A DNA stretch of 64,000 nt from Escherichia coli (GTDB lineage: Bacteria; Pseudomonadota; Gammaproteobacteria; Enterobacterales; Enterobacteriaceae): NCBI RefSeq assembly GCF_046105845.1, contig NZ_CP151004.1; one strand, given 5' to 3'. Below the pieces are notes generated by a model. The model worked only from the letters and a program-made list of their open reading frames with translations. It did not search any database and was not told where the DNA came from. Both the position numbers and the translations under genes were made by a program. Numbering within the stretch: the first letter of the stretch is position 1; every line of letters begins with the position of its first letter. Of the stretch, positions 1 to 64,000 are shown piece after piece.

Positions 1-689
1 GAGTCCACCATTGATCCGCTTTGATCAACCAGTAAGACCAGTTGCCATTGTTCACTGTGGCGCTTAATGCGGCTGTTAAAGCGGGGGGATTCGATATACA
101 ACTTGCCGTGTTGCGGATGCCAGTGTTGCAGGTTGGCGCGCAGCGTACTTTTGAACTCAAAGTTTCGCGCCAGTGGAATAAATGAGCGGCGACGGCGATC
201 GCGGACACCAGAAAAAGCCTGACGAACTTCCTTTGCCAGTCGCGCCATAATCTCTTCAACAACCTGGTGCACTATCCGGCGGGCGGCAGCCAGCACTTCG
301 GGATTCATCAGATGTTTGGTGTGCAAAACGGCGCGTAGCAGGCTTTCAGAAGGCTGCATACGTTCCAGCACGTCGAGATTCGTCACCACATCTTCAATGC
401 CGTAGCGCAGTACGGCATCGCTTTCCAGCCGCTCGATCACCCGTTGCGGAAACAGCGTGTGAATACTGTTGATCCACTCAGGGGTGGTGAGATTTGAGCC
501 ACCTAATCCACCGGAGCGTTCACCACGCTGGAGCCGTTCAGGATCGCGCCCGTACAGCCACTCCAGCGCGTGGTCTATCTGCCGGGCATTGTCATCCAGC
601 CCACAAAGGGTCGTTTCTGCCGCTTCGCCAAGAATTAATCGCCAGCGTTGTAGCTCACGGATAGTCAGAAGATCGTTCAGTTCAGACAT
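1..689 (-). CDS. yehP: VWA-domain protein, N-terminal portion only (gene continues past window start)
   Basis: Manual minus-strand translation from ATG at 689..687 gives MSELNDLLTIRELQRW...QLVLLVDQSGSMVD, open to the window edge; MIDAS-like DxSGS motif; start overlaps the upstream stop (ATGTCTGA). Confidence 0.8.
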   Translation of the reverse strand, partial: MSELNDLLTIRELQRWRLILGEAAETTLCGLDDNARQIDHALEWLYGRDPERLQRGERSGGLGGSNLTTPEWINSIHTLFPQRVIERLESDAVLRYGIEDVVTNLDVLERMQPSESLLRAVLHTKHLMNPEVLAAARRIVHQVVEEIMARLAKEVRQAFSGVRDRRRRSFIPLARNFEFKSTLRANLQHWHPQHGKLYIESPRFNSRIKRHSEQWQLVLLVDQSGSMVD

Positions 690-2961
690 GGAAAACTCCC
701 CAGTGTTGCAGCGATGCCAGTGCCTGCTGTTCGAGTTGTTGATGATGTGCAATGGCTTGCGGTGGACAATGCAACGGCATTTGCAGCGCTGAAACGGGAA
801 GCTGTGTGAGCTGGTAATGCTCAAGCACCTGATGCGCCAGCGTCCCGCGTTCTCGTGGTGGTAGCCAGGCCATCGCCGCGCGTAAATCGGGCAGGGCGTT
901 AATAAAATCGTCGTCACTCAGTTGATTTAAATGACTACTGAAACCGGCGATAAATGCCGGCTGACAGGCCAGTTGATGGCGGGCCAGCGCCAGCAAACCG
1001 TGCAGCGCTTCGCCGGATTGTGCCGGGGATAATTGCGCCAGCATTGTCAGCGCCGCTTCGGCACTGGCGTTGGGATGTTCCAGACGCATTAGTGCGCCAA
1101 GAGCCGCGCCGCGATCCAGCGCCGGGGCATGAATCGCCTGACTGCGGCGCTCCAGTAAGGCTACCGCCGCAGAAAGCGAAACGCCGGGTAAATTAACGCC
1201 GCTATGTAGATCGCGCAGGATATGGCAAAGCGTCTGCCAGCTATGCAGGTGAGCGTGAAACTCCTTTTCCTCCGGTCTGCCGTTGGATTCACACAGCCAG
1301 AGTGTGCGATCGATAGCCGCGCATAACGTCGTCTGTAATATCTGCGCGCCTTGCATACCGCTAATTTCATCCAGCCGCCATAAGGCGTATAGCACTTCCA
1401 GCGCCTGGCCCATTTCGGCAAACTGATTTTCCTGGGCGATTAATAATGTAAGTTGCTCCAGTAATTGTTGACTGAAGGACGCCAGACCCGCTAACGCCGC
1501 TTGGCTAAGACATGTGGTGATACTGCCGATTCCACCCGCGTCCAGCATATCGGCTTCTAATTTATTGCGTGCGGCTTCCTGGAGTGTGGCACCAAAGCAG
1601 GCGGCCTCAATCAATGCCGCATGCTGGCTAAGCGGGCGGGTTAATTTCCAGCGTTCTTCACCGTTGCCTGCAAGTGTCAGTGTGCTTCCCTGCTGGCGTA
1701 CAACCCCTGGGATCTCCAGTATTGCCAACCGATGTAACACCTGACTTTGCGCCAGTCCATCGGGGGTAAAGCGATTTAAGGTAAGCTCCGCCGGAAGAGA
1801 GATTCCGGTACGTTCCAGTTCGCAGGTGACATCTTTTGGCAGAGGCGGTTGTGGCGTAGAAGGGGCAAGTTTACCGAATCCGTCACCCGCTAATGTGTCT
1901 ATCAACGTTAGCAGAATCGGATCGGTATCGGGATGAATAACGCCGCGATAGCTCCACGGCAGCGGCGCATTCAGGGCTTCTTTAATCAGCGAGCCTGCTA
2001 TGGCATCCAGCCAGTCAGTGCGTAACGGTAGTGTATGACCACGCAACTGTGCCAGTGCCATCGCATGCAGATGAGCGGCAGCCATATCAGCGGTAGAAGC
2101 GGGCAATTTGTGCTGGCGCAAACGGGTAAGGATAGTTTTTAGCAGTTGTTCACCGGCCTGCTGTAGGCCCCACTGCCAGCACCAGTTTTGCCAGACCGGG
2201 GCAGGCATACCAGAAAGGTATCCTGCCAGCACATCAAGGCGCTTTTCACTGTAGGGGGTGAGATAACAACCTGTAACGGCATCATCCAGTAAGAGCAATT
2301 CTGGCGTGTTAATTACCTGCGGACATTCGCGCCACATTTTTGCCAGTGCCGGAGCGTGCCAGCCACCGCAGACAACTAACACGTCGCCATTATTTTGCTG
2401 CATCGCCCATCCAATCCAGCGGGCCATAAAGGCTTCGCGCTGACGATTGAGAACATCTCCGGGGGAGTCGCCCCGCAGTTGGGCAAAATAGTGCGCAAGT
2501 GCAGAGGGTAATGCAGTTTGCTGGCTTTCATCTTCGAACAAGTGATCCCACAGGGTGTCGCTGTTATCCATGCGGGTGGCACGCAGCAGCAAGGTCTGGC
2601 TTTCCTCTTGCGTATCAGGCGAATCGTCCTCTTCTTCACTCTGCGCCCAGCAAGGCAAATCGATGAAGTAAGTTTGTGCCTGAATACGACGAGCGGCTTG
2701 TAGCGCCTGCCACTCCGGCGAAAATTCAGCAAATGGCGTCCAGGCACCACGCCCGGGGGCTACACCGTCCTGATACTGGCAATAACTGTAAATAGCTACC
2801 GGAAGCTGGTGAGCTAACAACAGTTCGTCTACCCGGTCATTAAAATCAGCCGGGCCTTCAATCAACACGTATCGTGGCCGCTGGCTTTCGATTAACGATT
2901 TCACCAGCCGGGCGCAGGCCGGACTATGATGCCGGATGCCGACAATTAACGGCTCGCTCAT
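682..2961 (-). CDS. yehM: Large uncharacterized protein of the yehLMP cluster (759 aa from internal start MSEPLIVGIRHH)
   Basis: ORF 682..3102; the 759-codon version starting at 2961 avoids overlap with the upstream gene; recognised as E. coli YehM. Confidence 0.8.
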   Translation of the reverse strand: MSEPLIVGIRHHSPACARLVKSLIESQRPRYVLIEGPADFNDRVDELLLAHQLPVAIYSYCQYQDGVAPGRGAWTPFAEFSPEWQALQAARRIQAQTYFIDLPCWAQSEEEDDSPDTQEESQTLLLRATRMDNSDTLWDHLFEDESQQTALPSALAHYFAQLRGDSPGDVLNRQREAFMARWIGWAMQQNNGDVLVVCGGWHAPALAKMWRECPQVINTPELLLLDDAVTGCYLTPYSEKRLDVLAGYLSGMPAPVWQNWCWQWGLQQAGEQLLKTILTRLRQHKLPASTADMAAAHLHAMALAQLRGHTLPLRTDWLDAIAGSLIKEALNAPLPWSYRGVIHPDTDPILLTLIDTLAGDGFGKLAPSTPQPPLPKDVTCELERTGISLPAELTLNRFTPDGLAQSQVLHRLAILEIPGVVRQQGSTLTLAGNGEERWKLTRPLSQHAALIEAACFGATLQEAARNKLEADMLDAGGIGSITTCLSQAALAGLASFSQQLLEQLTLLIAQENQFAEMGQALEVLYALWRLDEISGMQGAQILQTTLCAAIDRTLWLCESNGRPEEKEFHAHLHSWQTLCHILRDLHSGVNLPGVSLSAAVALLERRSQAIHAPALDRGAALGALMRLEHPNASAEAALTMLAQLSPAQSGEALHGLLALARHQLACQPAFIAGFSSHLNQLSDDDFINALPDLRAAMAWLPPRERGTLAHQVLEHYQLTQLPVSALQMPLHCPPQAIAHHQQLEQQALASLQHWGVFHV

Positions 2962-2971
2962 GCATCTTTCC

Positions 2972-4060
2972 TCACGGCAGGCGGTGGCGAGCTTGATAAT
3001 AAGACTGCCAGTGAGCTTCTTTATGTGTGGCGACGCGCTGTTCGAAGTAACGGCGCAGACGCGCGCGATCTTCTTCGTTATCTTTGACGATGGTTCCGGC
3101 AATACAGTCCACCAGGTCGGCAGGCTCCCCCGCGCGATTCGCTAAAAACCAGGCGCGGACACCCACAGCATGGGCCACGTTAACGGCTTCAGCGGTGGAC
3201 ATAATCGCTGTCAGTGTATCCATTGACGTTTTCTTTTCGCCGTTGGCACGCAGATCGCGGAACGTGCGCACCAGTAATTCCAGTACCGCGTCAGGCACTT
3301 TATGCGGAATACCGCTATGGGCCAGCAAACGCGCCGAAGCACTGGCGACCAGTTCGAGCTCCTGGGCGAAATCCATAATCGGAAAGACAGTTTCAAAATC
3401 GAAGCGACGCTTTAGCGCAGCACTCATTTCATTGACGCCGCGATCGCGGGTATTGGCAGTGGCAATAATATTAAAGCCTTCCCGCGCATAGAGCTGACTG
3501 GCTTCACCAGTGAGTTCCGGCACCGTCATTACCCTGTCAGAAAGCATACCTAACAGACAGTCTTGTACTTCCAGCGGTGTACGCGTTATCTCTTCAAAAC
3601 GGACAATTTTGCCGTCGCGCATTCCCTGGTAAAGCGGGGCTGGGACCAGCGCTTCCGTTGACGGACCATGGTTGATAAGCAGGGCGTAGTTCCAGCCGTA
3701 CTTGATTTGATCTTCGGTGGTAGATGCGCCGCCCTGGATGGTTAACCCGGCATCGCCGCTAATAGCGGTTGCCAGTAATTCAGACAGGAGAGATTTTGCG
3801 GTACCCGGTTCCCCCACCAACATCAAACCGCGCCCGGTGGCAAGAGTGACTAACATACGTTCGACAGCGGAGGGACTAATCACCACTTTACGGCTAATAT
3901 TTTGCGCGCTATCGCCAAGGATAAAAGCACGGGCCGCAGGCAAACTTAACTGCCAACCGGGCGGGCAAGGTGCGTTATCATTTTGTTTTAATTTTGCCAG
4001 TTCATCGGCGTATAACACAGCAGCAGGCGGACGCTGCAGATGATTATTCTGCGGTGACAT
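2972..4060 (-). CDS. yehL: MoxR-like AAA+ ATPase (Walker A GEPGTAKS)
   Basis: ORF 2972..4126; 362-codon version starts MSPQNNHLQ at 4060; P-loop motif visible. Confidence 0.85.
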   Translation of the reverse strand: MSPQNNHLQRPPAAVLYADELAKLKQNDNAPCPPGWQLSLPAARAFILGDSAQNISRKVVISPSAVERMLVTLATGRGLMLVGEPGTAKSLLSELLATAISGDAGLTIQGGASTTEDQIKYGWNYALLINHGPSTEALVPAPLYQGMRDGKIVRFEEITRTPLEVQDCLLGMLSDRVMTVPELTGEASQLYAREGFNIIATANTRDRGVNEMSAALKRRFDFETVFPIMDFAQELELVASASARLLAHSGIPHKVPDAVLELLVRTFRDLRANGEKKTSMDTLTAIMSTAEAVNVAHAVGVRAWFLANRAGEPADLVDCIAGTIVKDNEEDRARLRRYFEQRVATHKEAHWQSYYQARHRLP

Positions 4061-4138
4061 ATATTCATCCCTGAAATGTATTAATGAAATAAACGATATT
4101 TTACGCGCAATAAATGTTTTGCGCATTAGTTGTTTGAA

Positions 4139-4628
4139 CGGAAAATATCTGGAAAGCAGATCACAGTAAATAAAAAAACCTGCTGGTGAGGCAGGTTCTT
4201 TTATTTACTATTTTCAGGCCCAACACCGCAGCCTGTGCAACATCGTGTTCCAACGAACGAATTATAACCATCGGTGGACCCCGTTGCAATTAAGATAATG
4301 AGATTTATAATCCAGACGGTTGGGACGTTGCGCCGGATCGGACCAATTTCAAGTCCTGGCTACCGGACGGGTGGTGCTGCAGGTGGTGCCCTGATCCGGA
4401 GTGCAACATCGTGGTCCAACATACGTAAACCAGTATCGACAGGCAGTGTAAGGGTAAGGTGCTGGTGTTGCGCTCCTTAATAAGGAGAGCGGATGGACAC
4501 GCAGACACAAAAGTTAACCGTGCTCATTGCTGTACTGGAGCTATTAGTGGCTCTGTTACGGTTGATTGATTTGTTGAAGTAATGGGCAAATTGAAACGCA
4601 TCTAAGGGGGAATACCGCTTCCCCCTTT
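4139..4628 (+). repeat. Type I toxin-antitoxin repeat unit 1 (zor/orz-like), about 490 bp
   Basis: Near-identical to unit 2 at 4751..5240; begins gaaaatatctggaaag, ends with hairpin aagggggaataccgcttccccctt. Confidence 0.7.
4493..4582 (+). CDS. 29-aa hydrophobic type I toxin peptide MDTQTQKLTVLIAVLELLVALLRLIDLLK (ZorO/ZorP-like)
   Basis: AGGAGA ribosome-binding site 7 nt upstream of ATG; absent from ORF track because it is under 60 aa; sequence recalled from memory as Zor-family. Confidence 0.6.
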   Translation: MDTQTQKLTVLIAVLELLVALLRLIDLLK

Positions 4629-4750
4629 AATAAAATGATTACATCTTCCATTAATTCACCTGATAACTTTTTTCTTATTTATAAATTCATCGATTTTATA
4701 ATTAACGTACCATTTCGCCGGGATGTGAATATTTATGGTGGCTATTGGCG

Positions 4751-5240
4751 AAAAATATCTGGAAAGTAGATCGCAGAAAATAAAAGAACCTGCTGGTGAG
4801 GCAGGTTCTTTTATTTACTACTTTGATGTTAAGTTACTGATAGTGCAACATGGCATCTCAACGAACGAATTATAACCACCGCTGGACCGTGTTGCAATTA
4901 AGATAATGAGATTTATAATCCTGACTGTTGGGAAGTTGCGCCGGATCGAACCCATTTCAAGTCCTGGCTACCGGACGGGTGGTGCCGCAGGTAGTGCTCT
5001 GATCCGGAGTGCAACATGGCGACTCAACATACGTAAATCAGTATCGACAGGCAGTGTAAGGGTAAGGTGCTGGTGTTGCGCTCCTTAATAAGGAGAGCGG
5101 ATGGACACGCTGACACAAAAGTTAACCGTGCTCATTGCCGTACTGGAGCTATTAGTGGCTCTGTTACGGTTGATTGATTTGTTGAAGTAATGGGCAAATT
5201 GAAACGCAACTAAGGGGGAAAACCGCTTCCCCCTTTAATA
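4751..5240 (+). repeat. Type I toxin-antitoxin repeat unit 2 (zor/orz-like)
   Basis: Tandem copy of unit 1 with scattered substitutions; terminal hairpin overlaps the 3' end of yehK. Confidence 0.7.
5101..5190 (+). CDS. 29-aa hydrophobic type I toxin peptide MDTLTQKLTVLIAVLELLVALLRLIDLLK (ZorO/ZorP-like)
   Basis: Same ribosome-binding site and frame as copy 1; one Q/L difference at residue 4. Confidence 0.6.
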   Translation: MDTLTQKLTVLIAVLELLVALLRLIDLLK

Positions 5241-5563
5241 AAGTAATATTCTATTAGTTGGTTGAATATATTCTGTAGTTTACGATTAAAAATTGCTATT
5301 ACAGTTTCAGGTGATTCACCTCGTAATTTCCGCTCATCAATACACTCATCTCTTATATAAATCAACGCATCATTTATTAGCGGGTCAGCATCTTCTCGAT
5401 CACGTTGATGAAATGTTGGACGTAGCCGGAATCGCTCCAGTCGATAGACAGAACCTGTAAATAATTCAGAGCGTTTATGGATCTCAAGCCTGAAGGAAAA
5501 CGGCTCTTCAGGTACAGGGGCCTCATAATCGTAAATAGTGATCAGCTCTTTTTGCACGATCAT
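5210..5563 (-). CDS. yehK: Small hypothetical protein; last 8 codons lie inside the repeat hairpin
   Basis: ORF 117 aa between yehI and the repeats; position matches K-12 yehK; exact start and C-terminus uncertain. Confidence 0.55.
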   Translation of the reverse strand: MIVQKELITIYDYEAPVPEEPFSFRLEIHKRSELFTGSVYRLERFRLRPTFHQRDREDADPLINDALIYIRDECIDERKLRGESPETVIAIFNRKLQNIFNQLIEYYFIKGGSGFPP

Positions 5564-5623
5564 CGCTTTTCCCGGTGGCAGGTCGTGTTAATAACGAGCA
5601 GTCGCATCACTGCCCGCTGTGTT

Positions 5624-8600
5624 TTAATGGAAAATAACGTCGGGTGCGCTTAACGCTTCACTCAAATCAAACACATCAAGTTCGGCAAAAGTGACAGATT
5701 TATTGTCACGGTATACACAAAGAGAACGGAAGCTCATTAGCGCTTTGCTATCAACATTGTAGCGGTTAAAACTGGATGAAAACTTAAGGACCAGCCGGTA
5801 CTCGCCCAGGCCATAGACAAATGCGTCCTCATAGCCTGACTCCCAGCCTTTGTATCGCATTCCCATAAGCTGCCCAACGGTAGCGGATTTACCTTCCCAG
5901 CGAGTCAGGCTGTTACTGGTTGACTCGTCAGGCGTGAGCAGCACCGTGCGGCGCGACAACTGGCGAAAAGGCGGCATAATTTCGTAATCGGCAAAAAGCT
6001 GTGCAAATTCACTGCGCATTTCTGCTGTCATTTCTAACGGGTGGGCAATGCCAATCAGAGCATCCGCAGGAAGGTCAATGGGCTCATCCTGCGCATTGCA
6101 GAACTCCCCCTCAGCGGCCACACGAAAGGCGTTGAGTAAACGACGCGGTTCATTTGCCGGATAAACACCCCATATTAATCGCTGAGTAACCAGGCGGGTA
6201 AAGGGATGATTAACAAACAGAGAACGAAAATCTGCCAGCGACCAGCGTCGGATGGTGCGCAGGGCCGTTTCAAGACGCGGGAGCAGGTTTTTGCTCACCT
6301 GAGTAGCATCTTTTTTTAGCCCTTTTAGTCGTGCCAGTGCCTCGGGCGCTTTCAGTTGATCGTCATCGGCGCGCAACCGTGGAACGCTTTTCTGGCGAAC
6401 GTTTTGCTGATCAAAGATAACCGGGTTGAGGTTTTCATCGAAGCGAACGGTAAACTGCCGGGGACCAAAATCAAAACTCAACGCCTGCGGATCATCAAGG
6501 CCCAGTGTTGGGACTAATCTGTCCGCTAACTCTTCCTGGCTTAGCCCGCGATTTTCTGCGACTACCTGAAGAAATTCCGCCGCGTTATCACGTAAGGGGC
6601 GGGATTTCGCCCGTTGCGATATATGATGCAGCTGCATCAGCGCCATATCATTATTCATCAGGGTAAGGATGTTCAGGCCACTGACAGCACGGGCAGATTT
6701 GCCTTCTTGTGGCCAGGCGAGGATCTGTGTCGTCAGATCCCGAGCCGTGCTTTCGTCACCAAAGAGACTTAACGCCAGAAATGCCCAGTTGTCTTTTGCA
6801 GGGGCACCAGCTTGTTGCCAGGCGGTGAAGAGATCCCAGGCAAAAGCTGCGAGCGTTTGTGGTTGGCAAAACGTTTTCAGTTGTTCCAGCCCGCTATAAA
6901 AACGTCCCCCCTGGGTAAAGCGCAGCATTTCGCCGATAATTTCCAGAGCGTCATCGGTAACAGGTTGATTATTAGTGATAAGGCGCGGCCTGGACCACAT
7001 TTGCGGATGCCAGAAATCAGGGGCTTTTGGCATGCGCGCCGGGTAAATTTCCAGCGGGTTCTGGGTAAGTATTTTTTCCAGGGCTGGCCACACATCAGCA
7101 CGATCCCAGCGGTTTGCCACGGTTTGTAGTAATTCGCCATGTCCCTGTTCGTAAAGTAAACGCAGGGCAAATAATGCAGCTTCGCTATTATCGCTGGATT
7201 TAATGAAGACAAGAGGGATAAGTGCAGTAGCCGTATGTTCCGGCCATTGTAAAATCCACTGGCGGGCCAGATCACGCTGCGCCGCGAAACGTCGCCAGAC
7301 GCGGGCAACGGGCAGGGCCAGTTCGGTTGCGCCGAAATTTAAAATTAACGGAAATGTTTCTTTTGGACGATGTGAAAAAGCCAACAGCAGACCTGGTAGA
7401 GCATCCAATCCGAAGATACTGAGAAAATAGTCCTCACCCGCAGACAGATGCTTTTTCTCATTGATACGTAGCCAGAAAGTCAAAGCCATCTCACGCGGCA
7501 ACTGCGCCAATAAATACAGGTTCCAGATACTCTTTTCCCGACGATAGCGTGAGTAGCTGTCATTTTCCCATATGTTAATTAACACTTCTACGTGACCGCT
7601 GCGAAGCGCCTGTTCTGCTAATTGAGCTTCCGGGGAGCTCCAGCCATTCATGATCTCTTCAACCCGCCCTGGGTAGTAATGCCACTGAACAATGAGTGAA
7701 TTGCGTGCAGCATCCAGTTTTCCGGGGAGTATATAATTCAAAAACAGCCATACATCATCTCCAAAACCCAGCTCCTGTAGTACAACTCGTCCACTTTTAT
7801 GTTCCATGCGTTCCGCAAGAGATTCCGTGCTGAAATAACGGGCAGACTCAGTGGCGGCAAGCCTCTCTCGTTCGCCTGGTTGCCAGTAAACTTGCGGCGT
7901 TAATTCGAACGGTGCCAAATCAAGACGTGGAACTGTCATTTTTTTCTTACTACGCCACGGTGGTGAAACGAGGATTTCAGGCAGATTGCTGTTATCGGTG
8001 CCATCAATAACCGGTTTGGGCGGTGCCGATAAATAACTATTCAGCACTGCCCGGGCTTGAGTACTTAACCACGGCATCACTTCTGCTGCCAGTTGTGGCT
8101 GCGATGCCATCAGCGTTTGTAACAGTGTACGCCAGTATTCATCTCGAGCTTTTTGCTGTGCAGGCAGCTTTTTGTCTTCGATGATTGGATAACCAGGGCG
8201 CGCAGGTGGTTCTTTTAGCGCCAGAAGCTCTGCCAGTGCGGCAAGCGTCGCATGGGGGAAATTTTTACTGTATTTAGCTACACGTTGCAGGCTGGGTTTG
8301 TTTTTATCAGCAACTAACAGCAGGGTGCGGATGACCTGCGGATGGTTAATTTGTACCAGCAGACTGCCGCAATCTTCTTTATGGGCATACATTGCCAGGC
8401 GTGGAACGGCTGCCAGTCCTTGTTCGCGCAAAAGGGCAGCGCAGGCCGCGTAGCCGAAGTGGTTTTCATGCGACATGTAGCTGGCTTCCCGATCGCTAAA
8501 TATATCCTGGCTCCAGTAGCGTTCGAGTTTTTTCACCGCTCTGGGGTCATTAGCAACAACTTTTAACCACTCCTTAGAATGAAAATGAGTCCGCGGGCAT

Positions 8601-9256
8601 TCAAGGTCTACCAACTCATTGGCGATTTCTGGTTTTTCCGGGAGGATCAGCGCAATAAAAGGGCGGCGAACTTTGGTTATTCCTGGCAGTGCGGCAATGA
8701 GTTTGTCGGCGCAACGCTGCCAGCTGCTTTCCTCTGCCAGAGAGAGATGCTTACGCAGTCGGAGATCGAATTCGTTATAGGTTTCTGAGCGATAACCATA
8801 GCCATAATCCTCGTCCTGATACTGCAATGTCACTAGCAGAGGATCACTTTCATAACACCGTGCAATAAACTGGCGTGCAATCACCACCTCAGTCGCATAT
8901 TCCAGTCCCTCTTGTTGGACGATTTCGTCGAGCAACTGTTGGCTATCATTTTGCGCGATACAGGCTAGCGCCGCCATTGTCCGGGCCGGAACTGAGGGTT
9001 TGTGTTCTCCGATCAAGTTGATGGCCTGCGTAATGGCCGACTGCCACTCCAGTGAAAAATTTTCATAACGCCAGACAATGTTTTTTTTCTTCTCAGCTTT
9101 TTGTAGCAATTCATCACCCAGTGTCTGGATGAGGCTTTCAGTGATAACAGGCACTGGTTCGCCCGGCCAACTGCGATGGCTGAGCGGCGTTTTGCCTTTT
9201 TTATATTTCAGTTCCACTTGGGCGTTATCCGCCAGCCACGGTAATTCCTTGTCCAT
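5624..9256 (-). CDS. yehI: 1210-aa uncharacterized protein, paralog of MolR (DUF4132-type C-terminal region)
   Basis: Single long ORF; strong similarity to the adjacent molR reading frame. Confidence 0.85.
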   Translation of the reverse strand: MDKELPWLADNAQVELKYKKGKTPLSHRSWPGEPVPVITESLIQTLGDELLQKAEKKKNIVWRYENFSLEWQSAITQAINLIGEHKPSVPARTMAALACIAQNDSQQLLDEIVQQEGLEYATEVVIARQFIARCYESDPLLVTLQYQDEDYGYGYRSETYNEFDLRLRKHLSLAEESSWQRCADKLIAALPGITKVRRPFIALILPEKPEIANELVDLECPRTHFHSKEWLKVVANDPRAVKKLERYWSQDIFSDREASYMSHENHFGYAACAALLREQGLAAVPRLAMYAHKEDCGSLLVQINHPQVIRTLLLVADKNKPSLQRVAKYSKNFPHATLAALAELLALKEPPARPGYPIIEDKKLPAQQKARDEYWRTLLQTLMASQPQLAAEVMPWLSTQARAVLNSYLSAPPKPVIDGTDNSNLPEILVSPPWRSKKKMTVPRLDLAPFELTPQVYWQPGERERLAATESARYFSTESLAERMEHKSGRVVLQELGFGDDVWLFLNYILPGKLDAARNSLIVQWHYYPGRVEEIMNGWSSPEAQLAEQALRSGHVEVLINIWENDSYSRYRREKSIWNLYLLAQLPREMALTFWLRINEKKHLSAGEDYFLSIFGLDALPGLLLAFSHRPKETFPLILNFGATELALPVARVWRRFAAQRDLARQWILQWPEHTATALIPLVFIKSSDNSEAALFALRLLYEQGHGELLQTVANRWDRADVWPALEKILTQNPLEIYPARMPKAPDFWHPQMWSRPRLITNNQPVTDDALEIIGEMLRFTQGGRFYSGLEQLKTFCQPQTLAAFAWDLFTAWQQAGAPAKDNWAFLALSLFGDESTARDLTTQILAWPQEGKSARAVSGLNILTLMNNDMALMQLHHISQRAKSRPLRDNAAEFLQVVAENRGLSQEELADRLVPTLGLDDPQALSFDFGPRQFTVRFDENLNPVIFDQQNVRQKSVPRLRADDDQLKAPEALARLKGLKKDATQVSKNLLPRLETALRTIRRWSLADFRSLFVNHPFTRLVTQRLIWGVYPANEPRRLLNAFRVAAEGEFCNAQDEPIDLPADALIGIAHPLEMTAEMRSEFAQLFADYEIMPPFRQLSRRTVLLTPDESTSNSLTRWEGKSATVGQLMGMRYKGWESGYEDAFVYGLGEYRLVLKFSSSFNRYNVDSKALMSFRSLCVYRDNKSVTFAELDVFDLSEALSAPDVIFH

Positions 9257-9265
9257 GCTCTTTCC

Positions 9266-12200
9266 TTATTCAAACAGGGCTTCAATATCGTTAATGAGTT
9301 CGCTGGCGGTGATGTCGTCGAGCACGGAGAACTGCGCTTCCTGTGTTGAATTACTCCCCCAGCCATAGCTTTCCGCTTTGCCTTCCCATAGCCACAGCTT
9401 ACTCAAGAGTTGCTCGGCACTGAGTTCGGCTGGCGACATGCCGACCGCAAAACCTTCATCGATTTTCATGATTAACGACCAGCGGCCCAGCGGTTTGATC
9501 ATCCAGCCGATCCAGCCACCGTCCTGCGGTTCACCACGCATCCAGCCTTTATTCGCCAGCCCCATTACCCGACCGCTCGGGCATTTTCTGCCTGCCCAGC
9601 GGGTCAATTCGCTGGCATTGCGCTCGGTTTCTGTCAGGGCGTAACTGTTACGGTCGAGCTGGCGGAACGGCGGTAGCAGTTCGTAGTCGGCAAAAAGTTG
9701 ACCAAAGGCGGCAGCATCCGTGGGTGATATTTCCAGAACGTGAGGAATCCAACAGAGATATCGCCTTCCGGCAGGGTGAAAAGATCATCGTCTGCGGTGC
9801 TGTAGCTGTTATCTTCCGCCACGCGAAAGCAAGCCAGTAGCTCGTTTTCGGTGCTATAAACGCCCCAAATCAGACGGCGGGTTAAGTGACGAACCAGCGG
9901 ATGCTCAACCAGGAAGAGCTGAAAGTTTTCCGGCGACCAGCGGCGGCGCAGGCACATGGCGGATTCCAGCCTTGCTACCTGCTGGGCGGCGACGGTACGC
10001 GCATCTTTTTTCAGCAATTTGTAGCGGTTAACAGCATCGTTTGCCTGTGATTCATCATCGCTTTTATTGGGTTTAGGTAAGTCTTTCAGGCGGCTGCCGG
10101 AAACATCGCGCACAAACGGTTTTAAGGTTTCATCAAAGCTGACGGTGAACTGGCGTGGGCCAAAATCCAGCAGCAGCGAACCGTTATCATCCAGACCGAG
10201 ATCCGGTGCTAACCGATCTTCAAGCTCCGCTACCGTCAGTTCGCGACTCTCGGCAATGTCGGCAATTTTTTCTTTTGCCCGCTCCTGTAATGCTTTGAAT
10301 TTCAGTTTCTGGGCGATCCCGTTAAGCTGCATCAGGGCGATATCACTACCGATAGCAGCGAGAATATCCAGCCCGACGGTGGCGCGTTTATGCTGGGATT
10401 CACCAGGCCAGGCGCGAATCAAAGGCGTCAGTTTGCGGGCGGTGTCGTCGTTACCGAGAACGCCTAACGCAGTGAACGCCCAGCTCTCTTTCGATGGTGC
10501 GCCAGCGGCCAGCCAGGCGGTAAACAGATCCCAGGTAAATTCAGCCAGTGAGTCGGCGGTACAGGCGGCTTTCACCTGCAATAATCCCGGATACAGTGCC
10601 TCTTCCTGAGGGAAGCGGAGCATTTCACCGAGGCGTAGGAGGGCGCTATCTGGCAGTGATTGGGCATTTGCTTTTAATACCGGGCGGGTCCAGATCGATG
10701 GCTGATAAAAGGCCGGAAGAGTGGGGATTTTTGTCGGGTGATTATCTAAGGGATCGAGCGCAAGCATAGCGTTCACCGCATCTATTACTTCCGGCTGGTT
10801 ATAACGCCGGGCGATTTCTTGCAGTAATGGCTGATGATCGTTTTCGATAAGCATACGCAAGGCAGCGCGGGCGTTATCCTGGGCTTCACCGGCTTTGCCG
10901 AGCGCCGCAGGCAGTAGGCCGGTAATGGCGTGTTCCGGGTATTTCAGCAGCCAGGTGCGGGCGTCTTGTCGTAGGGTTTTGAGTTTGTTGAAGGCGCGGG
11001 CGATCAGTGGCGCTAATTCGATAGCCGCAAAATATTGTGCTACAGGCAGAGCTTCTTGTGGATAGCGTGAAAAGGAGTGAATAAAACCCTGTAACCCAGT
11101 GAGTTGCAGGTGCGTCATGACAAACTCGACACCGACGTGTGGCTCTTTACTGAGGACATTCCACGCCTGCGCTGTCTTTTCGATAGGCAGGGCGGCTAAC
11201 ATGTAAAGCTGCCATTCCCGTTGATAGGAGTGCCAGAAGGTTTTAAATTCGCTGATCAGCGCGGAATAATGTCCCCTTTGCCAGAGATCTATAGCAGCAT
11301 CAGGCGCTTTCATATACTGGCCATTATTCCAGCGATTGAAACCCAGACGTGCCAGGTAGTTCTGAATATCCTCTTTTTGGCCGATGTCTATTTGATGTGC
11401 GTGCCAGCGATGCCTTGCATGAATCTCTTTTTCTGCCGTCTCGGTCAATGTGCAGCATGACTCCAACGATAATGGCGTTAAATCCAATACCGGTATAACA
11501 GATTTTTTCTTTTTCGAAAGCCAGGGCGGTGAGACTAATACGGCAGGCAGTAGATCGGCGCAGGCATGGTTTGAGGGCTGTGTCAGTTGTTGCAGGCATG
11601 CTTTCAGCACTGCAACTGCGGGTGTTGAGAGCCAGGGAGTGACCTGATCTGCCAGTGCCGGTTGCGAGATAAGCATCGTCATCAGCATAATGCGCCAACT
11701 ATTCTCTTCTTTTTGCGCAAGAAGTTCCGCCAGTGCCGCCAGTGCCGTGTGTGGGAACGCAGCGCAAGCCTTAGTCATTCGTTCATGGCAGCGTTTAGTT
11801 TTGCCAGACACACGTATAAGTAGCATTAATGCTTGTGGGTGATTGATCTCTGCGAGAATGCTTCCGCAAAGATCAGCATAAGCATAGGGGGCGAAGCGAG
11901 CGATTCCAGCAATCCCTTGCTCCTGCAAAACGGTGACATTCCAGATGCAACCATGGTAATAGTCATTAAAAAGGTCGTACGCGCAATAAGATTCCAGTGC
12001 TTTGAGTAAGGAAGATTCTTGAACAACAAGTTTCAGCCATTCAACAGTTTGGACATTTTTCTGCTTCAGTAACCGTCGTGCGACTTCTTCTGCAATCTCC
12101 GGGCGTTCCGGTAGCATTAGCGCTACCATCGGTTGTTGAACGGGAGGAATATCAGGTAAAGCTGTAATGAATTTATCTACACAGCGTTGCCACAAAGTTT

Positions 12201-13014
12201 CTTCTGCAAGAGCCAAATGCTTACGCAGTCGAACGTCAAAGGGGGTAACACAATGTGCATGGTTTAATAATGGCTGAAAAGTAATGTGTATGCTTGTTCT
12301 GTGATAAGCGCAATCGAACGAGATATATTGCATGGCAATAAACATATCCACGGCAAATTCTAGTCCGTAGACATAGACAATTTCATCCATGAGTTCAGGG
12401 CATTCGCCCCAGAATTTACGCGAAACCAGACCAACCTGTACAGCCAACGCAGCAGGAGAAAGTGGACCATTAGCGAGAGCTTCATTGATATTCTGCTGCC
12501 AGTTAGCAGAACATGCACTGAAATCGTATGTTGTTAATTTTCCTGATAGATTATGAATATCCTGACCTAAATTCATAAGGAGGCTGTCTTGTGGTTCGCT
12601 TACAGCATCCCCAGGAAAACGTCGGGAAGGTAAGGCCTCCTGAGACTTTTTCTCCGATAGATGGATAGTGGAATCATCTGTAAGCCACGGGCATGGTGTC
12701 TCAGCAGGTTCAGCAACCATACTTTGGTCAAATACGACAGTGGTTTCTGCCACGCCAGTTGTATCTACTTCGATCGTTTCTATTTTGATTGCGGTTTGGG
12801 ATGGCGAAGATAATTCTTCCACATACCCCTTCTTCACCTTCTCCGCAATCAGCTTCAGTCCCGCTTTTTCCGCCGCTGCTGCATCCGCAAAACTTTTTAC
12901 CTGGCTTTGTCCGTTGGTGCCGACTTTACCCCAGTTGATGTGCAGTTCGTTTCCCTGCTGCTCCACCGCCCAGAATTTATGTGATTTTTCGTCCTGATAG
13001 ATAAAGTGTTTCAT
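9266..13014 (-). pseudogene. molR: molR-like paralog of yehI with WGR-type N-terminus, disrupted by a frameshift near 9607-9634
   Basis: ORF 9634..13014 (1126 aa) plus out-of-frame 9266..9607 whose product aligns with the YehI C-terminus; N-terminus FWAVEQQGNELHINWGKVGTNGQ is WGR-like. Confidence 0.75.
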
Positions 13015-13113
13015 TCTGCATCCCTGTAATTTTATCCAGTTGAATGCTGATGCTACCAGTATTTATGCGGGTTAGAGAGAGACAAAATCGCAAGAAAACA
13101 ACTTTAGGAATTT

Positions 13114-13143
13114 ATAAAGAAAAGGCGCTGTCGATGCAGCGCC
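13114..13143 (-). terminator. Rho-independent terminator downstream of metG
   Basis: GC stem ggcgctg/cagcgcc followed by a T-run on the minus strand. Confidence 0.6.
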
Positions 13144-13154
13144 TTGAAGGGGGA

Positions 13155-15188
13155 TTATTTCACCTGATGACCCGGTTTAGCACCGGCATCCGGGCTTAGC
13201 AGGAAAATATCTTTCCCGCCAGGACCGGCAGCCATCACCATGCCTTCAGAGATACCGAAGCGCATTTTACGTGGTGCCAGGTTAGCCACCATAATGGTGT
13301 GACGACCAATCAGTGCCTGCGGATCCGGGTAAGCAGAACGAATGCCGGAGAAGACATTGCGTTTTTCACCGCCGAGATCCAGCGTCAGGCGCAGCAGTTT
13401 GTCAGAACCTTCAACAAACTCTGCGTTTTCGATCAACGCCACGCGCAGGTCAACTTTGGCGAAGTCGTCAAAGGTGATGGTTTCCTGAATCGGATCATCT
13501 GCCAGCGGGCCAGTAACTGGTGCGGCAGCGGCTTTCACTTCTTCTTTAGAGGCTTCCACCAGTGCTTCAACCTGCTTCATGTCGATGCGGTTATACAGCG
13601 CTTTGAACGGATTCACTTTGTGGCCCAGCAGCGGTTGCTGGATACCATCCCAGGTCAGTTCCGTATTAAGGAATGCTTCTGCGCGCTCGGTCAGTATCGG
13701 CAGTACCGGCTTCAGGTAAGTCATCAGCACGCGGAACAGGTTTATGCCCATTGAGCAAATTGCCTGCAGGTCGACATCGCGGTCTTCCTGTTTCGCCACC
13801 ACCCACGGAGCCTGTTCATCGACATAGCGGTTAGCCAGATCAGCCAGCGCCATAATTTCGCGTACTGCTTTACCAAATTCGCGGCTTTCCCACGCTTCAC
13901 CAACCACTTCAGCGGCATCCGTGAAGGTTTTGTACAACTGCGGGTCAGCCAGTTCGCTTGCCAGCACGCCGTCAAAACGCTTGTTGATAAAGCCAGCGTT
14001 ACGGGATGCCAGGTTAACCACTTTATTCACGATATCGGCATTCACACGCTGAACGAAATCTTCCAGGTTGAGATCGATATCATCAATGCGCGAAGAGAGT
14101 TTCGCAGTGTAGTAGTAACGCAGGCTGTCAGCATCAAAATGATTCAGCCAGGTGCTGGCTTTAATAAAGGTGCCGCGAGACTTGGACATCTTCGCGCCGT
14201 TCACCGTCACATAGCCATGAACAAACAGGTTAGTCGGTTTGCGGAAGTTGCTGCCTTCCAGCATTGCTGGCCAGAACAGGCTGTGGAAGTAAACAATATC
14301 TTTACCGATGAAGTGGTACAGCTCGGCGGTGGAGTCTTTCTTCCAGTATTCATCGAAGCTTACGCTGTCGCCGCGCTTGTCGCACAGATTCTTGAAAGAA
14401 CCCATATAGCCAATCGGCGCATCCAGCCAGACGTAGAAATATTTGCCCGGTGCGTTCGGAATTTCAAAACCGAAGTACGGCGCATCGCGGGAGATATCCC
14501 ACTGTTGCAGGCCAGATTCAAACCACTCCTGCATTTTGTTTGCCACCTGCTCCTGCAACGCGCCACTGCGGGTCCATGCCTGCAACATTTCGCTGAAAGA
14601 GGGCAGATCAAAGAAGAAGTGTTCAGAATCACGCATTACCGGCGTAGCACCAGAAACCACCGATTTAGGCTCGATAAGCTCAGTCGGGCTGTAGGTCGCG
14701 CCGCAGACTTCGCAGTTATCGCCGTATTGATCCGGGGATTTACATTTCGGGCAGGTGCCTTTTACAAAACGGTCCGGCAGGAACATGCCTTTTTCTGGAT
14801 CGTACAGCTGTGAGATGGTGCGGTTTTTAATAAAACCGTTCTCTTTCAGGCGAGAATAAATAAGTTCTGACAACTGGCGGTTCTCTTCGCTGTGCGTCGA
14901 GTGATAGTTGTCATAGCTGATGTTAAAGCCCGCAAAATCAGTCTGATGTTCCTGACTCATTTCGCCAATCATCTGCTCCGGGGTGATACCAAGCTGCTGA
15001 GCTTTCAGCATGATCGGTGTGCCGTGGGCATCGTCGGCGCAGATGAAGTTGACCTCGTGGCCGCGCATTCGCTGGTAACGGACCCAGACATCAGCCTGGA
15101 TGTGCTCCAGCATATGGCCGAGGTGGATTGAGCCGTTAGCGTACGGCAGTGCGCACGTCACCAGAATTTTCTTCGCGACTTGAGTCAT
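13155..15188 (-). CDS. metG: Methionyl-tRNA synthetase
   Basis: 677 aa from [26 protein letters not shown] (HIGH motif) and KMSKS present. Confidence 0.97.
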
Positions 15189-15319
15189 AGTAGGCATTAC
15201 TTCTTAATAGTGAAAAGGGGTTAGATAGTACCAAATGGGAAAATGTTAAGTAAGTACTTCTCTATATTCTTCAGGTAAACTATCAGCTGATGGTTTATCT
15301 ATACAAAAAAGGAGTCGGG

Positions 15320-16429
15320 ATGAACGAACAATCCCAGGCCAAATCACCAGAAGCCTTGCGCGCAATGGTCGCCGGGACACTGGCCAATTTTCAGCACCCA
15401 ACCCTGAAGCATAACCTCACCACGCTGAAAGCGTTGCACCATGTCGCCTGGATGGACGACACGCTGCATGTGGAACTGGTTATGCCATTCGTCTGGCATA
15501 GCGCGTTCGAAGAGTTAAAAGAGCAATGTAGCGCCGAACTGCTGCGCATCACCGGAGCGAAAGCTATCGACTGGAAACTGTCGCATAACATAGCCACTCT
15601 GAAACGCGTGAAGAATCAGCCGGGAATTAACGGCGTGAAGAACATTATCGCGGTCAGTTCCGGTAAAGGTGGCGTGGGTAAATCCTCCACGGCGGTAAAC
15701 CTGGCGTTGGCACTGGCGGCGGAAGGGGCGAAAGTCGGCATTCTGGACGCCGATATCTACGGCCCATCAATCCCTACCATGCTGGGCGCAGAAAATCAGC
15801 GTCCAACTTCGCCGGACGGTACCCATATGGCACCGATTATGTCTCATGGACTGGCAACCAATTCAATTGGTTATCTGGTCACTGACGACAATGCGATGGT
15901 GTGGCGTGGTCCGATGGCGAGCAAGGCGTTAATGCAGATGTTGCAGGAAACCTTGTGGCCGGATCTCGACTATCTGGTGCTTGATATGCCGCCAGGCACC
16001 GGTGACATTCAATTGACACTGGCACAAAACATTCCAGTAACTGGTGCGGTCGTGGTCACCACCCCACAAGACATCGCGTTGATCGATGCGAAAAAAGGCA
16101 TTGTGATGTTCGAGAAAGTCGAGGTTCCGGTGCTTGGTATTGTCGAGAACATGAGTGTGCATATTTGCAGTAACTGTGGTCACCATGAACCGATTTTCGG
16201 TACCGGTGGTGCTGAGAAACTGGCTGAAAAATACCACACACAGCTGCTGGGGCAGATGCCGTTACACATCTCCTTACGTGAGGATCTCGATAAAGGCACG
16301 CCAACGGTTATCAGCCGTCCGGAGAGCGAATTTACCGCTATCTACCGCCAGCTGGCTGACCGCGTTGCAGCTCAGCTCTACTGGCAGGGTGAAGTCATTC
16401 CAGGCGAGATTTCCTTCCGCGCGGTCTAA
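15320..16429 (+). CDS. apbC: Fe-S cluster carrier ATPase Mrp/ApbC
   Basis: 369 aa from MNEQSQAKSPEAL; P-loop SGKGGVGKS; divergent from metG. Confidence 0.95.
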   Translation: MNEQSQAKSPEALRAMVAGTLANFQHPTLKHNLTTLKALHHVAWMDDTLHVELVMPFVWHSAFEELKEQCSAELLRITGAKAIDWKLSHNIATLKRVKNQPGINGVKNIIAVSSGKGGVGKSSTAVNLALALAAEGAKVGILDADIYGPSIPTMLGAENQRPTSPDGTHMAPIMSHGLATNSIGYLVTDDNAMVWRGPMASKALMQMLQETLWPDLDYLVLDMPPGTGDIQLTLAQNIPVTGAVVVTTPQDIALIDAKKGIVMFEKVEVPVLGIVENMSVHICSNCGHHEPIFGTGGAEKLAEKYHTQLLGQMPLHISLREDLDKGTPTVISRPESEFTAIYRQLADRVAAQLYWQGEVIPGEISFRAV

Positions 16430-16458
16430 CGCCTATTAACCATTCTGGTTATTCTTTA

Positions 16459-16500
16459 TACACCGCAGAGATGTTACATTGATGCGGTGTATTTGTTTTT
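16459..16500 (+). terminator. Rho-independent terminator after apbC
   Basis: 9-bp stem tacaccgca/tgcggtgta followed by tttgttttt. Confidence 0.6.
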
Positions 16501-16691
16501 GCTGCATTAATGAACACTTATTTAATGCTGCGAATATTCTGCGGACCTTCGTCCGAAACTCTATAAAGTCGATTGATCGTACAGGCAATGCTTCATTATC
16601 ATCCTTCGTGGCTGTGTAGTGGATGTACAGCTATAGTTTGTTATGCACTCATTCTATCCAGGCATAACCTTTACTACAGGGATAACGTTCA

Positions 16692-16973
16692 ATGAATAAG
16701 TACTGGCTGTCAGGAATTATTTTTCTTGCCTATGGAATGGCTTCTCCCGCGTTCTCTTCACAGACTGCCACATTAACGATTAATGGCAGGATCAGTCCCC
16801 CAACATGCAGTATGGCTATGGTTAATGGTCAACCTCAACAGCATTGTGGTCAGTTAACGTATGATGTTGATACCCGTCATCAGGTTTCTTCGCCAGTCAA
16901 AGGTGTAACGACAGAAGTGGTTGTTGCAGGTAGCGATAGCAAACGTCGAATCGTGTTAAATCGCTACGATTAA
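16692..16973 (+). CDS. yehE: Small secreted protein upstream of the yeh fimbrial operon
   Basis: 93-aa ORF with N-terminal signal peptide. Confidence 0.75.
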   Translation: MNKYWLSGIIFLAYGMASPAFSSQTATLTINGRISPPTCSMAMVNGQPQQHCGQLTYDVDTRHQVSSPVKGVTTEVVVAGSDSKRRIVLNRYD

Positions 16974-17006
16974 TTTGCCACCCTGGTTTTTTAATCGAAT
17001 TTAGAA

Positions 17007-17046
17007 AGCTGAAATCATTCGCGTGAATGATTTCAGCTTTTTTATT
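17007..17046 (+). terminator. Rho-independent terminator after yehE
   Basis: Stem agctgaaatcattc/gaatgatttcagct followed by tttttatt. Confidence 0.7.
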
Positions 17047-17268
17047 GATATCAATAATATCATTTACAAAAATCTGCATTAATTAATAGATGTGATAAAT
17101 ATTTAATATGCTTAAGTATTTGTTGTATTTATATTGCAATAGTTAATTTGTTTTAAATCAATAAAACAATATGTTTACATTGCGGCAACTTTTTTGATGT
17201 GAGAAATTTGTTTCCAAGAGATACAGACTCTTAACAACCAAAAAATAAATTTTATTAAGGAACATATT

Positions 17269-17811
17269 ATGAAACGTTCAATTATTGCTGCCGCTGTTTT
17301 TTCTTCTTTTTTTATGAGTGCTGGGGTATTTGCCGCAGACGTTGATACCGGAACATTAAGTATTAAAGGGAATATTGCAGAATCTCCGTGTAAATTCGAA
17401 GCGGGTGGCGATTCAGTAAGTATTAATATGCCAACTGTACCAACCACTGTCTTTGAAGGTAAAGCTAAATACTCGACCTATGATGATGCAGTCGGTGTAA
17501 CCAGCAGCATGTTAAAAATTAGCTGTCCGAAAGAAGTTGCTGGTGTAAAACTCTCGTTGATTACCAACGATAAAATAACCGGAAACGATAAGGCGATAGC
17601 CAGTAGCAACGATACCGTGGGGTACTATCTCTATTTAGGTGATAACAGCGATGTCCTGGATGTTTCTGCACCTTTTAACATTGAGAGTTATAAAACAGCG
17701 GAAGGTCAATATGCTATTCCGTTTAAAGCAAAATACCTGAAGCTGACAGATAATTCAGTGCAATCAGGTGATGTGTTATCTTCTCTGGTTATGCGTGTGG
17801 CGCAGGATTAA
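17269..17811 (+). CDS. yehD: Fimbrial major subunit (chaperone-usher family)
   Basis: 180 aa, signal peptide, conserved Cys pair, fimbrial-like C-terminus. Confidence 0.85.
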   Translation: MKRSIIAAAVFSSFFMSAGVFAADVDTGTLSIKGNIAESPCKFEAGGDSVSINMPTVPTTVFEGKAKYSTYDDAVGVTSSMLKISCPKEVAGVKLSLITNDKITGNDKAIASSNDTVGYYLYLGDNSDVLDVSAPFNIESYKTAEGQYAIPFKAKYLKLTDNSVQSGDVLSSLVMRVAQD

Positions 17812-17845
17812 TAAATAAAATTTCAAGTTTCTCCAGTTAATAAAC

Positions 17846-17875
17846 ATGGCCGCTATCCCCATGGCGGCCTTTTAA
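17846..17875 (+). terminator. Probable intra-operon attenuator between subunit and chaperone genes
   Basis: GC hairpin ggccgc...gcggcc followed by tttt. Confidence 0.45.
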
Positions 17876-17891
17876 TTTAAGAGGCATTAAG

Positions 17892-18566
17892 ATGAAAGGA
17901 TTATTAGCTTTACTCATTTCTTCTATGGTCCTTCCTGCACATGCCGGTATTGTTATCTACGGGACGCGTATTATTTACCCGGCAGAAAATAAAGAAGTGA
18001 TGGTGCAGTTGATGAATCAGGGAAACCGTTCTTCGCTGCTGCAGGCGTGGATTGATGATGGCGATACGTCGTTACCACCAGAAAAAATTCAGGTTCCTTT
18101 CATGTTAACGCCACCAGTGGCAAAAATAGGGGCAAATTCCGGGCAGCAAGTAAAAATCAAAATTATGCCGAATAAACTGCCTACTAATAAAGAGAGCATT
18201 TTTTATCTGAATGTTCTGGATATTCCACCAAATAGTCCAGAGCAAGAGGGCAAGAATGCACTGAAATTTGCAATGCAAAACAGAATTAAATTGTTTTACC
18301 GGCCTGCGGGTATTGCACCGGTAAATAAAGCGACATTTAAAAAGTTACTGGTAAATCGCAGTGGCAATGGATTGGTGATAAAAAATGACTCAGCAAATTG
18401 GGTAACGATTTCGGATGTCAAAGCTAATAATGTCAAAGTCAATTATGAAACTATTATGATTGCCCCCTTAGAAAGTCAGAGTATTAATGTCAAAAATAAT
18501 AATGCGAATAACTGGTACCTGACCATTATCGATGACCATGGCAACTATATTAGTGACAAAATTTAA
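17892..18566 (+). CDS. yehC: Periplasmic fimbrial chaperone
   Basis: 224 aa, signal peptide, PapD-like; GAGG ribosome-binding site upstream. Confidence 0.85.
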   Translation: MKGLLALLISSMVLPAHAGIVIYGTRIIYPAENKEVMVQLMNQGNRSSLLQAWIDDGDTSLPPEKIQVPFMLTPPVAKIGANSGQQVKIKIMPNKLPTNKESIFYLNVLDIPPNSPEQEGKNALKFAMQNRIKLFYRPAGIAPVNKATFKKLLVNRSGNGLVIKNDSANWVTISDVKANNVKVNYETIMIAPLESQSINVKNNNANNWYLTIIDDHGNYISDKI

Positions 18567-18581
18567 TTGCAGGAGCTGCCT

Positions 18582-21062
18582 ATGTTGAGAATGACCCCAC
18601 TTGCATCAGCAATCGTAGCGTTATTGCTCGGCATTGAAGCTTATGCAGCTGAAGAAACCTTTGATACCCATTTTATGATAGGTGGAGTGAAAGATCAGCA
18701 GGTTGCAAATATTCGTCTTGATGATAATCAACCCTTGCCGGGGCAGTATGACATCGATATTTATGTCAATAAGCAATGGCGCGGGAAATATGAGATCATT
18801 GTTAAAGACAACCCGCAAGAAACATGTTTATCAAGGGAAATTATCAAGCGGTTAGGCATTAATACCGATAACTTTGCCAGCGGTAAGCAATGTTTAACAT
18901 TTGAGCAACTTGTTCAGGGAGGGAGCTATACCTGGGATATCGGAGTTTTTCGTCTCGATTTCAGTGTCCCGCAGGCGTGGGTGGAAGAACTGGAAAGTGG
19001 CTATGTTCCACCGGAAAACTGGGAGCGGGGTATTAATGCGTTTTATACCTCTTATTATGTGAGTCAGTATTACAGCGACTATAAAGCGTCGGGTAATAGC
19101 AAGAGTACATATGTACGTTTTAACAGCGGGTTAAACTTACTGGGGTGGCAACTGCATTCTGATGCCAGTTTCAGTAAAACAAATAGCAATCCAGGGGTGT
19201 GGAAAAGCAATACCCTGTATCTGGAACGTGGATTTGCCCAACTTCTCGGCACGCTTCGCGTGGGTGATATGTACACATCAAGCGATATTTTTGATTCTGT
19301 TCGCTTCAGCGGTGTGCGGTTGTTTCGTGATATGCAGATGTTGCCTAACTCGAAACAAAATTTTACTCCACGGGTGCAGGGGATTGCTCAGAGTAACGCG
19401 CTGGTAACTATTGAACAGAACGGTTTTGTGGTTTATCAGAAAGAGGTTCCTCCTGGCCCGTTTGCGATTACAGATTTGCAGTTGGCCGGTGGTGGAGCGG
19501 ATCTTGATGTCAGCGTGAAAGAGGCGGACGGTTCGGTAACCACCTATCTGGTGCCTTATGCAGCGGTGCCAAATATGCTGCAACCTGGCGTATCGAAATA
19601 TGATTTTGCGGCGGGTCGTAGCCATATTGAAGGGGCAAGCAAACAAAGTGATTTTGTCCAGGCGGGTTATCAGTATGGTTTTAATAATTTATTGACGCTG
19701 TATGGTGGCTCGATGGTCGCGAATAATTATTACGCGTTCACTTTGGGGACTGGCTGGAATACACGCATTGGTGCCATTTCCGTCGATGCCACGAAGTCGC
19801 ATAGTAAACAAGACAACGGCGATGTGTTTGACGGGCAAAGTTATCAAATTGCCTACAACAAATTTGTGAGCCAAACGTCGACGCGTTTTGGTCTGGCGGC
19901 CTGGCGTTATTCGTCGCGTGATTACCGGACATTTAACGATCACGTTTGGGCAAACAATAAAGATAATTATCGCCGTGATGAAAACGATATCTATGACATT
20001 GCCGATTATTACCAGAACGATTTTGGCCGTAAAAATAGCTTTTCTGCCAATATGAGCCAGTCATTGCCAGAAGGCTGGGGTTCTGTGTCCTTAAGTACGT
20101 TATGGCGAGATTACTGGGGGCGTAGCGGCAGCAGTAAGGATTATCAGTTGAGTTATTCCAACAACCTGCGACGGATAAGCTATACCCTCGCGGCAAGCCA
20201 GGCTTATGACGAGAATCATCATGAAGAGAAACGTTTTAATATTTTTATATCGATTCCCTTTGATTGGGGTGATGACGTTACGACGCCTCGTCGGCAAATA
20301 TATATGTCTAACTCAACGACGTTTGATGATCAGGGTTTTGCCTCAAATAATACGGGATTATCGGGAACCGTTGGAAGCCGGGATCAATTTAACTATGGGG
20401 TCAACCTGAGTCATCAGCATCAGGGAAATGAAACGACAGCTGGAGCGAATTTAACCTGGAACGCGCCGGTTGCGACAGTGAATGGCAGTTATAGTCAGTC
20501 GAGTACTTATCGACAGGCTGGAGCCAGTGTTTCAGGGGGCATTGTCGCCTGGTCGGGGGGCGTTAATCTGGCGAACCGTCTTTCCGAAACGTTTGCAGTG
20601 ATGAATGCGCCAGGAATTAAAGATGCTTATGTCAATGGGCAAAAATATCGCACAACAAACCGTAATGGAGTGGTGGTATACGACGGAATGACACCTTATC
20701 GGGAAAATCACCTGATGCTGGATGTGTCGCAAAGCGATAGCGAAGCAGAATTGCGCGGTAACCGGAAAATTGCCGCCCCTTTTCGCGGCGCGGTTGTACT
20801 GGTTAATTTTGATACCGATCAGCGCAAGCCCTGGTTTATAAAAGCGTTAAGAGCGGATGGGCAACCATTAACGTTTGGTTATGAAGTCAATGATATCCAC
20901 GGTCATAATATTGGCGTTGTCGGCCAGGGAAGTCAGTTATTTATTCGCACCAATGAAGTACCGCCATCGGTTAATGTAGCAATTGATAAGCAACAAGGAC
21001 TTTCATGCACAATCACCTTCGGTAAAGAGATTGATGAAAGTAGAAATTATATCTGTTGGTGA
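18582..21062 (+). CDS. yehB: Outer-membrane fimbrial usher
   Basis: 826 aa from MLRMTPLASAIV; usher-family size and composition. Confidence 0.9.
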   Translation: MLRMTPLASAIVALLLGIEAYAAEETFDTHFMIGGVKDQQVANIRLDDNQPLPGQYDIDIYVNKQWRGKYEIIVKDNPQETCLSREIIKRLGINTDNFASGKQCLTFEQLVQGGSYTWDIGVFRLDFSVPQAWVEELESGYVPPENWERGINAFYTSYYVSQYYSDYKASGNSKSTYVRFNSGLNLLGWQLHSDASFSKTNSNPGVWKSNTLYLERGFAQLLGTLRVGDMYTSSDIFDSVRFSGVRLFRDMQMLPNSKQNFTPRVQGIAQSNALVTIEQNGFVVYQKEVPPGPFAITDLQLAGGGADLDVSVKEADGSVTTYLVPYAAVPNMLQPGVSKYDFAAGRSHIEGASKQSDFVQAGYQYGFNNLLTLYGGSMVANNYYAFTLGTGWNTRIGAISVDATKSHSKQDNGDVFDGQSYQIAYNKFVSQTSTRFGLAAWRYSSRDYRTFNDHVWANNKDNYRRDENDIYDIADYYQNDFGRKNSFSANMSQSLPEGWGSVSLSTLWRDYWGRSGSSKDYQLSYSNNLRRISYTLAASQAYDENHHEEKRFNIFISIPFDWGDDVTTPRRQIYMSNSTTFDDQGFASNNTGLSGTVGSRDQFNYGVNLSHQHQGNETTAGANLTWNAPVATVNGSYSQSSTYRQAGASVSGGIVAWSGGVNLANRLSETFAVMNAPGIKDAYVNGQKYRTTNRNGVVVYDGMTPYRENHLMLDVSQSDSEAELRGNRKIAAPFRGAVVLVNFDTDQRKPWFIKALRADGQPLTFGYEVNDIHGHNIGVVGQGSQLFIRTNEVPPSVNVAIDKQQGLSCTITFGKEIDESRNYICW

Positions 21063-21072
21063 GAGGTGGAAT

Positions 21073-22107
21073 ATGATGTTCAGAAATGGAATGTTACTAA
21101 TATTTATTTTATGGGTTAATTTTACCTGGGCTGGATGTCGTACCACTGCATCATTAAATATTACTGATAGTATTAATGTGGGGGAGATTTTAGCGAATGA
21201 GGTTTCCTTTAGTAAAAGTGTTGTGTTTACTGGGATATCTTGTGATACGAGCACGGATAAAATAGTCTATAAAAATATCCAAAGTGATTGGGTTGAAGTC
21301 GGGCCTTTTGGTAATGGCGAAAAGTTAAAGGTTAAAATAGAGTCTTTAGGTAAAACCAGTGACACGATTGGGAAATCCAGCAATGCGCAGGCAGTATTAC
21401 CCTATGTGGTTAAAATATCTAAAGGCACACCTGATTTTACTGGAGAAAGAAAACCTACCTGGTTTCTTTCAGATACTGTGATTGCAAATATTGGCGGTGA
21501 GTCATCTTCATCCATTGACTTTTGGTTGAGCATTTGTAAGACATTGAAGATTAACTGGTGTGTAAGTTATCTCACCAGTAAACTGGCGGGGGATACATTT
21601 ACGCTTGGATTAAGTATTTCCTATTATCCTAAAAATACGACCTGTAAGCCTGAAAACACAATAATAAAAGTAGATGATATTGCCTTGTCCCAATTCAGAA
21701 GTCAGGGAAAGATTACGGCGAATAGTAAGGAAGGAATAATTACGTTGAAATGTGATAATCTTTTCGGCGACACAAAACAAGCATCGCGGAATATGGTCGT
21801 ATATCTTTCCAGCAGTGACTTAGTTACAGGAAGCAATACAATTTTGCGCGGCAACATAGATAATGGTGTAGGATTTGTGTTGGATCTAAAAGAACCACCC
21901 AAAGGGACTGAAGCAGCCATCAAAATTTCTGCTAGCGGCGATCAGGGCGCGGCGACATCATTATGGAAAACAGATAAAACCGGGGCTTCTTTAAATAGTA
22001 ATATTATTAATATACCTGTCCTGGCCAGTTACTACGTCTACGATACAAACAAAGTAAAATCTGGCGCACTACAGGCAACCGCATTAATCAACGTGAAATA
22101 CGACTAA
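21073..22107 (+). CDS. yehA: Fimbrial tip/adhesin-like subunit
   Basis: 344 aa from MMFRNGMLLIF; last gene of the operon. Confidence 0.8.
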   Translation: MMFRNGMLLIFILWVNFTWAGCRTTASLNITDSINVGEILANEVSFSKSVVFTGISCDTSTDKIVYKNIQSDWVEVGPFGNGEKLKVKIESLGKTSDTIGKSSNAQAVLPYVVKISKGTPDFTGERKPTWFLSDTVIANIGGESSSSIDFWLSICKTLKINWCVSYLTSKLAGDTFTLGLSISYYPKNTTCKPENTIIKVDDIALSQFRSQGKITANSKEGIITLKCDNLFGDTKQASRNMVVYLSSSDLVTGSNTILRGNIDNGVGFVLDLKEPPKGTEAAIKISASGDQGAATSLWKTDKTGASLNSNIINIPVLASYYVYDTNKVKSGALQATALINVKYD

Positions 22108-22154
22108 TAACGAGCAAGTGGCTAATAATAAAAAATAACAAGGTGTCTGCATTT

Positions 22155-22181
22155 CCCCCTCATGATGAGGGGGCTTTTTTT
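22155..22181 (+). terminator. Terminator after yehA, overlapping the rcnB stop
   Basis: Perfect hairpin ccccctcatgatgaggggg followed by cttttttt. Confidence 0.75.
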
Positions 22182-22518
22182 AGCGATGATAAAAAATCTC
22201 ACCGTCGTAGGCTTTAATGATTTTACCGTCGGTGTCGCTGATCAACACGTACGCGCCACCCATATAGGTCCAGTGCGTCCCGGCATCAGGCGCGGGCAGG
22301 TTACGTAACTGCCACTGCTTAATGTTGTACTCATCGGTGCGGTACATCTCTGGGACGGTATCGCCTGGTTTGAAATGCTTAAAGTCAGCAATGAAACTGC
22401 TTAACTCATACTTAGAAATTCCCGAGGTATTGGTCGAACCCGCGGTGGCTGGTGCGGCCCAGGCGGCACTGGTAACCAGCAAAAGCGCACCCAGCAACAT
22501 CTTATTTTTAATGGTCAT
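22180..22518 (-). CDS. rcnB: Periplasmic nickel/cobalt homeostasis protein
   Basis: 112 aa from MTIKNKMLLGALLLVTSAAWA; downstream of rcnA. Confidence 0.85.
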   Translation of the reverse strand: MTIKNKMLLGALLLVTSAAWAAPATAGSTNTSGISKYELSSFIADFKHFKPGDTVPEMYRTDEYNIKQWQLRNLPAPDAGTHWTYMGGAYVLISDTDGKIIKAYDGEIFYHR

Positions 22519-22736
22519 AAACTCTCCACTTTGGGGATCTGTAATATCAGTCGCATATCTTTCCTGCCATACAATATAACTGACAAGCGATATTTTGTTA
22601 GTGATCCCATGATTTCGTAAAAAGTGTAAATGAAAGGATGCCCTAAAAGCATCCTTAGCGAGCAGAGAGTCAGCGGAAATAGCTGATTTAAGAATCATCC
22701 TGGGCTGAAGATAACATGCAAACCTAAAGGATTGAG

Positions 22737-23561
22737 TTATCGCATTATGCCCATAAAGCCATGCACACCCATATACACACCAACTAAGCCAATCAACAGA
22801 CTGGAAAAATAGGGGGCGCGTTTAGCGAGAGTGTTAAATCCGCTCCAGCGTTTTGCGACCTGCTGAACGCTGATTGCTGCGCCAACGCCTACGGTGACAA
22901 GCGTTAACGCCAGGCCAATGCTGAAACTGACGACCAGTGTTGCGCCCAGTGTCAGGGCTTTCAACTGAATGCAAATCAACAGCACGGTAATTGCTGCCGG
23001 GCAGGGGATAAGACCACCTGTTAAGCCAAATAGCAAAATTTGCCAGTTGGTGACCTCTCTACCATCAAAGCGTCGTTTAATGTCATTGGCATGGGCTCGT
23101 GCATGGGCATCCTGATACTCGCCATGTTCGTGATGGTGATGATGTCCATGGTCGTGGTGATCTTCGTGATCATGGTGATGATGCTCATGATCATGCCCGT
23201 GCATATTCTCCAGCCAGTTGCGTTCGCCGCGCCAGGTACGCCAGAACATCCAGAACGCGGTGCCAATAATGATCACCGCGGAAATCAACTGGAGCCACGG
23301 TTCCGCCGACTGCGTAGTAAAGCGTTTGCTGATCACCATCCCGCCAAAGGCAATCAACCAGACCACCGCGGTATGCGAAATGGTTGCTGCCAGTCCGAGC
23401 ATCACCGCCTGTTTAATGGTGCCTTTGATGGCGATGATAAACGCCGCCATCATCGTTTTTGAGTGCCCTGGTTCCAGGCCATGAAGCGCACCAAGTAAGA
23501 TGGCGCTGGGGATGAAGAACCAGGCGTTTCCTTGCTGAAGAAGAGTGGTAAATTCGGTCAT
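22737..23561 (-). CDS. rcnA: Nickel/cobalt efflux permease with His-rich loop
   Basis: 274 aa; loop HGHDHEHHHHDHEDHHDHGHHHHHEHGEY. Confidence 0.95.
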   Translation of the reverse strand: MTEFTTLLQQGNAWFFIPSAILLGALHGLEPGHSKTMMAAFIIAIKGTIKQAVMLGLAATISHTAVVWLIAFGGMVISKRFTTQSAEPWLQLISAVIIIGTAFWMFWRTWRGERNWLENMHGHDHEHHHHDHEDHHDHGHHHHHEHGEYQDAHARAHANDIKRRFDGREVTNWQILLFGLTGGLIPCPAAITVLLICIQLKALTLGATLVVSFSIGLALTLVTVGVGAAISVQQVAKRWSGFNTLAKRAPYFSSLLIGLVGVYMGVHGFMGIMR

Positions 23562-23598
23562 GATAATAATTCTTAGTATTAATTCGGCAATCTGATTC

Positions 23599-23633
23599 TA
23601 CTCCCCCCCAGTACCTGATACTACCCCCCAGTA
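23599..23633. promoter_or_regulatory. Two tandem RcnR operator sites (TACT-G/C tract-AGTA)
   Basis: tactcccccccagta at 23599..23613 and tactaccccccagta at 23619..23633 in the rcnA-rcnR divergent intergenic region. Confidence 0.85.
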
Positions 23634-23681
23634 GATTAATAGTGCTATGATTTTTCATGTTCTTGTTAACCAGGTGTTGCC

Positions 23682-23954
23682 ATGTCTCATACAATCCGTG
23701 ATAAACAGAAACTGAAAGCGCGTGCCAGTAAGATTCAGGGCCAGGTCGTGGCGCTCAAGAAAATGCTCGACGAGCCGCACGAATGCGCTGCAGTTTTACA
23801 ACAGATTGCTGCTATCCGTGGCGCGGTAAACGGTCTGATGCGGGAAGTGATTAAAGGTCATCTGACGGAACACATCGTTCACCAGGGGGATGAGCTAAAA
23901 CGTGAAGAAGATCTGGATGTCGTTCTGAAGGTGCTGGATTCATATATCAAATAA
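23682..23954 (+). CDS. rcnR: Ni/Co-responsive transcriptional repressor (CsoR/RcnR family)
   Basis: 90-aa ORF divergent from rcnA. Confidence 0.95.
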
Positions 23955-24039
23955 TTTATTAACGCGATTGTAAAACTGCCGGTTTTCCTCGTTTACAACG
24001 CGTGCGCTGGACATTACCATCCTCCTCTGCGATTTATCA

Positions 24040-24176
24040 TCGCAACCAAACGACTCGGGGTGCCCTTCTGCGTGAAGGCTGAGAAATACCCGTATCACCT
24101 GATCTGGATAATGCCAGCGTAGGGAAGTCACGGACCACCAGGTCATTGCTTCTTCACGTTATGGCAGGAGCAAACT
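24040..24176 (+). ncRNA. TPP (thi-box) riboswitch in the thiM leader
   Basis: Contains ctggggtgcccttctgcgtgaaggctgagaaatacccgtatcacctgatctggataatgccagcgtaggga immediately upstream of thiM. Confidence 0.9.
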
Positions 24177-24965
24177 ATGCAAGTCGACCTGCTGAGTTCC
24201 GCGCAATCTGCGCACGCGTTACACCTTTTTCACCAACATTCCCCTCTTGTGCACTGCATGACCAACGATGTGGTGCAAACCTTTACTGCCAATACCTTGC
24301 TGGCGCTCGGTGCATCGCCAGCGATGGTTATCGAAACCGAAGAGGCCAGTCAGTTTGCGGCTATCGCCAGTGCGTTGCTGATTAACGTTGGCACGCTGAC
24401 GCAGCCACGCGCACAGGCGATGCGTGCCGCCGTTGAACAGGCAAAACGCTCTCAAACACCCTGGACGCTTGATCCAGTAGCGGTGGGTGCACTCGACTAT
24501 CGCCGCCGTTTTTGTCTGGAACTTCTGTCTCATAAGCCAACCGCCATACGTGGTAATGCTTCGGAAATCATGGCATTAGCTGGCATTGCTAATGGCGGAC
24601 GGGGAGTGGATACCACTGACGCCGCAGCTAATGCGATACCCGCTGCACAAACACTGGCACGGGAAACTGGCGCAATCGTCGTGGTCACAGGCGAGGTGGA
24701 TTATGTTACCGATGGTCATTGCACCGTTGGCATTCACGGTGGCGATCCGCTAATGACCAAAGTGGTAGGAACTGGCTGTGCATTATCGGCGGTTGTCGCT
24801 GCCTGTTGTGCGTTACCAGGCGATACGCTGGAAAATATCGCATCTGCCTGTCACTGGATGAAACAAGCCGGAGAACGCGCAGTCGCCAGAAGCGAGGGGC
24901 CAGGCAGTTTTGTTCCACATTTCCTTGATGCGCTCTGGCAATTGACGCAGGAGGTGCAGGCGTGA
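24177..24965 (+). CDS. thiM: Hydroxyethylthiazole kinase
   Basis: 262 aa; follows the thi-box. Confidence 0.95.
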
Positions 24966-25762
24966 AACGAATTAACGCTCTGACGATTGCTGGTACTGAT
25001 CCGAGTGGTGGTGCGGGGATTCAGGCCGATCTTAAAACCTTCTCGGCACTTGGCGCTTATGGTTGCTCAGTGATTACTGCACTGGTGGCGCAAAATACCC
25101 GTGGCGTACAGTCGGTGTATCGCATTGAGCCTGATTTTGTCGCCGCCCAGCTCGATTCGGTGTTCAGCGATGTGCGAATCGATACCACTAAAATCGGTAT
25201 GTTGGCGGAAACCGATATTGTTGAAGCGGTGGCAGAACGGTTGCAACGTTATCAGATCCAAAACGTGGTACTCGACACCGTTATGCTGGCAAAAAGCGGC
25301 GACCCGCTGCTTTCACCTTCGGCGGTTGCTACGCTGCGCAGTCGATTATTGCCACAGGTTTCATTAATAACGCCAAACTTGCCCGAAGCTGCCGCCTTGC
25401 TCGACGCGCCACACGCGCGCACCGAACAGGAAATGCTGGAACAAGGGCGATCGCTGTTGGCGATGGGCTGTGGCGCAGTGCTAATGAAAGGTGGTCATCT
25501 GGATGATGAGCAAAGCCCGGACTGGCTGTTTACTCGTGAGGGGGAACAACGATTTACTGCACCGCGCATTATGACCAAAAACACCCACGGCACTGGTTGT
25601 ACGCTCTCTGCGGCGTTGGCTGCACTACGCCCGCGCCATACAAACTGGGCTGACACCGTACAGGAGGCAAAAAGCTGGCTTTCATCGGCGTTAGCCCAGG
25701 CCGACACGCTGGAAGTTGGTCACGGTATTGGTCCGGTTCACCACTTCCACGCCTGGTGGTGA
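24962..25762 (+). CDS. thiD: Hydroxymethylpyrimidine/phosphomethylpyrimidine kinase
   Basis: 266 aa; 4-bp overlap with thiM. Confidence 0.95.
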
Positions 25763-25817
25763 GCACCGTACTATAGCTGCTTTGGTTATTGTCAGCCTTT
25801 GGCGCTGACATTCAGGG

Positions 25818-26645
25818 ATGAAACCAATGCAACTGAGAATCACCAGTCGAAAAAAATTCACCGCTTTATTATGCGCTCTTGGGCTAATTTCCATCGTTGC
25901 AATTTATCCGCGTCAGACGGTGAATTTTTTCTACTCGACAGCAATTCAGATTAAAGACTACATCCACTTCTACGGTTATCGTCCGGTCAAATCTTTTGCT
26001 ATTCGCATTCCTGCCAGTTACACCATTCATGGTATTGATGTTTCACGCTGGCAGGAGCGAATCGACTGGCAGCGGGTGGCAAAAATGCGCGATAACGGTA
26101 TTCGCTTGCAGTTTGCCTTTATCAAGGCGACGGAAGGCGAAAAGCTGGTGGACCCCTATTTTTCGCGTAACTGGCAACTAAGCCGCGAAAATGGCCTGCT
26201 GCGCGGGGCGTATCATTATTTCTCCCCGTCAGTATCCGCTTCAGTTCAGGCGCGATTATTTCTGCAAACGGTGGATTTCTCACAAGACGATTTCCCTGCG
26301 GTACTGGACGTAGAAGAGCGAGGAAAATTATCGGCAAAAGAATTACGTAAGCGGGTAAGTCAGTGGCTAAAAATGGTCGAAAAAAGTACGGGAAAAAAGC
26401 CGATTATTTACTCAGGAGCCGTTTTTTATCACACCAATCTGGCGGGCTATTTCAATGAATATCCGTGGTGGGTGGCTCACTATTATCAACGTCGTCCGGA
26501 CAATGACGGCATGGCCTGGCGCTTCTGGCAGCATTCCGACCGTGGACAGGTAGATGGCATTAATGGTCCGGTGGATTTTAATGTGTTTAATGGCACGGTG
26601 GAGGAGTTGCAGGCATTCGTTGATGGGATGAAAGAAACGCCTTAA
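25818..26645 (+). CDS. yegX: GH25-family lysozyme-like muramidase with N-terminal membrane anchor
   Basis: 275-aa ORF (alternative start 25827); GH25-like IDVSRWQERIDWQRV. Confidence 0.8.
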   Translation: MKPMQLRITSRKKFTALLCALGLISIVAIYPRQTVNFFYSTAIQIKDYIHFYGYRPVKSFAIRIPASYTIHGIDVSRWQERIDWQRVAKMRDNGIRLQFAFIKATEGEKLVDPYFSRNWQLSRENGLLRGAYHYFSPSVSASVQARLFLQTVDFSQDDFPAVLDVEERGKLSAKELRKRVSQWLKMVEKSTGKKPIIYSGAVFYHTNLAGYFNEYPWWVAHYYQRRPDNDGMAWRFWQHSDRGQVDGINGPVDFNVFNGTVEELQAFVDGMKETP

Positions 26646-26696
26646 ATAAGAAGCAGTGATATACTCCCACCAGACTCCCTGGCAGGAAAAAGACAA

Positions 26697-27443
26697 ATGG
26701 AACAAGCGCATACCCAGCTGATTGCCCAACTGAACGAACGTATTTTAGCGGCGGATAACACGCCGCTTTATATTAAGTTTGCCGAAACGGTAAAAAATGC
26801 CGTGCGCAGCGGGGTGCTGGAGCATGGCAATATTTTGCCCGGTGAGCGTGATTTAAGTCAGTTAACCGGCGTTTCGCGCATTACGGTGCGCAAGGCGATG
26901 CAGGCGCTGGAAGAAGAGGGCGTGGTGACGCGTTCGCGTGGTTACGGCACGCAGATCAACAACATCTTCGAATACTCGTTGAAAGAAGCGCGAGGTTTTT
27001 CTCAGCAGGTGGTATTGCGCGGGAAAAAGCCCGATACGCTATGGGTTAACAAGCGTGTCGTGAAATGTCCCGAAGAAGTCGCGCAGCAGCTAGCGGTCGA
27101 AGCAGGAAGTAATGTCTTTTTGCTTAAGCGTATTCGCTATGTCGATGAAGAAGCGGTATCAATTGAGGAATCGTGGGTTCCTGCGCATTTAATTCATGAT
27201 GTTGATGCCATCGGAATTTCTCTTTATGACTACTTCCGCAGCCAGCACATTTACCCACAACGTACGCGTTCCCGCGTTAGCGCCCGGATGCCGGATGCCG
27301 AGTTTCAGTCACATATTCAGTTAGATAGCAAAATACCGGTGCTGGTGATCAAGCAAGTGGCGCTTGACCAACAGCAACGGCCTATTGAGTACAGCATTAG
27401 CCACTGTCGCAGCGATCTATACGTTTTTGTGTGCGAGGAGTAG
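26697..27443 (+). CDS. yegW: GntR/HutC-family transcriptional regulator
   Basis: 248 aa; N-terminal winged-helix region, C-terminal UTRA-like region. Confidence 0.85.
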   Translation: MEQAHTQLIAQLNERILAADNTPLYIKFAETVKNAVRSGVLEHGNILPGERDLSQLTGVSRITVRKAMQALEEEGVVTRSRGYGTQINNIFEYSLKEARGFSQQVVLRGKKPDTLWVNKRVVKCPEEVAQQLAVEAGSNVFLLKRIRYVDEEAVSIEESWVPAHLIHDVDAIGISLYDYFRSQHIYPQRTRSRVSARMPDAEFQSHIQLDSKIPVLVIKQVALDQQQRPIEYSISHCRSDLYVFVCEE

Positions 27444-28382
27444 TTCCTCGCGCGTTGGCGCACAATCACCGCCCCGATGCCCGACAACCCACGACGCCAC
27501 TGCATTGCCCAGTAATACAGCATCCGCCAGTGGCAGACCAGAGGCCAGCCCGGCAAGTACGCCACCTGCATGACTGTCGCCCGCCCCAATGGTGTCGACA
27601 ACTTGCGTTGGAAATGCCGGAATGCAGCCAGAAGCATCGTTGCTGAAATACCATGCACCCTCTTTATCGAGACGAACGATCAACGGCGCGGCAAATTTCT
27701 CCTGCCATTGCTTGCCAAGTGTTGTTATCTCTGCGGATAAAGCAAAACGTTCGGCGGCAATCTCAGCCTCTTGACGATTGAGTGATACTAAAGGTCGACA
27801 GGCCATGATCCGCGCCAGTAATGCGTCCGGGATATCGCCGATACGTGGGCCAAAATCGATAAACGGCGTCACGTCTTGCAGCTCTTCCAGCCATTCCACT
27901 AACAATTCGCCGCAGAGCGAGGCCAGTTGATAACCGGAAAAATAGAGCAGGCTGCCAGGCGCAACGGTTAATCGTGCCAACCATTGGCGATTCCATTGAT
28001 TTTCCACGCCGCTGAATGACATAAAAGTGCGTTCGCCATCCGGCTCAACCAGCGCCAGACACCAGCCGTTATCACCTTCGGCGTTATCGATCAGGCTGAT
28101 TAAGCCCTCTTTTGCCATCCGGTTGCGAATAATCTCCGCCCAAACCCCCTGACCGAGCGGCAAGGCATTACCCGCTTCGATGCCGAGGCGCTTTAACGCC
28201 ACGGCAATATTCAGTGCGCAGCCGCCAACGTTAACGCTCTGCTGTTTCAGTTCGATATCGCACCCACGCCAGGGGAGGGCATAAGCGTCGGCGATCACAT
28301 CAATGACCGCCGCGCCAATCACCATAACTGGCTGACGCGTGGTTAATTCAGGCAGCAGCGTGTGTAATCGAGCGCCGCTCAT
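27417..28382 (-). CDS. yegV: PfkB-family sugar/nucleoside kinase
   Basis: 321 aa; ribokinase-like motifs GAGD and DTIGAGD. Confidence 0.85.
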   Translation of the reverse strand: MSGARLHTLLPELTTRQPVMVIGAAVIDVIADAYALPWRGCDIELKQQSVNVGGCALNIAVALKRLGIEAGNALPLGQGVWAEIIRNRMAKEGLISLIDNAEGDNGWCLALVEPDGERTFMSFSGVENQWNRQWLARLTVAPGSLLYFSGYQLASLCGELLVEWLEELQDVTPFIDFGPRIGDIPDALLARIMACRPLVSLNRQEAEIAAERFALSAEITTLGKQWQEKFAAPLIVRLDKEGAWYFSNDASGCIPAFPTQVVDTIGAGDSHAGGVLAGLASGLPLADAVLLGNAVASWVVGHRGGDCAPTREELLLAHKNV

Positions 28383-29383
28383 ACCGCCTCCCGTTGTTGA
28401 CGATATTTCGCCAGCGCTGTGGCATAGCGGTTGAAATCAAGCTGATTTACCGCATCCAGCTCCGCCTTTAACGCAGGATCGATAGCGTTAATGCCATGCA
28501 ACGCGCCGCAGATTGCCGTCGCCATAGCACCGATGGTGTCTGTATCGCCGCCAAGGTTAGCGCACAGGACGGCGCAACGGTTCGGGTCGGTTTGTGCCAG
28601 TTCAACCAGCGCAATGGCGCACGGAACGGACTCAATAGTGCTGGTACCTGCGCCAACGACCTGGTAAAGCTGTTCGCTGGCGGATTCAGTGCCGTCGGCA
28701 TTGCGCACAATTTTCAGCGCAATCTCCAGCCGCGCCGCCAATGAGGCGCTGAACGTGGTCGTGCGTTTTTGCTGTGCATGTTGCGCAATTGAAGGCAGTG
28801 AATCAACAATCGCTGACCAGCTTTCTCCGTCAATGGCACGAGAAATCGCCCATGCGATGACTACCGCACCTGCAACTGCCAGATCGGATTTATGGGTCGG
28901 GCTCGACGCCAGCGCCACATCATCAATAAAGGAATCAACATCACGCGCCGGAAGCAAACAACCTAATGGCGAGACGCGCATCGCTGCGCCGTTGGTCACG
29001 CCGTTGTTTTCCAGTTCAGCAACGGGTTTACCGTCGCGAATGGCGTTGAGAGCAATCTTCGAGGTCGGACCTAGTACGTTTTTGTTAAAGGCATCGAAAC
29101 GCAGCGCCCAGTCGAGAATATTACGCCCAATCAGATCCGGATCGATCTTGCCTTCACGTTCCAGTAACGCATCCGCCAGACACAGCGCCATCGAGGTATC
29201 GTCGGTGAATTCGGCGCGGTTAAAATAACAGGCTGCGTTATTCTCCTTTGGTCCAGGCAGAAAACGATCAATCCAGCCAAAGTGTGCTTTAACGCGGCTG
29301 CGTGGCCAAAGCTCGGAGGGCATCCCCATCGCATCCCCTAACGCCTGCCCATAAAGAGCACCGAGAATACGTTCTGTTTTCAT
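28379..29383 (-). CDS. yegU: ADP-ribosylglycohydrolase-family protein
   Basis: 334 aa; 4-bp overlap with yegV. Confidence 0.85.
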   Translation of the reverse strand: MKTERILGALYGQALGDAMGMPSELWPRSRVKAHFGWIDRFLPGPKENNAACYFNRAEFTDDTSMALCLADALLEREGKIDPDLIGRNILDWALRFDAFNKNVLGPTSKIALNAIRDGKPVAELENNGVTNGAAMRVSPLGCLLPARDVDSFIDDVALASSPTHKSDLAVAGAVVIAWAISRAIDGESWSAIVDSLPSIAQHAQQKRTTTFSASLAARLEIALKIVRNADGTESASEQLYQVVGAGTSTIESVPCAIALVELAQTDPNRCAVLCANLGGDTDTIGAMATAICGALHGINAIDPALKAELDAVNQLDFNRYATALAKYRQQREAV

Positions 29384-30657
29384 TTAACTTCCCCTTGTGT
29401 CAACGCAATATCGCGATCATCGACCTTGATAGCCGTAATTTCGTTGTCGGATTCGCGGAAAAAAATCATGAACAGCACGGCGATAATGGCAATCATCACC
29501 GCGCCAAAAGTCCACATCCCGGACCAGTTGAAAGTCAGTCCGTTTACCGGTTCCTGATAAGCGAACATCTTTTCCATCATCACACCGCCAAGACGATAGC
29601 CGAGCAAACTGCCGAAGCCCTGGCAGCAGAGCGTGATCAGCCCCTGCGCAGCGGTACGCATATGCACGGGGGCTTTTTTATCGACATAGATGTAAGCGGT
29701 AACGTAGTAAAAATCGTAACTTACTCCATGCAGCAAAATGCCGAGGAACAGTAACGCGTAGGTGAAATATTCATCCGCACTACCGTAAATAAAGAAGCCA
29801 TAGCGGATCGCAGCGGTGACCAGACCAAGCAACAATACCTTTTTGATACCAAAGCGTTTAGTGAAAAACGGCAATGCCAGCATAAAGAAGATTTCAGAGA
29901 ACTGGCCGAGCGTCATCCAGCCGGTGGCGTTTTTCATGCCGACTTCTGTCAGATAACCGTTGGCAAAGATGTAATAGAACGCCAGTGGCATCGCAAACAG
30001 GAATGAACAGAAGAAAAAGACGAGGAAGTTTTTATCGCGCAGCAGGATCAGCGCATCCAGGCCGAGCATGACTTTAATGTCCATTTTGCCGGTGCTTTTT
30101 GGCGGCGTGTCGGGCAGGAAAAACGCAAACACACCGAGCAGAGCAGAACTTCCGGCGGTAATCAGCAGCGGGATGTTAGTCGGAGAGATATCGGCATAAC
30201 CCAGCATTTGCGGCAAAAATCCACATGCCAGACCGGAGGCAATCCAGCCGATAGTGCCCATCACACGAATGCGTGGGAAATCACGCTCCACATCCGGCAC
30301 GTTGGCAAAAGCGATACTGTTAGTCAGCGCAATGGTCGGCATATAGGTTAGCGAGTAGGCCAGCAGTAACGGGAAGAACCCGGCAAAAGTGGTCTGTTGC
30401 GCAGCGAAATACATCAGCGCCGCACCAGCGAACATCAATACCGCCAGCACTTTCTGCGCCGAGAAAAAGCGGTCAGTGATGGAGCCAACCAGAATTGGCG
30501 ACAGGATCGCCGCAATGGCGGTACAGGCATACGACCAGCCAATTTCTCCGGCACTAAAACCGCTTTTACTTAACCACAACCACAATGGCACAAACCACGC
30601 GCCCCAGATAAACCATTCAACAAACATCATGAACGACAGCTTTGCTGTTGTTTTCAT
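29380..30657 (-). CDS. yegT: Nucleoside:H+ symporter-family transporter (NupG/XapB-like MFS)
   Basis: 425 aa, multi-pass membrane protein; first gene of yegTUV. Confidence 0.85.
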   Translation of the reverse strand: MKTTAKLSFMMFVEWFIWGAWFVPLWLWLSKSGFSAGEIGWSYACTAIAAILSPILVGSITDRFFSAQKVLAVLMFAGAALMYFAAQQTTFAGFFPLLLAYSLTYMPTIALTNSIAFANVPDVERDFPRIRVMGTIGWIASGLACGFLPQMLGYADISPTNIPLLITAGSSALLGVFAFFLPDTPPKSTGKMDIKVMLGLDALILLRDKNFLVFFFCSFLFAMPLAFYYIFANGYLTEVGMKNATGWMTLGQFSEIFFMLALPFFTKRFGIKKVLLLGLVTAAIRYGFFIYGSADEYFTYALLFLGILLHGVSYDFYYVTAYIYVDKKAPVHMRTAAQGLITLCCQGFGSLLGYRLGGVMMEKMFAYQEPVNGLTFNWSGMWTFGAVMIAIIAVLFMIFFRESDNEITAIKVDDRDIALTQGEVK

Positions 30658-30913
30658 CTTTTAATTCCTTCATGACAGGTAATGTAAGGTACGCGATGAC
30701 AATACCATTTAATAATACCTTTTAAATACCTTTGCGGTGAAAACTTGACCGCGGTAACATTTTTTCTGATGAATCGAGCCAACAGAAAACGCTGATAAAA
30801 CATCCAAAAGATGGAAAAACTCGCCTGTAACGACCAGGATTATGATTGCCCGCAAAAGGCGGGCCAGGACAATCCATAGCCGATATCCAATCGGAATTTA
30901 CGGGAGCATAGTA

Positions 30914-31966
30914 ATGACAGATATTGCGCAGTTGCTTGGCAAAGACGCCGACAACCTTTTACAGCACCGTTGTATGACTATTCCTTCTGACCAGCTTTAT
31001 CTCCCCGGACATGACTACGTAGACCGCGTGATGATTGACAATAATCGCCCGCCAGCGGTGTTACGTAATATGCAGACGTTGTACAACACCGGGCGTCTGG
31101 CTGGCACAGGATATCTTTCTATTCTGCCGGTTGACCAGGGCGTTGAGCACTCTGCCGGAGCTTCATTTGCCGCTAACCCGCTCTACTTTGACCCGAAAAA
31201 CATTGTTGAACTGGCGATCGAAGCGGGCTGTAACTGTGTGGCGTCAACTTACGGCGTGCTGGCATCGGTATCGCGGCGTTACGCGCATCGCATTCCATTC
31301 CTCGTCAAACTTAATCACAACGAGACGCTAAGTTACCCGAATACCTACGATCAAACGCTGTATGCCAGCGTGGAGCAGGCCTTCAACATGGGCGCGGTGG
31401 CGGTTGGGGCGACTATCTATTTTGGCTCGGAAGAGTCACGTCGCCAGATTGAAGAAATTTCTGCGGCCTTTGAACGCGCGCATGAGCTGGGCATGGTGAC
31501 CGTGCTGTGGGCCTATTTGCGTAACTCCGCCTTTAAGAAAGATGGCGTTGATTACCATGTTTCCGCCGACCTGACAGGTCAGGCGAATCATCTGGCGGCA
31601 ACCATAGGTGCAGATATCGTTAAACAAAAAATGGCGGAAAATAACGGCGGCTATAAAGCGATTAATTACGGTTATACCGACGATCGCGTGTACAGCAAGT
31701 TGACCAGCGAAAACCCGATTGATCTGGTGCGTTATCAGTTAGCTAACTGCTATATGGGCCGCGCAGGGTTGATAAACTCCGGCGGTGCTGCAGGCGGTGA
31801 AACTGACCTCAGCGATGCAGTGCGTACTGCGGTTATCAACAAACGCGCTGGCGGAATGGGGCTGATTCTTGGACGTAAGGCGTTCAAGAAATCGATGGCT
31901 GACGGCGTGAAACTGATTAACGCCGTGCAGGACGTTTATCTCGATAGCAAAATTACTATCGCCTGA
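30914..31966 (+). CDS. fbaB: Class I fructose-bisphosphate aldolase
   Basis: 350 aa from [19 protein letters not shown]; ORF track adds a 24-codon N-terminal extension. Confidence 0.9.
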
Positions 31967-31995
31967 TACGCCTCATACGAACAGCACTACCACGT

Positions 31996-32029
31996 ATGCC
32001 GGAAAAGGCGTTTACGTTGCATCCGGCAT
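31996..32029. repeat. REP-like palindromic unit
   Basis: atgccggaaaaggcgtttacgttgcatccggcat. Confidence 0.6.
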
Positions 32030-32139
32030 AAAAACACGCGCACTTCGTTACGGCTTCCCCCAGGAGGCCGTTTTTTTTTGCCTGTCATTCTGATTAATTT
32101 TCATATTGTCGTTTTTGTGATCATTATCTCGACATTTAA

Positions 32140-33075
<936 letters not shown>

Positions 33076-33076
33076 T

Positions 33077-34339
<1,263 letters not shown>

Positions 34340-34348
34340 GGACGGTAT

Positions 34349-34801
34349 ATGACTAACCTGTTTGTTCGTAGCGGAATTTCTTTTGTCGATCGTAGCGAAG
34401 TTTTAACCCATATCGGTAATGAGATGCTCGCGAAAGGTGTGGTTCATGATACCTGGCCACAGGCATTAATTGCCAGAGAAGCAGAATTCCCTACCGGGAT
34501 AATGCTTGAGCAGCACGCCATTGCAATACCGCATTGTGAGGCGATTCATGCTAAGTCGTCAGCCATTTATCTGTTAAGGCCTACAAATAAAGTTCATTTT
34601 CAGCAAGCGGATGATGATAACGACGTGGCGGTATCGTTGGTTATTGCGTTAATTGTGGAAAATCCGCAGCAGCAATTGAAACTTTTACGCTGTTTATTTG
34701 GCAAGTTACAACAGCCCGATATCGTCGAGACACTAATCACTCTTCCTGAAACCCAGTTAAAGGAATACTTCACAAAGTATGTTTTAGATTCAGACGAATA
34801 A
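34349..34801 (+). CDS. gatA: Galactitol PTS EIIA
   Basis: 150 aa. Confidence 0.95.
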   Translation: MTNLFVRSGISFVDRSEVLTHIGNEMLAKGVVHDTWPQALIAREAEFPTGIMLEQHAIAIPHCEAIHAKSSAIYLLRPTNKVHFQQADDDNDVAVSLVIALIVENPQQQLKLLRCLFGKLQQPDIVETLITLPETQLKEYFTKYVLDSDE

Positions 34802-34831
34802 ATCCCTCTGTAACAATAAAAAGGACTATTT

Positions 34832-35116
34832 ATGAAACGCAAGATTATTGTCGCTTGCGGAGGCGCGGTTGCGACCTCCACGATGGCGGCGGAAGAAATT
34901 AAAGAGTTGTGTCAGAGTCATAATATTCCTGTTGAATTAATCCAGTGTCGGGTTAATGAAATAGAGACCTATATGGATGGCGTGCATTTGATATGTACTA
35001 CCGCCAAAGTTGACCGTAGTTTTGGCGATATTCCGTTAGTTCACGGCATGCCTTTTGTTTCTGGTGTCGGTATCGAAGCATTACAAAATAAAATTCTGAC
35101 TATCTTACAGGGGTGA
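34832..35116 (+). CDS. gatB: Galactitol PTS EIIB
   Basis: 94 aa. Confidence 0.95.
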
Positions 35117-35119
35117 CCT

Positions 35120-36475
35120 ATGTTTTCAGAAGTCATGCGTTATATTCTCGACCTCGGCCCTACGGTGATGCTGCCGATTGTCATCATTATTTTTTCTAAA
35201 ATATTAGGCATGAAGGCAGGCGATTGCTTTAAAGCGGGTCTGCATATCGGGATTGGCTTTGTTGGCATTGGCCTTGTGATTGGCTTAATGCTGGATTCCA
35301 TTGGTCCGGCGGCGAAAGCGATGGCGGAAAATTTCGACCTGAAACTGCATGTGGTCGATGTCGGTTGGCCGGGCTCTTCACCAATGACCTGGGCGTCGCA
35401 AATTGCGCTGGTGGCGATTCCGATTGCGATTCTGGTTAACGTGGCGATGCTACTGACCCGTATGACGCGGGTGGTAAATGTTGATATCTGGAATATCTGG
35501 CATATGACCTTCACCGGCGCATTGCTGCATCTGGCAACCGGTTCATGGATGTTAGGGATGGCGGGTGTGGTAATTCACGCGGCGTTTGTTTATAAGCTCG
35601 GCGACTGGTTTGCCCGCGATACCCGAAATTTCTTTGAGCTGGAAGGCATTGCTATTCCGCACGGTACGTCGGCGTATCTGGGGCCAATTGCGGTGCTGGT
35701 GGATGCTATCATCGAGAAAATCCCAGGCGTTAACCGTATTAAATTTAGCGCCGACGATATTCAGCGCAAATTTGGCCCATTTGGCGAACCTGTCACCGTG
35801 GGCTTTGTGATGGGGCTGATTATCGGCATCCTCGCGGGTTACGATGTCAAAGGTGTATTGCAGCTGGCGGTAAAAACGGCGGCAGTTATGCTGCTGATGC
35901 CACGGGTGATTAAACCCATCATGGATGGTTTAACGCCTATCGCTAAGCAGGCCCGTAGTCGTTTACAGGCGAAGTTCGGCGGTCAGGAGTTCCTGATTGG
36001 CCTTGATCCGGCGTTGCTGCTGGGGCATACGGCGGTGGTATCGGCAAGCCTGATTTTTATCCCGCTCACCATTTTAATTGCTGTTTGTGTGCCGGGTAAT
36101 CAGGTGCTGCCGTTTGGCGATCTTGCAACTATCGGCTTCTTTGTGGCGATGGCAGTTGCCGTGCATCGTGGAAATCTGTTCCGCACCTTAATCTCGGGTG
36201 TCATCATTATGAGCATCACCCTGTGGATCGCGACGCAAACTATTGGTTTGCACACCCAACTGGCGGCTAATGCTGGGGCGTTAAAAGCCGGAGGTATGGT
36301 GGCTTCAATGGATCAGGGCGGTTCTCCCATTACCTGGTTACTGATTCAGCTTTTCTCCCCGCAAAATATTCCCGGTTTCATTATTATCGGCGCAATTTAT
36401 CTTACCGGTATTTTCATGACCTGGCGTAGAGCGCGTGGTTTTATTAAACAAGAGAAAGCCGTTCTCGCAGAATAA
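35120..36475 (+). CDS. gatC: Galactitol PTS EIIC permease
   Basis: 451 aa, polytopic membrane protein. Confidence 0.95.
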   Translation: MFSEVMRYILDLGPTVMLPIVIIIFSKILGMKAGDCFKAGLHIGIGFVGIGLVIGLMLDSIGPAAKAMAENFDLKLHVVDVGWPGSSPMTWASQIALVAIPIAILVNVAMLLTRMTRVVNVDIWNIWHMTFTGALLHLATGSWMLGMAGVVIHAAFVYKLGDWFARDTRNFFELEGIAIPHGTSAYLGPIAVLVDAIIEKIPGVNRIKFSADDIQRKFGPFGEPVTVGFVMGLIIGILAGYDVKGVLQLAVKTAAVMLLMPRVIKPIMDGLTPIAKQARSRLQAKFGGQEFLIGLDPALLLGHTAVVSASLIFIPLTILIAVCVPGNQVLPFGDLATIGFFVAMAVAVHRGNLFRTLISGVIIMSITLWIATQTIGLHTQLAANAGALKAGGMVASMDQGGSPITWLLIQLFSPQNIPGFIIIGAIYLTGIFMTWRRARGFIKQEKAVLAE

Positions 36476-36522
36476 TTTTTACCTGAGGGGGAGTTTATCC
36501 CCCTTAATAATCAGGAGTTTTT

Positions 36523-37563
36523 ATGAAATCAGTGGTGAATGATACTGATGGTATCGTACGCGTTGCCCAACGAGTCATTCCTGAAATTAAACATCAGGAT
36601 GAGGTGCGGGTAAAAATTGCCAGCTCGGGATTATGTGGTTCCGATTTACCCAGAATTTTTAAAAATGGTGCACATTATTATCCAATAACGTTAGGCCATG
36701 AATTTAGCGGCTATATTGATGCTGTGGGATCCGGTGTTGATGATTTACATCCTGGCGATGCGGTTGCCTGTGTGCCGTTATTACCCTGTTTTACTTGTCC
36801 AGAGTGTCTGAAAGGGTTTTATTCCCAGTGCGCAAAATATGATTTTATTGGTTCACGGCGTGATGGTGGGTTTGCCGAATATATTGTCGTTAACCGAAAA
36901 AATGTCTTTGCTCTACCTGCGGATATGCCTATTGAGGATGGGGCTTTTATTGAACCGATTACCGTTGGCCTGCATGCTTTTCATTTAGCGCAAGGTTGTG
37001 AGAATAAAAACGTTATTATTATTGGTGCCGGAACCATTGGCCTGCTGGCTATTCAGTGCGCTGTCGCGCTGGGAGCAAAGAGTGTGACGGCGATCGACAT
37101 TAGCTCAGAAAAACTGGCACTGGCAAAATCTTTCGGTGCGATGCAAACATTTAACAGCCTTGAAATGAGCGCGCCGCAAATGCAGGGCGTTTTACGCGAG
37201 CTGCGCTTTAATCAGCTTATCCTCGAGACGGCTGGCGTCCCGCAAACCGTCGAACTGGCGGTAGAGATTGCCGGGCCTCATGCCCAGCTGGCGCTGGTGG
37301 GCACGTTGCATCAGGATCTGCATTTAACATCGGCAACGTTTGGCAAAATATTACGTAAAGAGCTGACGGTTATCGGCAGCTGGATGAACTACTCCAGCCC
37401 TTGGCCGGGGCAGGAGTGGGAAACGGCGAGCCGGTTGCTGACAGAACGTAAGTTAAGCCTGGAGCCATTAATCGCTCACCGTGGAAGCTTTGAAAGCTTC
37501 GCCCAGGCGGTGCGTGACATCGCTCGTAATGCTATGCCGGGCAAAGTATTGCTCATTCCCTGA
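36523..37563 (+). CDS. gatD: Galactitol-1-phosphate 5-dehydrogenase (Zn-dependent)
   Basis: 346 aa. Confidence 0.95.
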   Translation: MKSVVNDTDGIVRVAQRVIPEIKHQDEVRVKIASSGLCGSDLPRIFKNGAHYYPITLGHEFSGYIDAVGSGVDDLHPGDAVACVPLLPCFTCPECLKGFYSQCAKYDFIGSRRDGGFAEYIVVNRKNVFALPADMPIEDGAFIEPITVGLHAFHLAQGCENKNVIIIGAGTIGLLAIQCAVALGAKSVTAIDISSEKLALAKSFGAMQTFNSLEMSAPQMQGVLRELRFNQLILETAGVPQTVELAVEIAGPHAQLALVGTLHQDLHLTSATFGKILRKELTVIGSWMNYSSPWPGQEWETASRLLTERKLSLEPLIAHRGSFESFAQAVRDIARNAMPGKVLLIP

Positions 37564-37662
37564 AACCGCGGGCCAGCGTGATGCTGGCCCGGTATTGTGC
37601 AAAACAGATCATTCACCAATGGTCCCCCTTCGTTTACACTAGCCACAATTGAATATGGGTAA

Positions 37663-38442
37663 ATGACGATGAATTCATTCGAGCGAAGGAATAAGATCAT
37701 CCAATTAGTGAATGAACAGGGAACCGTGCTTGTTCAGGATCTGGCGGGAGTATTTGCTGCCTCGGAAGCGACAATCCGTGCCGATTTGCGCTTTCTTGAA
37801 CAAAAAGGCGTGGTTACGCGCTTTCATGGCGGTGCGGCGAAAATAATGTCCGGTAATAGTGAAACCGAGACCCAGGAAGTCGGGTTTAAAGAGCGATTTC
37901 AGCTCGCCAGTGCGCCAAAAAACAGAATAGCGCAGGCGGCAGTCAAAATGATCCACGAAGGGATGACCGTTATTCTCGACAGCGGAAGTACGACAATGCT
38001 TATCGCCGAAGGTTTAATGACCGCCAAAAATATCACGGTGATTACCAACAGTCTCCCGGCGGCGTTTGCCCTTTCCGAAAATAAAGACATTACTCTGGTC
38101 GTCTGTGGTGGGACCGTCCGCCATAAAACACGCTCGATGCATGGTTCCATTGCCGAGCGTTCATTGCAGGATATTAATGCCGATTTAATGTTTGTGGGTG
38201 CTGATGGTATTGATGCGGTTAATGGTATTACGACCTTTAATGAAGGCTATTCGATTAGCGGGGCGATGGTCACAGCCGCAAATAAAGTGATTGCCGTTCT
38301 CGATTCATCGAAATTTAATCGTCGCGGTTTTAATCAGGTACTGCCAATCGAAAAAATCGACATTATTATTACCGACGATGCTGTGTCAGAGGTGGATAAA
38401 CTGGCATTGCAGAAGACACGGGTGAAATTAATTACGGTGTAG
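37663..38442 (+). CDS. gatR: DeoR-family repressor of the gat operon, uninterrupted
   Basis: 259-aa continuous ORF; no insertion sequence. Confidence 0.9.
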   Translation: MTMNSFERRNKIIQLVNEQGTVLVQDLAGVFAASEATIRADLRFLEQKGVVTRFHGGAAKIMSGNSETETQEVGFKERFQLASAPKNRIAQAAVKMIHEGMTVILDSGSTTMLIAEGLMTAKNITVITNSLPAAFALSENKDITLVVCGGTVRHKTRSMHGSIAERSLQDINADLMFVGADGIDAVNGITTFNEGYSISGAMVTAANKVIAVLDSSKFNRRGFNQVLPIEKIDIIITDDAVSEVDKLALQKTRVKLITV

Positions 38443-38452
38443 TATTGCTCTG

Positions 38453-38486
38453 TATGCCGGATAAAGTTTTTACACCGCATCCGGCA
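38453..38486. repeat. REP palindromic unit between convergent gatR and yegS
   Basis: atgccggataaagtttttacaccgcatccggcat. Confidence 0.6.
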
Positions 38487-38523
38487 TTACGGATTCTCCC
38501 TGGTTCAAGAGAGAATAGTGTGA

Positions 38524-39423
38524 TTAACGCAACAATGGGCAATCTGGTGGTAATCGACAACGCAACGCCGCCGGAAGTATTTCAATATGAAAGTTTTGTC
38601 CGCTCAACGGTTCGCCATCAAGATTAAAAGTGATTTCGTGTGGGGCTTGTATATCAAACCACGACGAAGCGCCTTCGATAATATTCGGGTTATCTTCGTC
38701 AGATTTTAATGTTGATACGAGAGCCGGAAGAATTTCATCGCCGGTAAAAATGCGCAGTTGCAGCAAGCCATCGTTAATTAACGCGTTCGGGCACAATTGC
38801 TGACCGCCACCGGCCTGACGCCCGTTACCAATACCAATGACCAGGGCGTCACCTTGCCAGTGAAAGTTTTCACCGCGGATCTCACAACGGTCCGGTTGCA
38901 GAGTATCCATGCGCATTAAGCCATGAATGATGTAAGAGACGCCACCCAGCGCGGCTTTTAATTTTTCCGGCGTTTCTGTGGTAATACGCGTCCCAAATCC
39001 GCCTGTCGCCATATTAATAAAACAGGTTTGTTTGTTGACCTGCGCCATATCTATCGCAATGGCGTCACCGGCAATTGCCAGTTTCAGCGCCTTATCCAGT
39101 GCCTCAGGAATCCCTACACTGGTGGCAAAATCATTGGCGGTTCCTAATGGTAAAATTCCCAGCGCGGGTATGTCATCCCCCTCACACTGAATCAACGCCG
39201 TAGAAACTTCATTAATGGTGCCATCGCCACCACCGGCAATCACCGTTGCGACGCCCAACTTCCGGGCCTCCTCTACATATCGTGCGGCATCGCCTTTCTC
39301 CCAGGTGACCCGCACATGGATCGTCATTCCTTCCTCACGCAACAGCATAATTGCTTCGCGCAAGGGTAGATTGTCAGTACTTTTGCCATTAAGAATCAGT
39401 AAGCTGGCGGGAAAATCTGCCAT
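38524..39423 (-). CDS. yegS: Lipid kinase (DAG-kinase-like fold)
   Basis: 299 aa; GGDGT motif. Confidence 0.9.
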
Positions 39424-39836
39424 GATCGTATGTGCCTTTATGATTGGTCTGTAGATAGTGTAGAGCAGAAAAGAAAAGGTGGAGTCAGAACAGGATGAAA
39501 GTCTGAGGATAAAAAGTCAGTTCAAGTATGGGGGATTCAGTGGTTACCACCAGGAGCTTGCAATGGGAACCGCGAATATTAACGGTAGCCACCGATAAAT
39601 TTCAAAAAAGAGCATATGCCTAATATTCAACCAAACAGTGGCATCTTAAATATACTATTCCAAATATATTAAAGCCCCATGGAGTTACTTGGAAAGGGCC
39701 TTCATGTCTGTAATTCCTACTTATGTAGGAAATGTTGTACAGAACATTTATTATAATCCTATTCAAATATAATAATCAGCCATTATTATATTTAAACACT
39801 AGAGAGTGTCGTTGGTATTTAATGGGGGAAGGTGAG

Positions 39837-40154
39837 ATGAAAAAGATAGCTGCTATATCATTAATTAGTATTTTTATTATGTCTGGTTGTGCTGTGCATA
39901 ATGATGAGACAAGTATCGGTAAATTTGGTCTTGCATATAAAAGTAATATTCAGCGTAAACTCGATAACCAATACTACACCGAAGCCGAAGCTTCTTTAGC
40001 CAGGGGCAGAATATCTGGTGCAGAAAATATAGTAAAAAATGATGCAGCCCATTTCTGTGTTACTCAGGGCAAAAAAATGCAGATAGTTGACCTGAAGACA
40101 GAAGGTGCAGGATTACATGGCGTCGCTCGTCTGACATTCAAATGTGGAGAGTGA
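39837..40154 (+). CDS. yegR: Small lipoprotein
   Basis: 105 aa from MKKIAAISLISIFIMSGC (lipobox). Confidence 0.7.
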   Translation: MKKIAAISLISIFIMSGCAVHNDETSIGKFGLAYKSNIQRKLDNQYYTEAEASLARGRISGAENIVKNDAAHFCVTQGKKMQIVDLKTEGAGLHGVARLTFKCGE

Positions 40155-40312
40155 GAATATTTTTTGGTAAGCGTCAAACATGCGCGTTCTGGTTGTGCTT
40201 AGCCGGAACCAGTGCGAGCACGATGCCGTTACGTGAAAGGCATCGTGCTATGAAGGGAGATTCTATCGATGTGGTCAATGGAAGACGGTGACCAGGGATA
40301 GGGCTTATGCAT

Positions 40313-40339
40313 AAAAAATAAGCCCGTGTAAGGGAGATT
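40313..40339. other. Bacteriophage P2 attachment core sequence (unoccupied att site)
   Basis: Exact match to the 27-nt core aaaaaataagcccgtgtaagggagatt as recalled; no flanking prophage genes. Confidence 0.6.
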
Positions 40340-40483
40340 ACACAGGCTAAGGAGGTGGTTCCTGGTACAGCTAGCATTTTATGGGTTATGTTTTTCAGCG
40401 AAACGGATGATAACCTTAATAAATGCAGCTGTATGTGATCGGTTTCTAAGAATTTTCCATCCGGGAAAAATAATCGAAATTAA

Positions 40484-41845
40484 TCACTTACCGTGGGGGT
40501 TACGCGTGGTTTCCCCGGAGAAATTACGCATCAGCAGCGCGTAATTTAGCTCAAGATCCTGCGGCACCGGGATCCACACAGTATAACCATCGCCCGGTGC
40601 GACCGGCATTGCTTCGCCTTTGGCGTTTTCCATCTGCTCAAGGGTAAAGTTAATGTTGCCATGCGGCGTCATCAGCTCAAGGCTGTCGCCAACGGAGAAT
40701 TTATTTTTCACCGCTACCGCCGCGAGGTCGCCCTTGCGCTCACCGGTAAACTCACCAACAAACTGCTGGCGGTCAGAAACTGAATAACCGTATTCGTAGT
40801 TCTGATAATCATCGTGAGTATGACGACGCAGGAAACCTTCGGTATAGCCACGATGCGCCAGACCTTCCAGAGTTTCCAGCAGGCTGGTATCGAACGGTTT
40901 GCCCGCAGCGGCGTCATCGATAGCTTTACGATAAACCTGCGCGGTGCGTGCGCAATAGTAGAAAGATTTGGTACGGCCTTCGATTTTCAGCGAATGCACG
41001 CCCATTTTGGTCAGGCGTTCAACGTGGGCGATGGCACGCAGATCTTTCGAGTTCATGATGTAAGTGCCGTGCTCATCTTCAAACGCGGTCATATACTCGC
41101 CCGGACGCTGGGCTTCTTCGATCATAAACACTTTGTCGGTCGGCGCGCCGATACCCAGCGTCGGCTCAACATTTTGCACCGGAATCGGCTCGTACTTATG
41201 TACGATGTTGCCAACATCATCTTCTTTCCCTTCCTGGACGTTGTACTCCCAGCGGCAGGCGTTGGTGCAGGTGCCCTGGTTCGGGTCGCGCTTGTTGATA
41301 TAGCCAGAGAGCAGGCAGCGACCGGAGTAGGCCATGCACAGCGCGCCGTGAACGAAGATTTCGATCTCCATATCTGGCACCTGATTGCGGATCTCTTCAA
41401 TCTCTTCCAGCGACAGCTCGCGAGAGAGGATCACGCGGGTCAGGCCCATTTGCTGCCAGAATTTCACCGTCGCCCAGTTCACGGCGTTAGCCTGTACCGA
41501 GAGATGGATTGGCATTTCAGGGAAGTGCTCACGCACCAGCATAATCAGCCCTGGATCAGACATAATCAGCGCATCCGGCCCCATTTCCACCACCGGTTTC
41601 AGGTCACGGATAAAGGTTTTCAGCTTGGCGTTGTGCGGTGCAATGTTGACCACGACATAAAACTTTTTCCCCAGCGCATGGGCTTCATTAATGCCGAGCT
41701 GAAGATTTTCGTGGTTGAATTCGTTGTTGCGCACACGCAGGGAGTAACGCGGCTGGCCCGCATAAACAGCATCTGCGCCATAAGCGAAAGCGTAACGCAT
41801 ATTTTTCAGCGTTCCCGCCGGGGAAAGGAGTTCCGGTTTAAACAT
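40484..41845 (-). CDS. yegQ: Peptidase U32-family protein (tRNA U34 hydroxylation factor)
   Basis: 453 aa. Confidence 0.9.
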   Translation of the reverse strand: MFKPELLSPAGTLKNMRYAFAYGADAVYAGQPRYSLRVRNNEFNHENLQLGINEAHALGKKFYVVVNIAPHNAKLKTFIRDLKPVVEMGPDALIMSDPGLIMLVREHFPEMPIHLSVQANAVNWATVKFWQQMGLTRVILSRELSLEEIEEIRNQVPDMEIEIFVHGALCMAYSGRCLLSGYINKRDPNQGTCTNACRWEYNVQEGKEDDVGNIVHKYEPIPVQNVEPTLGIGAPTDKVFMIEEAQRPGEYMTAFEDEHGTYIMNSKDLRAIAHVERLTKMGVHSLKIEGRTKSFYYCARTAQVYRKAIDDAAAGKPFDTSLLETLEGLAHRGYTEGFLRRHTHDDYQNYEYGYSVSDRQQFVGEFTGERKGDLAAVAVKNKFSVGDSLELMTPHGNINFTLEQMENAKGEAMPVAPGDGYTVWIPVPQDLELNYALLMRNFSGETTRNPHGK

Positions 41846-41992
41846 AATTCTCTCGTTCTGATGACAGGTCAGATCCGCTTCACCTGATGAAGCGGTTAGG
41901 GGAGTGCCCCCACTTTAAGGGCGGGCATTGTAGCGCTGTAGGGGGGAGCTGGTAAAGCGCCAGACGCCAACAACACGCGCCCGGCATCGTAA

Positions 41993-42325
41993 TTACGTAT
42001 TGTCTTTCACCGTCTGGCTTGTGCCATTGGCTTTAACGGAGGCAATTCCGGTTTCACGAGATTGCGCGGTGGCGTACATCTGGCTGGAGCCGATAATTTG
42101 ATGATTGGCGGCTTTCAGATTGAAATAGAATTTGCCGTTGCTTGCCGTTTTTTTCTCATAGCGTTCTTCTTGCGGGCTGTTGCTACGCACCGACGCGATA
42201 CCCTTTTCCGCAGAGGCTTTTGAGGTATATAGCTCGCTGGTGAGGATAGTCTCACCATTGCCCGCTTTTAGCACAAACCGGAACTGATTATCACTGCTCT
42301 TACTGAGTTCAAACCAACCAGCCAT
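41993..42325 (-). CDS. yegP: DUF1508/UPF0339 tandem-repeat small protein
   Basis: 110 aa from MAGWFELSKSSDNQFRF; internal duplication visible. Confidence 0.8.
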   Translation of the reverse strand: MAGWFELSKSSDNQFRFVLKAGNGETILTSELYTSKASAEKGIASVRSNSPQEERYEKKTASNGKFYFNLKAANHQIIGSSQMYATAQSRETGIASVKANGTSQTVKDNT

Positions 42326-42453
42326 AATGACTCCTTGATTGAAATTGCGTATCGAAAACAGCATCTAAAAGGACTGTTTACCGATTAAAGTATGAGCGAT
42401 TTTCAGGCGGTTGCCAGGGCGAAGAGATAATGTCAGATAGCCGACAATGCATG

Positions 42454-42483
42454 GGATAATGTTGCCGGATGCGGCGTGAATGC
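42454..42483. repeat. REP element
   Basis: gccggatgcggcgtgaatgccttctccggc, near the canonical REP consensus. Confidence 0.7.
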
Positions 42484-42504
42484 CTTCTCCGGCAGGTAAA
42501 AATG

Positions 42505-43227
42505 TTAAACGATGCGGCAGGCGTCGGCTTCCCAGCGGTAACCGACGCCGTAAACGGCACGGATAAAGGACTGTTCGGCGTCGAGAGATTCCAGCTTGCG
42601 ACGCAGGTTTTTAATGTGGCTGTCGATGGTGCGGTCGGTTACTACGCGGTAGTCGTCATAAAGATGATTGAGCAATTGCTCGCGGGAGAACACTTTTCCT
42701 GGTTCATGAGAGAGCGTTTTCAACAGACGAAATTCCGCAGGCGTCAGGTCAAGCATTTTTCCGCGCCAGGAAGCCTGAAAACGACCTTCGTCGATAATCA
42801 ACGGGCTTTCAGCATCCTGTTGCTGCAACTCACGCTGGGGTTTGCAACGGCGCAAAATGGTTTTGACGCGCGCTACCACTTCCCGTGGGCTGTACGGTTT
42901 GCAGATGTAGTCATCAGCGCCAATTTCCAGCCCCAGCAGGCGGTCGATCTCTTCGATTTTTGCTGTCACCATCACGATCGGAATGTCAGAAAAACGACGA
43001 ATTTCCCGGCACAGCGTCAGGCCATCGGTGCCAGGGAGCATCAGATCCAGCAGGATCAGATCCGGTGGTGTCTGGCGCACATACGGCAGTACCTGATCGC
43101 CGTGGCTGATAAGCGTCGGCGCATAGCTCGCAGCACGCAGATAATCAATGAGCAACTGCCCCAGCTTCGGTTCATCTTCCACGATCAAAATACGCGGTGT
43201 GTTTTCGTCGATTGGTAACTCGGTCAT
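42505..43227 (-). CDS. baeR: Envelope-stress response regulator (OmpR family)
   Basis: 240 aa. Confidence 0.95.
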
Positions 43228-44627
43228 ACTTCTCTCTGTAAATCCCGTTCCAGCGGTAACTCTACTGTAATGCTTACCCCGCCAAAAGGCGAATGGGTAG
43301 CAATAATGCGGCCATTATGTGCTTCAACAATGTTCAGGCAAATCGCCAGCCCCAGCCCGGAACCGCCGCTGGCACGGTTGCGGGAGCCTTCGGTGCGATA
43401 AAAACGTTCAAACAATTTTTGTAGTTGATCGTCACTGACACCCGGCGCGCTGTCGGCAAAGGTCAGGCGCACCGTTTTGTCGTGCTGCTCGGCAGAGATT
43501 TTCAGGCTGCCGCCGCTGTCAGTGTAGCGCAGGCTGTTTTCCAGTAAGTTATTGAATAACTGCATTAAACGGTCGCGATCGCCAAATACGGTAATACTGT
43601 CTGGCAGGGAAAATTGCAGTTTCAGGCCACGGCTGGCGAATCGTTCGCGAAATGCGCCGCCCGCCACTTCCAGCAGTGGGATCAAATCTACTGATGCTTT
43701 TTGATAGGCGAGAGCGCCTTCATCAGACATCGACAACTGATGAAGATCGTCAACCAGTTTGGTCAGTGTACCGACCTCCGCCTGTAAAGACGCCACCGTC
43801 TCCGGCGTGAATTTGCGCACGCCATCCTGAATGGCTTCCAGTTCACCGCGCAGCACCGCTAATGGCGTACGCAGTTCGTGAGAAATATCGGCCATAAAAT
43901 CGCGCCGCATTTGCTGGTTTTTCTCCAGCGTGCTGGCGAGCTGGTTGAAGTCCTGCGCCAGTTTGCCCAGTTCATCTTCACTGGTGGGCGTCACGCGGGT
44001 TGTGAAATCGCCCGCCGCCAGTTTGTGCGTGCCGTCCACCAGCCGTTTGACCGGGGCCAACAGACCACGCGCCAGCAGAAAGGTGGCGAGCGCCGCGAGT
44101 AACGTTGCCAGGGCGACAATCAGCCAGCTGGTTTGCCGCTGTTGTTTATCGAAATTGATATCAGTATTGCGGGTCAGTCGCTCAACAGGGGAGGCAATCA
44201 CCGCACCCACTTCCGCACCGTTGACCAGAATGGGTCGCCGTGTACCGTCAGGTGGAATCGGCGCTCGCGGACCAACCAGCACTTTGTTGTTTTGATCGAC
44301 CACCCAGAATTGAGTACGCCAGCCGTGCGGTGGCATACCCGGGCCGGGTTTATCTTCCGAATTATCGTGTTCAAATGAACGCAGGATCTGAAAGACAAAG
44401 CGATCATTGTTGCGCAGGAAGCGCCAGTTGCCATGCTGCGCATACTGCTCGCCAAGCGCATCACTTAACAGTTGTAATCGCTGTTCATTACCATGCTTGA
44501 TGTAATCAATAAAGCCACGCTCAAAACTGATACGCACCGCCCAGTGCATACTGATCAGCAAGACAATGCAGGTGGCGAAAATCGCCAGAAACAGTTTGCC
44601 AGTAATACCGGGTCGCCAGAACTTCAT
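43224..44627 (-). CDS. baeS: Envelope-stress sensor histidine kinase
   Basis: 467 aa; H-box SHELRTPL. Confidence 0.95.
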
Positions 44628-46039
44628 TGCGCGCTCCTTTTTCGCCGCGAAATAGCTACATTTTGATGCGTATCGTTCGGCACTCTGGCAAAGATGAACG
44701 CCGGAAGGGCGATGATAAACGCCATGCTAAGCCAGGTGTACATAAAGACGGTTTGTGTGGTGCCGCTGTCGACGCTGACATGCTGTGAACCAAAAAGTCC
44801 CAGCAACAGCCCGGCGATAGTGACACCGATACTCATCGACAATTGCATAATCATCGACAGCAGGCTGTTTCCGCTGCTCGCCAGATTGTCCGGGAGATCT
44901 TTCAGCGTCAGGGTGTTCATGGAGGAGAAACGCGTTGAGTTGACCATTCCTTGTAAAAACAGGACGAACGGCAAAACGTAGTACCAGCCCAGCAGGGCGG
45001 TAGTCATAAACAACAGGGTGACCAGCGACAGACCCAGCGTGGTCGCTACCAGTACCCGACGATAACCAAAGCGATTCACCACCTGTACCACAATTCGCTT
45101 CATTCCCATGCTGCCGAGTACCATCGGGATCATCATCAGTCCGGCATGAAACGGCGAGAAACCGAGGCCAATTTGCAGGAAAACCGGTGTCATAAAGGGC
45201 AACATGCCACTGCCAATACGTCCGGCAAAGCTCCCCGCCAGGCCCAGCGAAAAGGTACGAGTGCGGAACAGTTTCAGACTGAACAGGGCGCGGTTGTTAT
45301 TTCTGGCGTGCAGCAGATAAAGCACCAGTGCCACCACGCCAACTGCGACCAGGCCAGCAATCGCCAGCGGCGATAAACCTGTACCTTTACTGCCGTCCAG
45401 CGCCAGGGTTAATACCGCCATGCCAACCGCCAGCAATAAAAAGCCGGAGAGATCAAAGCGCCGCGTCTGCATGGTGTAGTTCGGCATTAACATCAGTGTG
45501 GCGATCGCACCGATAATCCCCACCGGAATGTTGATCAAAAAGATCCAGTGCCAGGAGGCGTACTCCACCAGCAGGCCGCCGAGCGCCGGACCGAGCAGCG
45601 GCCCGACCTGACCGGGTAACGTGACAAAGGTCATCGCCGCCATATATTGCTCGCGTGGTACGATTTTCATCACCGTCAACCTGCCGACCGGCACCATCAT
45701 CGCGCCGCCAACGCCCTGTAACGCGCGTGCCAGCAACAGTTCGTTCAGCGTGCCGGAAAGCGCGCAAAACAGTGAACCGAGAGTAAACAGCACGATGGCG
45801 GTAAAGAAAATATTGCGCACGCCGACTTTGTCCGCCAGCCAGCCGCTGGCGGGCAGCATCACCGCCACGGTCAGTACATAAGAGACAATGACCATGTGCA
45901 TATGCAACGGACTTTCCCCGAGGCTTTGCGCCATTGAGGGAAGCGCGGTGTTAACGATGGTGGTGTCCAGCGACTGCATAAAAAAGCCGAAAGCCACAAT
46001 CCACAATTGCCAGCGGGTGCTGTCGGGAAGATCTGTCAT
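44624..46039 (-). CDS. mdtD: MFS transporter
   Basis: 471 aa. Confidence 0.95.
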
Positions 46040-49000
46040 TTACTCGGTTACCGCTTGTTTAGGTTTACGCGAAAAACGCAGCCGCAGACGGTCGAAAAAG
46101 AGATACACCACCGGAGTGGTATACAGCGTCAGAAGCTGGCTCATTACCAGACCGCCGACAATGGTGATCCCCAATGGTTGCCGCAGCTCCGAGCCGTCAC
46201 CGCCCGACAATACCAGCGGCAGCGCGCCAAACAGCGCCGCCAGGGTAGTCATCATAATCGGGCGAAAACGCAGCAGGCAGGCCTGGAAAATAGCTTCCTG
46301 CGGCGTCAGGTTACCGTGCCGTTGAGCTTCAAGCGCAAAATCGACCATCATAATGGCGTTTTTCTTCACGATGCCGATTAATAGCATGATCCCTATCAGG
46401 GCGATTAGGCTGAACGGGGCATTGAACAGCTCCAGCGCCAACAGCGCTCCAACGCCCGCCGAGGGCAGGGTGGAGAGAATCGTCAGCGGATGTACGTAAC
46501 TCTCGTAAAGGATACCCAGCACGATATACACCGTGGCGATGGCGGCGATAATCAGGATCACCTGCGAGTTCATCGTCTCCTGGAACACCTGCGCCGTGCC
46601 GGCAAAACTGCCGCGCACCGTCGAAGGCACACCAAGCTGGGTCATTGCGCGATCGATCGCCGTACTGGCGTCCGAGAGCGATTTCCCGGTCGGCAGGTTA
46701 AACGAAATGGTCGATGCCGCCGATAATCCCTGATGATTCACCGACAGCGGAGCATTCGCCGGTTGCCATTTAGCGAAATACGACAGCGGGATCGCTTTTC
46801 CTTCGTTATTGATAACGAACATTTTTTCCAGCGCGCTGATGTCCTGGGTATAGCGCGGATCCACTTCCATCACCACTTTGTACTGGTTCATCGGCTGGTA
46901 AATGGTCGAGATTTGCCGCTGACCGAAGGCGTTATTTAACAGGCTGTTGGCGGCCTGCACGTCGATTCCCAGCCGCGCCATGGTGTCGCGGTCGTAAACC
47001 AGATTCATCTCCGCGCCGTTATCCTGCTGATCGGAGTTCACGTCCGCCAGCTCTGGCAATGTCGCCAGTTTTTTGCTGATTTTCGGCTCCCATTCGCGCA
47101 GTGCCGCCAGGTCGTCGGATAGCAACGTGTACTGATAGCTGGCGTTCGACTGACGTCCGCCAACGCGAATATCCTGTACCGCCATCAGGAACAGATTCGC
47201 CCCCGGTTCTTTCGCCAGTTTTACGCGCAGACGGTCGATAATTTGCTGCGCCGTTTCGCTGCGTTCGTCGCGTGGCTTGAGGGTGATAAACATCATCCCA
47301 CTGTTCACCCGCGAACCGCCGGTAAATCCGGTGACATTATCCACCGCCGGATCGTCACGGATAATTTTCATGAAATCCTGCAACTTACCGCGCATTGCCT
47401 GAAACGAAATACTCTGATCCGCCTGTATCCCGCCCATCAACACGCCGGTGTCCTGCTCCGGGAAGAAGGTTTTCGGGATCGAGATATATAGCCAGATATT
47501 CAGCGCAATGGTGCCAAGCAGCACCACGCCCACCAGACGGGTATGATTGAGCACCCATTTCAGCGACTTGCCATAGCCTTGTTGCAGGGCTACCAACATG
47601 CGACCAAAACCACGCAGTCGCTTTTGCTCGCGCGGCTTGCTGGCTTTCAGCATCCAGCCACACATCATCGGCGTTAGCGTCAGGGAAACCAGCAACGAAA
47701 TACCAATGGCGACAGAAAGCGTCACGGCAAACTCGCGTAACAGTCGGCCCGGCAATCCGCCCATCAACAGCAGCGGCAGGAACACCGCCACCAGTGACAG
47801 ACTCATCGACAGCACCGTAAAACCGACTTCGCGAGTACCTTGCAGTGCGGCTTGCAACGGTTTCATTCCCGCTTCCAGATGACGTGCAATGTTTTCCAGC
47901 ACCACGATGGCGTCATCCACCACGAAACCAGTAGCAATGGTGAGCGCCATTAACGAAAGATTATTGAGACTGAAACCGCACAGGTACATCGCCGCAAACG
48001 TACCAATCAGCGAAACCGGCACCGCAACGGCGGGAATAATAGTGGCGCGACCCGAGCGCAGGAATAAAAAGACCACCAGAATGACCAGCGCCACCGAGAT
48101 AATCAGCGTTTGCTCGACTTCCTCCAGCGAGGCGCGAATAGTGGGGGAGCGATCCTGGGCAATTTGCAGATCAATCGCCGCCGGAATGGTCTCCTGCAAC
48201 TCCGGTAATTTTGCCCGGATGCTGTCAACCGTCTGGATAATATTGGCTTCCGGCAGCTTGCGGATCATCAGCAAAATAGCCGGTTTGGCATTGGTCATCC
48301 CGGCGTTACGTACATCCTGTACAGAGTCGGTCACCGTCGCCACATCGCCCAGACGAACCGCGCCGCCGTTGTTGTAATGAATAATCAACGGCTGATATTC
48401 AGCGGCTGTTTTCAGTTCATCGTTGGTCTGGATCTGCCAGCGGTGAGTGCCATCTTCCAGCGCGCCCTGCGGTTTACGCACGTTGGCATTGCTGATGGCG
48501 GTGCGTACGTCGTCCAGCGACACGCCCTGATTAAACAGCGCCTGCGGATTCAGCCCGACGCGTACGGCGGGCAGTGAGCTGCCGCCGACATCGACATCAC
48601 CAACACCGTCGATTTGCGAAATCGTCGGAGCCAGCTGCGTCGAGGCGAAATCGTACAGTTCACCCTGCGAATAAGTATCGGACGTCAGCGTGAGGATCAT
48701 AATTGGCGCATCCGACGGGTTCGCTTTGCGATAGGTCGGACGGCTGGGCATCCCACTGGGCAGCAAACTTTGTGCAGCGTTGATCGCCGCCTGCACATCA
48801 CGCGCTGCGCCGTTGATATCCCGGTCAAAATCAAACTGCAAAATAATGCGCGTGCTGCCGAGCGAACTGCTGGAGGTCATTTCACTAACCCCGGCAATGC
48901 GCCCAAGTGAGCGCTCCAGCGGTGTGGCAACGGAAGACGCCATTGTTTCTGGTGACGCACCGGGCAGCGAGGCGCTGACCATAATCACCGGAAAATCGAC

Positions 49001-49117
49001 CTGCGGCAGTGGGGCGACCGGCAGCATACGGAAGCCCAGTATGCCGCACAGGGTAATGGCGACCGACAGTAAAATCGTCGCCACCGGGCGGTAAATGAAG
49101 AGGGCAAAAAACTTCAC
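46040..49117 (-). CDS. mdtC: RND multidrug efflux pump subunit
   Basis: 1025 aa. Confidence 0.95.
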
Positions 49118-52100
49118 TTACGCCTCCTCTTCATGACGGGCAAAGCGACTTTTGGTCCACAATGCCAGGCGGTCGAACAGCAGATAAATCACCGGCGTGG
49201 TGAACAGCGTCAGCACCTGGCTGACAATCAGACCGCCGACCATGCCGATACCTAACGGACGACGCAGTTCCGCGCCGACCCCGGTACTCAACATCAGCGG
49301 CAGCGCGCCAAGCAGAGCCGCCAGAGTGGTCATCAGGATCGGCCGAAAACGCAACAGACAAGCCTGGTAGATGGCATCGCGCGGCGACATGCCTTGCTCG
49401 CGCTCAGCAGCCAGCGCGAAGTCGATCATCATGATGGCGTTCTTCTTCACGATACCGATCAGCAAAATAATGCCGATAATTGCAATCACATCCAGTTCGC
49501 TACCAGCAATCATTAACGCCAGCAGTGCGCCAACACCTGCGGTGGGTAGCGTCGAGAGAATGGTGATCGGGTGAATAAAGCTCTCGTACAGAATGCCGAG
49601 CACGATATACATCGCCACCACCGCCGCGACAATCAGCCAGACAGTGCTGCCTAGCGCCGACTGGAAGGCGAGGGTGCTGCCCTGGAATTGCGTGGTGATA
49701 TCCACCGGCAGATTCAGCGTCTTTTCGGTGTCCATAATCGCCTGCACCGCATCGCCCAGCGAATAGTTATCCGGCACGTTAAAGGAGATAGTCGTTACCG
49801 GGAACTGATCCAGATGGTTGATGGAGAGCGGCGCAAAACGCTGCTCAATTTTGGCAATTGAGCTTAGCGGCACCACGCCGCCGTCGCTGCTGGTCAGGCG
49901 AATGGTATCCAGCGCCGCGAGGCCTGGGGTATTTTCGGTGTTGTGTTCCAGCACCACGCGATACTGGTTAGCCTGAGTATAAATAGTGGAAATCAGCCGC
50001 TGACCAAACGCGTTGTACAGGGCGTTATCGACGTCCGCCATGCTGATCCCCAGACGGCTGGCGCTGTCGCGATCAACATTGACATACGCCACCAGCCCTT
50101 TGTCCTGCCAGTCGCTGGAGACATCAGATAGCTGTGGCAACTGCTGGAGTTTTTCCATCAACTGTGGCACCCAGGTACTGAGCGCATCCAGTGACGTGGC
50201 CTGCAAGGTAAACTGGTACTGGGTGCGGCTGACCTGAGTATCGATGGTCAGGTCCTGCGTTGGTTGCAGGAAGAGATCGACGCCCGGCACTTTATCCACC
50301 GCCGTTTGCAGACGGGCGATGACTTTTTGCACCCGATCATCACGTTCATCCAACGGTTTGAGGTTGATCTGCAAACGCGCACTGTTCAGCGACGGGTTAG
50401 TGCCATCAACGCCAACAAATGAGGTCAGACTTTGCACTGCCGGATCCTGCAAAATCACATCCGCGACCTGGCGTTGCCGCTGGGCCATATTGGTAAAGGA
50501 GCTGGATTGCGGTGCCTGCAAAGTGCCCTGAATAATGCCGTTGTCCTGTACCGGGAAGAAACCTTTCGGAATGAACACCCACAACAGCACGCTAAGCAGC
50601 AGCGTGCTGAGCGCCACGCTTAAGGTCAGCCACGGATGATTCAGCACTTTCGCCAGTCCACGACCATAGGCGGCGATTATCCTGTCGAACATTTTCTCCG
50701 AGGCTCGGGAGAAGCGATTCTGTTTACGCAGCGACTCCTGGCTGAGCATCCGCGCGCACATCATCGGCGTCAGAGTCAGCGACACCACGGCTGAGATCAA
50801 AATCGCGACTGCCAGAGTAATAGCAAATTCGCGGAACAGTCGCCCGACGATATCGCCCATAAATAGCAGTGGGATCAACACTGCAATCAGTGAGAAGGTC
50901 AGCGAGATAATGGTAAAGCCGATTTCACCCGCGCCCTTGAGCGCCGCCGCCAACGGTTTTTCGCCTTTTTCGATATAGCGGGAAATGTTTTCGATTACCA
51001 CGATGGCGTCATCGACCACGAATCCGGTGGCGATAGTTAACGCCATCAGCGTCAGGTTATTGATTGAAAAATCGAGAAACACCATAACCGCAAAGGTGCC
51101 AATTAACGACAGCGGCACTGCGACGCCAGGAATGATGGTCGCCGGAATATTGCGCAAAAACAGGTAGATAATCATGACTACCAGCGCGATAGCCATCATC
51201 AGTTCAAACTGGGTATCGTCGACCGATGCGCGGATGTTGGTGGTGCGGTCAGAAAGCACCGTCACTTTTACCGATTTCGGCAAACTCTCGGTGAGTTGTG
51301 GCAGCATCTGCCGGATGCTGTCGGCGGTGGAGATAATGTTAGCACCGGGCTGGCGCTGAACATTCATCACAATGGCCTGTTCTTTGTTCGCCCACGCGCC
51401 GAGCCAGCTGTTTTCTGCTCCTTGCTCTACGGTTGCGACATCGCCCAGACGAATCGGCGCGCCGTTCTGGTAGGCGATGATCAGCTGGCGATACTCTTCG
51501 GCGGATTGCATCTGGTCGTTCGCGGAAAGTGTGACCGCACGGGAAGGGCCGTCGAGGCTACCTTTTGCCGAGTTAACGTTAGCGCCGGTAATAGCGGTGC
51601 GCACGGTTTCGCTGGTCAGGCCGAGGGCGGCAATCGCCTGGGCGTTAAGTTTGACGCGAACAGCCGGACGCTGGCCGCCGGAAAGCGTCACCAGGCCGAC
51701 GCCGGAAATCTGCGAGATTTTTTGCGCGACGCGGGTTTCCACCATATCTTCCACCTGGGTCATCGGCATGGCGGTTGAGGTGACAGCGAGCGTCATGATT
51801 GGCGGATCTGCCGGGTTCACTTTGCTGTAAACCGGCGGGTTAGGCAGATCGCTCGGTAGCAGGTTGGTCGCAGCGTTAATCGCGGCCTGCACTTCCTGCT
51901 CGGCGACATCCAGCGGTAATGTTAGCTGGAACTGCAAAGTGATAACTGACGCACCGCCGGAACTTTGCGACGACATCTGTTTCAGGCCAGACATCTGCCC
52001 AAACTGGCGTTCAAGCGGCGCGGTAACGGCAGAGGTCATGACATCCGGGCTCGCACCTGGGTAGAGCGTGACTACCTGAATGGTCGGATAGTCCACTTCC

Positions 52101-52240
52101 GGCAGCGCCGAAACGGGCAGGGCACGATAACCGATAATCCCGGCGAGTAAGATCGCCACCATCAGCAGCGTGGTGGCGACAGGACGCATAATAAACAGGC
52201 GCGATGGGCCGCCTGTGATGCTCGGGGGTAACACCTGCAT
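49118..52240 (-). CDS. mdtB: RND multidrug efflux pump subunit
   Basis: 1040 aa. Confidence 0.95.
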
Positions 52241-53487
52241 CAGGAGCGTGCTCCTTTTTTCGCGTATTCGCGGCTGGTGGCTTTCTCTTCCGGAGTGGTG
52301 GCGCTCTGGGCTTCCACTACTTCCACTTTCGCCCCTTCGGTCAGGCGATCAATGCCGTCTGTCACTACGCGGTCGCCCGCAGAAATACCTGCGCGGATCA
52401 CTACTTTCTGACTGTCCTGAATGCCCGGCGTCACCAGATGTTTGCTGACCTTGTTTTCGCTATTCAGCACCCAGACAAAATGGCCTTCGTTGCCCATTTG
52501 CAGAGCGGCGGTGGGGATCACCACGGCGTTTTGTTCGGTGTCGACTAACATACGCGCGTTAACAAACTGATTGGGAAACAGCGCATCATCCTGATTATTA
52601 AAGCGTGCTTTCACTTTAATCGTACCGGTAGTGGCATCGATTTGGTTATCGAGGCTTAACAGCGTGCCTTCACTTAATTTCTTCGAGTTGGTGCGATCCC
52701 AGGCTTCTACCACCAGCGGTTTTCCGGTTTTTTGCGCCTGTACTACGGTAGCGATATCGCTTTCCGGCAGGGTAAAGAGCAAATCGATAGGATGCGTCTG
52801 GGTGATCACCACAATCCCGGTGGTATCACCACTGGAGATTTGGTTACCAACATCAACCTGCTTGAGACCAACGCGACCATCGACTGGCGCGGTGATGCGG
52901 CTCCAGTCGAGTTGCAGCTGTGCGCTGGCGACGCTTGCTTCATCAGCCTTAATGGTGCCTTCGGTTTCACTGACCAGCGCCTGTTGGGCATCCAGTTCCT
53001 GACGAGATACGAGATTGGTTTTTACCAGTTGTTGATAACGCGCCAGGTCACGGCGGGCGTTGGCAAGCGTGGCTTTATCTTTTGCCAGTTGGCCCTGGGC
53101 TTGTGCTAATGCAACTTTGAACTGGCTTGGGTCAATTTCTGCCAGTAAATCGCCTGCTTTGACCTGCTGGCCTTCCTGGAAATGTAACGCCATCAGTTGA
53201 CCGTCCACGCGGCTGCGCACCGTAACGGTATTAGCGGCGGTAATGGTGCCAAGCCCGGTGAGATAACGTGGCACAGCTTGTTCTACGGCAGTCGCCGCCT
53301 GAACCGGGGCTAATGGACCGGAACGCATACCACGGCGACCACCCGCTGGCGATTGCTGCGCTTGTTTCGTCGCCCCTGGGGCTGCACTCTGGGAGTCATT
53401 GCGGCCTTGCCAGAACCAGAATGCGGCGATGGCGGCGATAACCACCACGATTACGATTACCCAACGGGATTTATAACTGCCTTTCAT
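52240..53487 (-). CDS. mdtA: RND membrane-fusion (periplasmic adaptor) protein
   Basis: 415 aa from [12 protein letters not shown]; ORF track extends 49 codons further upstream. Confidence 0.9.
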
Positions 53488-53540
53488 CGTTAAGAGTTTC
53501 TCTTCCTGAAACGTTTCGCGGAATGATACTAGTGTAGCCA

Positions 53541-53558
53541 GCCAATAAGGGAGAAAAA
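53541..53558 (-). promoter_or_regulatory. BaeR box upstream of mdtA
   Basis: Minus-strand TTTTTCTCCCTTATTGGC, 17 of 18 match to recalled consensus TTTTTCTCCATDATTGGC. Confidence 0.6.
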
Positions 53559-53689
53559 TGGAGGAATTATGAAACACTGTCGGGAATCGTCTGAATGACG
53601 GGCACATTTGCGAGCACGCATCCAGTAATAACACATGAAACTATTTTATCTACGCGTTAGCGATAGACTACGTGCATGGCGAAAGGAGG

Positions 53690-53850
53690 TAAGCCGATGA
53701 TTTCAGCGGGACGCTGAAACGGGAAAGCCCCTCCCGAGGAAGGGGCCATAAATAAGGAAAGGGTCATGATGAAGCTACTCATCATCGTGGTGCTCTTAGT
53801 CATTAGCTGGCCAGCTTACTAAGACTACCAGGGCGGGGGAAACCCCGCTC
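53690..53850 (-). ncRNA. Sib-type antisense sRNA antitoxin, copy 1 (approximate ends)
   Basis: Inferred from known ibs/sib architecture; hairpins flank the ibs ORF. Confidence 0.45.
53766..53822 (+). CDS. Ibs-family toxin peptide MMKLLIIVVLLVISWPAY
   Basis: 18-aa hydrophobic ORF with AGGAAAGGG ribosome-binding site; not in ORF track. Confidence 0.75.
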   Translation: MMKLLIIVVLLVISWPAY

Positions 53851-54019
53851 TACCCTCACTCCTGAAAGTATGCCTTCACGATAAGATTGTCAATCTGCAG
53901 GCTTTGCAGTCTGCGATCCTGCCAGCAAATATTCTTTGCGAGACGTTACGCAATAATCACACTGGAAACTATTTTATCCGCAAGTCAGCGATAGACTGCA
54001 TTCAGGGCGAAAGGAGGTA

Positions 54020-54180
54020 AGCCGACGATTTCAGCGGGACGCTGAAACGGGAAAGCCCCTCCCGAGGAAGGGGCCTTAAATAAGGAAAGGGTCATGATGA
54101 AGATACTCATCATCGTGGTGCTCTTAGTGATTAGCTACCCAGCATACTAAGACTACCAGGGCGGGGGAAACCCCGCTCTA
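54020..54180 (-). ncRNA. Sib-type antisense sRNA antitoxin, copy 2 (approximate ends)
   Basis: Inferred from repeat architecture. Confidence 0.45.
54094..54150 (+). CDS. Ibs-family toxin peptide MMKILIIVVLLVISYPAY
   Basis: Second repeat unit, same architecture. Confidence 0.75.
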   Translation: MMKILIIVVLLVISYPAY

Positions 54181-54349
54181 CCCTCACTCCTGAAATTATG
54201 CCTTCACGATAAGATTGTCAATCCGCAGGCTTTGCAGTCTGCGATCCTGCCAGCAAATATTCTTTGCGAGTCGTTACGCAATAATCACAGAGGAAACTAT
54301 TTTATTCACGCGTTAGCGATAGACTGCATTCAGGGCGAAAGGAGGTAAG

Positions 54350-54510
54350 CCGACGATTTCAGCGGGACGCTGAAACGGGAAACCCTCTCCCGGAGAAGAG
54401 GGCTTTTAATAAGGAAAGGGTTATGATGAAGCACGTCATCATACTGGTGATACTCTTAGTGATTAGCTTCCAGGCTTACTAAGAACACCAGGGGGAGGGG
54501 GAAACCTCTC
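54350..54510 (-). ncRNA. Sib-type antisense sRNA antitoxin, copy 3 (approximate ends)
   Basis: Inferred from repeat architecture. Confidence 0.45.
54423..54482 (+). CDS. ibsA: Ibs-family toxin peptide MMKHVIILVILLVISFQAY
   Basis: Third repeat unit; peptide matches recalled K-12 IbsA. Confidence 0.75.
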   Translation: MMKHVIILVILLVISFQAY

Positions 54511-54702
54511 CCTAACCCTCACTCCTGAAATTATGTCACTCCGCCCTTAGTGTCAATCGACGGCTCTCCGTTCTTGCGAGGCGAATAGCAAAATTTTCTG
54601 CGCCGCCGGGCCTAATTCTGAAAGTTTCTTCGTTTGCTCTTATTTCATTATTGCAATCGGTATGATACCGGACCTCGATAATTCTCTAAGAAAGGATTTC
54701 TT

Positions 54703-55362
54703 ATGAGCGAACAAATCACGTTTGCCACCAGCGATTTTGCCAGTAACCCGGAACCACGTTGCCCCTGCATTTTGCTGTTGGATGTTTCTGGTTCGATGAG
54801 TGGTAGACCTATTAATGAACTTAACGCCGGATTGGTTACCTTTCGCGATGAACTGCTTGCCGATTCGCTGGCCTTAAAAAGAGTGGAACTCGGCATTGTG
54901 ACGTTCGGCCCGGTGCATGTGGAACAACCCTTTACCAGCGCCGCTAATTTTTTCCCGCCCATCCTGTTTGCCCAGGGCGATACACCAATGGGCGCTGCCA
55001 TTACCAAAGCCCTGGATATGGTTGAGGAGCGCAAACGTGAGTATCGTGCAAATGGTATTTCCTATTATCGCCCGTGGATTTTCCTGATCACCGATGGCGC
55101 TCCAACCGATGAGTGGCAGGCTGCCGCCAACAAAGTGTTTCAGGGGGAAGAAGATAAGAAGTTTGCCTTCTTTACCATTGGTGTACAGGGGGCGGATATG
55201 AAGACGCTGGCACAAATCAGCGTTCGTCAGCCTTTGCCACTGCAGGGATTACAATTCCGTGAACTGTTTAGCTGGTTATCCAGTTCGCTGCGTTCGGTTT
55301 CCCGCTCCACGCCGGGAACGGAAGTTGTGCTGGAAGCGCCAAAAGGCTGGACGTCAGTGTGA
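54703..55362 (+). CDS. yegL: VWA-domain protein ([13 protein letters not shown])
   Basis: 219 aa. Confidence 0.9.
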
Positions 55363-56120
55363 GCTGGCGTCTGGTCTATGCATCAGCTGTTGGAACGTCG
55401 CACATCAGCGCGGACTTGCCTTGCCAGGATGCCTGCCAGATGCAGGTTGCCTGGCTAAATGACCAGCAGCCATTATTGACGGTATTTGTCGCTGATGGCG
55501 CAGGCAGTGTCTCGCAGGGTGGCGAAGGCGCGATGCTCGCCGTCAATGAAGCGATGGCTTATATGTCGCAAAAAGTGCAGGGTGGGGAATTGGGGCTTAA
55601 TGATGTCCTCGCCACGGATATTGTGCTGACTATTCGTCAGCGACTTTTTGCCGAGGCAGAGGCCAAAGAATTAGCGGTTCGCGATTTTGCCTGCACATTT
55701 CTGGGACTGATTTCATCGCCTGACGGCACCTTGATTATGCAGATTGGCGATGGCGGCATGGTGGTAGATTTGGGTCACGGTCTGCAATTGCCTCTCACGC
55801 CGATGGTGGGTGAATATGCCAATATGACGCACTTCATTACCGACGAAGATGCCGTTTCCAGACTGGAAACTTTCACCAGCACTGGGCGTGCGCACAAAGT
55901 TGCAGCATTTACGGATGGTATCCAGCGACTGGCGTTAAATATGCTGGATAATTCTCCTTATGTGCCTTTCTTTACCCCGTTTTTCAATGGACTGGCGTCA
56001 GCAACGCAGGAACAATTCGATTTATTACCTGAATTGTTAAAGCAGTTTTTGTCCAGCCCGGCGGTAAACGAGCGTACGGATGATGATAAAACGTTGGCAC
56101 TGGCGCTGTGGGCAGAGTGA
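55359..56120 (+). CDS. yegK: PP2C-like Ser/Thr protein phosphatase
   Basis: 253 aa, GTG start overlapping yegL stop; recalled as PphC. Confidence 0.85.
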
Positions 56121-56184
56121 GTTTCTCATGGCGGTTGAAGACAACAATTCAACCGCCAGTTTAAACAATAAATATAACGGCTGA

Positions 56185-56646
56185 TTAGCGAACTAATTTT
56201 GCTCTTAGCTCGTCGGCTTCTTCTTTTGGATAGGTGACCAATAAAGGATCAATGGTATAACCGCCGTAAATTTTATCCCCGCGTGTATACATCCAGTCTG
56301 AAATATCTTCTTTCTTGATTTTCCACTCCTGGCCATATTCTACGTTTGTAACAATACCAGGGTCATTGCTAATTACGCCAATAAACATGCCGTTAGAATA
56401 AGTGACATCCGTAAGCCAGAAATGCTCGGTTCTTCCGTGATCGGTTATCGGGGCTTTGACTGCGAAAGTATCGGCATCTTTTTTATTCATAACCTCGATG
56501 AATTTATCGGTTTCTTTCCGCGCATGTTGAATGGCGTCAGACATCGCTTGTTTATCATAACCTCCCGTCACTAACGTATCCGAAACTTCACTAAAGCCCG
56601 CGGTAGTAAAAAATAGCAGACTCAACATAAGTAATATCTTTTTCAT
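56185..56646 (-). CDS. yegJ: Secreted DUF2314-type small protein
   Basis: 153 aa with signal peptide. Confidence 0.8.
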   Translation of the reverse strand: MKKILLMLSLLFFTTAGFSEVSDTLVTGGYDKQAMSDAIQHARKETDKFIEVMNKKDADTFAVKAPITDHGRTEHFWLTDVTYSNGMFIGVISNDPGIVTNVEYGQEWKIKKEDISDWMYTRGDKIYGGYTIDPLLVTYPKEEADELRAKLVR

Positions 56647-56846
56647 CTTTTCTCCAGAATCCCTGTGTAGTAAAAGTTAGCAAAAAACCTGTGGAAGTGA
56701 ATCATTATCAGGTTGGAATTGAATTGTATCCTGATGAAATTGCATTATCATTTTTATTCTTGAGTGGGACTCTTCCAATATGGAAATAATTATAATGGGC
56801 AGTGTTATTATTCATTAAAATATAATATGACTGCCCTTGAAACATT

Positions 56847-58793
56847 ATGAAGACAAATATAAAAGTATTTACATCGACAAGTGAATTGACCACTCTCGGC
56901 CGTGAACTGGGCAAAGGTGGCGAAGGCGCGGTTTATGATATCGAGGAGTTTGTCGATAGCGTCGCTAAGATTTATCACACGCCGCCACCCGCCTTAAAAC
57001 AGGACAAACTTGCCTTTATGGCTGCGACAGCTGACGCGCAGTTGTTGAATTATGTCGCCTGGCCGCAGGCAACGCTTCACGGTGGACGAGGCGGAAAGGT
57101 TATCGGTTTTATGATGCCAAAAGTTTCTGGTAAAGAACCGATTCATATGATCTATAGCCCGGCACATCGTCGCCAGAGTTACCCTCATTGTGCGTGGGAT
57201 TTTCTACTCTATGTTGCGCGCAATATTGCTTCATCTTTTGCTACGATTCACGAGCACGGGCACGTCGTGGGTGACGTAAACCAGAACAGCTTTATGGTGG
57301 GCCGTGACAGCAAAGTGGTGTTGATTGATAGCGACTCCTTTCAGATTAACGCCAATGGCACGCTGCATTTATGCGAAGTCGGCGTGTCGCATTTTACGCC
57401 GCCAGAGCTGCAAACCTTGCCATCATTTGTCGGCTTTGAACGCACCGCGAATCACGATAATTTTGGCCTTGCGTTGCTGATTTTTCACGTCTTGTTTGGT
57501 GGGCGGCATCCTTATTCCGGTGTACCGCTTATCTCTGATGCGGGTAATGCACTGGAGACGGATATTGCCCATTTCCGTTATGCCTACGCGTCAGATAATC
57601 AGCGACGTGGTTTAAAACCGCCGCCACGATCTATTCCGCTGTCGATGTTACCGGGTGATGTTGAAGCCATGTTTCAGCAGGCATTCACGGAAAGTGGCGT
57701 GGCAACCGGGCGTCCGACGGCAAAAGCGTGGGTAGCGGCACTTGATTTACTACGCCAACAGTTAAAGAAATGTACCGTTTCGGCAATGCATGTTTACCCC
57801 GGTCATTTGACTGACTGCCCGTGGTGTGCGCTGGATAATCAAGGCGTTATCTATTTTATTGATCTCGGCGAAGAGGTCATTACCACCGGCGGTGATTTTG
57901 TGCTGGCGAAAGTCTGGGCAATGGTGATGGCGTCAGTAGCACCACCAGCATTGCAACTGCCATTACCCGATCATTTCCAGGCTGCTGGCAGGCCGCTTCC
58001 TTTAGGCCTGTTACGGCGTGAATACATCATTCTGATTGAGATCGCACTGTCAGCGTTATCGCTGTTGCTTTGCGGCCTTCAGACAGAACCGCGTTATATT
58101 ATTTTGGTTCCTGTGCTGGCGGCTATCTGGATTATTGGCAGCCTGACAAGCAAAGCGTACAAAGCAGAAATCCAGCAACGCCGTGAGGCGTTTAATCGTG
58201 CGAAAATGGACTATGACCATTTAGTCCGCCAGATCCAACAGTTGGGCGGGCTGGAAGGTTTTATCGCCAAACGGACGATGCTCGAAAAAATGAAGGACGA
58301 CATTCTTGGGTTACCGGAAGAAGAAAAGCGCGATCTGGCAGCATTTCAGGACACCGCAAGGGAACGGCAGAAGCAGAAGTTTCTGGAGGGATTTTTTATT
58401 GATGTTGCCTCTATTCCCGGCGTTGGCCCTGCGCGTAAAGCGGCGTTACGGTCCTTTGGTATTGAAACAGCGGCAGACGTTACCCGACGGAGCGTTAAGC
58501 AAGTTAAAGGTTTTGGTGATCATCTGACCCAGGCGGTTATCGACTGGAAAGCGAGTTGCGAACGCCGTTTTGTTTTCAGGCCGAACGAAGCGGTAACGCC
58601 TGCAGACAGACAAGCGGTAATGGCAAAAATGGCCGCCAAACGACATCGGCTGGAATCGGCGCTGACTGTCGGTGCGACAGAGTTGCAGCGATTCCGCCTT
58701 CATGCTCCAGCACGGACCATGCCGTTGATGGAACCGTTACGTCAGGCGGCAGAAAAACTGGCTCAGGCGCAGGCTGATTTAAGCCGTTGCTGA
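56847..58793 (+). CDS. yegI: Eukaryotic-like Ser/Thr protein kinase with C-terminal membrane/coiled-coil region
   Basis: 648 aa; glycine-rich loop LGKGGEGAVY, catalytic-loop-like GDVNQNSF. Confidence 0.85.
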   Translation: MKTNIKVFTSTSELTTLGRELGKGGEGAVYDIEEFVDSVAKIYHTPPPALKQDKLAFMAATADAQLLNYVAWPQATLHGGRGGKVIGFMMPKVSGKEPIHMIYSPAHRRQSYPHCAWDFLLYVARNIASSFATIHEHGHVVGDVNQNSFMVGRDSKVVLIDSDSFQINANGTLHLCEVGVSHFTPPELQTLPSFVGFERTANHDNFGLALLIFHVLFGGRHPYSGVPLISDAGNALETDIAHFRYAYASDNQRRGLKPPPRSIPLSMLPGDVEAMFQQAFTESGVATGRPTAKAWVAALDLLRQQLKKCTVSAMHVYPGHLTDCPWCALDNQGVIYFIDLGEEVITTGGDFVLAKVWAMVMASVAPPALQLPLPDHFQAAGRPLPLGLLRREYIILIEIALSALSLLLCGLQTEPRYIILVPVLAAIWIIGSLTSKAYKAEIQQRREAFNRAKMDYDHLVRQIQQLGGLEGFIAKRTMLEKMKDDILGLPEEEKRDLAAFQDTARERQKQKFLEGFFIDVASIPGVGPARKAALRSFGIETAADVTRRSVKQVKGFGDHLTQAVIDWKASCERRFVFRPNEAVTPADRQAVMAKMAAKRHRLESALTVGATELQRFRLHAPARTMPLMEPLRQAAEKLAQAQADLSRC

Positions 58794-58805
58794 GCCAGTT
58801 TTCAA

Positions 58806-60158
58806 TTAACGAAACACGACTTCTGCCCAGCGTGCCAGCCCGGCGGTGACGGAGCCAAAGTCATCGCCACCTGCAATCGGAATGCCCGGCAACTGTTCTG
58901 TCAGCGCTTTTTTAATCAGCGGTGAACGGGCGCTACCGCCGGTCAGATAGATAACATCCGGTTTTTCCTGGGCGTTATCCAGCGCCAGTTGCACCTGTTC
59001 CAGAATCCGCGCCAGTGGCTGGTTGAGGGCGCTTTCCAGCCCTTGCTGGCTAATCAGCGTAGCCAGTTCATCGCTGATAAACGGCAGTGAGGCGCGGGTT
59101 TCCGCTACGCTTGAAAGCGCAATTTTGCTCTCTTCTGCGCTACGTACCAGGCGATAGCTTAAACGCTGACGCCAGACTTTCTGTAACAGGGCCACTTTTT
59201 CCGGTTCGCGGGCATCGCGTACCAGATCGTTAAGCAGACGACCGTTGGCACTACTGTAGAAATCACTTTGCGCAGGTACGTCGTTGATGGCAACCGCATT
59301 CCACCACGGCAGAATCGGCAGGGCGATGCCTTTTTCGGTTTCGCCACCCATGCCCAGTAACGGCATCAGGTTTTTAAACGCCAGTGCGATATCCAGATCG
59401 TTACCGCCAATACGGCAACCACTGTGACCCAGCAGGCTGGCTTCACGATCGAGACGCGAACGCCACTGCGGCCCCATCAGCAGCAATGAACAGTCAGTCG
59501 TACCACCGCCGATATCCACCACCAGCACCCGTTTTTCTTCCTGCAAGGTGGCTTCGTAATCCAGCCCAGCCGCGACCGGCTCGTACTGGAATACCACATC
59601 CTTAAACCCGGCACGCTTTGCCGCGCGTTCCAGAATCCCTTGCGCCTGGGTGTTTGCTTCATCGCCGCCCAGCCCCTGGAAGTTGATCGGGCGACCAATC
59701 ACCGCCTGAGTAATCGCATCCGGCAGCTGCGCCTGCGCCTGCTGGCGAATGTGCAACATCATTGCGCAGACCAGATCCTCAAACAGCGCTACCTGCTGCG
59801 GTTTTAAGCCGCTGGCACCGAGGAATGATTTTGGTGATTTCACAAACCACACCTCTTCTGGATCATCAATGTACTGTGCCAGTGAGGAAAGACCGAACTG
59901 CACGCTTTTCGCCGTAACATCGATATCTTCTTCGCGGTTATAACGAATCGCCCGACGCAAAAGCGCCTGCGTTTCATCGTCGTCTGCCGGAACATCATGA
60001 TGGCGGTACAGCCATTCGCTTACCGCTTCACGCGTTGGCGCGCAAAGCATTGAAGGCAGCAGCGTGCTGTCGTTTTCCATTTTTAGCAAATGCGGTTTAC
60101 CGTCGCGCATGACCGCCACTGAACAGTTTGCTGTACCGTAATCAAAACCAATAAACAC
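58806..60158 (-). CDS. yegD: Hsp70/actin-fold ATPase (DnaK-like)
   Basis: 450 aa from GTG start (FIGFDYGTANCSVAV); GGGG ribosome-binding site upstream. Confidence 0.85.
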   Translation of the reverse strand: MFIGFDYGTANCSVAVMRDGKPHLLKMENDSTLLPSMLCAPTREAVSEWLYRHHDVPADDDETQALLRRAIRYNREEDIDVTAKSVQFGLSSLAQYIDDPEEVWFVKSPKSFLGASGLKPQQVALFEDLVCAMMLHIRQQAQAQLPDAITQAVIGRPINFQGLGGDEANTQAQGILERAAKRAGFKDVVFQYEPVAAGLDYEATLQEEKRVLVVDIGGGTTDCSLLLMGPQWRSRLDREASLLGHSGCRIGGNDLDIALAFKNLMPLLGMGGETEKGIALPILPWWNAVAINDVPAQSDFYSSANGRLLNDLVRDAREPEKVALLQKVWRQRLSYRLVRSAEESKIALSSVAETRASLPFISDELATLISQQGLESALNQPLARILEQVQLALDNAQEKPDVIYLTGGSARSPLIKKALTEQLPGIPIAGGDDFGSVTAGLARWAEVVFR

Positions 60159-60291
60159 GAAATAATCCCCATGCCGGTGAAGAAGGGGCGAGACTTTAGC
60201 GAAATGTTGCCGTCGCGACAACCGGAATATGAAAGCAAAGCGTAGCGTCTGAATAACGTTTATGCTGAAAGCGGATTAAAAAGGAGATGCG

Positions 60292-61149
60292 ATGTATACC
60301 CTGAACTGGCAGCCGCCATATGACTGGTCGTGGATGTTGGGATTTCTCGCCGCCCGTGCGGTGAACGGTGTGGAAACGGTCGCGGACAGTTATTATGCCC
60401 GTAGTCTGGCGGTGGGCGAATATCGCGGCGTGGTGACTGCTATTCCGGATATAGCCCGCCATACTCTGCACATAAATTTAAGTGCAGGTTTAGAACCTGT
60501 TGCCGCAGAGTGTCTGGCGAAAATGAGCCGCCTGTTTGATCTGCAATGTAACCCGCAGATTGTTAACGGTGCGTTGGGCAAGTTAGGCGCGGCGCGGCCC
60601 GGATTGCGTTTACCCGGCAGTATTGATGCTTTTGAGCAGGGCGTGCGGGCGATTTTAGGCCAACTGGTGAGCGTGGCGATGGCGGCAAAATTGACCGCCA
60701 GAGTGGCACAGCTTTATGGCGAACGGCTGGATGATTTTCCGGATTATGTCTGCTTCCCCACGCCTCAGCGGCTGGCTGCAGCCGACCCGCAGGCATTAAA
60801 AGCGTTAGGTATGCCGTTGAAACGGGCAGAGGCACTGATTCATCTGGCAAATGCGGCGCTGGAGGGCACCTTATCAATGACAATTCCGGGCGACGTAGAG
60901 CAAGCGATGAAAACGCTGCAAACTTTTCCGGGTATCGGGCGCTGGACGGCGAATTATTTCGCCTTACGTGGCTGGCAGGCGAAAGATGTTTTCCTGCCGG
61001 ATGATTATCTGATTAAACAGCGATTTCCGGGAATGACACCGGCACAAATCCGCCGTTATGCCGAACGCTGGAAGCCCTGGCGTTCTTATGCGCTGTTGCA
61101 TATCTGGTATACGGAAGGCTGGCAACCAGACGGAACGGACGAATTGTAG
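60292..61149 (+). CDS. alkA: 3-methyladenine DNA glycosylase II
   Basis: 285 aa from MYTLNWQPPYDWSWMLGFLAARAV. Confidence 0.95.
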   Translation: MYTLNWQPPYDWSWMLGFLAARAVNGVETVADSYYARSLAVGEYRGVVTAIPDIARHTLHINLSAGLEPVAAECLAKMSRLFDLQCNPQIVNGALGKLGAARPGLRLPGSIDAFEQGVRAILGQLVSVAMAAKLTARVAQLYGERLDDFPDYVCFPTPQRLAAADPQALKALGMPLKRAEALIHLANAALEGTLSMTIPGDVEQAMKTLQTFPGIGRWTANYFALRGWQAKDVFLPDDYLIKQRFPGMTPAQIRRYAERWKPWRSYALLHIWYTEGWQPDGTDEL

Positions 61150-61152
61150 GCC

Positions 61153-61173
61153 TGATACGCCGCATCAGGCGAT
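61153..61173. repeat. REP-like hairpin between convergent alkA and yegE
   Basis: gcctgatacgccgcatcaggc (7-bp stem). Confidence 0.5.
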
Positions 61174-61186
61174 GGGGAAGCACGCC

Positions 61187-64000
61187 TTAGTTAATCGCGA
61201 AATAACTGCTATTCACCAGCAAATCCAGCGGTTGGGCATCGGCAATCACATCGCCATAAATCAGATCGACGCCGATGCCAGAAAGCGTATCCATCACCAG
61301 GGGTAAAACTACTGGCCCGGCGATGGTCTTCATCCCGAGCCGCTGAGCGTGCCCCTGAATGATCGTAATCAGCATCTCATCCATCAAATTTCCCTGCACG
61401 TTGGCGCATAACTCACCATCAAGTAGTAGGTAATCTGCCATATTTGCTTTCAGCGAGTTGAAGATTTGCAGATCGCGGCCCACCTGATTGAATACGATCC
61501 GACATCCCGCCAGCCGCAGTTTTTGCACGTTTTCTGCGTGATCTAAAATCGCGTCTGCCGGAATAATCAGATGTAATAACCGTGGTGGTAGAGGGCTATT
61601 TTCCAGCTGCTCAATTAGTTCATTCACCAGCGTGGCGCTACTCAAACCGGCAACGGAAAGCGGGAGGGCGATGCTTATACCTTTACTGGCAACCGCTTTG
61701 GCGGCCTGCTGGAAAAAATCGTGGAATACCCGTCGGTCAAGAGCATGGCTAAGTGCCGGATCGCTGAAGCTACGACGAAATGTTTGTTCATCAATAATCT
61801 CGCCTTCGCAACTCCAGAGCTTAAGTGAAATCAGCCACAAATTACGCGCTTCCGGGATCCGCGGCGAAGCGACACCGTGGGCGATCATCATCAACTGATT
61901 CTCTTTAATCATCCGCCACTGTTCATCAAGCGACATCGCCGCCCGTTCGCTATGTGCGGTAGCTTGCTGCGGTTCGTAAATCGTCACCCGGCCCCGGCCA
62001 CCATTTTTGGAGGCATAACAGGCGATATCAGCCTGCGACATCACTTCAGCCGCCTGATGATTGTTGTCATCAATCAAGGTAATCCCGGCACTGGCACCTA
62101 CCCGATGTACACGTCCTTCCCAGATAAAGTGATAGTCATTCACGGCGCTGATAATGCGTGTAGCGATAAAACGCGCACTTTCGACATTACAATCTGGCAG
62201 CAGCAGACCAAATTCATCGCCACCGAGTCGCGCTAGCACGTCGCTGGAGCGCAGCATACTCAGCATCAATGACGCCAGTTCGCGCAACAAAGCGTCGCCA
62301 GCGGCGTGCCCGGCGCTGTCATTCACCGCTTTAAAGCGATCAAGATCGATAAACACCAGTGCATGTCGCTGATGTGTACTGTTTACCGTTTGCAGCAGGA
62401 TGCGTAGTTGCTTCTCAAAACTGGCGCGATTGGCGAGATGCGTCAGTGCATCATGGGAGGCGCTGTAGCTCAGCTGGCGCAGCATTTTGCGTGATTCGGT
62501 GACGTCCTGAATCACCAGAACCGAGCCTATATTGCTGCCGTCCAGAGTACTTAACGGCGTAATACTGTAATGCACGTCGTAGCTGCCGCCGCTCCGACAG
62601 TGCAACACCACATCTTGTTCAATCGCGGAACGTGAGGTGTCGGCACTGTAAATGTTCTCCATTAATGGTCCGTTGTCGCCAAAAGTAATATGCAACACCG
62701 TCAGGAGCGGAACACCTAATGCTTCTTCCTGCGTCCAGCCGCTCATCTTCTCCGCCACCGGATTCATAAAGGTAATTTTCATTGCCATATCAATACAGAC
62801 CACGGCTTCGCCGATGGAATCCAGCGTTATGTGCAGGCGCTCTTTTTCCTGAAACAATGCCTCGTTAAGCTGTTTCACTTCGGTCATATCCATATTAATG
62901 CCGAGCAGGCGTTCGACTTCGCCTTCTTTATTCAGTACCCGGTTAGCGAGGGCGCGGATATGGCGAATGCCGTCTTTCACGGTAATGCGAAATTCCAGTT
63001 TAAAGGGAGAGCGCGATTGCAATGAATCGCGAATCACTTTTTCGGCGTGCTGGCGATCTTCCGGCAGCACGCACTCGTACCACACCTGCCAGTTCGGTTT
63101 GATATGCGGAGGAATTTCATACAGCTCGAACATCCGCTTATCCCAGCTAAAAATATTCGGCTTAAGCTCCCACTCCCAGATGCCAATTCCGCCCGCTTCG
63201 TTAGCCAGCGTGATGCGCTCCATCAGTTGCTGGTTCACCTGTTCGGTGCGTTTTAGCTCGTTAATGTCTTCAATCTGAGCGATAAAATAGAGCGGCGTAC
63301 CATCGGTGTGGCGCACCAGTGAGACGGCAAGCAACGCCCAGACAACATCGCCATTGCGGTTGTAGTAGCGTTTTTCCATTGAATAGGTGTTTATTTCACC
63401 GCTGATCAGCTTTTCAACCTGTTGCAGATCTTTATTGAGATCCTCCGGCCAGGTCAGTTGCTGAAAGGTGAGTCCGCGCAGTTCTTCCTGACTGTAACCG
63501 AGAAACTGGCAGAGCGCTTTGTTGGATTGCAGCCATTGCCCCTCGGTGCCCACTAATGCCATGCCGATGGCGGAATATTCCATGGCATTACGAAAACGGG
63601 TTTCGCTTTCAGAGATGTGTTTGCGTTCCGCACGAAAGGCATACATCACCATGGTCATGATGTTGGCGGGCAGCAGGATCAGCAAAAACGGTAGCCACGG
63701 CATATGGCTCATCAGGTATGTACGCGGCGTAGCAAGCAGGGAGGGATCAGCGGCCATCATCAGTGACACCATCATCACCGTGGTAAGGAAGATCAAAAAG
63801 GCTTCCATTCGTGGCAGGCGCACGGCGCTCCACATCAACAGCACAATAATGAAAGTAAAAGGCCACGGCAGATACAGCATCGAAAGCCAGCTTAACGTCA
63901 GTGTGATGGCTAACGTGAGCAGCGACTCAAAAAGCAACCGTGGGTTGCGATGGCGCAGCAGATAGTGTGGTTTAAATAACAACCCCAGCGGCACCAGTGC
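61187..64000 (-). CDS. dgcE: Diguanylate cyclase / phosphodiesterase, multi-PAS GGDEF-EAL protein; C-terminal about 935 codons, N-terminus beyond window end
   Basis: GGDEF motif RLGGDEFG, PAS repeats and EAL region visible; reading frame open to the window edge. Confidence 0.85.
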   Translation of the reverse strand, partial: ALVPLGLLFKPHYLLRHRNPRLLFESLLTLAITLTLSWLSMLYLPWPFTFIIVLLMWSAVRLPRMEAFLIFLTTVMMVSLMMAADPSLLATPRTYLMSHMPWLPFLLILLPANIMTMVMYAFRAERKHISESETRFRNAMEYSAIGMALVGTEGQWLQSNKALCQFLGYSQEELRGLTFQQLTWPEDLNKDLQQVEKLISGEINTYSMEKRYYNRNGDVVWALLAVSLVRHTDGTPLYFIAQIEDINELKRTEQVNQQLMERITLANEAGGIGIWEWELKPNIFSWDKRMFELYEIPPHIKPNWQVWYECVLPEDRQHAEKVIRDSLQSRSPFKLEFRITVKDGIRHIRALANRVLNKEGEVERLLGINMDMTEVKQLNEALFQEKERLHITLDSIGEAVVCIDMAMKITFMNPVAEKMSGWTQEEALGVPLLTVLHITFGDNGPLMENIYSADTSRSAIEQDVVLHCRSGGSYDVHYSITPLSTLDGSNIGSVLVIQDVTESRKMLRQLSYSASHDALTHLANRASFEKQLRILLQTVNSTHQRHALVFIDLDRFKAVNDSAGHAAGDALLRELASLMLSMLRSSDVLARLGGDEFGLLLPDCNVESARFIATRIISAVNDYHFIWEGRVHRVGASAGITLIDDNNHQAAEVMSQADIACYASKNGGRGRVTIYEPQQATAHSERAAMSLDEQWRMIKENQLMMIAHGVASPRIPEARNLWLISLKLWSCEGEIIDEQTFRRSFSDPALSHALDRRVFHDFFQQAAKAVASKGISIALPLSVAGLSSATLVNELIEQLENSPLPPRLLHLIIPADAILDHAENVQKLRLAGCRIVFNQVGRDLQIFNSLKANMADYLLLDGELCANVQGNLMDEMLITIIQGHAQRLGMKTIAGPVVLPLVMDTLSGIGVDLIYGDVIADAQPLDLLVNSSYFAIN

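Follow-up and report, generated by a model that had tools for sequence, protein, structure and literature searches.

In Escherichia coli, pseudouridine is catabolized by the transporter PsuT, the PfkB kinase PsuK (YeiC), and the glycosidase PsuG (YeiN). The kinase acts on the intact riboside, after which the glycosidase, which cleaves a C-C glycosidic bond and does not have the ARH fold, yields ribose 5-phosphate and the base. Dougherty and Downs are said to have described in 2003 a GntR regulator, STM4068, with the Salmonella STM4065-4067 operon. This operon encodes a permease (STM4065), a PfkB kinase (STM4066), and a putative ADP-ribosylglycohydrolase (STM4067); STM4066 phosphorylates aminoimidazole riboside, whereas STM4067 is important for persistence in the pig gut (PMC3161100). 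The Rus loci of Bacteroidetes bring ribokinases and a permease together with a changing set of enzymes that liberate ribose, in some cases ARH homologues (bioRxiv 574913). In staphylococci, three genes in the order ARH, NCS1 permease, ribokinase (SERP2216-2218) are found in SCC-associated regions (PMC3637587).

Here we analyze a related set of genes in a 64,000-nucleotide stretch of E. coli DNA (hereafter, the window). The locus is already known: it is the yegTUV operon as annotated in E. coli, together with the repressor YegW (GgaR). What is new is a proposed GGTATT operator, the adjacency or fusion of YegU and YegV, the swapping of the partner transporter, and the lack in YegU of an ARH3-like adenine-stacking aromatic. 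We consider it probable that the GgaR-repressed operon is a catabolic route for a non-canonical riboside, with a kinase-first order slightly favored.

Organization and conservation of the locus

The four genes and the overlap between the two convergent ones are as follows:

26697..27443, + strand: yegW (= ggaR), ORF of 248 aa
27417..28382, - strand: yegV, ORF of 321 aa
28379..29383, - strand: yegU, ORF of 334 aa
29380..30657, - strand: yegT, ORF of 425 aa
27417..27443, no strand assigned: convergent yegV/yegW 3'-end overlap of 27 bp, from the ORF coordinates

At both the yegT/yegU and the yegU/yegV junction, the stop and start codons share a 4-bp ATGA, and a Shine-Dalgarno-like sequence (AAGGGGA, GGGAGG) lies upstream of each. 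No intrinsic terminator was found between the yegV and yegW 3' ends (27417..27443). The same 27-bp overlap is present in 29 of the 40 loci with this convergent arrangement, and yegV-yegW appears in a list of “excludons,” or convergent overlapping transcript pairs (PMC12288877). An earlier sequence-only reading of the window had described the coordinates and all of the overlaps exactly to the base, and its four domain assignments are upheld by profile matches (TIGR00889, PF03747, PF00294, and PF00392 with PF07702).

The yegTUV-yegW block occurs in 5424 of 5426 complete E. coli genomes and is conserved across Enterobacterales, Vibrio, and beyond. In K-12, b2098-b2101 are annotated as the same block with the same 4/4/27-bp overlaps; nucleotide identity over the region is 97.5%, each protein differs by 1-4 amino acids (one between YegW and b2101, annotated “GgaR”), and there is no structural difference. 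This conservation and the identical K-12 annotation make yegT, yegU, yegV, and yegW real genes rather than chance ORFs. The window comes from a strain other than K-12, its best match to any complete E. coli genome being 98.9%. Because the locus is the same and the overlaps identical, the published K-12 regulation by GgaR (PMC10819704) applies directly here.

Repression by GgaR and a proposed operator

YegW matches PF00392 (GntR, 7e-16) and PF07702 (UTRA, 2.6e-36), which is the HutC-type architecture of a winged HTH and a UTRA effector domain. Its nearest solved relatives are YvoA/NagR and DasR, HutC-subfamily repressors that share this architecture and leave their GGT-containing operators when they bind a phosphorylated intermediate of the pathway. 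The operator proposed here for YegW differs from theirs, with direct GGTATT repeats 11-13 bp apart in place of a single 16-bp palindrome.

The sequence-only reading took the locus to be unexplored and put forward YegW binding in the yegT-fbaB spacer and regulation of yegTUV as a check, but the outcome had already been published. The spacer is the single ChIP-chip target of GgaR and is bound in EMSA, and GgaR holds down a single 3.3-kb yegTUV mRNA (Northern), with a derepression of about 30-fold by RT-qPCR (PMC10819704). In vitro, GgaR came off the spacer probe with 10-100 uM ADP-glucose but not with glucose or with ADP; these three compounds are the effectors tried, and ADP-ribose, nucleosides, and ribotides are not mentioned (PMC10819704). 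ADP-glucose sensing and a tie to glycogen were not anticipated by the first reading of this DNA.

That study gives no GgaR binding motif (PMC10819704). The following features are proposed:

30701..30733, - strand: proposed GgaR operator, three direct repeats AA(A/T)GGTATT (30733-30725, 30722-30714, 30709-30701)
30678..30692, - strand: inverted half-sites GTACC ... TTACC downstream of the repeats, possible further operator half-sites
30712..30741, - strand: predicted sigma-70-like yegT promoter (-35 TTCACC at 30741-30736, 18-nt spacer, -10 TATTAT at 30717-30712)
29834..29855, - strand: intragenic pair TTTGGTATCAAAAAGGTATTG, candidate weaker second GgaR site (yegT nt 808-823)

The operator block stands out as a phylogenetic footprint: it hardly varies among E. 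coli, Salmonella, and Klebsiella, whereas the spacer around it has diverged. Its repeats fall within the 190-bp probe bound by GgaR (PMC10819704). Tandem GGTAT[TC] repeats are found upstream of yegT in 42 of 45 loci, as against 7 of 5416 control windows. The motif AANGGTATT has 8 matches in the 64 kb (2.1 expected), 4 of them within the two published GgaR-bound probes. We infer that GgaR probably binds the tandem GGTATT repeats over the yegT promoter. The inverted half-sites, which may be further operator half-sites, are kept in Salmonella and Klebsiella, and as ATACC in Vibrio, Budvicia, and Providencia. The predicted promoter has 9 of 12 consensus matches, in a region where promoter-like sites are no commoner than chance, and it is overlapped by the operator repeats. 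This position suggests repression by promoter occlusion: GgaR on the repeats, spanning -35 to +1, would block RNA polymerase. The intragenic pair is an exact AAAGGTATT match, and it lies inside the published probe-5 (yegT nt 571-869), which was bound by GgaR at higher protein concentration (PMC10819704). The conserved peptide FGIKKVLL partly dictates its motif, but the codon pair GTA-TTR occurs in 27 of 47 orthologues.

The transporter, the kinase, and the glycohydrolase

YegT is classed as an NHS-family (NupG-like) MFS proton symporter by its match to the TIGR00889 nucleoside permease model (654 bits, cutoff 446). It is essentially identical to the solved structure PDB 8ZOJ, “putative nucleoside transporter YegT,” and G311-xxx-D315 is invariant among orthologues. 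In ITC, YegT gave no binding signal with uridine, adenosine, cytidine, or guanosine, and the base-contact residues of NupG are not conserved in it (PMC11979927).

YegV is assigned to the PfkB/ribokinase superfamily of kinases (PF00294, 4.2e-57). Its best NCBIfam match is ribokinase, at 81.8 bits against a cutoff of 299.65, and ribokinases also head its PDB matches, among which the AIRs kinase structure does not appear at E<=1e-10. The pseudouridine kinase model gives 20 bits (cutoff 540). Residues D28, G53-G54, N58, N202..E205, and G266-A-G-D269 are invariant in 72 orthologues, and the catalytic GAGD Asp, NXXE motif, and N-terminal Asp are all kept. The position of ribokinase Lys43 is taken in these orthologues by an invariant Cys55.

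YegU, with a PF03747 (ADP_ribosyl_GH) match of 2.5e-66, is identified by sequence as an ARH-fold di-metal glycohydrolase of the ADP-ribosylglycohydrolase family. Its closest solved relative is the uncharacterised archaeal MJ1187 (1t5j, 1.6e-29), with ARH3 at 1e-16. All 80 orthologues have D17, E24, T60, D61, D62, N131, G132, H164, and D280, and 79 of them also have D282/T283; no ARH metal-ligand or Glu-flap residue varies. Where ARH3 has its adenine-stacking Phe143 and Tyr149, the aligned positions hold N/D and V/L/I and are aromatic in none of the 80; this mapping comes from a pairwise alignment across a loop that contains a 3-residue gap. YegU also keeps a TNGAAMR loop and His164, which align with the NGGAMR loop and His182 of ARH3; in ARH3 these presumably make phosphate contacts. 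The metals of ARH enzymes coordinate the cis 2'',3''-OH groups, and ARH1 and ARH3 select alpha-1'' linkages (PMC7050489).

Gene neighborhood across bacteria

Across 80 loci from Proteobacteria and Firmicutes, spanning Enterobacterales, Vibrio, Aeromonas, Chromobacterium, Clostridia, Bacilli, and Dialister, yegU is followed by yegV in about 70, either directly or with a transporter gene alone between them. Among 13 long YegU-like representatives, 12 fuse ARH to PfkB, and both domain orders occur. An NHS transporter is the partner in 46 loci, a PnuC-family one in 17 (TIGR01528, 98 bits, cutoff 42; PF04973, 2e-35), and an NCS1-like one in 9; all three families include nucleoside, nucleobase, or vitamin carriers. 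No conserved aglycone-degrading enzyme was found beside the YegU-YegV core across the surveyed loci, and a check of 10 Firmicute loci found no vitamin riboswitch ahead of the U-V genes. Linkage to thiDM occurs in Enterobacteriaceae only, and in some Edwardsiella and Serratia genomes YegU and YegW are present but YegT and YegV are missing.

A model for riboside catabolism and its alternatives

The YegU-YegV adjacency or fusion and the three interchangeable transporter families make a riboside the best-supported substrate. The missing ITC signal of YegT with the four canonical nucleosides and the absence of a conserved aglycone-degrading neighbor also speak for this kind of substrate. Upon derepression, YegT, YegU, and YegV would form a self-contained catabolic route. 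YegT would import the riboside with a proton, YegV would phosphorylate the ribose 5-OH, and YegU, using two metal ions, would grip the ribose cis-2,3-diol and hydrolyze the C1 linkage, giving ribose 5-phosphate and free aglycone. Given the selectivity of characterised ARH enzymes for alpha-1'' linkages, ribosides that are alpha-linked or unusual in another way make a reasonable class of candidates. Comparative genomics best supports the general idea of the sequence-only reading, in which a ribosylated compound is taken up, cleaved, and phosphorylated. Its “ADP-ribose salvage” variant is disfavored, because YegU has no stacking aromatics and because NHS and PnuC carriers take uncharged ribosides.

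The order of steps that it proposed, cleavage before phosphorylation, is matched by a reverse order at least as likely, and we slightly favor phosphorylation by YegV followed by cleavage of the riboside 5'-phosphate. Three hints point this way: YegV lies far below the ribokinase cutoff and has Cys in place of Lys43; the YegU loop and His164 match those of ARH3; and ADP-glucose, the sole reported GgaR effector, carries a ribose-5'-phosphoryl group. Against the kinase-first order stands the precedent of the Bacteroidetes Rus ARH/ribokinase loci, which are thought to free ribose first. Against the riboside explanation as a whole, the phenotypes published in the GgaR study concern glycogen, not nucleoside use (PMC10819704).

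Hydrolase-first ribose scavenging, which differs in step order alone, is a possible but less probable reading. YegU would release free ribose and the aglycone, and YegV, as a ribokinase paralogue, would trap ribose 5-phosphate. Ribokinases being the top family and PDB matches of YegV speak for it, as do the Rus systems, where nucleoside-cleaving enzymes including ARH homologues are coupled to ribokinases and a permease (bioRxiv 574913). The low ribokinase score and the invariant Cys tell against it, and ribose 5-phosphate would serve poorly as an inducer specific to the pathway, whereas the ligand reported for GgaR is nucleotide-like. Furthermore, E. coli already has a ribokinase, RbsK. The published model, in which YegTUV would import or make ADP-glucose or feed glycogen synthesis while GgaR senses ADP-glucose and limits glycogen, seems to us unlikely, its link to yegTUV being indirect. 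Besides the release of GgaR by ADP-glucose, the study reports 2-3-fold more glycogen in a ggaR deletion and a 3-fold, GgaR-dependent rise of yegTUV mRNA at high glucose, but it shows no enzymatic link, covers three effectors, and in the sections consulted does not tie the glycogen phenotype to yegT, yegU, or yegV (PMC10819704). A Keio screen found the yegV deletion glycogen-deficient on ADP-glucose medium, but yegT and yegU are absent among its hits (PMC6195507). A doubly charged sugar nucleotide is an unlikely NHS/PnuC cargo, glucose lacks the cis-2,3-diol bound by ARH metal centres (PMC7050489), and many Firmicutes pair this U-V core with PnuC or NCS1 carriers.

True ADP-ribose biology, with YegU de-ADP-ribosylating proteins or nucleic acids or degrading ADP-ribose or O-acetyl-ADP-ribose like DraG, ARH1, ARH3, and Tri1, is very improbable. 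The Pfam membership, the sub-cutoff matches to DraG and Tri1, and the fully conserved catalytic residues would suit it, but those two matches are far under their cutoffs (79 vs 337 and 68 vs 490), the adenine-stacking positions are non-aromatic throughout, and YegU is linked or fused to a sugar kinase and a small-molecule importer, not to an ADP-ribosyltransferase. We also have little confidence in anabolic salvage of a vitamin riboside (nicotinamide or nicotinate riboside, alpha-ribazole), with the ribotide made by YegV as the desired end product and YegU serving to remove a surplus or to reclaim the base. In its favor, vitamins and ribosides are the classic cargo of PnuC-family and NCS1 carriers, and alpha-ribazole, a naturally occurring alpha-riboside, would fit the preference of ARH enzymes for alpha linkages. 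The Salmonella STM4065-4067 operon, moreover, can salvage aminoimidazole riboside for thiamine synthesis (PMC3161100). However, a hydrolase destroying the kinase product in the same operon or polypeptide fits catabolism better, PnuC/NadR already serves nicotinamide riboside in E. coli, and the restricted thiDM linkage and missing riboswitches offer no help.

Comparison with known systems

YegU has the fold, binuclear metal ligands, and Glu-flap glutamate in common with ARH3, ARH1, DraG, and Tri1, but it is distant from ARH3 (E about 1e-16), does not conserve its adenine-stacking residues, and sits in a genomic context of small-molecule catabolism. The STM4065-4067 gene set is like yegTUV with a different transporter family, and it is a separate module because Salmonella also carries yegTUVW. 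The Rus loci differ in being outer-membrane SusC/D-based PULs with free ribose as inducer. With pseudouridine catabolism, yegTUV shares the three-part logic of nucleoside transporter, PfkB-family kinase, and glycosidase, and perhaps the kinase-first order, although YegU has the ARH fold that PsuG lacks and YegV is far from the pseudouridine kinase model. Finally, the gene order of staphylococcal SERP2216-2218 is that of the NCS1-type YegU-YegV loci found here.

Organization of the yegTUV-ggaR locus

Four open reading frames make up the locus. The sequence-only reading had described them at exactly these coordinates:

26697-27443, + strand, yegW (ggaR), ORF of 248 aa
27417-28382, - strand, yegV, ORF of 321 aa
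28379-29383, - strand, yegU, ORF of 334 aa
29380-30657, - strand, yegT, ORF of 425 aa

At both the yegT/yegU and the yegU/yegV junction the stop and start codons overlap as ATGA, with a Shine-Dalgarno-like sequence just upstream, and the convergent 3' ends of yegV and yegW overlap by 27 bp. These 4-, 4- and 27-bp overlaps, also described from the sequence, are the same in the K-12 annotation. The domain calls hold as well, with TIGR00889 for YegT, PF03747 for YegU, PF00294 for YegV, and GntR plus UTRA for YegW. The K-12 equivalents are b2098-b2101, annotated as the putative transporter YegT, the putative ADP-ribosylglycohydrolase YegU, the putative sugar kinase YegV, and the DNA-binding transcriptional regulator GgaR, from which the window proteins differ by 1-4 residues. 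The yegTUV-yegW block is found in 5424 of 5426 complete E. coli genomes. The best identity over 26000-31200 among these 5426 genomes is only 98.9% (97.5% for K-12), so the window's lineage is poorly represented there.

The locus is the known yegTUV-ggaR unit: the observation itself is textbook annotation, its regulation is already published, and by itself it adds nothing to the existing annotation or literature. The value of the present analysis lies in sharper, testable hypotheses on the operator sequence, an obligatory coupling of YegU to YegV, the class of riboside used, and the order of the steps.

On one side the unit is flanked by a TPP riboswitch, thiM and thiD, followed by yegX, and on the other by fbaB and gatY. 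The riboswitch (RF00059, 71 bits; 24046-24142, + strand) lies upstream of thiM-thiD, as expected in E. coli; in the yeg region Rfam detects none. A thiamine link was dropped as a functional clue, since Pantoea, Budvicia, Providencia, Vibrio and Gilliamella carry yegTUVW elsewhere, and adjacency to thiMD and its riboswitch, like the fbaB linkage, occurs only in Enterobacteriaceae. In the Escherichia loci examined, the GH25 lysozyme-like gene yegX (25818-26645, + strand) separates thiD from yegW. Salmonella, Klebsiella, Citrobacter and Enterobacter loci do not have it at that position, and it thus looks like a lineage-specific insertion. An inverted repeat, GCGAGGA-GTAGT-TCCTCGC (27433-27451), spans the yegW stop codon within the 3' end of yegV, with no T-run following it on either strand, and could form a bidirectional RNA stem of the convergent overlap. 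The yegV-yegW pair figures in a published list of convergent transcript pairs that overlap (PMC12288877). Elsewhere in the window, Rfam identifies three tandem Sib antitoxin RNAs (53751-54556, - strand), two OrzO-P antitoxin RNAs (4172-4247 and 4782-4855, - strand), and the CyaR sRNA (40316-40401, - strand).

Regulation by GgaR and a candidate operator

YegW has the two domains of a GntR/HutC regulator, PF00392 (7.3e-16, residues 29-87) and the UTRA domain PF07702 (2.6e-36, residues 108-242). In the available text of Saito et al., 2024 (PMC10819704), where the protein is renamed GgaR, genome-wide ChIP-chip yields a single target. In EMSA, GgaR binds a probe that covers the 190 bp preceding yegT and also, though less strongly, one from within the gene (yegT nt 571-869). 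The same text describes yegTUV as a single 3.3-kb mRNA that is derepressed about 30-fold in a ggaR deletion, with fbaB unchanged. Both regulatory proposals drawn from the sequence, that YegW binds in the yegT-fbaB spacer and that it controls yegTUV, had thus already been published. As far as that text goes, it gives no binding motif for GgaR.

A candidate for this motif is visible in the spacer, which on the yegT strand reads TTCACC-GC-AAAGGTATT-T-AAAAGGTATT-ATT-AAATGGTATT-GTCATCGC-GTACC-TTACA-TTACC. Its elements are as follows:

30741-30736, yegT strand, predicted -35 hexamer of a sigma-70-like yegT promoter (consensus match only)
30733-30701, yegT strand, candidate operator of three direct AA(A/T)GGTATT repeats (from sequence)
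30717-30712, yegT strand, predicted -10 hexamer of the same promoter (consensus match only)

Two inverted TACC half-sites follow the three repeats, which cover the predicted promoter from its spacer through the -10 hexamer to the start region. GgaR dimers bound to such phased repeats would occlude the yegT promoter. Eight copies of the motif AANGGTATT are present in the 64-kb window, where 2.1 are expected, and four of them fall within the two probes published as bound by GgaR, among them TTTGGTATCAAAAAGGTATTG at yegT nt 808-823. This intragenic pair (29834-29855) is partly set by the peptide FGIKKVLL, yet the codon pair GTA-TTR is retained in 27 of 47 orthologues. The repeat block hardly varies among E. 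coli, Salmonella and Klebsiella, whereas the remaining spacer drifts, and the block is also present in Pantoea, Budvicia, Tatumella, Brenneria, Pectobacterium, Providencia, Serratia and Vibrio. A tandem GGTAT[TC]-N4-7-GGTAT[TC] lies upstream of yegT in 42 of 45 loci, compared to 7 of 5416 control windows. The nearest solved relatives of YegW are NagR/YvoA and DasR, whose operators resemble the GGT core seen here. This putative operator sequence is a new detail of the present analysis.

Just upstream of the yegT -35 hexamer, a TGTTA-N6-TCAAG box (30744-30759) is conserved in Enterobacterales and partly in Vibrio. It was considered as a CRP site and rejected, because its three mismatches to the CRP consensus are at chance level (181 matches against 213 expected).

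YegU and YegV

YegU aligns to nearly the whole ARH family model (PF03747, 2.5e-66, residues 8-302 against model positions 1-285 of 287). When mapped onto ARH3 through the HMMER alignment, it keeps counterparts of the human ARH3 residues T76, D77, D78, D314, D316 and T317, as well as the Glu-flap E41. In YegU there is no variation at E24, T60, D61, D62 or D280 among 80 orthologues (41-97% identity), and D282/T283 are present in 79 of them. Apart from the Glu-flap glutamate, the ARH3 counterparts of these residues are ligands of the binuclear metal center; in characterized members of the family the metals bind the distal ribose through its cis 2'',3''-hydroxyls, a geometry that explains the alpha-1'' selectivity of these enzymes (PMC7050489). 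The adenine-stacking F143/Y149 pair of ARH3 is not retained: in a gapped loop alignment covering ARH3-type contacts, as distinct from DraG- and ARH1-type ones, the YegU positions N126 and V129 are N/D/A/V/K and V/L/I/M/E, and never aromatic in the 80 orthologues. Scores against the equivalog models are far below their cutoffs, both for DraG (TIGR02662, 79.4 bits against 337) and for Tri1 (NF041672, 68.4 against 490), and the closest solved relative is the uncharacterized MJ1187. Given the conserved metal center, the non-aromatic stacking positions and these low scores, YegU is probably a competent ribosyl hydrolase, though not one specific for ADP-ribose. Since it has the fold and catalytic center of the family and none of the ADP-ribose-specific features compared, the locus should not be filed as an ADP-ribosylhydrolase system. 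No biochemical data on YegU were found in the searchable literature.

YegV belongs to the PfkB/ribokinase superfamily (PF00294, 4.2e-57). Its G53-G54, N202..E205 (NXXE) and G266-A-G-D269 (GAGD, with the catalytic Asp) are invariant in 72 orthologues, as is the N-terminal Asp typical of furanose-binding PfkB kinases. It scores well below the ribokinase equivalogs (TIGR02152, 81.8 bits against 299.65; PRK11142, 59.8 against 341). Where the aligned ribokinase has GGKGAN, YegV has GGCALN, with an invariant Cys55 in place of the Lys after GG, which is K43 in E. coli RbsK. AIRs kinase was considered as a close homologue and set aside, as it is missing among the PDB matches of YegV at E<=1e-10. In 2025, YegV was still termed an uncharacterized sugar kinase (PMC12506659).

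Transporters and the class of substrate

YegT is a full-length NHS-family protein (TIGR00889, 653.9 bits against a cutoff of 446.1) that matches PDB 8ZOJ and, at 9e-51, NupG (7DL9). Its GxxxD motif, G311-V-S-Y-D315, has G311 and D315 at least 97% conserved in 48 orthologues. This motif of TM10 holds the protonatable Asp, YegT D315 being equivalent to NupG D323 (PMC11979927). The 8ZOJ structure is that of YegT itself, solved by Xiao et al., 2025, who obtained no significant ITC signal with uridine, adenosine, cytidine or guanosine; the NupG base-contact residues F143, Y318, F322 and N228 are not conserved in YegT (PMC11979927).

Across the 80 loci recovered with a YegU-family profile, the carrier is exchanged. 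The NHS type is found in 46 loci (Enterobacterales, Vibrio, Gilliamella). An NCS1-like permease gene is inserted between those of YegU and YegV in nine (Aeromonas, Chromobacterium, Serratia oryzae, Oceanobacillus, Paenibacillus, Virgibacillus, Dialister), and a PnuC-family carrier (TIGR01528, 98 bits against a cutoff of 42; PF04973, 2e-35) directly follows YegV in 17 (Clostridia, Lachnospiraceae). The ARH-NCS1 permease-ribokinase trio also exists in staphylococcal SCC-associated regions (PMC3637587). As each of these three families includes nucleoside, nucleobase or vitamin-riboside carriers, and as YegT gave no significant ITC signal with the four standard nucleosides, the data point to an uncharged non-canonical riboside. 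The initial suggestion of ribosyl-nucleoside or ADP-ribose salvage is supported in its riboside half, which the carrier families and the fusions described below favor, and is improbable in its ADP-ribose half, against which stand the stacking residues and the DraG and Tri1 scores.

Coupling of YegU and YegV across genomes

YegU and a YegV homologue are neighbors, or have just a transporter gene between them, in about 70 of the 80 loci, and about 65 contain a YegW-like GntR gene. Among 13 long YegU-like representatives, 12 are ARH+PfkB fusions, in both domain orders. Such fusions strongly suggest that the two activities belong to one pathway. The thirteenth protein (P0161, 692 aa) is instead a tandem duplication, ARH-ARH.

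No aglycone-degrading enzyme recurs beside the two genes. In Firmicutes the flanking ORFs are heterogeneous (AraC-like or GuaC-like by their N-termini, for instance) and none is found repeatedly, so the idea of a conserved accessory enzyme for the aglycone was dropped. Upstream of the pair, Rfam finds no riboswitch in 10 Firmicute loci that do not have a GntR gene. In four Edwardsiella and Serratia loci (L040, L044, L045 and L060, at ~8001-9800), YegU and a YegW-like regulator lie between phoP and purB without YegT or YegV, and Serratia sp. H1w (L061) has a complete yegTUVW at the same place. This suggests either a role for YegU without a dedicated kinase and importer, or operon decay, in those genomes. 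The phoPQ and purB neighbors (Edwardsiella, Serratia, Rahnella) were rejected as pathway genes, since they reflect lineage synteny.

Order of steps and nature of the inducer

By analogy, yegTUV-ggaR would act as a small operon for riboside catabolism, controlled by a local repressor of the HutC type. Whichever of YegV and YegU acts first, the products would be ribose 5-phosphate and the aglycone. We lean towards a kinase-first order, in which YegV would phosphorylate the intact riboside and YegU would cleave its 5'-phosphate, as in the PsuK/PsuG logic of pseudouridine catabolism. Several features favor this order: YegV looks unlike a free-ribose kinase; YegU keeps an NGAAMR loop and His164, whose ARH3 counterparts presumably contact phosphates; and HutC-type repressors usually respond to a phosphorylated pathway intermediate, the only reported GgaR effector having a ribose-5'-phosphoryl group. 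The reverse order, where YegU frees ribose for phosphorylation by YegV, has a precedent in the Bacteroidetes Rus systems, in which ribokinases are encoded together with ARH-like or nucleoside-hydrolase enzymes and induction is by free ribose. For yegTUV it is less favored than the kinase-first order.

The published model, here a minority alternative, ties the locus to ADP-glucose sensing and glycogen. It rests on real data: in the available text of PMC10819704, ADP-glucose (10-100 µM) releases GgaR from DNA in vitro, glucose and ADP do not, and glycogen is 2-3-fold higher in the ggaR deletion. However, these three are the only effectors tried in that text, where neither ADP-ribose nor ribosides appear, and it contains no double mutant tying the extra glycogen to yegTUV. 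In a Keio screen on ADP-glucose medium, yegV was recovered, but yegT and yegU were not (PMC6195507). It is also hardly plausible that NHS or PnuC carriers transport ADP-glucose, and the cis-diol bound by ARH metal centers is missing from its glucose. The tie of this model to YegTUV biochemistry is therefore indirect, and ADP-glucose may mimic the true inducer of GgaR.

A wider proposal can be put forward tentatively, its chances being somewhat short of even. YegU would found a large ARH-fold clade that acts not on ADP-ribose but on a small-molecule riboside 5'-phosphate made by YegV. Together with a plug-in importer of the NHS, PnuC or NCS1 type, the two enzymes would form a widespread pathway that lets bacteria of the gut and the environment use a non-canonical, possibly alpha-linked riboside, such as a corrinoid lower-ligand riboside, an imidazole riboside, or a ribosyl metabolite from the host or the diet. 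On this view, ADP-glucose would act on GgaR by mimicking the true ribotide inducer, and the change in glycogen would be a secondary effect.

Significance and comparison with known systems

The folds can be taken as already fixed by sequence evidence, and the comparative results make the substrate question directly testable. In the searchable literature up to mid-2026, no paper was found that gives the yegTUV products a substrate or other biochemistry, and yegTUV is among the remaining E. coli core-genome operons of which this is true. Conservation of the YegU-YegV pair extends from Enterobacterales to gut Clostridia, and the pair is present on staphylococcal SCC-associated regions. Naming the substrate would give a function to a large ARH branch outside ADP-ribosylation, explain why glycogen is disturbed upon derepression, and bring in a route of nutrient use or salvage that bears on gut colonization.

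In this last respect, the Salmonella ARH paralogue STM4067 contributes to gut persistence (PMC3161100). The STM4065-4067 system to which it belongs has its enzyme families in common with yegTUV, and its natural substrate is likewise yet to be named. Rus and the staphylococcal SERP2216-2218 are further close analogues. The pseudouridine system psuT/psuK/psuG shares the logic of yegTUV, but its glycosidase has a different fold.

Follow-up and report, generated by a model that had tools for sequence, protein, structure and literature searches.

The window, that is, the whole analysed stretch of 64,000 nucleotides from Escherichia coli (assembly GCF_046105845.1, contig NZ_CP151004.1), carries the galactitol genes gatYZABCD followed by the regulatory gene gatR (Table 1). 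At positions 37663..38442 of the plus strand both the listing of open reading frames (ORFs) and the reading of the raw sequence give one ATG-started frame of 259 codons plus stop, without an internal stop, and across this interval no competing ORF longer than 83 amino acids was found in any frame. The gene stands right after gatD on the same strand and is followed by the convergent yegS; other E. coli records are annotated with this arrangement, and the order gatYZABCD-gatR recurs in four other genera. Compared gene by gene with K-12, the gatYZABCD genes are equal in length, 96.1–99.1% identical in nucleotide sequence, and differ by 0–6 amino acids.

Table 1. Features of the galactitol locus (positions within the 64,000-nucleotide window).
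Feature	Position	Strand	Basis or remark
gatY regulatory region	32096..32193	+	holds CRP-like, promoter-like and candidate operator elements
CRP-like site TGTGA-N6-TCTCG	32116-32131	+	abuts the promoter-like pair
Promoter-like site TCGACA / CATTAT	32129-32134 / 32153-32158	+	consensus scan
Candidate operator block GAAAACAAACGACAG	32170-32184	+	core AAA-AAACGA-AG invariant across five genera
gatYZABCD, presumed GatR target operon	32194..37563	+	ORFs full length, no internal stops
gatY	32194-33048	+	ORF
gatZ	33077-34339	+	ORF
gatA	34349-34801	+	ORF
gatB	34832-35116	+	ORF
gatC	35120-36475	+	ORF
gatD	36523-37563	+	ORF
G+C-rich stem-loop after gatD, CGGGCCAGC-GTGAT-GCTGGCCCG	37569..37591	+	sequence reading and alignment
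Putative gatR promoter TTCACC, 17-nt spacer, TACACT	37612..37640	+	inferred from cross-genus conservation
gatR CDS from the conserved start	37669..38442	+	257 aa plus stop; annotation and cross-genus alignment
HTH_DeoR, DNA-binding helix-turn-helix	37684..37842	+	PF08220, aa 8-60 of the 259-aa frame
DeoRC sensor and oligomerisation domain	37915..38376	+	PF00455, aa 85-238 of the 259-aa frame
IS3 target GAC	37965-37967	+	single and uninterrupted here; Met101/Thr102 codons of the 259-aa frame; alignment to K-12 pieces

The frame opens with ATG-ACG-ATG, and a start at 37663 adds two extra codons, Met-Thr. The second ATG (37669) is the PGAP start for identical genes, and in the alignment of gatD-gatR intergenic regions it is the sole one kept in Enterobacter, Kosakonia, Phytobacter, and Superficieibacter, where the first ATG is replaced by ATC or ATT; in the same alignment a conserved AGG/GGG precedes the second ATG by 9–10 nt. 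Since, in addition, all gatR orthologues compared are 257 amino acids long, translation likely begins at 37669 and yields a protein of 257 rather than 259 residues. This is a minor correction to the sequence-only reading, in which a continuous 259-codon ORF was described: the frame is indeed uninterrupted, while its probable length is 257 codons.

The frame encodes a DeoR-type helix-turn-helix at the N-terminus, detected by the Pfam model PF08220 (E=1.3e-16; score 60.5 bits, cut-off 21), and a C-terminal DeoRC domain, detected by PF00455 (E=2.5e-51; score 174 bits, cut-off 31.8), and these matches show it to be a genuine gene rather than an ORF arising by chance. In the recognition helix, the residues S-E-x-T-I-R-x-D-L do not vary among gatR orthologues, with which the frame is colinear from end to end over their 257 residues and shows no frameshift. 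The sole solved relative found by sequence is PDB 7l6l, the C-terminal domain of DeoR, the deoxyribose operon repressor (E=1.9e-11).

The GatR proteins of Enterobacter, Kosakonia, Phytobacter, and Superficieibacter are 72–74% identical to that of the window and are encoded in the same gatYZABCD-gatR order, and the window protein keeps every residue that is invariant among the orthologues. These four genera share with E. coli the start codon, the hexamer pattern of the gatR promoter, and the stem-loop after gatD, but they differ in genomic position, as their gat clusters adjoin rsmI/lpoA whereas the E. coli cluster lies between fbaB and yegS. The garD gene is found upstream of gat in three of the four, while Superficieibacter has other genes there. 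A Citrobacter orthologue with an 86% identical protein was also found, for which the contig look-up returned none. According to its published description, the GatR of Salmonella Typhimurium is likewise a DeoR-family repressor that ends the gat cluster, but the cluster is larger and occupies another chromosomal location. This Salmonella repressor is reportedly autoregulated, and the gat promoters there are said to be CRP-dependent (Nolle et al. 2017, J Bacteriol 199:e00595-16).

Both hexamers of the putative gatR promoter are kept in position across the five genera, with a score of 8/12, and the consensus promoter/terminator scan listed no promoter for gatR, this site being under its threshold. 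Upstream of it, the stem of the post-gatD stem-loop is kept in all five genera (around 8895-8925 in the other-genus stretches) with one paired, compensatory-looking change, GAGCCAGC/GCTGGCTC versus GGGCCAGC/GCTGGCCC; no clear T-run follows the stem-loop in the window. Around the gatY -10 element a repeat search found TTTCA/TGAAA words, which together with the block at 32170-32184, the one short stretch kept there across the five genera, are candidate elements of a GatR operator. A word shared by the regions upstream of gatY and of gatR was also sought, and the matches were weak and A-rich only, such as AAAACAAATAAT / AAAACAGATCAT, which are unconvincing alone.

The gatY and gatR promoters of the four other genera are rich in AgaR-like CTTTCR repeats, and E. 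coli promoters are without them: the gatY promoter of the window has none, versus two to five in the other genera, and the CTTTCGAAA and CTTTCAC elements of the gatR promoters of those genera are absent from the region upstream of gatR in the window. In both promoter regions K-12 and strain Z1323HEC0462 agree with the window in these features, so that the lack of CTTTCR, CTTTCGAAA, and CTTTCAC is a trait of E. coli and not of this strain, and, with no CTTTCR repeat in the window, the operator model of the other genera is not transferable to it. Despite the fact that these repeats are missing from E. coli gat promoters, the recognition helix of GatR is conserved. It is conceivable, if rather unlikely, that E. 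coli GatR acts through reduced or diverged operators, with about one conserved block just past the -10 element, and that gatR may not be autoregulated. If this were true, the switch would be leakier or differently tuned than in the other genera, as a property of the species.

The annotation of K-12 MG1655 (NZ_CP169634.1) splits gatR into two pseudogene pieces with an IS3 transposase between them. The element (IS3E) is 1258 bp long and flanked on either side by a 3-bp GAC target duplication: in the alignment the left gatR piece ends with GGGATGAC and passes into the IS3 end TGATCCTACCC, and the right piece takes up again as GACCGTTATT following GGGTAAGATCA. The point of insertion falls within EGMTVILDSGSTT, a motif kept across genera that lies where the sensor domain starts. 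In the window the same gene occupies the same place after gatD, but the K-12-type null allele, i.e. the 1258-bp IS3 at the GAC of codons 101-102, is absent, and blastn with the K-12 IS3 copy as query found no IS3 homology in the whole 64 kb. When the IS3 and one GAC were removed from K-12 gatR in silico, a frame of 780 nt was restored, the product of which is 100% identical to that of the window. The two frames differ by 20 nucleotides, and all 20 differences are synonymous, which indicates purifying selection on GatR. From 37549 to 37796, a stretch that takes in the region upstream of gatR and 134 nt at the beginning of the ORF, the window is identical to K-12. The K-12 product would comprise 102 GatR residues and 10 IS-encoded ones, with the helix-turn-helix kept and the sensor and oligomerisation domain gone.

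Thus the statement of the sequence-only reading that K-12 MG1655 carries an IS3 in gatR is borne out by the two pseudogene pieces, the 1258-bp element, and its GAC duplication, and the alignment with MG1655 gatR proposed as a check gave an uninterrupted GAC in the window and an identical protein once the K-12 IS3 is removed. Re-inspection for an IS element or frameshift revealed neither, as the sequence is continuous through 37965-37967 and the frame colinear with the orthologues. The further remark that the strain is not MG1655-like at this locus also holds, since the window is without the IS3, without the 78-bp intergenic insert of K-12, and without the P2 remnant of K-12.

The overall DNA identity to K-12 at the gat locus is about 96–97.5%. 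In the fbaB-gatY intergenic region (32000-32040) the extra 78-bp REP-like insert of K-12 is missing from both the window and Z1323HEC0462. The segment 37300-38000, which runs from the last part of gatD through the intergenic region and takes in the 5' third of gatR, diverges from K-12 by about 1% (8 differences per 700 bp), versus 3–4.5% in the flanks on either side; this gives a weak hint of a recombination patch, with a Fisher p of about 0.03 between the two parts of gatR.

In the most probable scheme, GatR would be produced from its own weak promoter downstream of gatD, would oligomerise via the DeoRC domain, and would bind A/T-rich operator repeats overlapping the -10 element and the early transcribed region of the CRP-dependent gatY promoter. 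Bound GatR would keep gatYZABCD off until an inducer meets the sensor domain, upon which the repressor would be released. The inducer may be galactitol or, more probably, galactitol-1-phosphate, the product of the phosphotransferase system (PTS), an effector suggested by the habit of the DeoR family, whose repressors usually leave the DNA upon binding a phosphorylated sugar. Repression, the identity of the inducer, and the positions of the operators are thus inferred for this strain. With gatR, its promoter region, and the target operon all intact, there are good grounds to expect galactitol-inducible gat expression in this strain, unlike MG1655, where the IS3 would cut the protein after residue 102 with the loss of the sensor domain.

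Several published studies bear on this expectation. For MG1655 and further K-12 derivatives, constitutive or raised gat expression has been attributed to the insertion in gatR (PMC3045373, PMC4072538, PMC5094792), and a preprint makes the same attribution (bioRxiv 10.64898/2026.01.05.697630), so that the claim that IS3 makes gat constitutive in K-12 agrees with all four sources in the form "constitutive or elevated". In the same preprint CRISPRi silencing of the intact gatR of strains LF82 and CFT073 had a strong effect on fitness in the mouse gut, while in MG1655 no gatR signal was obtained because the gene is broken there (bioRxiv 10.64898/2026.01.05.697630); the effect in LF82 and CFT073 indicates that in wild strains the unbroken gene encodes a repressor that is at work. 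In Salmonella a GatR lacking the helix-turn-helix no longer represses the gat promoters (PMC7972205).

To estimate how common the intact gene is, complete E. coli genomes were searched with a 1180-bp query centred on gatR, a match in one piece being defined by coverage of at least 80%. Such a match was found in 4756 of 5426 genomes, which is an upper bound for intact frames because coverage alone does not prove an open frame; K-12 records split at position 503 of the query. The K-12 gatR/IS3 junction, searched with a 120-bp junction query, was covered in 344 genomes, and the junction carriers sampled were all laboratory strains (ER1709, RP437, TG1). These counts establish the intact gatR as the norm of the species and K-12 as the exception. 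In NZ_AP027978.1, one of the few genomes where the match is only residual, the place of gat between yegU/yegT and yegS is taken by arabinitol genes: in the stretch 1000-7000 of this record the gat cluster, fbaB, and part of yegT are replaced by an IS1 and the arabinitol genes dalD, a frameshifted xylB, and a RbtT/DalT-type transporter gene. This arrangement matches what is known in E. coli, where ribitol/arabitol and galactitol loci exclude each other.

The NCBIfam collection has no GatR-specific model, and the best matches of the protein there, AgaR (232.9 bits; cut-off 260) and SrlR (226.3 bits; cut-off 350), are both below their cut-offs; it is accordingly synteny and the K-12 comparison that support the name gatR. 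The lead of these two models could suggest a paralogous, AgaR-like or SrlR-like regulator of the DeoR family instead of a galactitol repressor, and AgaR, the N-acetylgalactosamine repressor and the nearest curated model, does share the two-domain DeoR architecture, aligns over the full length, and likewise regulates a PTS pathway of the tagatose-bisphosphate type. However, its genomic context differs, and besides the missed curated cut-offs the gene of the window follows gatD within the gat cluster, encodes exactly the product of the restored K-12 frame, and has a sequence which several sources label 'DeoR family galactitol utilization operon repressor'. The exact protein, in its 259-aa and 257-aa forms, occurs on at least 1000 public contigs. 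WP_001295426.1, the annotated product in strain Z1323HEC0462, has the same amino-acid sequence throughout; in that strain this wild-type gatR lies in the same gatYZABCD-gatR-yegS context and differs from the window over 1180 bp (99.4% identity) by synonymous or flanking changes only, none of apparent functional effect. From the GatR of Nissle 1917 the window protein is separated by one conservative difference, I196V. An identity as AgaR or SrlR is effectively refuted by cut-offs, synteny, and K-12 identity, and a paralogue can hardly be credited. According to sequence comparison the gene of the window is, with high confidence, an intact wild-type gatR predicted to encode the DeoR/GlpR-family repressor that controls the operon for galactitol uptake by the PTS and for galactitol catabolism. 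The gene was reportedly first described in the isolate EC3132 by Nobelmann and Lengeler in 1996 (J Bacteriol 178:6790; cited in PMC4072538), to whose paper the K-12 lesion is also attributed.

Granted an intact gatR, two doubts concern its meaning. One is that the intact gene may be a distinctive marker of an unusual strain, for which speaks that the whole window has no match of 99% or more among the 5426 complete E. coli genomes; yet the gatR region is unbroken in most of these genomes, the K-12 junction is confined to 344, with laboratory strains only among those sampled, and the protein is the commonest allele, so that this interpretation is very improbable. The noteworthiness of intactness implied in the sequence-only reading consequently falls away, 4756 of 5426 genomes against 344 K-12 junctions making it the majority state of the species: intactness says only that the strain is not a K-12 derivative with this lesion, and the intact gatR is already-known biology with nothing surprising in it. 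The other doubt is that the ORF is intact while the repressor or its circuit does not work here, through a weak promoter or a degraded operator, which would leave gat constitutive or uninducible. An intact ORF is compatible with a silent regulatory defect elsewhere, and the lack of CTTTCR repeats in the gatY promoter, the lack of CTTTCGAAA and CTTTCAC upstream of gatR, and the low-scoring gatR promoter missed by the scan could be read in this way. Against it, these promoter features are common to K-12 and other E. coli, with nothing specific to the strain; GatR repression is active in strains with a near-identical GatR and the same type of locus; the wholly synonymous differences from K-12 argue for selection on the protein; and all orthologue-invariant residues are kept. 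A non-working circuit is therefore improbable, and an intact gatR with normal control of gat is the preferred interpretation.

The value of the observation lies in annotation, as the galactitol genes of this genome should be normally regulated, and traits specific to K-12, such as constitutive gat expression and sensitivity to D-arabitol, are not to be expected, nor is the strong selection for gat loss seen in MG1655 colonising the mouse gut. MG1655 is an atypical reference at gatR.

Beyond this locus, window pieces of 20–24 kb show unbroken synteny and found no match of 99% or more among the 5426 complete RefSeq E. coli genomes, the best values being 97.4%, 98.2%, and 98.0%, so the strain seems to belong to a lineage without a close complete genome in the collection searched. 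The missing match at 99% raised the idea of a Shigella, which is unlikely in view of the unbroken synteny over 20–24 kb and the absence of IS3, the one insertion sequence looked for. Over positions 23077-44339 the window agrees at 100% with a contig of SRA run SRR28309099, and over 23077-40339 with the NCBI draft GCA_044249515.1. The CyaR small RNA lies at 40316-40401 on the minus strand, and a single copy of the P2-type attachment core AAAAAATAAGCCCGTGTA is present where cyaR ends at its 3' side (40305-40401), which indicates that the P2 attachment site is unoccupied in this strain; in K-12 the site holds a P2 remnant (ogrK/D'), and Z1323HEC0462 and GCA_044249515.1 carry a full P2-like prophage. 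A TPP riboswitch at 24046-24142 upstream of thiM is the same as in K-12 and ordinary. Towards the end of the window where mdtA lies (53751-54556, minus strand) three tandem Sib antitoxin RNAs (RF00113) were detected, which implies three copies of the ibs/sib type I toxin-antitoxin system. Two OrzO-P antitoxin RNA matches (RF02083) at 4172-4247 and 4782-4855 suggest a duplicated type I toxin-antitoxin locus of the zorO/orzO type.

Follow-up and report, generated by a model that had tools for sequence, protein, structure and literature searches.

The locus between yegR and yegQ in Escherichia coli raises the question of whether a short sequence found there is a vacant attachment site for phage P2 and, if so, how the site came to be empty. 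The stretch of E. coli DNA analysed here, hereafter the window, is 64,000 nucleotides long. A sequence-only reading of it had proposed that a 27-nt sequence in the interval matches the P2 attachment core, that the corresponding interval of K-12 holds a cryptic P2 remnant (ogrK and a gene D fragment), and that the roughly 330 bp separating the two genes here mark an empty or cleanly excised P2 integration site. The best explanation, in which high confidence can be placed on the strength of sequence comparisons, is that positions 40313-40339 constitute the unoccupied attB of P2 and its close relatives, situated within the small RNA gene cyaR, with what would be an older layer of relics beside it. 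The strain carries neither a prophage nor a K-12-type remnant at the site. An unoccupied P2 attB at cyaR is in itself already known and ordinary, since cyaR is listed in the literature as an insertion site of P2-type phages; what may be new is confined to the adjoining yegR islet, which has the appearance of an ancient relic of P2 type.

The core match held when the 27-mer was aligned to P2 attP, all of its positions being identical to the segment that the P2 record (NC_001895/AF063097) annotates as 'attP' (24356-24382), with 24356-24383 given there as the Int-binding 'attP core'. A BLAST search of positions 40280-40420 against 50,697 phage records extended the identity to 28 of 28 positions (40312-40339 against NC_001895 24355-24382). 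The P2 annotation places an Int P arm (24293-24320) and an IHF site (24324-24357) on the ogr side of the core, and a Cox site and the P' arm on the int side. The core is the sole match in the 64-kb window when up to three mismatches are allowed, and none of 100 shuffled sequences contained one; tblastx at E<=1e-3 and DNA comparison detected no further P2 homology in the window. The estimate of about 330 bp between yegR and yegQ was accurate, the interval measuring 329 bp (40155-40483) from the end of the YegR stop codon at 40154 to the end of the yegQ/trhP open reading frame at 40484. The bacterial flanks are contiguous over a single core, which is the unoccupied state, and the junction is 100% identical to that of many strains. 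The genes of the region follow in the order gatR, yegS, yegR, the 329-bp gap, yegQ/trhP, yegP and baeR (Table 1); gatR is annotated as a split pseudogene in K-12 MG1655, as against the intact frame of the window.

Table 1. Coordinates in the window of the genes, RNA elements and phage-like segments around the attachment core
Feature	Position	Strand	Basis
gatR	37663-38442	+	Intact ORF, 259 aa
yegS (lipid kinase), ancestral left neighbour of cyaR	38524..39423	-	299-aa ORF; K-12 annotation
Ancestral bacterial arm …GTCAGAACAGGATGAAAGTC…	39470..39509 (motif 39484-39503)	+	Alignment with sister lineages
yegR islet	39511-40312, about 800 bp	n/a	Missing at this position in sister Escherichia lineages
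Putative decayed att core (old attL core) AAAAAGTCAGTTCAAGTATGGGGGATT	39511..39537	+	19/27 to P2 core
Putative P'-side (Cox-binding side) relic of a P2-type attP	39538..39585	+	Continues from old core
yegR	39837..40154	+	ORF, 105 aa (MKKIAAISL…), predicted lipoprotein
Stretch resembling the cos-proximal right end of phage 186 (P2-like)	40158..40215	+	BLAST and local score
11-bp inverted repeat agcacgatgcc...ggcatcgtgct	40218..40250	+	Read from sequence
Putative P2-type P-arm relic (Int arm-binding site)	40266..40295	+	Against P2 24293-24322, 87% over 31 columns
P2 attachment core (attB core) AAAAAATAAGCCCGTGTAAGGGAGATT	40313..40339	+	27/27 identity to P2 NC_001895 24356-24382
cyaR (ryeE) sRNA gene	40316..40401, to 40313 with U-tail	-	Rfam RF00112
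CyaR intrinsic terminator hairpin, 11-bp stem, 6-nt loop, then U-run	40321..40348	-	Terminator scan and MFE fold
Candidate CRP-like site TTAGAAACCGATCACA upstream of cyaR	40434..40449	-	Consensus only, 2 mismatches to TGTGA-N6-TCACA
yegQ/trhP, right neighbour of cyaR	40484..41845	-	453-aa ORF; RefSeq names; K-12 trhP

The site is presumably the P2 attB named locI in E. coli C, which was reportedly characterised by Yu, Bertani and Haggard-Ljungquist in 1989 and by Barreiro and Haggard-Ljungquist in 1992. Like the site in the window, locI is a simple unoccupied attB with a 27-nt core identical to that of attP, its neighbourhood is the same as that of the ogr-D' remnant of K-12, and nothing essential is known to distinguish the two.

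The placing of the site between yegR and yegQ was right as to the interval, but overlooked that the core forms the terminator, and with it the 3' end, of a gene. The interval contains CyaR/RyeE, identified by Rfam over all 85 model positions (1-85) with a score of 100.7 bits (gathering threshold 47, E=1.4e-20), and K-12 annotates cyaR at the homologous position beside trhP/yegQ. The att core comprises the last 27 nt of cyaR, namely the loop and the 3' half of the stem of its terminator and the U-tail; thus, a location in cyaR is the better description of the site. This terminator is the only terminator-like site recognised by the terminator scan in 39400-40550, and the same hairpin is obtained in the minimum free energy fold. 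The Rfam scan of 39500-41000 reported no RNA other than CyaR; a snoRNA match at E=0.24 was set aside as chance. Upstream of cyaR, the candidate CRP-like site at 40449-40434, judged from its sequence, agrees with the CRP control already established for CyaR (PMC3333887). Among the matches listed for a 171-nt junction search of RefSeq E. coli genomes, no annotated feature lies under the cyaR/att junction, so that both the small RNA and the attachment site are invisible to routine annotation.

The 3' ends of RNA genes are common phage targets, and the terminator and the att core are therefore complementary descriptions of the same sequence and not alternatives. In integration at the 3' ends of tRNA, tmRNA and small RNA genes, as by P4-type elements at tRNA-Leu, elements at ssrA and P2-type elements at rybB, the identity block likewise spans the 3' terminus of a gene for a structured RNA, which survives because the element likewise brings a replacement 3' end. 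The cyaR site is unlike the tRNA targets in that the target is the terminator of an Hfq-dependent small RNA and the identity block is short, at 27 nt.

The comparison with K-12 bore out the statement that its interval holds phage remains, and showed that it is not identically short. Between trhP and yegR, MG1655 is annotated with cyaR, the 'cryptic prophage PR-X' (2167183-2167811), ogrK and the pseudogene yegZ, and the interval is 630 bp longer than that of the window. The insert consists of 641 nt that are 96.7% identical to P2 23742-24382 and cover the 3' end of gene D, ogr, a terminator, the P arm, the IHF site and the core. Read in the orientation of the window, K-12 agrees with the window up to nucleotide 18 of the core, continues with the P2-like 641 nt and then agrees with the window again, its left junction being a truncated core, …AAAAAAATAAGCCCGTGTA|gcagag…. 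On this alignment, the K-12 remnant reads as a truncated attL core fused to D' together with an intact attR. It has in common with the window locus the site, the orientation and the right junction (P arm, core, cyaR); its 630 bp of extra DNA and second core are absent from the window.

Occupied versions of the site have their boundaries at the same nucleotides. The record ON470606 runs from gatR through yegS and yegR to the core and on into int, C and cox, and is thus an attL junction within a phage record, while 'Phage TP' (AY639599) carries ogr, the P arm, the core, cyaR and yegQ, an attR junction like that of K-12. Among 80 IMG/VR prophage contigs that start at yegR, 79 have the core at the same distance, followed by a P' arm of P2 type. 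In occupied genomes, homology to the empty site breaks at the core, whose 27 nt are present at both junctions (query 1-610 and 584-1171). Archer et al. (2011) give 'cyaR RNA' in their Table 2 as a P2-type insertion site, occupied by Wphi2 in strain W, by ogr-D' in K-12 and by P2*B in B and vacant in Crooks, and list rybB too among such sites (PMC3032704). The notion that the match is nothing but the CyaR terminator, its P2 similarity being a coincidence or a database artefact, deserves practically no credence, for although the 27-mer lies wholly within cyaR, and related terminators with one to three mismatches stand beside cyaR in many genera without a phage, P2 annotates precisely these 27 nt as attP, a P2 remnant lies at this place in K-12, and prophages sit at precisely this point between two copies of the core, junctions of occupied sites by which this reading is refuted.

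Integration of P2 proceeds by the assembly of Int and IHF on the complex attP, the capture of the simple attB and the exchange of strands within the core, and Cox, together with Int and IHF, reverses the process and restores attB exactly; the original biochemistry is said to be the work of Yu and Haggard-Ljungquist. At the present locus, the P2 integrase, a tyrosine recombinase, would with the host IHF pair the 27-nt core of attP with this attB and exchange strands inside the identity block, and the prophage would then lie between yegR and cyaR. The core copy brought in beside ogr would replace the CyaR terminator, so that cyaR would be regenerated and the small RNA gene would remain intact in the lysogen. 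Excision by Int and Cox would recreate exactly the sequence seen here. A strain with such a standard free P2 site should be lysogenisable by P2-type phages at cyaR, in which respect it differs from K-12.

The DNA to the left of the core suggests that only modern prophages are absent from the site, since this flank itself appears to be an older, decayed insertion of P2 type. The ancestral flank was sought by a search of a single genome from each species for the conserved seed of CyaR, which covered at least 120 loci. The islet (approximately 39510-40312) is absent from three sister lineages, 'E. coli' E69 (CP089930), Escherichia sp. E1V33 and E. whittamii, the first of which is only 87% identical to the window in the yegS region. 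In these lineages the homology extending from yegS breaks off at about 39509 and is regained at 40313, the base with which the core opens (in E. whittamii at 40309), there is no yegR, and the yegS flank runs directly into the core and cyaR. In the outgroup Escherichia sp. ESNIH1, yegS also adjoins cyaR. The ancestral yegS-cyaR junction was found in none of 5426 complete E. coli genomes, and the islet is therefore fixed in E. coli. Loss of the islet by the sister lineages, in place of a gain by E. coli, is conceivable in principle. In FDAARGOS_1077 (NZ_CP068155.1 4039914-4040621), a shortened islet leaves only about 700 bp from the yegS flank to the core.

The boundaries of the islet coincide with the break in homology to the sister lineages, and it is bounded by direct repeats, a decayed core on the left (19 of 27 positions) and the present core on the right (27 of 27). 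The old core, AAAAAGTCAGTTCAAGTATGGGGGATT, follows directly on the shared yegS-proximal sequence, at the point where the sister Escherichia have the cyaR terminator and core. Taken alone, its score was reached by 8 of 500 shuffles; extended over 39510-39585 and compared with P2 24355-24432, the alignment scored 24 against 9.9+-1.6 for shuffled sequences, a value reached in none of 1000. At the other end, the putative P-arm relic is collinear with the core and is the second-best match in the whole comparison of P2 with the window. Its local score is 38 against 15.3+-2.1 for shuffles (0 of 500), and the alignment pairs window positions 40266-40300, tcgatgtggtcaatgGAAGACGgtgaccag, with P2 tcgatgtggtcaatgTGTGGACgtgaccag. 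Of the two Int repeats, the first, ATGTGGTCAA, is preserved in full and the other is decayed, and about 16 nt of the IHF region are absent between the relic and the core.

Between these ends, the GC content of the islet falls to 0.30-0.39 (39600-40100), the flanks having about 0.5. The segment immediately after yegR resembles the right end of phage 186: the BLAST match to 186 30517-30565 is 77.6% identical, with E=0.6 against the whole database, and the local score of 40158-40215 against the right end (30517-30574) is 28, compared with 9.5+-1.6 for shuffles (0 of 1000). Only 186 was matched there, 40155-40265 having no significant similarity to either end of P2, and 39586-39836 none to the right end of P2 or of 186. 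The inverted repeat at 40218-40250 lies just upstream of the P-arm relic, is without a T-run and was not called by the terminator scan; in P2 the terminator of ogr and the F operon occupies the matching position. No recognisable phage protein gene was detected in the islet by tblastx against P2. The islet thus comprises, in order, the old core and the P' relic, AT-rich DNA with yegR, the 186-like right end, the hairpin, the P-arm relic and the intact core. This succession corresponds to the map of a P2-type prophage from which the early and late genes have been removed. The phage arms stand in the order and orientation expected, P' after attL and P before attR, and all of them scored above every shuffle.

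A 10-mer between the hairpin and the P-arm relic, AAGGGAGATT at 40254-40263, is a copy of the last 10 nt of the core and was considered as a third partial core. It was rejected, since K-12 and UTI89 have AAGGAGGATT there and the exact match is an allele of this strain that probably arose by chance. UTI89 and other E. coli carry an extra 171 bp right after the yegR stop codon (positions 730-905 of the UTI89 locus, insertion point approximately 40158), an AT-rich segment with a 41-codon open reading frame. It has no similarity to the ends of 186 and P2, and thus adds no further phage relic.

These features can be accommodated by an earlier P2/186-like prophage that would have entered the same site and decayed to about 800 bp including yegR. 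Its attL core would have decayed, and its attR core would have been kept intact because it doubles as the CyaR terminator and is presumably under selection in that capacity. The surviving attR core would now serve as attB for new phages; that is, the attB of today is probably the attR of an ancient P2-type prophage relic fixed in E. coli. We consider it likely, with somewhat less assurance than attaches to the vacant attB itself, that in the 'empty' site the right end of an ancient P2/186-like prophage has survived, with yegR as leftover cargo and attR retained as the CyaR terminator through repeated rounds of integration and decay.

The homology between the left flank (40266-40295) and the P arm, which is clear, could also have arisen in the reverse direction, if the attB were pristine and never occupied and an ancestor of P2 had taken up host DNA, as aberrant excision is able to carry flanking host DNA into a phage. 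Such host-to-phage transfer appears very improbable, since the P arm is a functional part of attP with annotated Int arm sites and an IHF site, and is common to P2-like elements beside cyaR in Citrobacter, Enterobacter and Buttiauxella. Further, the flank in the sister Escherichia and in outgroups is without a P arm and has a different, widely conserved sequence in its place. In E. coli the second Int repeat is degenerate and 16 nt of the IHF region are deleted, as expected of a decaying copy, and 800 bp to the left there is another, decayed core accompanied by a P' relic. A P2-like P arm beside cyaR (score >=25, median 8) was present in 10 of the 119 species representatives listed; the flank in the window, with a score of 22, is intermediate. 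The P-arm and IHF sequences so found belong to Citrobacter, Enterobacter, Buttiauxella and Escherichia, and each core matches the local variant of the terminator. The occurrence of P2-like arms at cyaR across genera indicates that cyaR is a family-wide target of P2-like elements.

Returning to the vacant attB and to how common the empty state is, a 171-nt probe found the contiguous junction in 4207 of 5426 complete E. coli genomes (77.5%), many at 100% identity, and a 1171-nt probe found the junction with at most about 1 kb inserted in 4564 of the same genomes. The difference between the two probes corresponds to about 357 genomes with a remnant of K-12 size; two rows of the 1171-nt search name ogrK and 'late control D family protein'. 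About 860 genomes (about 16%) carry a large insert that interrupts the match at query positions 584-610, precisely the 27 nt of the core. The empty state is thus the commonest in E. coli and, being that of the majority, needs no special history in this strain. Over the 1171-bp stretch 39730-40900, the nearest complete E. coli genome is 99.0% identical to the window; the 171-bp junction is 100% identical in many strains.

The description of the site as empty or cleanly excised stands in that no P2 prophage is present; the two histories it names are indistinguishable by sequence, because excision restores attB exactly. The sequence is accordingly compatible with a recent occupation followed by clean excision by Int and Cox, and the proportion of genomes with a large insert makes turnover at the site plausible. 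Nothing in the sequence separates such an event from a long vacancy, however, the junction is identical to that of many unrelated strains, and the empty state is that of the majority, so that a recent excision in this strain is distinctly doubtful.

The origin of yegR itself bears on the reading of the islet as an ancient prophage. YegR belongs to Pfam PF27694, a family almost confined to E. coli and Shigella, and is named 'protein/lipoprotein YegR' in RefSeq; an NCBIfam search returned nothing meaningful beyond the lipoprotein signal peptide. In phage collections, YegR occurs in the host flanks of prophage calls only, at 96-100% identity and mostly at contig ends, and such matches give no independent support for a phage origin. 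It also has a PHROG match (phrog_21109), which may rest on host flanks. Two more distant homologues were seen: one of 51% identity (8001-8318) from Enterobacter sp. BIDMC 29, where the surroundings are rich in IS and Tn3 sequences and include an omptin gene, the other of 47% identity (8001-8321) as a single gene beside a UDG gene (Pfam PF03167) in another bacterium. Their contexts suggest that yegR moves between contexts, and fit a mobile orphan gene without providing a link to phages. No paper treating yegR as prophage-derived was found in the literature search, outside which lay the primary papers on P2 attachment.

It is conceivable, therefore, that yegR and its AT-rich surroundings were inserted without a phage, by another mobile element or by illegitimate recombination, and that only the att-like pieces are phage-derived, as the 47-51% identical homologues in non-phage contexts and the lack of any deposited phage genome with yegR other than as host flank would allow. 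We regard this as unlikely, since the islet begins on the left at the old core and stops on the right at the present one, a 186-like right-end segment follows directly after yegR, and the TO region beside the right end is a known cargo slot in P2-like phages, as for cdt-V (PMC6823313).

The reading of yegR as cargo of an ancient prophage has a parallel in E. albertii NBRC 107761, in which about 3.3 kb separate yegS from cyaR (locus 4930-8400) and are bounded by well-preserved attL and attR of P2 type. The insert encodes cdtB, which scores 363.9 bits in NCBIfam (cut-off 189) and lies between open reading frames of 258 aa and 181 aa in the positions and of the size of CdtA and CdtC. The putative P' relic of the window (39538-39585) aligns also to the well-preserved attL of this remnant. 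The two are alike in that the E. albertii element occupies the same site, is bounded by att sequences and has kept cargo without phage structural genes; it differs from the yegR islet in having far better preserved arms, in carrying cdt and not yegR, and in its length of about 3.3 kb against about 0.8 kb. By this analogy, the E. albertii remnant offers the best model for the origin of the yegR islet, representing the same decay at an earlier stage.

The succession proposed for the locus would begin with the yegR islet, continue with the ogr-D' remnant of K-12 and end with modern prophages. Selection would act on the core on the cyaR side, leaving the other copy and the body of the prophage free to decay, and nested relics would accumulate at the locus as a result. 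More generally, where an att core lies within an essential element of an RNA gene, selection may keep one copy while the rest of the prophage decays, and the same spot may then gather nested relics and orphan genes such as yegR. The relic reading would give a likely origin for the uncharacterised E. coli lipoprotein gene yegR and, if true, would be of modest interest.

The sequence that formed the original flank of cyaR is itself widespread. The flank motif …GTCAGAACAGGATGAAAGTC… was found beside cyaR also in Enterobacter, Cedecea, Atlantibacter and others among the loci listed, and a motif of the form G[TC][AC]AGAAC..G..TGAA, for example GTCAGAACAGGATGAAAG, occurs in numerous genera of enterobacteria just past the cyaR terminator. 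In E. coli, this motif has been moved 800 bp away from cyaR by the yegR islet and now lies at 39484-39503, where it may be part of the yegS promoter region.

Follow-up and report, generated by a model that had tools for sequence, protein, structure and literature searches.

A three-unit Ibs/Sib type I toxin-antitoxin array in the mdtA-yegL region of an Escherichia coli genome and the variation of its length among strains

The region between mdtA and yegL in this Escherichia coli genome raises the question of (i) what is encoded by the tandem repeats it contains, and (ii) whether their number, which exceeds that of the laboratory reference K-12 by one, reflects a new event in this strain or a variation shared with others. 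The window analysed here (a stretch of 64,000 nt from contig NZ_CP151004.1) holds this intergenic region in full, from the start of mdtA to the start of yegL (53488-54702). On the left flank, mdtA (52240..53487, - strand, ATG at 53487; identified from the ORF list) is transcribed away from the array; its 415-aa product, used as a tblastn query, matches mdtA in the retrieved loci, and all matching genomes carry the annotation mdtA for this gene. On the right flank, yegL (54703..55362, + strand, ATG at 54703; identified from the ORF list and annotation) encodes a vWA-domain protein.

Three ibs/sib units of 328/329 bp each are arranged head-to-tail between these genes (53607-54590). Tandem Repeats Finder returned a single array at 53626-54535 with a period of 328, 2.8 copies and 90% matches, and a repeat search recovered three in-register copies with start-to-start distances of 328 and 328-332 bp; together with the Rfam matches described below, these results bear out the three tandem 328-bp ibs/sib units proposed in a first-pass annotation of the same DNA. 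As delimited by the in-register copies, unit 1 (53607..53934; IbsB/SibB type, F15W allele) adjoins mdtA, unit 2 (53935..54262; IbsB-like, IL...Y allele) occupies the middle position and is not present in K-12, and unit 3 (54263..54590, with an approximate 3' edge; IbsA/SibA type) adjoins yegL. Units 1 and 2 share 90% identity over 300 nt in the repeat search, and unit 3 is further diverged. The count of three could in principle be a mis-assembly artefact, as short-read assemblies can give a wrong count of tandem repeats of approximately 330 bp; however, local differences of 10-28% make the units individually distinguishable, and this explanation, to which we assign a practically negligible probability, was rejected on finding the identical arrangement in many closed genomes, including that of strain 042.

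Each unit carries a short ORF on the + strand that begins with ATGATG and specifies a hydrophobic peptide of 18-19 aa (MMK/R..., ending in Y), and each of these ORFs is located opposite to, and entirely within, the span of its Sib RNA. ORF 1 (53766..53822, + strand) encodes the 18-aa peptide MMKLLIIVVLLVISWPAY, i.e. IbsB with an F15W substitution, and its translation is the same peptide as WP_100249772.1, a protein that bears the RefSeq name 'type I toxin-antitoxin system Ibs family toxin' in both HCP5S3_I2 and 042. ORF 2 (54094..54150, + strand) encodes the 18-aa IbsB-like peptide MMKILIIVVLLVISYPAY, the same as WP_012767742.1, which RefSeq annotates as a member of the Ibs toxin family in 042, in E. 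coli B and in an O157-like strain, among others. The third ORF, ibsA (54423..54482, + strand), encodes the 19-aa peptide MMKHVIILVILLVISFQAY, which is identical to K-12 IbsA (WP_010723109.1 / b4667, 'toxic peptide IbsA'). K-12 IbsB carries only the annotation 'putative toxic peptide' (NC_000913.3), and the W15 and IL..Y (Y15) peptides of ORFs 1 and 2 are likewise regarded here as putative toxins. In each ORF, AAGGAAAGGGT is positioned 1 nt ahead of the ATG and G+C-rich hairpins lie on both sides, in agreement with the strong ribosome-binding site and flanking hairpins that the first-pass annotation had described. The three peptide sequences read at that stage agree exactly with the translations, and they are indeed absent from the ORF track, as had also been pointed out, because 18-19 aa is below all customary length cut-offs (the minimum of the listing being 20 aa). 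Very small toxin genes that are missed by length-filtered ORF tracks can hence be spotted by reading the sequence alone.

The opposite strand was assigned by a scan with all Rfam families, which was repeated over the whole window. Three full-length matches (model positions 1-147) to SIB_RNA (RF00113) were obtained on the - strand with 140.2, 142.2 and 149.5 bits and E-values of 1e-30 to 1e-32; since the gathering score of this family is 56, so that all three matches score approximately 2.5 times the threshold, chance is excluded. The ends of the RNAs were transferred by alignment of K-12 sibA, sibB and sibC (NC_000913.3) to the - strand of the window. Sib-1, the SibB orthologue, would accordingly be 136 nt in length with its 5' end at 53857 and its 3' end at 53722 (53722..53857; 140.2 bits at 53893-53751; -35 TTGACA at 53893-53888). 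Sib-2 would similarly comprise 136 nt from 54185 to 54050 (54050..54185; 142.2 bits at 54221-54079; -35 TTGACA at 54221-54216), and SibA 144 nt from 54520 to 54377 (54377..54520; 149.5 bits at 54556-54408; -35 TTGACA at 54556-54551). Sib-1 and Sib-2 differ from K-12 SibB at 4 and 7 nt, respectively, and the third RNA differs from K-12 SibA at 1 nt. Upstream of each K-12-defined 5' end the perfect TTGACA is followed by a CATAAT/CATACT-like element, and a G+C-rich terminator hairpin is present at the 3' end of each RNA. The predicted folds are more stable than those of shuffled controls, with energies of -59 kcal/mol for Sib-1 (z = -3.6), -59.6 for Sib-2 (z = -3.7) and -58.5 for SibA (z = -4.9), and in all three the closing stem is accompanied by three internal hairpins, an anti-Shine-Dalgarno (anti-SD) stretch that stays single-stranded, and a terminator. 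The architecture published for SibC is made up of the same elements (Han 2010, PMC2943612).

Just past the 3' end of each Sib RNA there is, in addition, a conserved hairpin, TTTCAGCG-GGA-CGCTGAAA, which is identical in all units (53701-53719, 54029-54047 and 54358-54376, + strand). Judged from ibsC, whose mRNA extends 18 nt beyond the Sib 3' end (Han 2010, PMC2943612), the position of this hairpin is approximately that of the expected ibs mRNA 5' end; it could be a component of an ibs leader structure or a bidirectional terminator.

K-12 MG1655 (NC_000913.3) carries two units at the same site between mdtA and yegL, with sibB/ibsB adjoining mdtA and sibA/ibsA adjoining yegL. This annotation confirms the two K-12 copies named in the first-pass annotation, and the unit described there as extra is so relative to this laboratory reference only (three versus two). 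The K-12 pairs and those of the window agree in locus, orientation, unit length (approximately 328 bp), promoter, RBS, terminator and fold; they differ in that K-12 lacks the intervening IbsB-like unit and that residue 15 of the mdtA-side peptide is F in K-12 and W in the window. For unit 1, the identity is 97% with the sibB/ibsB unit of K-12 and 100% with the first unit of E. coli 042; unit 2 matches unit 2 of 042 at 99.4% and unit 3 of four-unit arrays at approximately 96% (96.3%), and unit 3 matches the sibA/ibsA unit of K-12 at 99.4%. E. coli 042 (NC_017626.1) possesses the same three units and the same peptides (WP_100249772.1, WP_012767742.1 and WP_010723109.1), its interval being 99.5% identical over 1,321 bp and its array deviating from that of the window by a few point differences only. 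The more distant K-12 pair sibC/ibsC displays the same architecture, including a TRD1-equivalent loop over the 3' part of the ORF and a TRD2-equivalent single-stranded anti-SD stretch before the terminator, but is located elsewhere (fau-serA), has different TRD sequences, as expected of non-cognate pairs, and has ibsC promoter elements that are not conserved in the units of the window.

Indeed, a consensus scan for sigma-70 promoters recognised no ibs sense promoter for any of the three units. The position aligned to the mapped -10 element of ibsC (TACGAT) reads TAAGCC in all of them, and because of this and the outcome of the scan, ibs sense transcription may be very weak in these units. The same kind of scan yielded a promoter-like TTCAGA-18-CATAAT between the array and mdtA on the - strand (53541-53558 / 53566-53595 region). 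Just downstream of it, on the same strand, lies TTTTTCTCCCTTATTGGC, which we take to resemble the BaeR-box consensus, and this region probably corresponds to the mdtABCD promoter that is known to be under BaeR control.

How the units may be kept apart from one another, or otherwise, depends on the recognition domains of the Sib RNAs. In SibC, the loop TRD1 (+46 to +68) forms base pairs within the ORF, and TRD2 (+99 to +115) is single-stranded and pairs with the translation initiation region; the two are independent, either domain by itself suffices for repression, and the ibs mRNA is degraded (Han 2010, PMC2943612). The equivalents of these domains in unit 1 are located at 53794-53816 (TRD1) and 53747-53766 (TRD2). 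Sib-1 and Sib-2 differ at 6 of 136 positions, four of which fall in the 23-nt TRD1 equivalent, one in the P6 loop and one at the 3' edge of TRD2, and this pattern fits, as far as sequence comparison can indicate, the published model in which paralogous pairs stay separate because their recognition regions vary. Sib-1 and Sib-2 share the same TRD2 core, and for that reason insulation via TRD2 is not evident. Across 23 distinct IbsB-type units, the hot spots of variation are located in TRD1 and the P6 loop, 16% of the columns are variable in the Sib segment versus 44% in the spacers, and variation within the ORF is restricted to codons 4-5 and 12-17.

Since the TRD1 loops are distinct, the TRD2/anti-SD stretches are nearly identical and one domain is sufficient, each Sib could possibly repress more than its own target. 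The tandem IbsB-type units might then constitute a partly cross-talking network, in which each Sib would repress both IbsB-type mRNAs, the length of the array would tune antitoxin dosage rather than provide independent switches, and the confinement of variation to the two hot spots would point to diversifying selection still at work. We consider this extended proposal speculative and rather unlikely.

The same 23 units bear on the possibility that one or more units of the array are decaying relics that have lost a functional Sib RNA or Ibs peptide. Such decay would be in line with the failure to detect a consensus ibs sense promoter, with the tolerated loss of SibA in K-12 (Han 2010, PMC2943612) and with relaxed selection, which has been raised as a possible reading of the duplications (Fozo 2010, PMC2887945). 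However, all three ORFs are intact and their RBS is conserved, all three Sib genes retain the perfect -35 element and the terminator hairpin together with full-length family matches far above threshold, the Sib/ibs segment is considerably less variable than the spacers, and the changes in the ORF are restricted to the two RNA-recognition hot spots. Decay of this kind is thus judged highly improbable.

We regard it as very probable that the locus is a three-unit Ibs/Sib type I toxin-antitoxin array which would work as the K-12 pairs do and whose length is a common polymorphism in Escherichia. In K-12, the Sib RNAs are constitutive and cover the whole ibs mRNA, and each represses its cognate ibs alone, ibsA being an exception (Han 2010, PMC2943612). 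By analogy, each unit of the window would produce a constitutive antisense Sib RNA of approximately 136-144 nt from the - strand TTGACA promoter, and this RNA would completely overlap the ibs mRNA of the + strand. The Sib RNA is expected to contact its own ibs mRNA through the TRD1 loop, against the 3' part of the ORF, and through the single-stranded TRD2, against the ribosome-binding region; pairing would spread from these contacts, leading to degradation of the ibs mRNA so that no toxin would be made. If it were produced, the Ibs peptide would presumably enter the inner membrane as a transmembrane helix of 18-19 aa and cause depolarisation or a lower level of ATP. When overproduced, IbsC causes depolarisation of the inner membrane in a matter of minutes, and a hydrophobic core of approximately 15 residues is enough (review PMC8309996). 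Additionally, IbsA of Salmonella inhibits ATP synthase at its Fo sector, of which it binds subunits a and b, and lowers ATP (bioRxiv 10.1101/2025.05.26.656083).

To place the array length of the window among other strains, the interval was compared by megablast with 5,426 complete E. coli genomes, 5,419 of which contained the mdtA-yegL array locus. Unit numbers were estimated from two systematic samples of these genomes (60 and 40 rows, taken at even steps down the megablast ranking), in which the count was taken from how far the match extended and from the Ibs genes annotated there, rows with a match starting inside a longer array being counted from the records. In the sample of 60 rows, three units were present in 24, two in 26, four or five in seven and one in two, and the corresponding numbers in the sample of 40 rows were 15, 19, five and zero. 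From the two samples the shares are estimated at approximately 40% for three units, 45% for two, 10-13% for four or five and 3% for one. Examples of each length were verified, namely Ec-042-T20-ESBL (one unit), K-12 and Ecol_AZ161 (two), 042, HCP5S3_I2 and strain 118 (three), E. coli B and others (four) and FDAARGOS_1268 (five), and all genes in the verified one- to five-unit examples are annotated as 'type I toxin-antitoxin system Ibs family toxin' by the NCBI pipeline. Three units are therefore not what K-12 and most strains carry, as K-12 has two and the three-unit share is approximately 40%; equally, the rarity that the first-pass annotation had implied for the extra unit is not borne out, three units being about as common as two. 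The array is thus a member of a known family at a known locus, in one of the two commonest configurations and already annotated in public genomes, and the significance of the finding beyond annotation is slight. What it does illustrate is that K-12 is unrepresentative at this locus, given the one to five Ibs/Sib units among E. coli strains.

The two-unit class is itself heterogeneous. Ecol_AZ161 contains an array of two IbsB-type units with no IbsA-type unit beside yegL, which means that two-unit strains are not all K-12-like; other rows with the same span of approximately 986 bp and no ibsA named (F11, APEC E16002) probably share this arrangement. In E. coli ET82 (NZ_CP101005.1, retrieved 1-754), IS150 lies directly beside the first ibs unit on its mdtA-proximal side, and no mdtA is annotated in that stretch.

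Variation in the total number of Ibs genes is also documented in the literature. K-12 has five pairs (Han 2010, PMC2943612), O157:H7 EDL933 has six genes, and there are seven in each of Sakai, S. boydii, S. sonnei and E. fergusonii; duplication in tandem is treated as typical of ibs-sib (Fozo 2010, PMC2887945).

The second question, i.e. whether the middle unit arose by a recent duplication confined to this strain, can be answered from the same comparisons. Such an event is suggested at first sight by the lack of the middle unit in K-12 and by the fact that units 1 and 2 both encode 18-aa IbsB-like types. However, units 1 and 2 are just 90% identical to each other, while each is 97-100% identical to its counterparts in other strains, and since cross-strain identity thus exceeds that between the two units, the middle unit is old rather than the product of a recent duplication. 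Furthermore, the same three-unit haplotype occurs in 042 and in 48 records that match the interval of the window at an identity of at least 99%, and the sampled share of three-unit arrays among complete genomes argues in the same direction. The best matches of the units elsewhere (97.6-100% identity, to the same-position unit in the case of units 1 and 3) against the 90% between units 1 and 2 led us to reject a strain-specific duplication, and we attach only a very slight probability to a new event of this kind.

The preferred reading of an old, polymorphic array is consistent with the distribution of alleles. Among strains, IbsB-type variants of the forms LL..W, LL..F, LL..Y, IL..Y, IL..F and WI..F were encountered in varying orders, and other three-unit strains (O157:H7, O111, O103 and others) present different combinations of alleles from that of the window, e.g. 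IL..Y, WI..F and IbsA in the O157-like strain 118. Because the allele combinations are mosaic between strains, we infer unequal crossing-over and gene conversion, and the variation in array length (one to five units) is most likely explained by unequal recombination between the repeats.

An outgroup scan with an exact pattern, in which one genome per species was considered and 25 loci were returned, indicates where the IbsB-type units may have multiplied. Several Citrobacter species and S. enterica diarizonae have a single IbsA-like unit (19 aa) beside mdtA. Escherichia sp. MOD1-EC7003 has one IbsB-type unit between mdtA and yegL, one IbsB-type unit was detected beside mdtA in E. whittamii (the contig stretch examined ending inside yegL), and Escherichia sp. 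E1V33 has two units. From this distribution of single IbsA-like versus IbsB-type units, the 18-aa IbsB-type units appear to have expanded within Escherichia.

With regard to the wider surroundings, the 24-kb segment of the window at 36000-60000 is at best 97.9% identical to any of the 5,426 complete E. coli genomes, versus 99.5% for the sib interval alone (042). It seems that the source strain belongs to a lineage that is sparse among complete genomes, or that this 24-kb region is a recombination mosaic.

Tandem duplication and varying copy number are known from other type I toxin-antitoxin loci of this sort (Fozo 2010, PMC2887945). Like the array described here, ldr/rdl and zor/orz combine a small hydrophobic toxin with an antisense RNA and occur as tandem duplicates in one intergenic region with strain-variable copy number; in contrast, their sequences are unrelated to ibs/sib, and OrzO forms its pairing in the 5' UTR and does not overlap the whole mRNA. 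The whole-window Rfam scan returned two OrzO-P matches on the - strand (4172-4247 and 4782-4855; 101 and 90 bits, threshold 60), which suggest a zor/orz type I toxin-antitoxin pair in tandem, so that the window would hold two different tandem type I arrays. In O157:H7, zor/orz is located between yehI and yehL, and it is absent from K-12 MG1655 (Fozo 2010, PMC2887945). Two further matches from the same scan, the CyaR/RyeE sRNA (40316-40401, - strand, 100.7 bits) and a TPP riboswitch (24046-24142, + strand, 71.2 bits), represent ordinary E. coli features.

Follow-up and report, generated by a model that had tools for sequence, protein, structure and literature searches.

BaeSR, which regulates the efflux pumps MdtABC and AcrD together with the chaperone Spy, contributes to envelope-stress and antibiotic tolerance. 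Binding of the regulator BaeR to the mdtA promoter is stated for E. coli and Salmonella in PMC4107485 and PMC3160322, and is traced to Baranova & Nikaido 2002 and Nagakubo et al. 2002 where PMC4107485 and PMC6375597 cite them. The consensus TTTTTCTCCATDATTGGC, which goes back to Nishino et al. 2005, is given verbatim by PMC3799227 and PMC3915751, the former of which also describes a BaeR CTNCA core and a repeated motif, TCTNCANAA, which Yamamoto et al. 2008 defined on spy with the core occurring as direct repeats. CTCCA-type direct repeats with 11-bp phasing are likewise known for the related regulators AdeR (AAGTGTGGAG-N-AAGTGTGGAG, that is, CTCCACACTT repeats) and DzrR (two CTCCAT) (PMC10052836). 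In E. coli MG1655, two BaeR ChIP-exo peaks lie 5' of mdtA and have been assigned to the unit mdtABCD-baeSR (PMC7657598 Data Set S2). Under 5% ethanol, a baeR knockout lowered expression of mdtA (log2 -4.0), mdtB (-3.8), mdtC (-3.6), iceT(mdtD) (-3.4) and baeS (-4.6), a 10- to 25-fold decrease of mdtA-D and baeS, with no effect in unstimulated cells (PMC7657598).

Here we compare these systems with a site in a 64-kb stretch of E. coli DNA (the window), the minus strand of which reads ...CATAATTCCTCCATTTTTCTCCCTTATTGGCTGGCTACACTAGTATCATTCC...ACGATGAAAGGC and carries the published mdtA-promoter site TTTTTCTCCCTTATTGGC exactly at 53558..53541. The initial annotation had reported a minus-strand BaeR box about 55 bp before the mdtA start, which agrees with the 53 nt that separate the box from the mdtA ATG (53487) and with a box 3' end at -54 from the A of this codon. 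The box is on the same strand as mdtA, 5' of the gene and in sense orientation, an arrangement also found at K-12 mdtA, spy and acrD. The consensus used in that annotation is confirmed by the verbatim quotations in PMC3799227 and PMC3915751 cited above, and a recount gave the same 17 of 18 matching positions, with C for A at position 10 as the sole mismatch. The identical 17/18 sequence with the same mismatch is present at K-12 mdtA, so the mismatch is a trait of the E. coli mdtA site rather than of this strain. As the E. coli mdtA promoter itself contributed to the consensus, some circularity attaches to the 17/18 score, and the match therefore marks the E. coli mdtA promoter and does not test BaeR binding independently.

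The 521 nt around the box are 100% identical to the enteroaggregative E. coli strain 042 (NC_017626.1). At MG1655 2153945-2153962 the BaeR box of K-12 mdtA (yegM) is base-for-base the same 18-mer, and the two loci also agree in at least 115 nt of surrounding sequence, ATG distance, downstream operon and orientation; the site itself is unchanged, the host being strain 042 rather than K-12. When the locus was aligned with a K-12 derivative and two further E. coli strains, columns 143-241 were invariant, a range that begins 30 nt upstream of the box and ends 5 nt beyond the mdtA ATG. Of 5,414 E. coli records, 5,291 carried an identical 50-nt promoter core (53575..53526) and the rest differed at about one position, whereas only 99 records were at least 99% identical over the surrounding 521 nt, which indicates that the core is more constrained than its neighbourhood. 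What the window carries here is the already described BaeR box of the mdtABCD-baeSR promoter, unchanged from K-12.

Upstream of the mdtA region, three tandem 328-bp units at 53607-54590 each encode an Ibs-family type I toxin, e.g. MMKLLIIVVLLVISWPAY, with one plus-strand Ibs ORF per unit (53766-53822, 54094-54150 and 54423-54482) and an antisense Sib RNA to be expected from the minus strand; there are two such units in K-12 (ibsA/sibA and ibsB/sibB). The proximal Ibs/Sib unit ends at 53607 and thus bounds the mdtA regulatory region to approximately 120 bp. Elsewhere in the window, dgcE (yegE, diguanylate cyclase; ~61188-64000) is a frameshifted pseudogene according to the annotation of NC_017626.1.

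The comparison with published BaeR binding data that the initial annotation had proposed is in its favour. Mapped onto the window via the gap-free K-12 alignment, with an uncertainty of +/-1 nt as the table may be 0-based, peak_5 (K-12 2153931-2153967, S/N 11.0; PMC7657598) corresponds to minus-strand positions 53572..53536, reads TCATAATTCCTCCATTTTTCTCCCTTATTGGCTGGCT and contains the whole identical box. The second peak, peak_6 (K-12 2153972-2153998, S/N 15.0; PMC7657598), corresponds to 53531..53505 on the minus strand, reads TAGTATCATTCCGCGAAACGTTTCAGG and spans the region from -10 to about +20; it probably reflects RNA polymerase cross-linked with BaeR. Autoregulated expression of mdtABCD-baeSR from this box, also put forward at the outset, is supported by the K-12 peak, by the drop in the baeR knockout and by the operon layout. 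Transferred from the identical K-12 sequence, BaeR occupancy would be expected at the box in strain 042, and BaeR-dependent induction of mdtABCD-baeSR would carry over from the K-12 data by the same identity.

The genes mdtA (53487..52240; encoding the membrane fusion component of the MdtABC RND pump and heading the operon), mdtB (52240..49118), mdtC (49117..46040), mdtD (46039..44624), baeS (44627..43224; sensor kinase) and baeR (43227..42505; the box-binding regulator and last gene of the operon) all lie on the minus strand, that of the box, following the 042 annotation, with overlapping or abutting frames, and a 179-nt gap then precedes yegP. This arrangement is the published transcription unit mdtABCD-baeSR, and the single-strand run of abutting or overlapping frames from mdtA to baeR makes autoregulation from this promoter structurally plausible. 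About 60 nt past the baeR stop, a weak terminator-like hairpin on the minus strand (42431-42446; six pairs followed by TTATCTCTTC) is a candidate operon end, scoring no better than shuffled sequences. The mdtA ATG is at the same place in every related locus with enough upstream sequence (79 loci). A mechanically called ORF of 464 aa with a GTG start (52240..53634), which spans the box, was rejected as an artefact given that the ATG at 53487 is annotated and conserved and that 1-nt indels occur upstream of it.

BaeS carries the Pfam domains HAMP, HisKA and HATPase_c, and BaeR combines Response_reg (PF00072) with Trans_reg_C (PF00486). BaeR matched PDB 4b09, the solved structure of the E. coli protein, along its entire length (E 3.5e-159), and its relatives in the PDB are the OmpR/PhoB-family proteins MtrA, RegX3, PhoP, KdpE, PhoB, BasR and AdeR. 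Regulators of this family bind direct repeats head-to-tail. Together with the described CTNCA and TCTNCANAA repeats and the AdeR and DzrR half-sites, this family membership supports reading the site as a set of direct repeats. The mdtA operator looks like three such repeats phased by 10-11 bp, all on the minus strand: a candidate distal half-site A, TTTCATAATTC (53574..53564; predicted -50..-40), placed 11 bp upstream of half-site B, CTCCATTTTT (53563..53554; predicted -39..-30), which has a perfect CTCCA core, and a promoter-proximal half-site C, CTCCCTTATTG (53553..53543; predicted -29..-19), which forms the core of the box. A, B and C begin at intervals of 11 and 10 bp, with the same phasing in acrD and spy, and the pattern CTCCA-N5-CTCC occurs once in the window. 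The T-tract of B coincides with the first five bases of the box, and the 18-mer would accordingly consist of this T-tract, half-site C and a terminal GC.

A genome collection was scanned with MdtA, yielding 80 loci, and the -130..+12 regions were aligned as 79 distinct sequences from more than 20 genera, including Escherichia, Citrobacter, Enterobacter, Klebsiella, Raoultella, Lelliottia, Kluyvera, Cedecea and Atlantibacter. Per-column conservation over these 79 promoters revealed a near-invariant block, TTYCATAWTTCCTCCATTTTT, or TT(T/C)CATA(A/T)TTCCTCCATTTTT, at 53574..53554, which shares just its last five positions, the first five bases of the 18-mer, with the box. Half-site A is nearly invariant across genera as TT(T/C)CATA(A/T)TTC, and B (CTCCATTTTT) is intact in 64 of the 79 sequences with single substitutions in the other 15. 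At the remaining 13 box positions (53553..53541) the window base is kept in 14-80% of the sequences, and the segment corresponding to C begins with CTCC in only 19 of the 79, namely six Escherichia, 12 Citrobacter and one metagenome-assembled genome labelled Raoultella. Across the 79 promoters the first five to six bases of the box are thus kept, whereas within E. coli the whole box is fixed, and the 13 3' bases appear to be conserved only in Escherichia and Citrobacter. When more distant promoters were scanned with the consensus, the best match lay about 10 nt further upstream, on ATTTCCTCCATTTTTCCG. This pattern suggests that the 18-mer is probably neither the whole operator nor its most conserved part, and, given the 14-80% conservation outside Escherichia and Citrobacter, it may overstate what BaeR needs at mdtA.

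Other conserved elements flank the repeats. Just upstream of them, a block on the minus strand at 53596-53576, ATTCAGACGATTCCCGACAGT, contains an invariant GA-N4-TC (53591/53590 and 53585/53584) in the 79 promoters and is neither a CpxR box nor a covarying hairpin; the hairpin reading, suggested by palindromes in several genera, was rejected since A stands opposite C at the flanking pair in most sequences. A second invariant block, CTA(A/C)ACTAGTATCATT, is found at 53537..53522, and an invariant leader block, TTTCAGGAAGAGA, occupies 53511-53499 on the minus strand, 11-16 nt before the mdtA ATG. The latter is farther from the ATG than a typical Shine-Dalgarno sequence and may represent a ribosome-binding site with long spacing or some other leader element.

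The block at 53537..53522 includes our candidate -10 hexamer, TACACT (53536..53531, minus strand; TAAACT in most genera), which is conserved as TA(A/C)ACT in 78 of the 79 sequences with an invariant A at position 2 and an invariant T at position 6. No recognisable -35 was found 17 nt upstream of TACACT, where the sequence reads ATTTTT. The distance from the CTCCA of half-site B to TACACT is 22 nt, as is that from the acrD CTCCA to TACAGT. From this -10 assignment we predict a transcription start at the A at 53524 on the minus strand (K-12 2153979) and a leader of 37 nt. Open complexes usually reach downstream to about +20, and the 3' edge of peak_6 (2153998) falls at about +20 from the predicted start, consistent with a +1 at 53524. 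An experimentally mapped mdtA start was not found in the accessible literature; the Cappable-seq supplement lists nothing near 2.1539 Mb or, in older coordinates, 2.1532 Mb, and no mdtA start mapping was found in the Salmonella BaeR paper. With +1 at 53524, the cores of the half-sites would be located at -50..-46 (A), -39..-35 (B) and -29..-25 (C), and the 18-mer at -34..-17. The repeats would then take up or overlap the place of the -35 in a promoter that depends on an activator, as in class II geometry, a placement that we infer from the candidate -10. PhoB offers a precedent, its pho boxes taking the place of the -35.

Two other promoter assignments were considered. TAGTAT (53531..53526) was ranked below TACACT as a -10 because it reads TAGTAA in four Escherichia-group sequences, compared with 78 of 79 sequences for TA(A/C)ACT. 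A simple sigma-70 scan returned one match, TTCAGA-18-CATAAT (53595..53566), which was rejected as the main promoter since its start would fall inside the BaeR repeats and its '-35' conserves C rather than G at position 3; its CATAAT fits better as a portion of half-site A. This match is at most a basal upstream promoter.

The BaeR sites of spy and acrD share the core of the mdtA box, with TTTTTCTCCATAATTGGC at spy showing no mismatch and TTTTTCTCCACGATTGGC at acrD one mismatch to the 18-mer. All three boxes are in sense orientation and each has another YTYC repeat 11 bp upstream, although their distances to the start codon differ (138 nt in spy, 70 nt in acrD and 53 nt in mdtA). The acrD site reads CTCCTTTTTTT-CTCCACGATTG and the spy site CTCCATCAAAT-TTTCTTTTTTT-CTCCATAATTG, the same build as mdtA, and half-site C of mdtA (CTCCCTTATTG) resembles CTCCATAATTG of spy and CTCCACGATTG of acrD. 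However, the perfect CTCCA core lies in the repeat upstream of the 18-mer in mdtA and inside the 18-mer in spy and acrD. At spy, neither of the reported ChIP-exo peaks covers the perfect 18-mer (MG1655 1825764-1825781); the upstream peak_2 (1825823-1825843) reads CATAATCTCTGCAAAATCATC, with a CATAAT-NN-CTNCA arrangement like that of A+B at mdtA. The mdtA repeats fit the Yamamoto motif poorly: three copies of TCTNCANAA were recovered at spy, whereas at a tolerance of one mismatch none was present in 53487..53760, the best matches there being TCTCCCTTA and GTTTCATAA with two mismatches each. The far-upstream position of the spy boxes indicates that BaeR is not restricted to class II geometry.

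Based on these comparisons, we consider it highly probable that the box functions as the BaeR operator at the E. coli mdtABCD-baeSR promoter, with phosphorylated BaeR acting on the A/B/C repeats in class II-type activation and autoregulation. The K-12 sequence identity, operon layout and regulator family are read directly from the locus, and in vivo BaeR occupancy and BaeR-dependent expression have been established in K-12. Envelope stress (indole, ethanol, metals or flavonoids) would lead BaeS to phosphorylate BaeR, the winged helix of which, typical of the OmpR/PhoB family, would bind A, B and C head-to-tail across 53574..53543. On the three-half-site reading and the putative -10 and +1, the repeat array would sit at the place of the -35, upstream of the conserved -10-like TACACT, and recruitment of RNA polymerase would depend on BaeR much as it does on PhoB at pho boxes in class II activation. 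Transcription through mdtA-D into baeS-baeR would then provide positive autoregulation.

Which of the repeats BaeR occupies bears on a different account, in which the functional ancestral operator is A+B (53574..53554, centred near -40) and CTCCCTTATTGGC is a lineage-specific half-site or a mere spacer that is not essential. A+B is near-invariant in the 79 promoters of more than 20 genera, of which only 19 have a C beginning with CTCC, the acrD CTCC repeats at predicted -50 and -39 take the positions of A and B in mdtA with the same 22-nt CTCCA-TACA(C/G)T distance, the K-12 spy ChIP-exo peak lies on the A+B-like CATAATCTCTGCAAAATC rather than on the perfect 18-mer, and the Erwinia mdtABC promoter is also bound and activated by BaeR. 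However, the centre of peak_5 (2153949) falls on the B/C junction, and the right end of the peak at 2153967 reaches past C, as expected if C is occupied; of the 13 bases of CTCCCTTATTGGC, 12 recur in the spy box and 10 in the acrD box, more agreement than a neutral spacer would be likely to show; C is fixed in essentially all E. coli; and the geometric argument for A+B leans on putative -10 assignments. Cross-genus conservation and the acrD geometry hence favour A+B, the peak_5 centre favours occupancy of B+C in E. coli, and all three repeats may be used, the 37-bp resolution of ChIP-exo being too coarse to tell occupied repeats apart. Dispensability of C in this form appears unlikely to us. 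As a tentative proposal that we hold somewhat short of even, the Enterobacteriaceae-wide BaeR operator at mdtA could be TTYCATAWTTC-CTCCATTTTT (53574..53554), with CTCCCTTATTGGC a third half-site gained only in Escherichia and Citrobacter.

It is far less probable, indeed very improbable, that the T/C-rich stretch is a core-promoter feature (spacer or UP-like) or the site of another regulator such as CpxR, with BaeR dependence residing elsewhere. With the predicted +1, the 18-mer at -34..-17 would be largely promoter spacer, a second conserved block is present at 53596..53576, and CpxR has been reported to modulate mdtA (PMC10052836, background section). Against this, the CpxR box GTAAA-N5-GTAAA was absent from 53487..53760 on either strand at up to two mismatches, there is no CpxR ChIP-exo peak at mdtA, both mdtA rows of Data Set S2 being in the BaeR sheet (PMC7657598), and the same 18-mer stands 5' of two unrelated genes that BaeR activates, with different spacings to the start codon. 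Chance resemblance without function is more remote still: the general caveat that consensus matches do not prove function applies, but a scan with TTTTTCTCCATDATTGGC at up to three mismatches returned the box as the one match in the window, none was found at up to one mismatch in 100 dinucleotide shuffles, and the analytic expectation from base composition at that threshold is 2.7e-4 matches per window. The sequence is moreover identical to the K-12 site, occupied in ChIP-exo, and fixed across E. coli, and a chance match is effectively refuted by the K-12 occupancy data.

For BaeR-mediated regulation of mdtABCD-baeSR, the intact operator in the pathogenic strain 042 only confirms conservation of the K-12 circuit. 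The sole addition of this comparison is an indication, drawn from the promoter alignment, that deeply conserved BaeR half-sites may lie immediately upstream of the published 18-mer at mdtA, such that searches with the 18-mer would miss BaeR sites outside Escherichia and Citrobacter. If the Enterobacteriaceae-wide operator proposed above is correct, the published consensus would represent the T-tail of one half-site followed by a full half-site, CTCCATWWTTG, and the motif used for regulon prediction would be revised.

Among described systems, the closest parallels to the mdtA operator beyond BaeR itself are those of PhoB, KdpE, PmrA/BasR and AdeR, regulators of the same winged-helix Trans_reg_C type that act on direct repeats with a phasing of 10-11 bp. 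Compared with PhoB-type sites, the mdtA core is CTCCA rather than TGTCA, the repeats possibly number three instead of two, and their position relative to +1 follows from the putative -10. Closest to the BaeR core are the AdeR repeat CTCCACACTT, the reverse complement of AAGTGTGGAG, and the CTCCAT repeats of DzrR. Common to mdtA and the OmpR/PhoB-type operators is a core of 5-7 bp followed by an A/T-rich tail, and with the putative -10 the mdtA array would, like theirs, stand in for a recognisable -35.

Follow-up and report, generated by a model that had tools for sequence, protein, structure and literature searches.

The closest described counterparts of the Escherichia coli genes yegL, yegK (pphC) and yegI, together YegLKI, are the TerY-P triads. 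The TerY-P triad of the tellurite (ter) locus, carried for example by IncHI plasmids (Anantharaman, Iyer & Aravind 2012), has the order VWA-PP2C-kinase in common with YegLKI. Nevertheless, the VWA protein of YegLKI is single, small and devoid of the TerY-C metal-binding domain, its PP2C has 253 aa instead of 577 aa, its kinase additionally has a transmembrane hairpin, a coiled-coil arm and an (HhH)2 module, and the genes make up a stand-alone mobile cassette without terZABCDE/TerD neighbours. The TerY-P anti-phage system (Gao et al. 2020; PADLOC, DefenseFinder) and its P. aeruginosa variant (Costa et al. 2024; PMC10889362) are, as YegLKI, stand-alone VWA/PP2C/kinase cassettes of defence islands, and PMC11090510 and PMC7699616 relay from Gao 2020 that TerY-P modules block T7-like phages. 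A putative nucleic-acid-binding C-terminal module is common to these kinases and YegI, but the validated TerY-P kinases have an OB-fold after the kinase domain (PMC11090510) and YegI instead has a zinc knuckle, a membrane hairpin and HhH motifs. The TerY-P modules found within CoCoNuT McrBC-like systems of types II and III-A (Bell et al. 2024) resemble YegLKI in their kinase with a C-terminal zinc ribbon and their VWA protein with a complete MIDAS, yet no CnuB/C/H/E or McrBC genes lie beside YegLKI-type triads in the loci examined, and YegI adds membrane and HhH parts.

More general similarities exist with other bacterial kinases. PknB-PstP and PrkC-PrpC are co-encoded kinase-phosphatase pairs with the same folds as YegI and PphC, in which activation-loop autophosphorylation is reversed by the partner; in contrast to PknB and PrkC, YegI has no PASTA or other extracytoplasmic sensor, has atypical GDVNQ and DSD motifs and has an obligatory VWA partner. 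The Ser/Thr phage-defence kinases PD-T4-6 and Stk2-like show weak HMM similarity to the YegI catalytic core (E 1e-4 to 3e-8), but they are single proteins without VWA or PP2C partners and the likeness is confined to the generic kinase core.

Gene content and protein architecture

The window (the whole stretch of 64,000 nucleotides of E. coli DNA analysed) contains yegL (54703-55362, + strand), yegK, here pphC (55359-56120, +), yegJ (56185-56646, -), yegI (56847-58793, +) and yegD (58806-60158, -). The five genes and their domain types (VWA, PP2C, DUF2314, kinase, Hsp70-like) had been placed at these positions in a preliminary description, and the ORF listing and the RefSeq E. coli annotation agree for all of them (98.2% identity), as do the matches of YegL to Pfam VWA (E = 7e-10), PphC to PP2C_2 (6e-52), YegJ to DUF2314 (3e-25) and YegD to NCBIfam PRK11678 (5e-244). 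The gene arrangement had also been correctly read: the yegL stop overlaps the yegK GTG start as GTGA, the divergent yegJ lies on the minus strand and encodes a DUF2314 protein of 153 aa whose N-terminus (MKKILLMLSLLFFTTAGF) resembles a signal peptide, and yegD, which encodes an ATPase of Hsp70/actin fold, is convergent with yegI.

YegL is a cytoplasmic TerY-type VWA protein of 219 aa with a complete MIDAS (D27-x-S29-x-S31, T94, D131). Its DxSxS motif (DVSGS; 54781-54795, +) and its N-terminal NPEPRCPC are invariant in alignment A2, which spans Beta- and Gammaproteobacteria and Rhizobium plasmids at 61-85% identity, and its Ser-rich tail is conserved. YegL and the TerY paralogues encoded on ter plasmids share 28% identity (E about 1e-10). 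PphC, a PP2C-type Ser/Thr phosphatase of 253 aa with invariant D46 and DDD241-243, is likewise 28% identical to the PP2C of the ter locus (E = 1e-5). The enzyme is active, depends on Mn and removes phosphate from YegI in vitro (bioRxiv 303594).

YegI is a membrane Ser/Thr kinase of 648 aa (AF2 pLDDT 94.1, pTM 0.81). Its N-terminal domain (residues 1-304; 56847-57758, +) was not detected by a Pfam Pkinase search, but the AF2 model superposes in Foldseek on the PknB, CaMKII and BRAF kinases (target TM 0.66-0.73), and alignment A1 reveals a divergent Hanks-type kinase with family-invariant K41, D143/N145 (GDVNQ, not HRD) and D161-S-D163-S164 (DSD, not DFG). Mutagenesis has been published (bioRxiv 819920), and autophosphorylation is reported to proceed in trans and with second-order kinetics, to prefer Mn and to target serines of the activation loop. 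A zinc knuckle follows (residues 306-331; 57762-57839, +), made up of a beta-hairpin and a helix N-terminus with invariant C309-x5-H315-x8-C324-P-W-C327; in hhalign it falls on the CP[YW]C knuckle of the TerY-P kinase from ter plasmids. Hydropathy and the AF2 helices (391-411 and 417 onward) delimit a transmembrane helical hairpin at residues 391-437 (58017-58157, +). The preliminary description was right about the kinase and the HhH region, but the membrane segment that it considered C-terminal is a mid-protein hairpin. bioRxiv 819920 reports a two-pass topology from PhoA-LacZ fusions, and the same work describes an active kinase with both termini in the cytoplasm. The rest of the protein is an antiparallel, cytoplasmic coiled-coil arm (residues 438-647; 58158-58787, +), whose two segments (438-513 and 585-647) enclose an (HhH)2 module at 517-573 (GVGPARKAALRSFGIETAADV and VKGFG). 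The module is putatively DNA-binding, on weak profile matches (Pfam HhH, residues 517-553, E = 7.6e-4).

The YegI family profile aligns with the ter-locus kinase over residues 5-337 (hhalign 98.9%, E = 2e-17). By such sequence comparisons, YegL, PphC and YegI are remotely homologous to the TerY-P proteins of the tellurite locus, zinc knuckle included. PADLOC models recognised none of the three as TerY-P components: YegL matched TerY at E = 0.013, and the PP2C and the kinase had no TerY-P match. The triad is of a named kind, TerY-P, and the PphC and YegI enzymes have already been characterised, neither of which the preliminary description had pointed out.

Distribution of the triad and its genomic contexts

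The conservation of the triad was studied in 80 species-level loci from about ten phyla of Bacteria, plus Archaea (Proteobacteria, Desulfobacterota, Planctomycetota, Acidobacteria, Actinobacteria, Paenibacillus, Chlorobi, Synergistetes and Methanoregula). The PP2C gene lies directly upstream of the kinase gene in 78 of them and a VWA gene adjoins the pair in 74, in the fixed order VWA, PP2C, kinase wherever the contig permits. Among the six loci without a VWA match, four are cut by contig ends and two (L035 and L082) have the VWA gene displaced by an insertion. A search of the flanks for a fourth conserved gene found every other family in at most 11 of the 80 loci. The kinase-phosphatase-VWA triad that had been suspected to recur does so: outside E. 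coli, the three genes are almost without exception conserved together, and kinase and phosphatase are both active in published in vitro work (Rajagopalan & Dworkin; bioRxiv 303594, 819920).

Known defence genes lie at most 9 kb from the triad in 8 of 11 Pfam-annotated contexts. These neighbours include BrxR/JetB/ScoMcrA, GmrSD with a type I RM, AbiH/KAP, a type I RM with Mrr, and KwaA with an MmeI-like RM, and QatABCD is found immediately downstream of one triad. Of 30 flanking proteins sampled at 15 further loci, 6 are JetC, Avs2, HsdR, C5-MTase, GajA or PDC-S01 in full length. Overall, genes of known defence systems (Wadjet, Avs2, Gabija, QatABCD and restriction systems) occur in about half of the non-Escherichia contexts examined, and about half of the contexts have none (e.g. 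L007, L093, L049, L071 and L080). No ter genes (terZABCDE, TerD, TerC) were found beside the triad in about 90 loci. The flanks of the E. coli triad are not a defence island.

Salmonella and Citrobacter lack the triad and have the order alkA-yegD-ibs-mdtA in this region, which makes the triad an insertion. Homology with these genera ends after '...CTTGCGAGGCG' (about 54583) and restarts at the yegD stop codon (58806), which delimits an acquired cassette at about 54584-58805 (+), later yegJ insertion included. The Betaproteobacterial copies of YegL are 77-85% identical to that of E. coli, and plasmids of Pseudomonas, Agrobacterium and Rhizobium carry full-length YegI homologues. The triad is a horizontally acquired, self-contained cassette that entered an Escherichia ancestor between a sib/ibs module and yegD. 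YegD is ancestral and vertically inherited in enterobacteria, outside the triad: its Salmonella and Citrobacter orthologues are 88-90% identical in the same synteny, and YegD-like genes flank the kinase in 3 of the 80 loci, all three from Escherichia. Three Sib/ibs type I toxin-antitoxin modules (53751-54556; Rfam, 140-150 bits) do adjoin the cluster, as had been observed, but ibs also adjoins yegD in the triad-less genera and only marks the landing site of the cassette.

Comparison with the CFT073 locus (L009) shows that yegJ came with a secondary, AT-rich (36-42% GC) insertion (56112-56897). It replaces the 3 terminal codons of pphC and the ~17 initial ones of yegI, leaving both ORFs intact, and disrupts the ATGA-coupled pphC-yegI junction usual in most E. 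coli. The triad locus is present in 5415 of 5426 complete E. coli genomes, and 1901 of these 5415 (35%) have the yegJ form. No yegJ-like gene was found beside the kinase in the 80 loci. Thus, yegJ is a later insertion outside the conserved triad, and only yegL, pphC and yegI form one unit among the five genes.

Possible roles of YegLKI

Several scenarios may explain the presence of this unit. The one implied by the preliminary description, in which all five genes would act with the ibs/sib toxins as a single functional cluster for signalling or conflict, could draw on their physical adjacency and on the induction of yegD by yegJ overexpression, from which a shared pathway was speculated (PMC13232886). 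It is very improbable and largely refuted by synteny, since genera without the triad have yegD and ibs as ancestral neighbours, YegD-like and YegJ-like genes accompany the kinase in 0 of 77 non-Escherichia loci and 0 of 80 loci, respectively, and yegJ is missing in 65% of E. coli. It is also doubtful that the E. coli triad is a silent remnant, transcriptionally dead cargo without present function, above all where yegJ splits it, as in the window. Triad transcription was undetected under the conditions tested (bioRxiv 303594, PMC13232886), yegJ has broken the pphC-yegI coupling and IS1 interrupts pphC in strain 510016; nevertheless, the three ORFs are intact, both reading frames were kept through the yegJ insertion, dN/dS of the three genes stays within 0.03-0.17 across Escherichia species and the recombinant proteins are active. 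Similarly doubtful is a metal or xenobiotic sensor, in which the YegL MIDAS would perceive a metal or oxyanion (tellurite-type stress) and the switch would be coupled to the DNA-damage response via the HhH arm. This was the first proposal for TerY-P triads (described in PMC11090510), and it agrees with the homology of all three proteins to the ter-locus triad, the complete MIDAS and the increase of endogenous DNA damage on YegL or YegI overproduction (bioRxiv 354589), an effect that also fits a DNA-proximal activity. Yet the YegL-type VWA proteins lack TerY-C, ter genes are missing from the neighbourhoods in about 90 loci, and the contexts are defence islands and not metal-resistance islands.

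Alternatively, YegI and PphC could have been domesticated to reversibly phosphorylate host proteins and so adjust physiology, for instance during stationary phase, envelope stress or DNA stress, with YegL as adaptor or substrate and without any phage conflict. Near-universality in E. coli under purifying selection at a stable site between housekeeping genes speaks for this, as do some relatives among housekeeping genes (L007), and it is the view of the biochemical authors, who detected weak stationary-phase expression (bioRxiv 819920). Nevertheless, the cassette is missing from sister genera at the same synteny, its distribution is patchy across phyla and plasmids, triads are often embedded among defence genes, and yegI mutations, of loss type, recur in long-term laboratory evolution lines, as cited in bioRxiv 303594, so that this scenario seems rather unlikely. 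Such near-universality, stable position and non-defence flanks in Escherichia would, for their part, be unusual for a defence system, and a literature search on yegI and phage found no paper linking them. Silence of the locus in all laboratory conditions tried and its escape from the PADLOC models also count against a defence role. E. coli B and K-12, both carriers of the triad, are the classical permissive hosts of T1-T7.

On balance, we lean towards a horizontally acquired, stand-alone phospho-switch of the TerY-P type with an anti-phage or anti-mobile-DNA role, as family membership and genomic context suggest. This cassette was later split by yegJ in about a third of E. coli, the window included. 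In the proposed switch, YegI is an inner-membrane protein whose two ends face the cytoplasm, as others have shown in vitro and in vivo, and it self-phosphorylates in trans; PphC keeps the system off by stripping the phosphates, a step demonstrated in vitro. DNA binding by the HhH arm at the membrane, or ligand capture by the YegL MIDAS, may cluster and activate the kinase. Active YegI could then phosphorylate YegL, perhaps on its conserved Ser-rich tail, and/or foreign or host targets; this phosphorylation would stop the invading phage or mobile element, and PphC would reset the switch.

Extent of the conserved unit

The layout of the locus was established from the ORF listing and from comparison with 5,426 complete E. 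coli genomes from RefSeq. In the order of the window, mdtB-mdtA and three tandem ibs toxin/Sib antitoxin modules (53751-54556; Rfam SIB_RNA, 140-150 bits each) are followed by yegL (54703-55362, + strand; Pfam VWA, E = 7e-10), pphC/yegK (55359-56120, + strand; Pfam PP2C_2, E = 6e-52), yegJ (56185-56646, - strand; Pfam DUF2314, E = 3e-25), yegI (56847-58793, + strand), yegD (58806-60158, - strand; NCBIfam PRK11678 Hsp70-like chaperone, E = 5e-244), alkA and dgcE. The yegL stop codon overlaps the yegK start in a GTGA sequence. Every substantive point in the preliminary description of these genes agrees with the ORF, Pfam, NCBIfam and Rfam results. Promoter and terminator scans gave nothing better than shuffled sequence. 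The number of ibs/Sib copies varies: three in the window, one in Salmonella and Citrobacter, two in CFT073 and four in CB209. Since the best identity to window positions 54000-61000 is only 98.2% over 7 kb, the E. coli lineage of the window is not represented among the 5,426 genomes.

The YegI family comprises 3,193 cluster representatives at 50% identity (E <= 1e-30), and most of the top 150 have about 645 aa and an identical architecture. When one genome per species was scanned, at least 536 genomes proved to encode YegI relatives; the 80 best loci, which were analysed, span Gamma-, Beta- and Alphaproteobacteria, Desulfobacterota, Planctomycetota, Acidobacteria, Actinobacteria, Paenibacillus, Chlorobi, Synergistetes and methanogenic Archaea. 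HMMs made from the YegL and YegK alignments place a PP2C gene immediately upstream of the kinase in 78 of the 80 loci and detect a VWA gene in 74. Among the six loci without a VWA match, four are cut by contig ends and in the other two (L035 and L082) an insertion displaces the VWA gene. When all the flanking ORFs of these 80 loci were clustered, none of the other families exceeded 11 loci. Genes resembling yegD border the kinase in three of the 80, all from Escherichia, and YegJ-like genes in none.

This strict linkage strongly supports the kinase-phosphatase-VWA triad proposed in the preliminary description, and the possibility that the three genes are not co-conserved outside E. coli is firmly rejected. 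The addition of yegJ, yegD and the adjacent type I toxins to this unit is not supported by the comparison. A five-gene system from yegL to yegD was discarded because neither yegD nor yegJ is co-conserved with the triad and because Salmonella and Citrobacter have yegD without it; in these sister genera ibs also lies next to yegD, and a functional tie of the toxins to the triad was rejected on this synteny. YegJ has been found to bind the N-terminal half of RNase E in a two-hybrid screen, and yegJ overexpression induces yegD (PMC13232886).

Origin of the triad in Escherichia

The corresponding region of Salmonella and Citrobacter, whose YegD proteins are 88-90% identical to that of the window, reads udk-dgcE-alkA-yegD-ibs-mdtABC. 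In an alignment with these genera, the extra Escherichia DNA lies at approximately 54584-58805, with the Sib/ibs module on one side and the stop codon of yegD on the other. The closest YegI outside Escherichia, encoded at a different locus of Klebsiella spallanzanii, is only 62% identical, and full-length homologues are also encoded by megaplasmids of Pseudomonas and by plasmids of Agrobacterium and Rhizobium. The E. coli triad is a horizontally acquired, divergent cassette of the TerY-P type, the VWA/PP2C/kinase architecture known from tellurite-resistance (ter) loci. The triad locus is present in 5,415 of the 5,426 complete E. coli genomes, and the dN/dS values of all three genes (0.03-0.17) indicate purifying selection and reject the possibility that they are pseudogenes.

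The identities between E. coli and Betaproteobacteria reach 77-85% for the VWA protein, 62-64% for the PP2C and 57-60% for the kinase (family alignments A2, A3 and A1, respectively). The VWA protein is thus far more conserved than its partner enzymes, and it also has the lowest dN/dS within Escherichia (0.03-0.08). The yegK gene of E. coli E69 (L040, 2980-3741) has only 81% nucleotide identity to the window and a dS of 0.78, while the flanking yegL and yegI are at 93-94%, which points to recombination having exchanged the allele of the phosphatase gene alone. Strain 510016 (L002, 3806-6817), in which IS1 copies break pphC and fill the yegJ position and the annotation extends the VWA ORF to 251 aa, is an example of triad decay in one strain.

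The presence of yegJ is a later event than the acquisition of the triad. This gene occurs in 1,901 to 1,933 E. coli genomes (~35%), within an AT-rich segment (36-42% GC) of about 786 bp (~56112-56897) delimited by comparison with the CFT073 locus. The segment takes the place of the three final codons of pphC and the ~17 initial codons of yegI and leaves both frames open: the 3' end of pphC changes from …MWLP* to …LWAE* and the start of yegI from MKPTLYTATGECVTP to MKTNIKVFTSTSELTTL. It also supplies yegI with its own AT-rich upstream region. Published work reports yegJ between pphC and yegI only in K-12-like strains, the B strains and O157 having an ATGA overlap instead (bioRxiv 303594, bioRxiv 819920).

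Kinship with TerY-P and anatomy of the proteins

Anantharaman, Iyer and Aravind (2012) named the VWA-PP2C-kinase arrangement the 'TerY-P triad' (cited in PMC11090510 and PMC4978471). TerY-P kinases of ter loci and CoCoNuT systems carry a zinc ribbon (PMC11090510); the stand-alone TerY-P modules that Gao et al. (2020) validated against T7-like phages (PMC11090510, PMC7699616) have an OB-fold on the kinase (PMC11090510). A variant TerY-P from P. aeruginosa, missed by both PADLOC and DefenseFinder, gives protection from Autographiviridae without cell death (PMC10889362). In a comparison of this variant with the YegLKI type, its published primers had no exact match in viral or metagenome collections and only chance 4-mismatch matches in our collected loci, and the 120 best relatives of one YegI homologue from Pseudomonas include none from P. 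aeruginosa.

All three proteins align to components of ter plasmids. YegL shares 28% identity with the three TerY paralogues (tblastn, E ~1e-10; 2,331 plasmids) and its MIDAS residues (D27xS29xS31, T94 and D131) are invariant in its alignment, which together with the Pfam VWA match identify it as a TerY-type VWA protein. YegK aligns to the ter-plasmid PP2C (E = 1e-5), and the YegI family profile to the ter-plasmid kinase over residues 5-337 (hhalign 98.9%, E = 2e-17), including the putative zinc knuckle that follows the catalytic domain (CPWC versus CPYC). The ter locus of a Salmonella IncHI plasmid reads VWA-TerD-VWA-TerY-C-PP2C-kinase, and the order VWA-PP2C-kinase is the same in E. coli and in the classic ter locus. 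YegL, YegK and YegI are thus all distant homologues of the classic TerY-P triad with its order kept. Yet the curated PADLOC HMMs for TerY-P matched YegL only marginally (TerY, E = 0.013) and YegK not at all; on YegI only the PD-T4-6 and MkoA kinase cores matched. None of the five window proteins matched at the TerY-P level, nor did ten family kinases with other C-termini. Moreover, whereas the Gao-type kinase ends in an OB-fold, YegI has a transmembrane hairpin, a coiled coil and an (HhH)2 module. Because the three homologues are present in order but lack PADLOC recognition and the OB-fold, the triad is classified as a divergent member of the TerY-P kind, outside the curated Gao/PADLOC family.

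Pfam Pkinase has no match in YegI itself, although it is recorded for some of its relatives. An AlphaFold2 model built from the 57-sequence family alignment A1 (pLDDT 94.1, pTM 0.81) has an N-terminal half that superposes on PknB, CaMKII and BRAF (Foldseek target TM 0.66-0.73), and K41, D143/N145 (GDVNQ) and D161-x-D163-S164 are invariant in the family; this bilobal fold and the invariance of K41, D143 and D161 make YegI a Hanks-type kinase. Directly after the kinase comes an invariant C309-x5-H315-x8-C324-P-W-C327 set, located in the model on a beta-hairpin and the N-terminus of a helix, which is predicted to be a zinc knuckle. A conserved hydrophobic helical hairpin (residues 391-437; hydropathy and AlphaFold2) is followed by a long, likewise conserved helical arm, two helix-hairpin-helix (HhH) motifs (residues 517-573; Pfam HHH_5, E = 7.6e-4, with weak supporting matches) and a C-terminal helix (585-647). 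About a quarter of the top 150 representatives keep the kinase and the putative zinc knuckle (residues 1-385) and have different and longer C-termini (700-1158 aa; P0123, P0149, P0164, P0172, P0213, P0231 and others), some with LmuB/JetC-like coiled-coil matches; the part of the protein beyond the knuckle therefore appears to be an interchangeable module. PDB sequence searches with YegI and YegL returned only marginal matches (NleH1, the Rad51 N-terminal domain and the ITIH4 VWA).

PphC combines its PP2C_2 match with conserved metal-binding aspartates (D46, D186 and D241-243). Inactivity of the kinase and the phosphatase, which would have refuted the preliminary description, is contradicted by published work in which both are active enzymes (bioRxiv 303594, bioRxiv 819920). 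PphC is a Mn-dependent PP2C that dephosphorylates YegI, and a D46N mutant has been reported (bioRxiv 303594 / J Bacteriol 2018). YegI is a Ser/Thr kinase that prefers Mn, has atypical VGD/DSD motifs and autophosphorylates activation-loop serines with second-order kinetics (bioRxiv 819920 / FEBS Lett 2020); the K39D and D141N mutants (REL606 numbering) are dead (bioRxiv 819920). Its autophosphorylation occurs in trans and is reversed by PphC (bioRxiv 303594, bioRxiv 819920), and it crosses the inner membrane twice with both termini cytoplasmic (bioRxiv 819920 / FEBS Lett 2020). Mutations in yegI recur in long-term evolution lines, and no condition of expression is known (bioRxiv 303594, bioRxiv 819920). 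Overproduction of YegL or YegI increases endogenous DNA damage (bioRxiv 354589).

Genomic neighbourhood and possible role in defence

Known defence genes lie within 9 kb of the triad in 8 of the 11 non-Escherichia contexts whose neighbours were annotated with Pfam. They comprise SNase/HIT/ScoMcrA-NOV_C/MazG/SLFN-helicase with BrxR and JetB (L003); GmrSD, SymE and a type I RM system (L004); AbiH, a KAP NTPase and a Tn7-like element (L006); a type I RM system and Mrr (L008); DUF262, UvrD and Hxs (L011); KwaA, a giant helicase, an MmeI-like RM and Nmad2/3 (L092); ScoMcrA, PLD and Hxs (L094); and QatABCD immediately downstream of the triad, with Mrr (L095). In 15 further loci picked for their taxonomic spread (~26 contexts in all), 6 of 30 sampled large flanking ORFs were full-length JetC, Avs2, HsdR, a C5-methyltransferase, GajA and PDC-S01. 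Restriction or defence genes accompany about half of the non-Escherichia loci, and none lie near the triad in E. coli. By our own estimate, made without a matched control, the frequency of defence genes in these contexts is well above that of random loci; the argument is purely one of guilt by association.

Some other neighbours were observed. A His-Xaa-Ser cluster (HxsABC-type, with two radical-SAM maturases) lies just upstream of the triad on two unrelated replicons, a Rhizobium rhizogenes plasmid (L011, 1002-5503) and a Noviherbaspirillum-like contig (L094, 1947-5524); this may reflect either a recurring partnership with the triad or a gene of an adjoining island. In Pseudomonas citronellolis (L092, 11021-12486), the nucleotide-modification-associated genes Nmad3 and Nmad2 immediately follow the kinase on the same strand, in the island that also has KwaA and the MmeI-like gene. 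The Pseudomonas megaplasmid pQBR103 (L010, 15534-15917) encodes a second, longer HhH-annotated protein ~6.6 kb downstream of the triad (184629-186851 of the record).

From its TerY-P kinship and its neighbourhoods outside Escherichia, the triad would, with a probability that we place slightly above even, be a defence-type phospho-switch. In such a mechanism the HhH arm of YegI would bind DNA at the membrane, the MIDAS site or the conserved Ser-rich tail of YegL might serve as a ligand-binding or phospho-acceptor element, and activation would block phage or mobile DNA. A more specific version, which we put forward only tentatively, is that YegI-type kinases are membrane-anchored foreign-DNA sensors whose coiled-coil/(HhH)2 arm recognises DNA on the inner side of the membrane and triggers phosphorylation controlled by the VWA and PP2C proteins.

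Several observations count against a role in defence. Both E. coli B and K-12, which carry the triad, are classical permissive hosts of T phages, no report of a phage-resistance phenotype of the triad was found in the literature searched, and half of the sampled contexts have no defence neighbour. The near-fixation and non-island context of the triad in E. coli are also unusual for immune genes. A domesticated physiological signalling role is an unlikely alternative. The locus has further been described as silent under laboratory conditions (bioRxiv 303594, PMC13232886), and it seems improbable that the triad, whose three genes are under purifying selection, is a silent remnant. The metal or xenobiotic-stress role originally suggested for such triads is equally improbable. 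The classic relatives belong to tellurite-resistance loci; ter genes were found in none of the examined loci.

The novelty of the locus is modest: it is real and its genes were already named, the enzymes PphC and YegI have been published, and the VWA-PP2C-kinase triad has a name as an architecture, of which this is a divergent, widespread and currently unrecognised member. What is new is the boundary of the functional unit, which is made up of three genes and not five, the identity of the E. coli genes as a TerY-P-type cassette that is divergent, was acquired horizontally and encodes a distinctive kinase bearing a membrane hairpin and an HhH module, and the very wide distribution of the YegLKI lineage, often in defence islands and missed by PADLOC. 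Were the foreign-DNA sensor proposal true, yegL-pphC-yegI would be a cryptic and nearly universal E. coli immune module and the founding member of a very large family of defence systems, which spans Bacteria and Archaea (>3000 clusters at 50% identity) and escapes current defence-finding tools. If the defence inference holds, the TerY-P mechanism would become open to study in E. coli, for which active enzymes have been purified and topology data exist, and the long-standing question of the purpose of YegI and PphC would gain a concrete first experiment.
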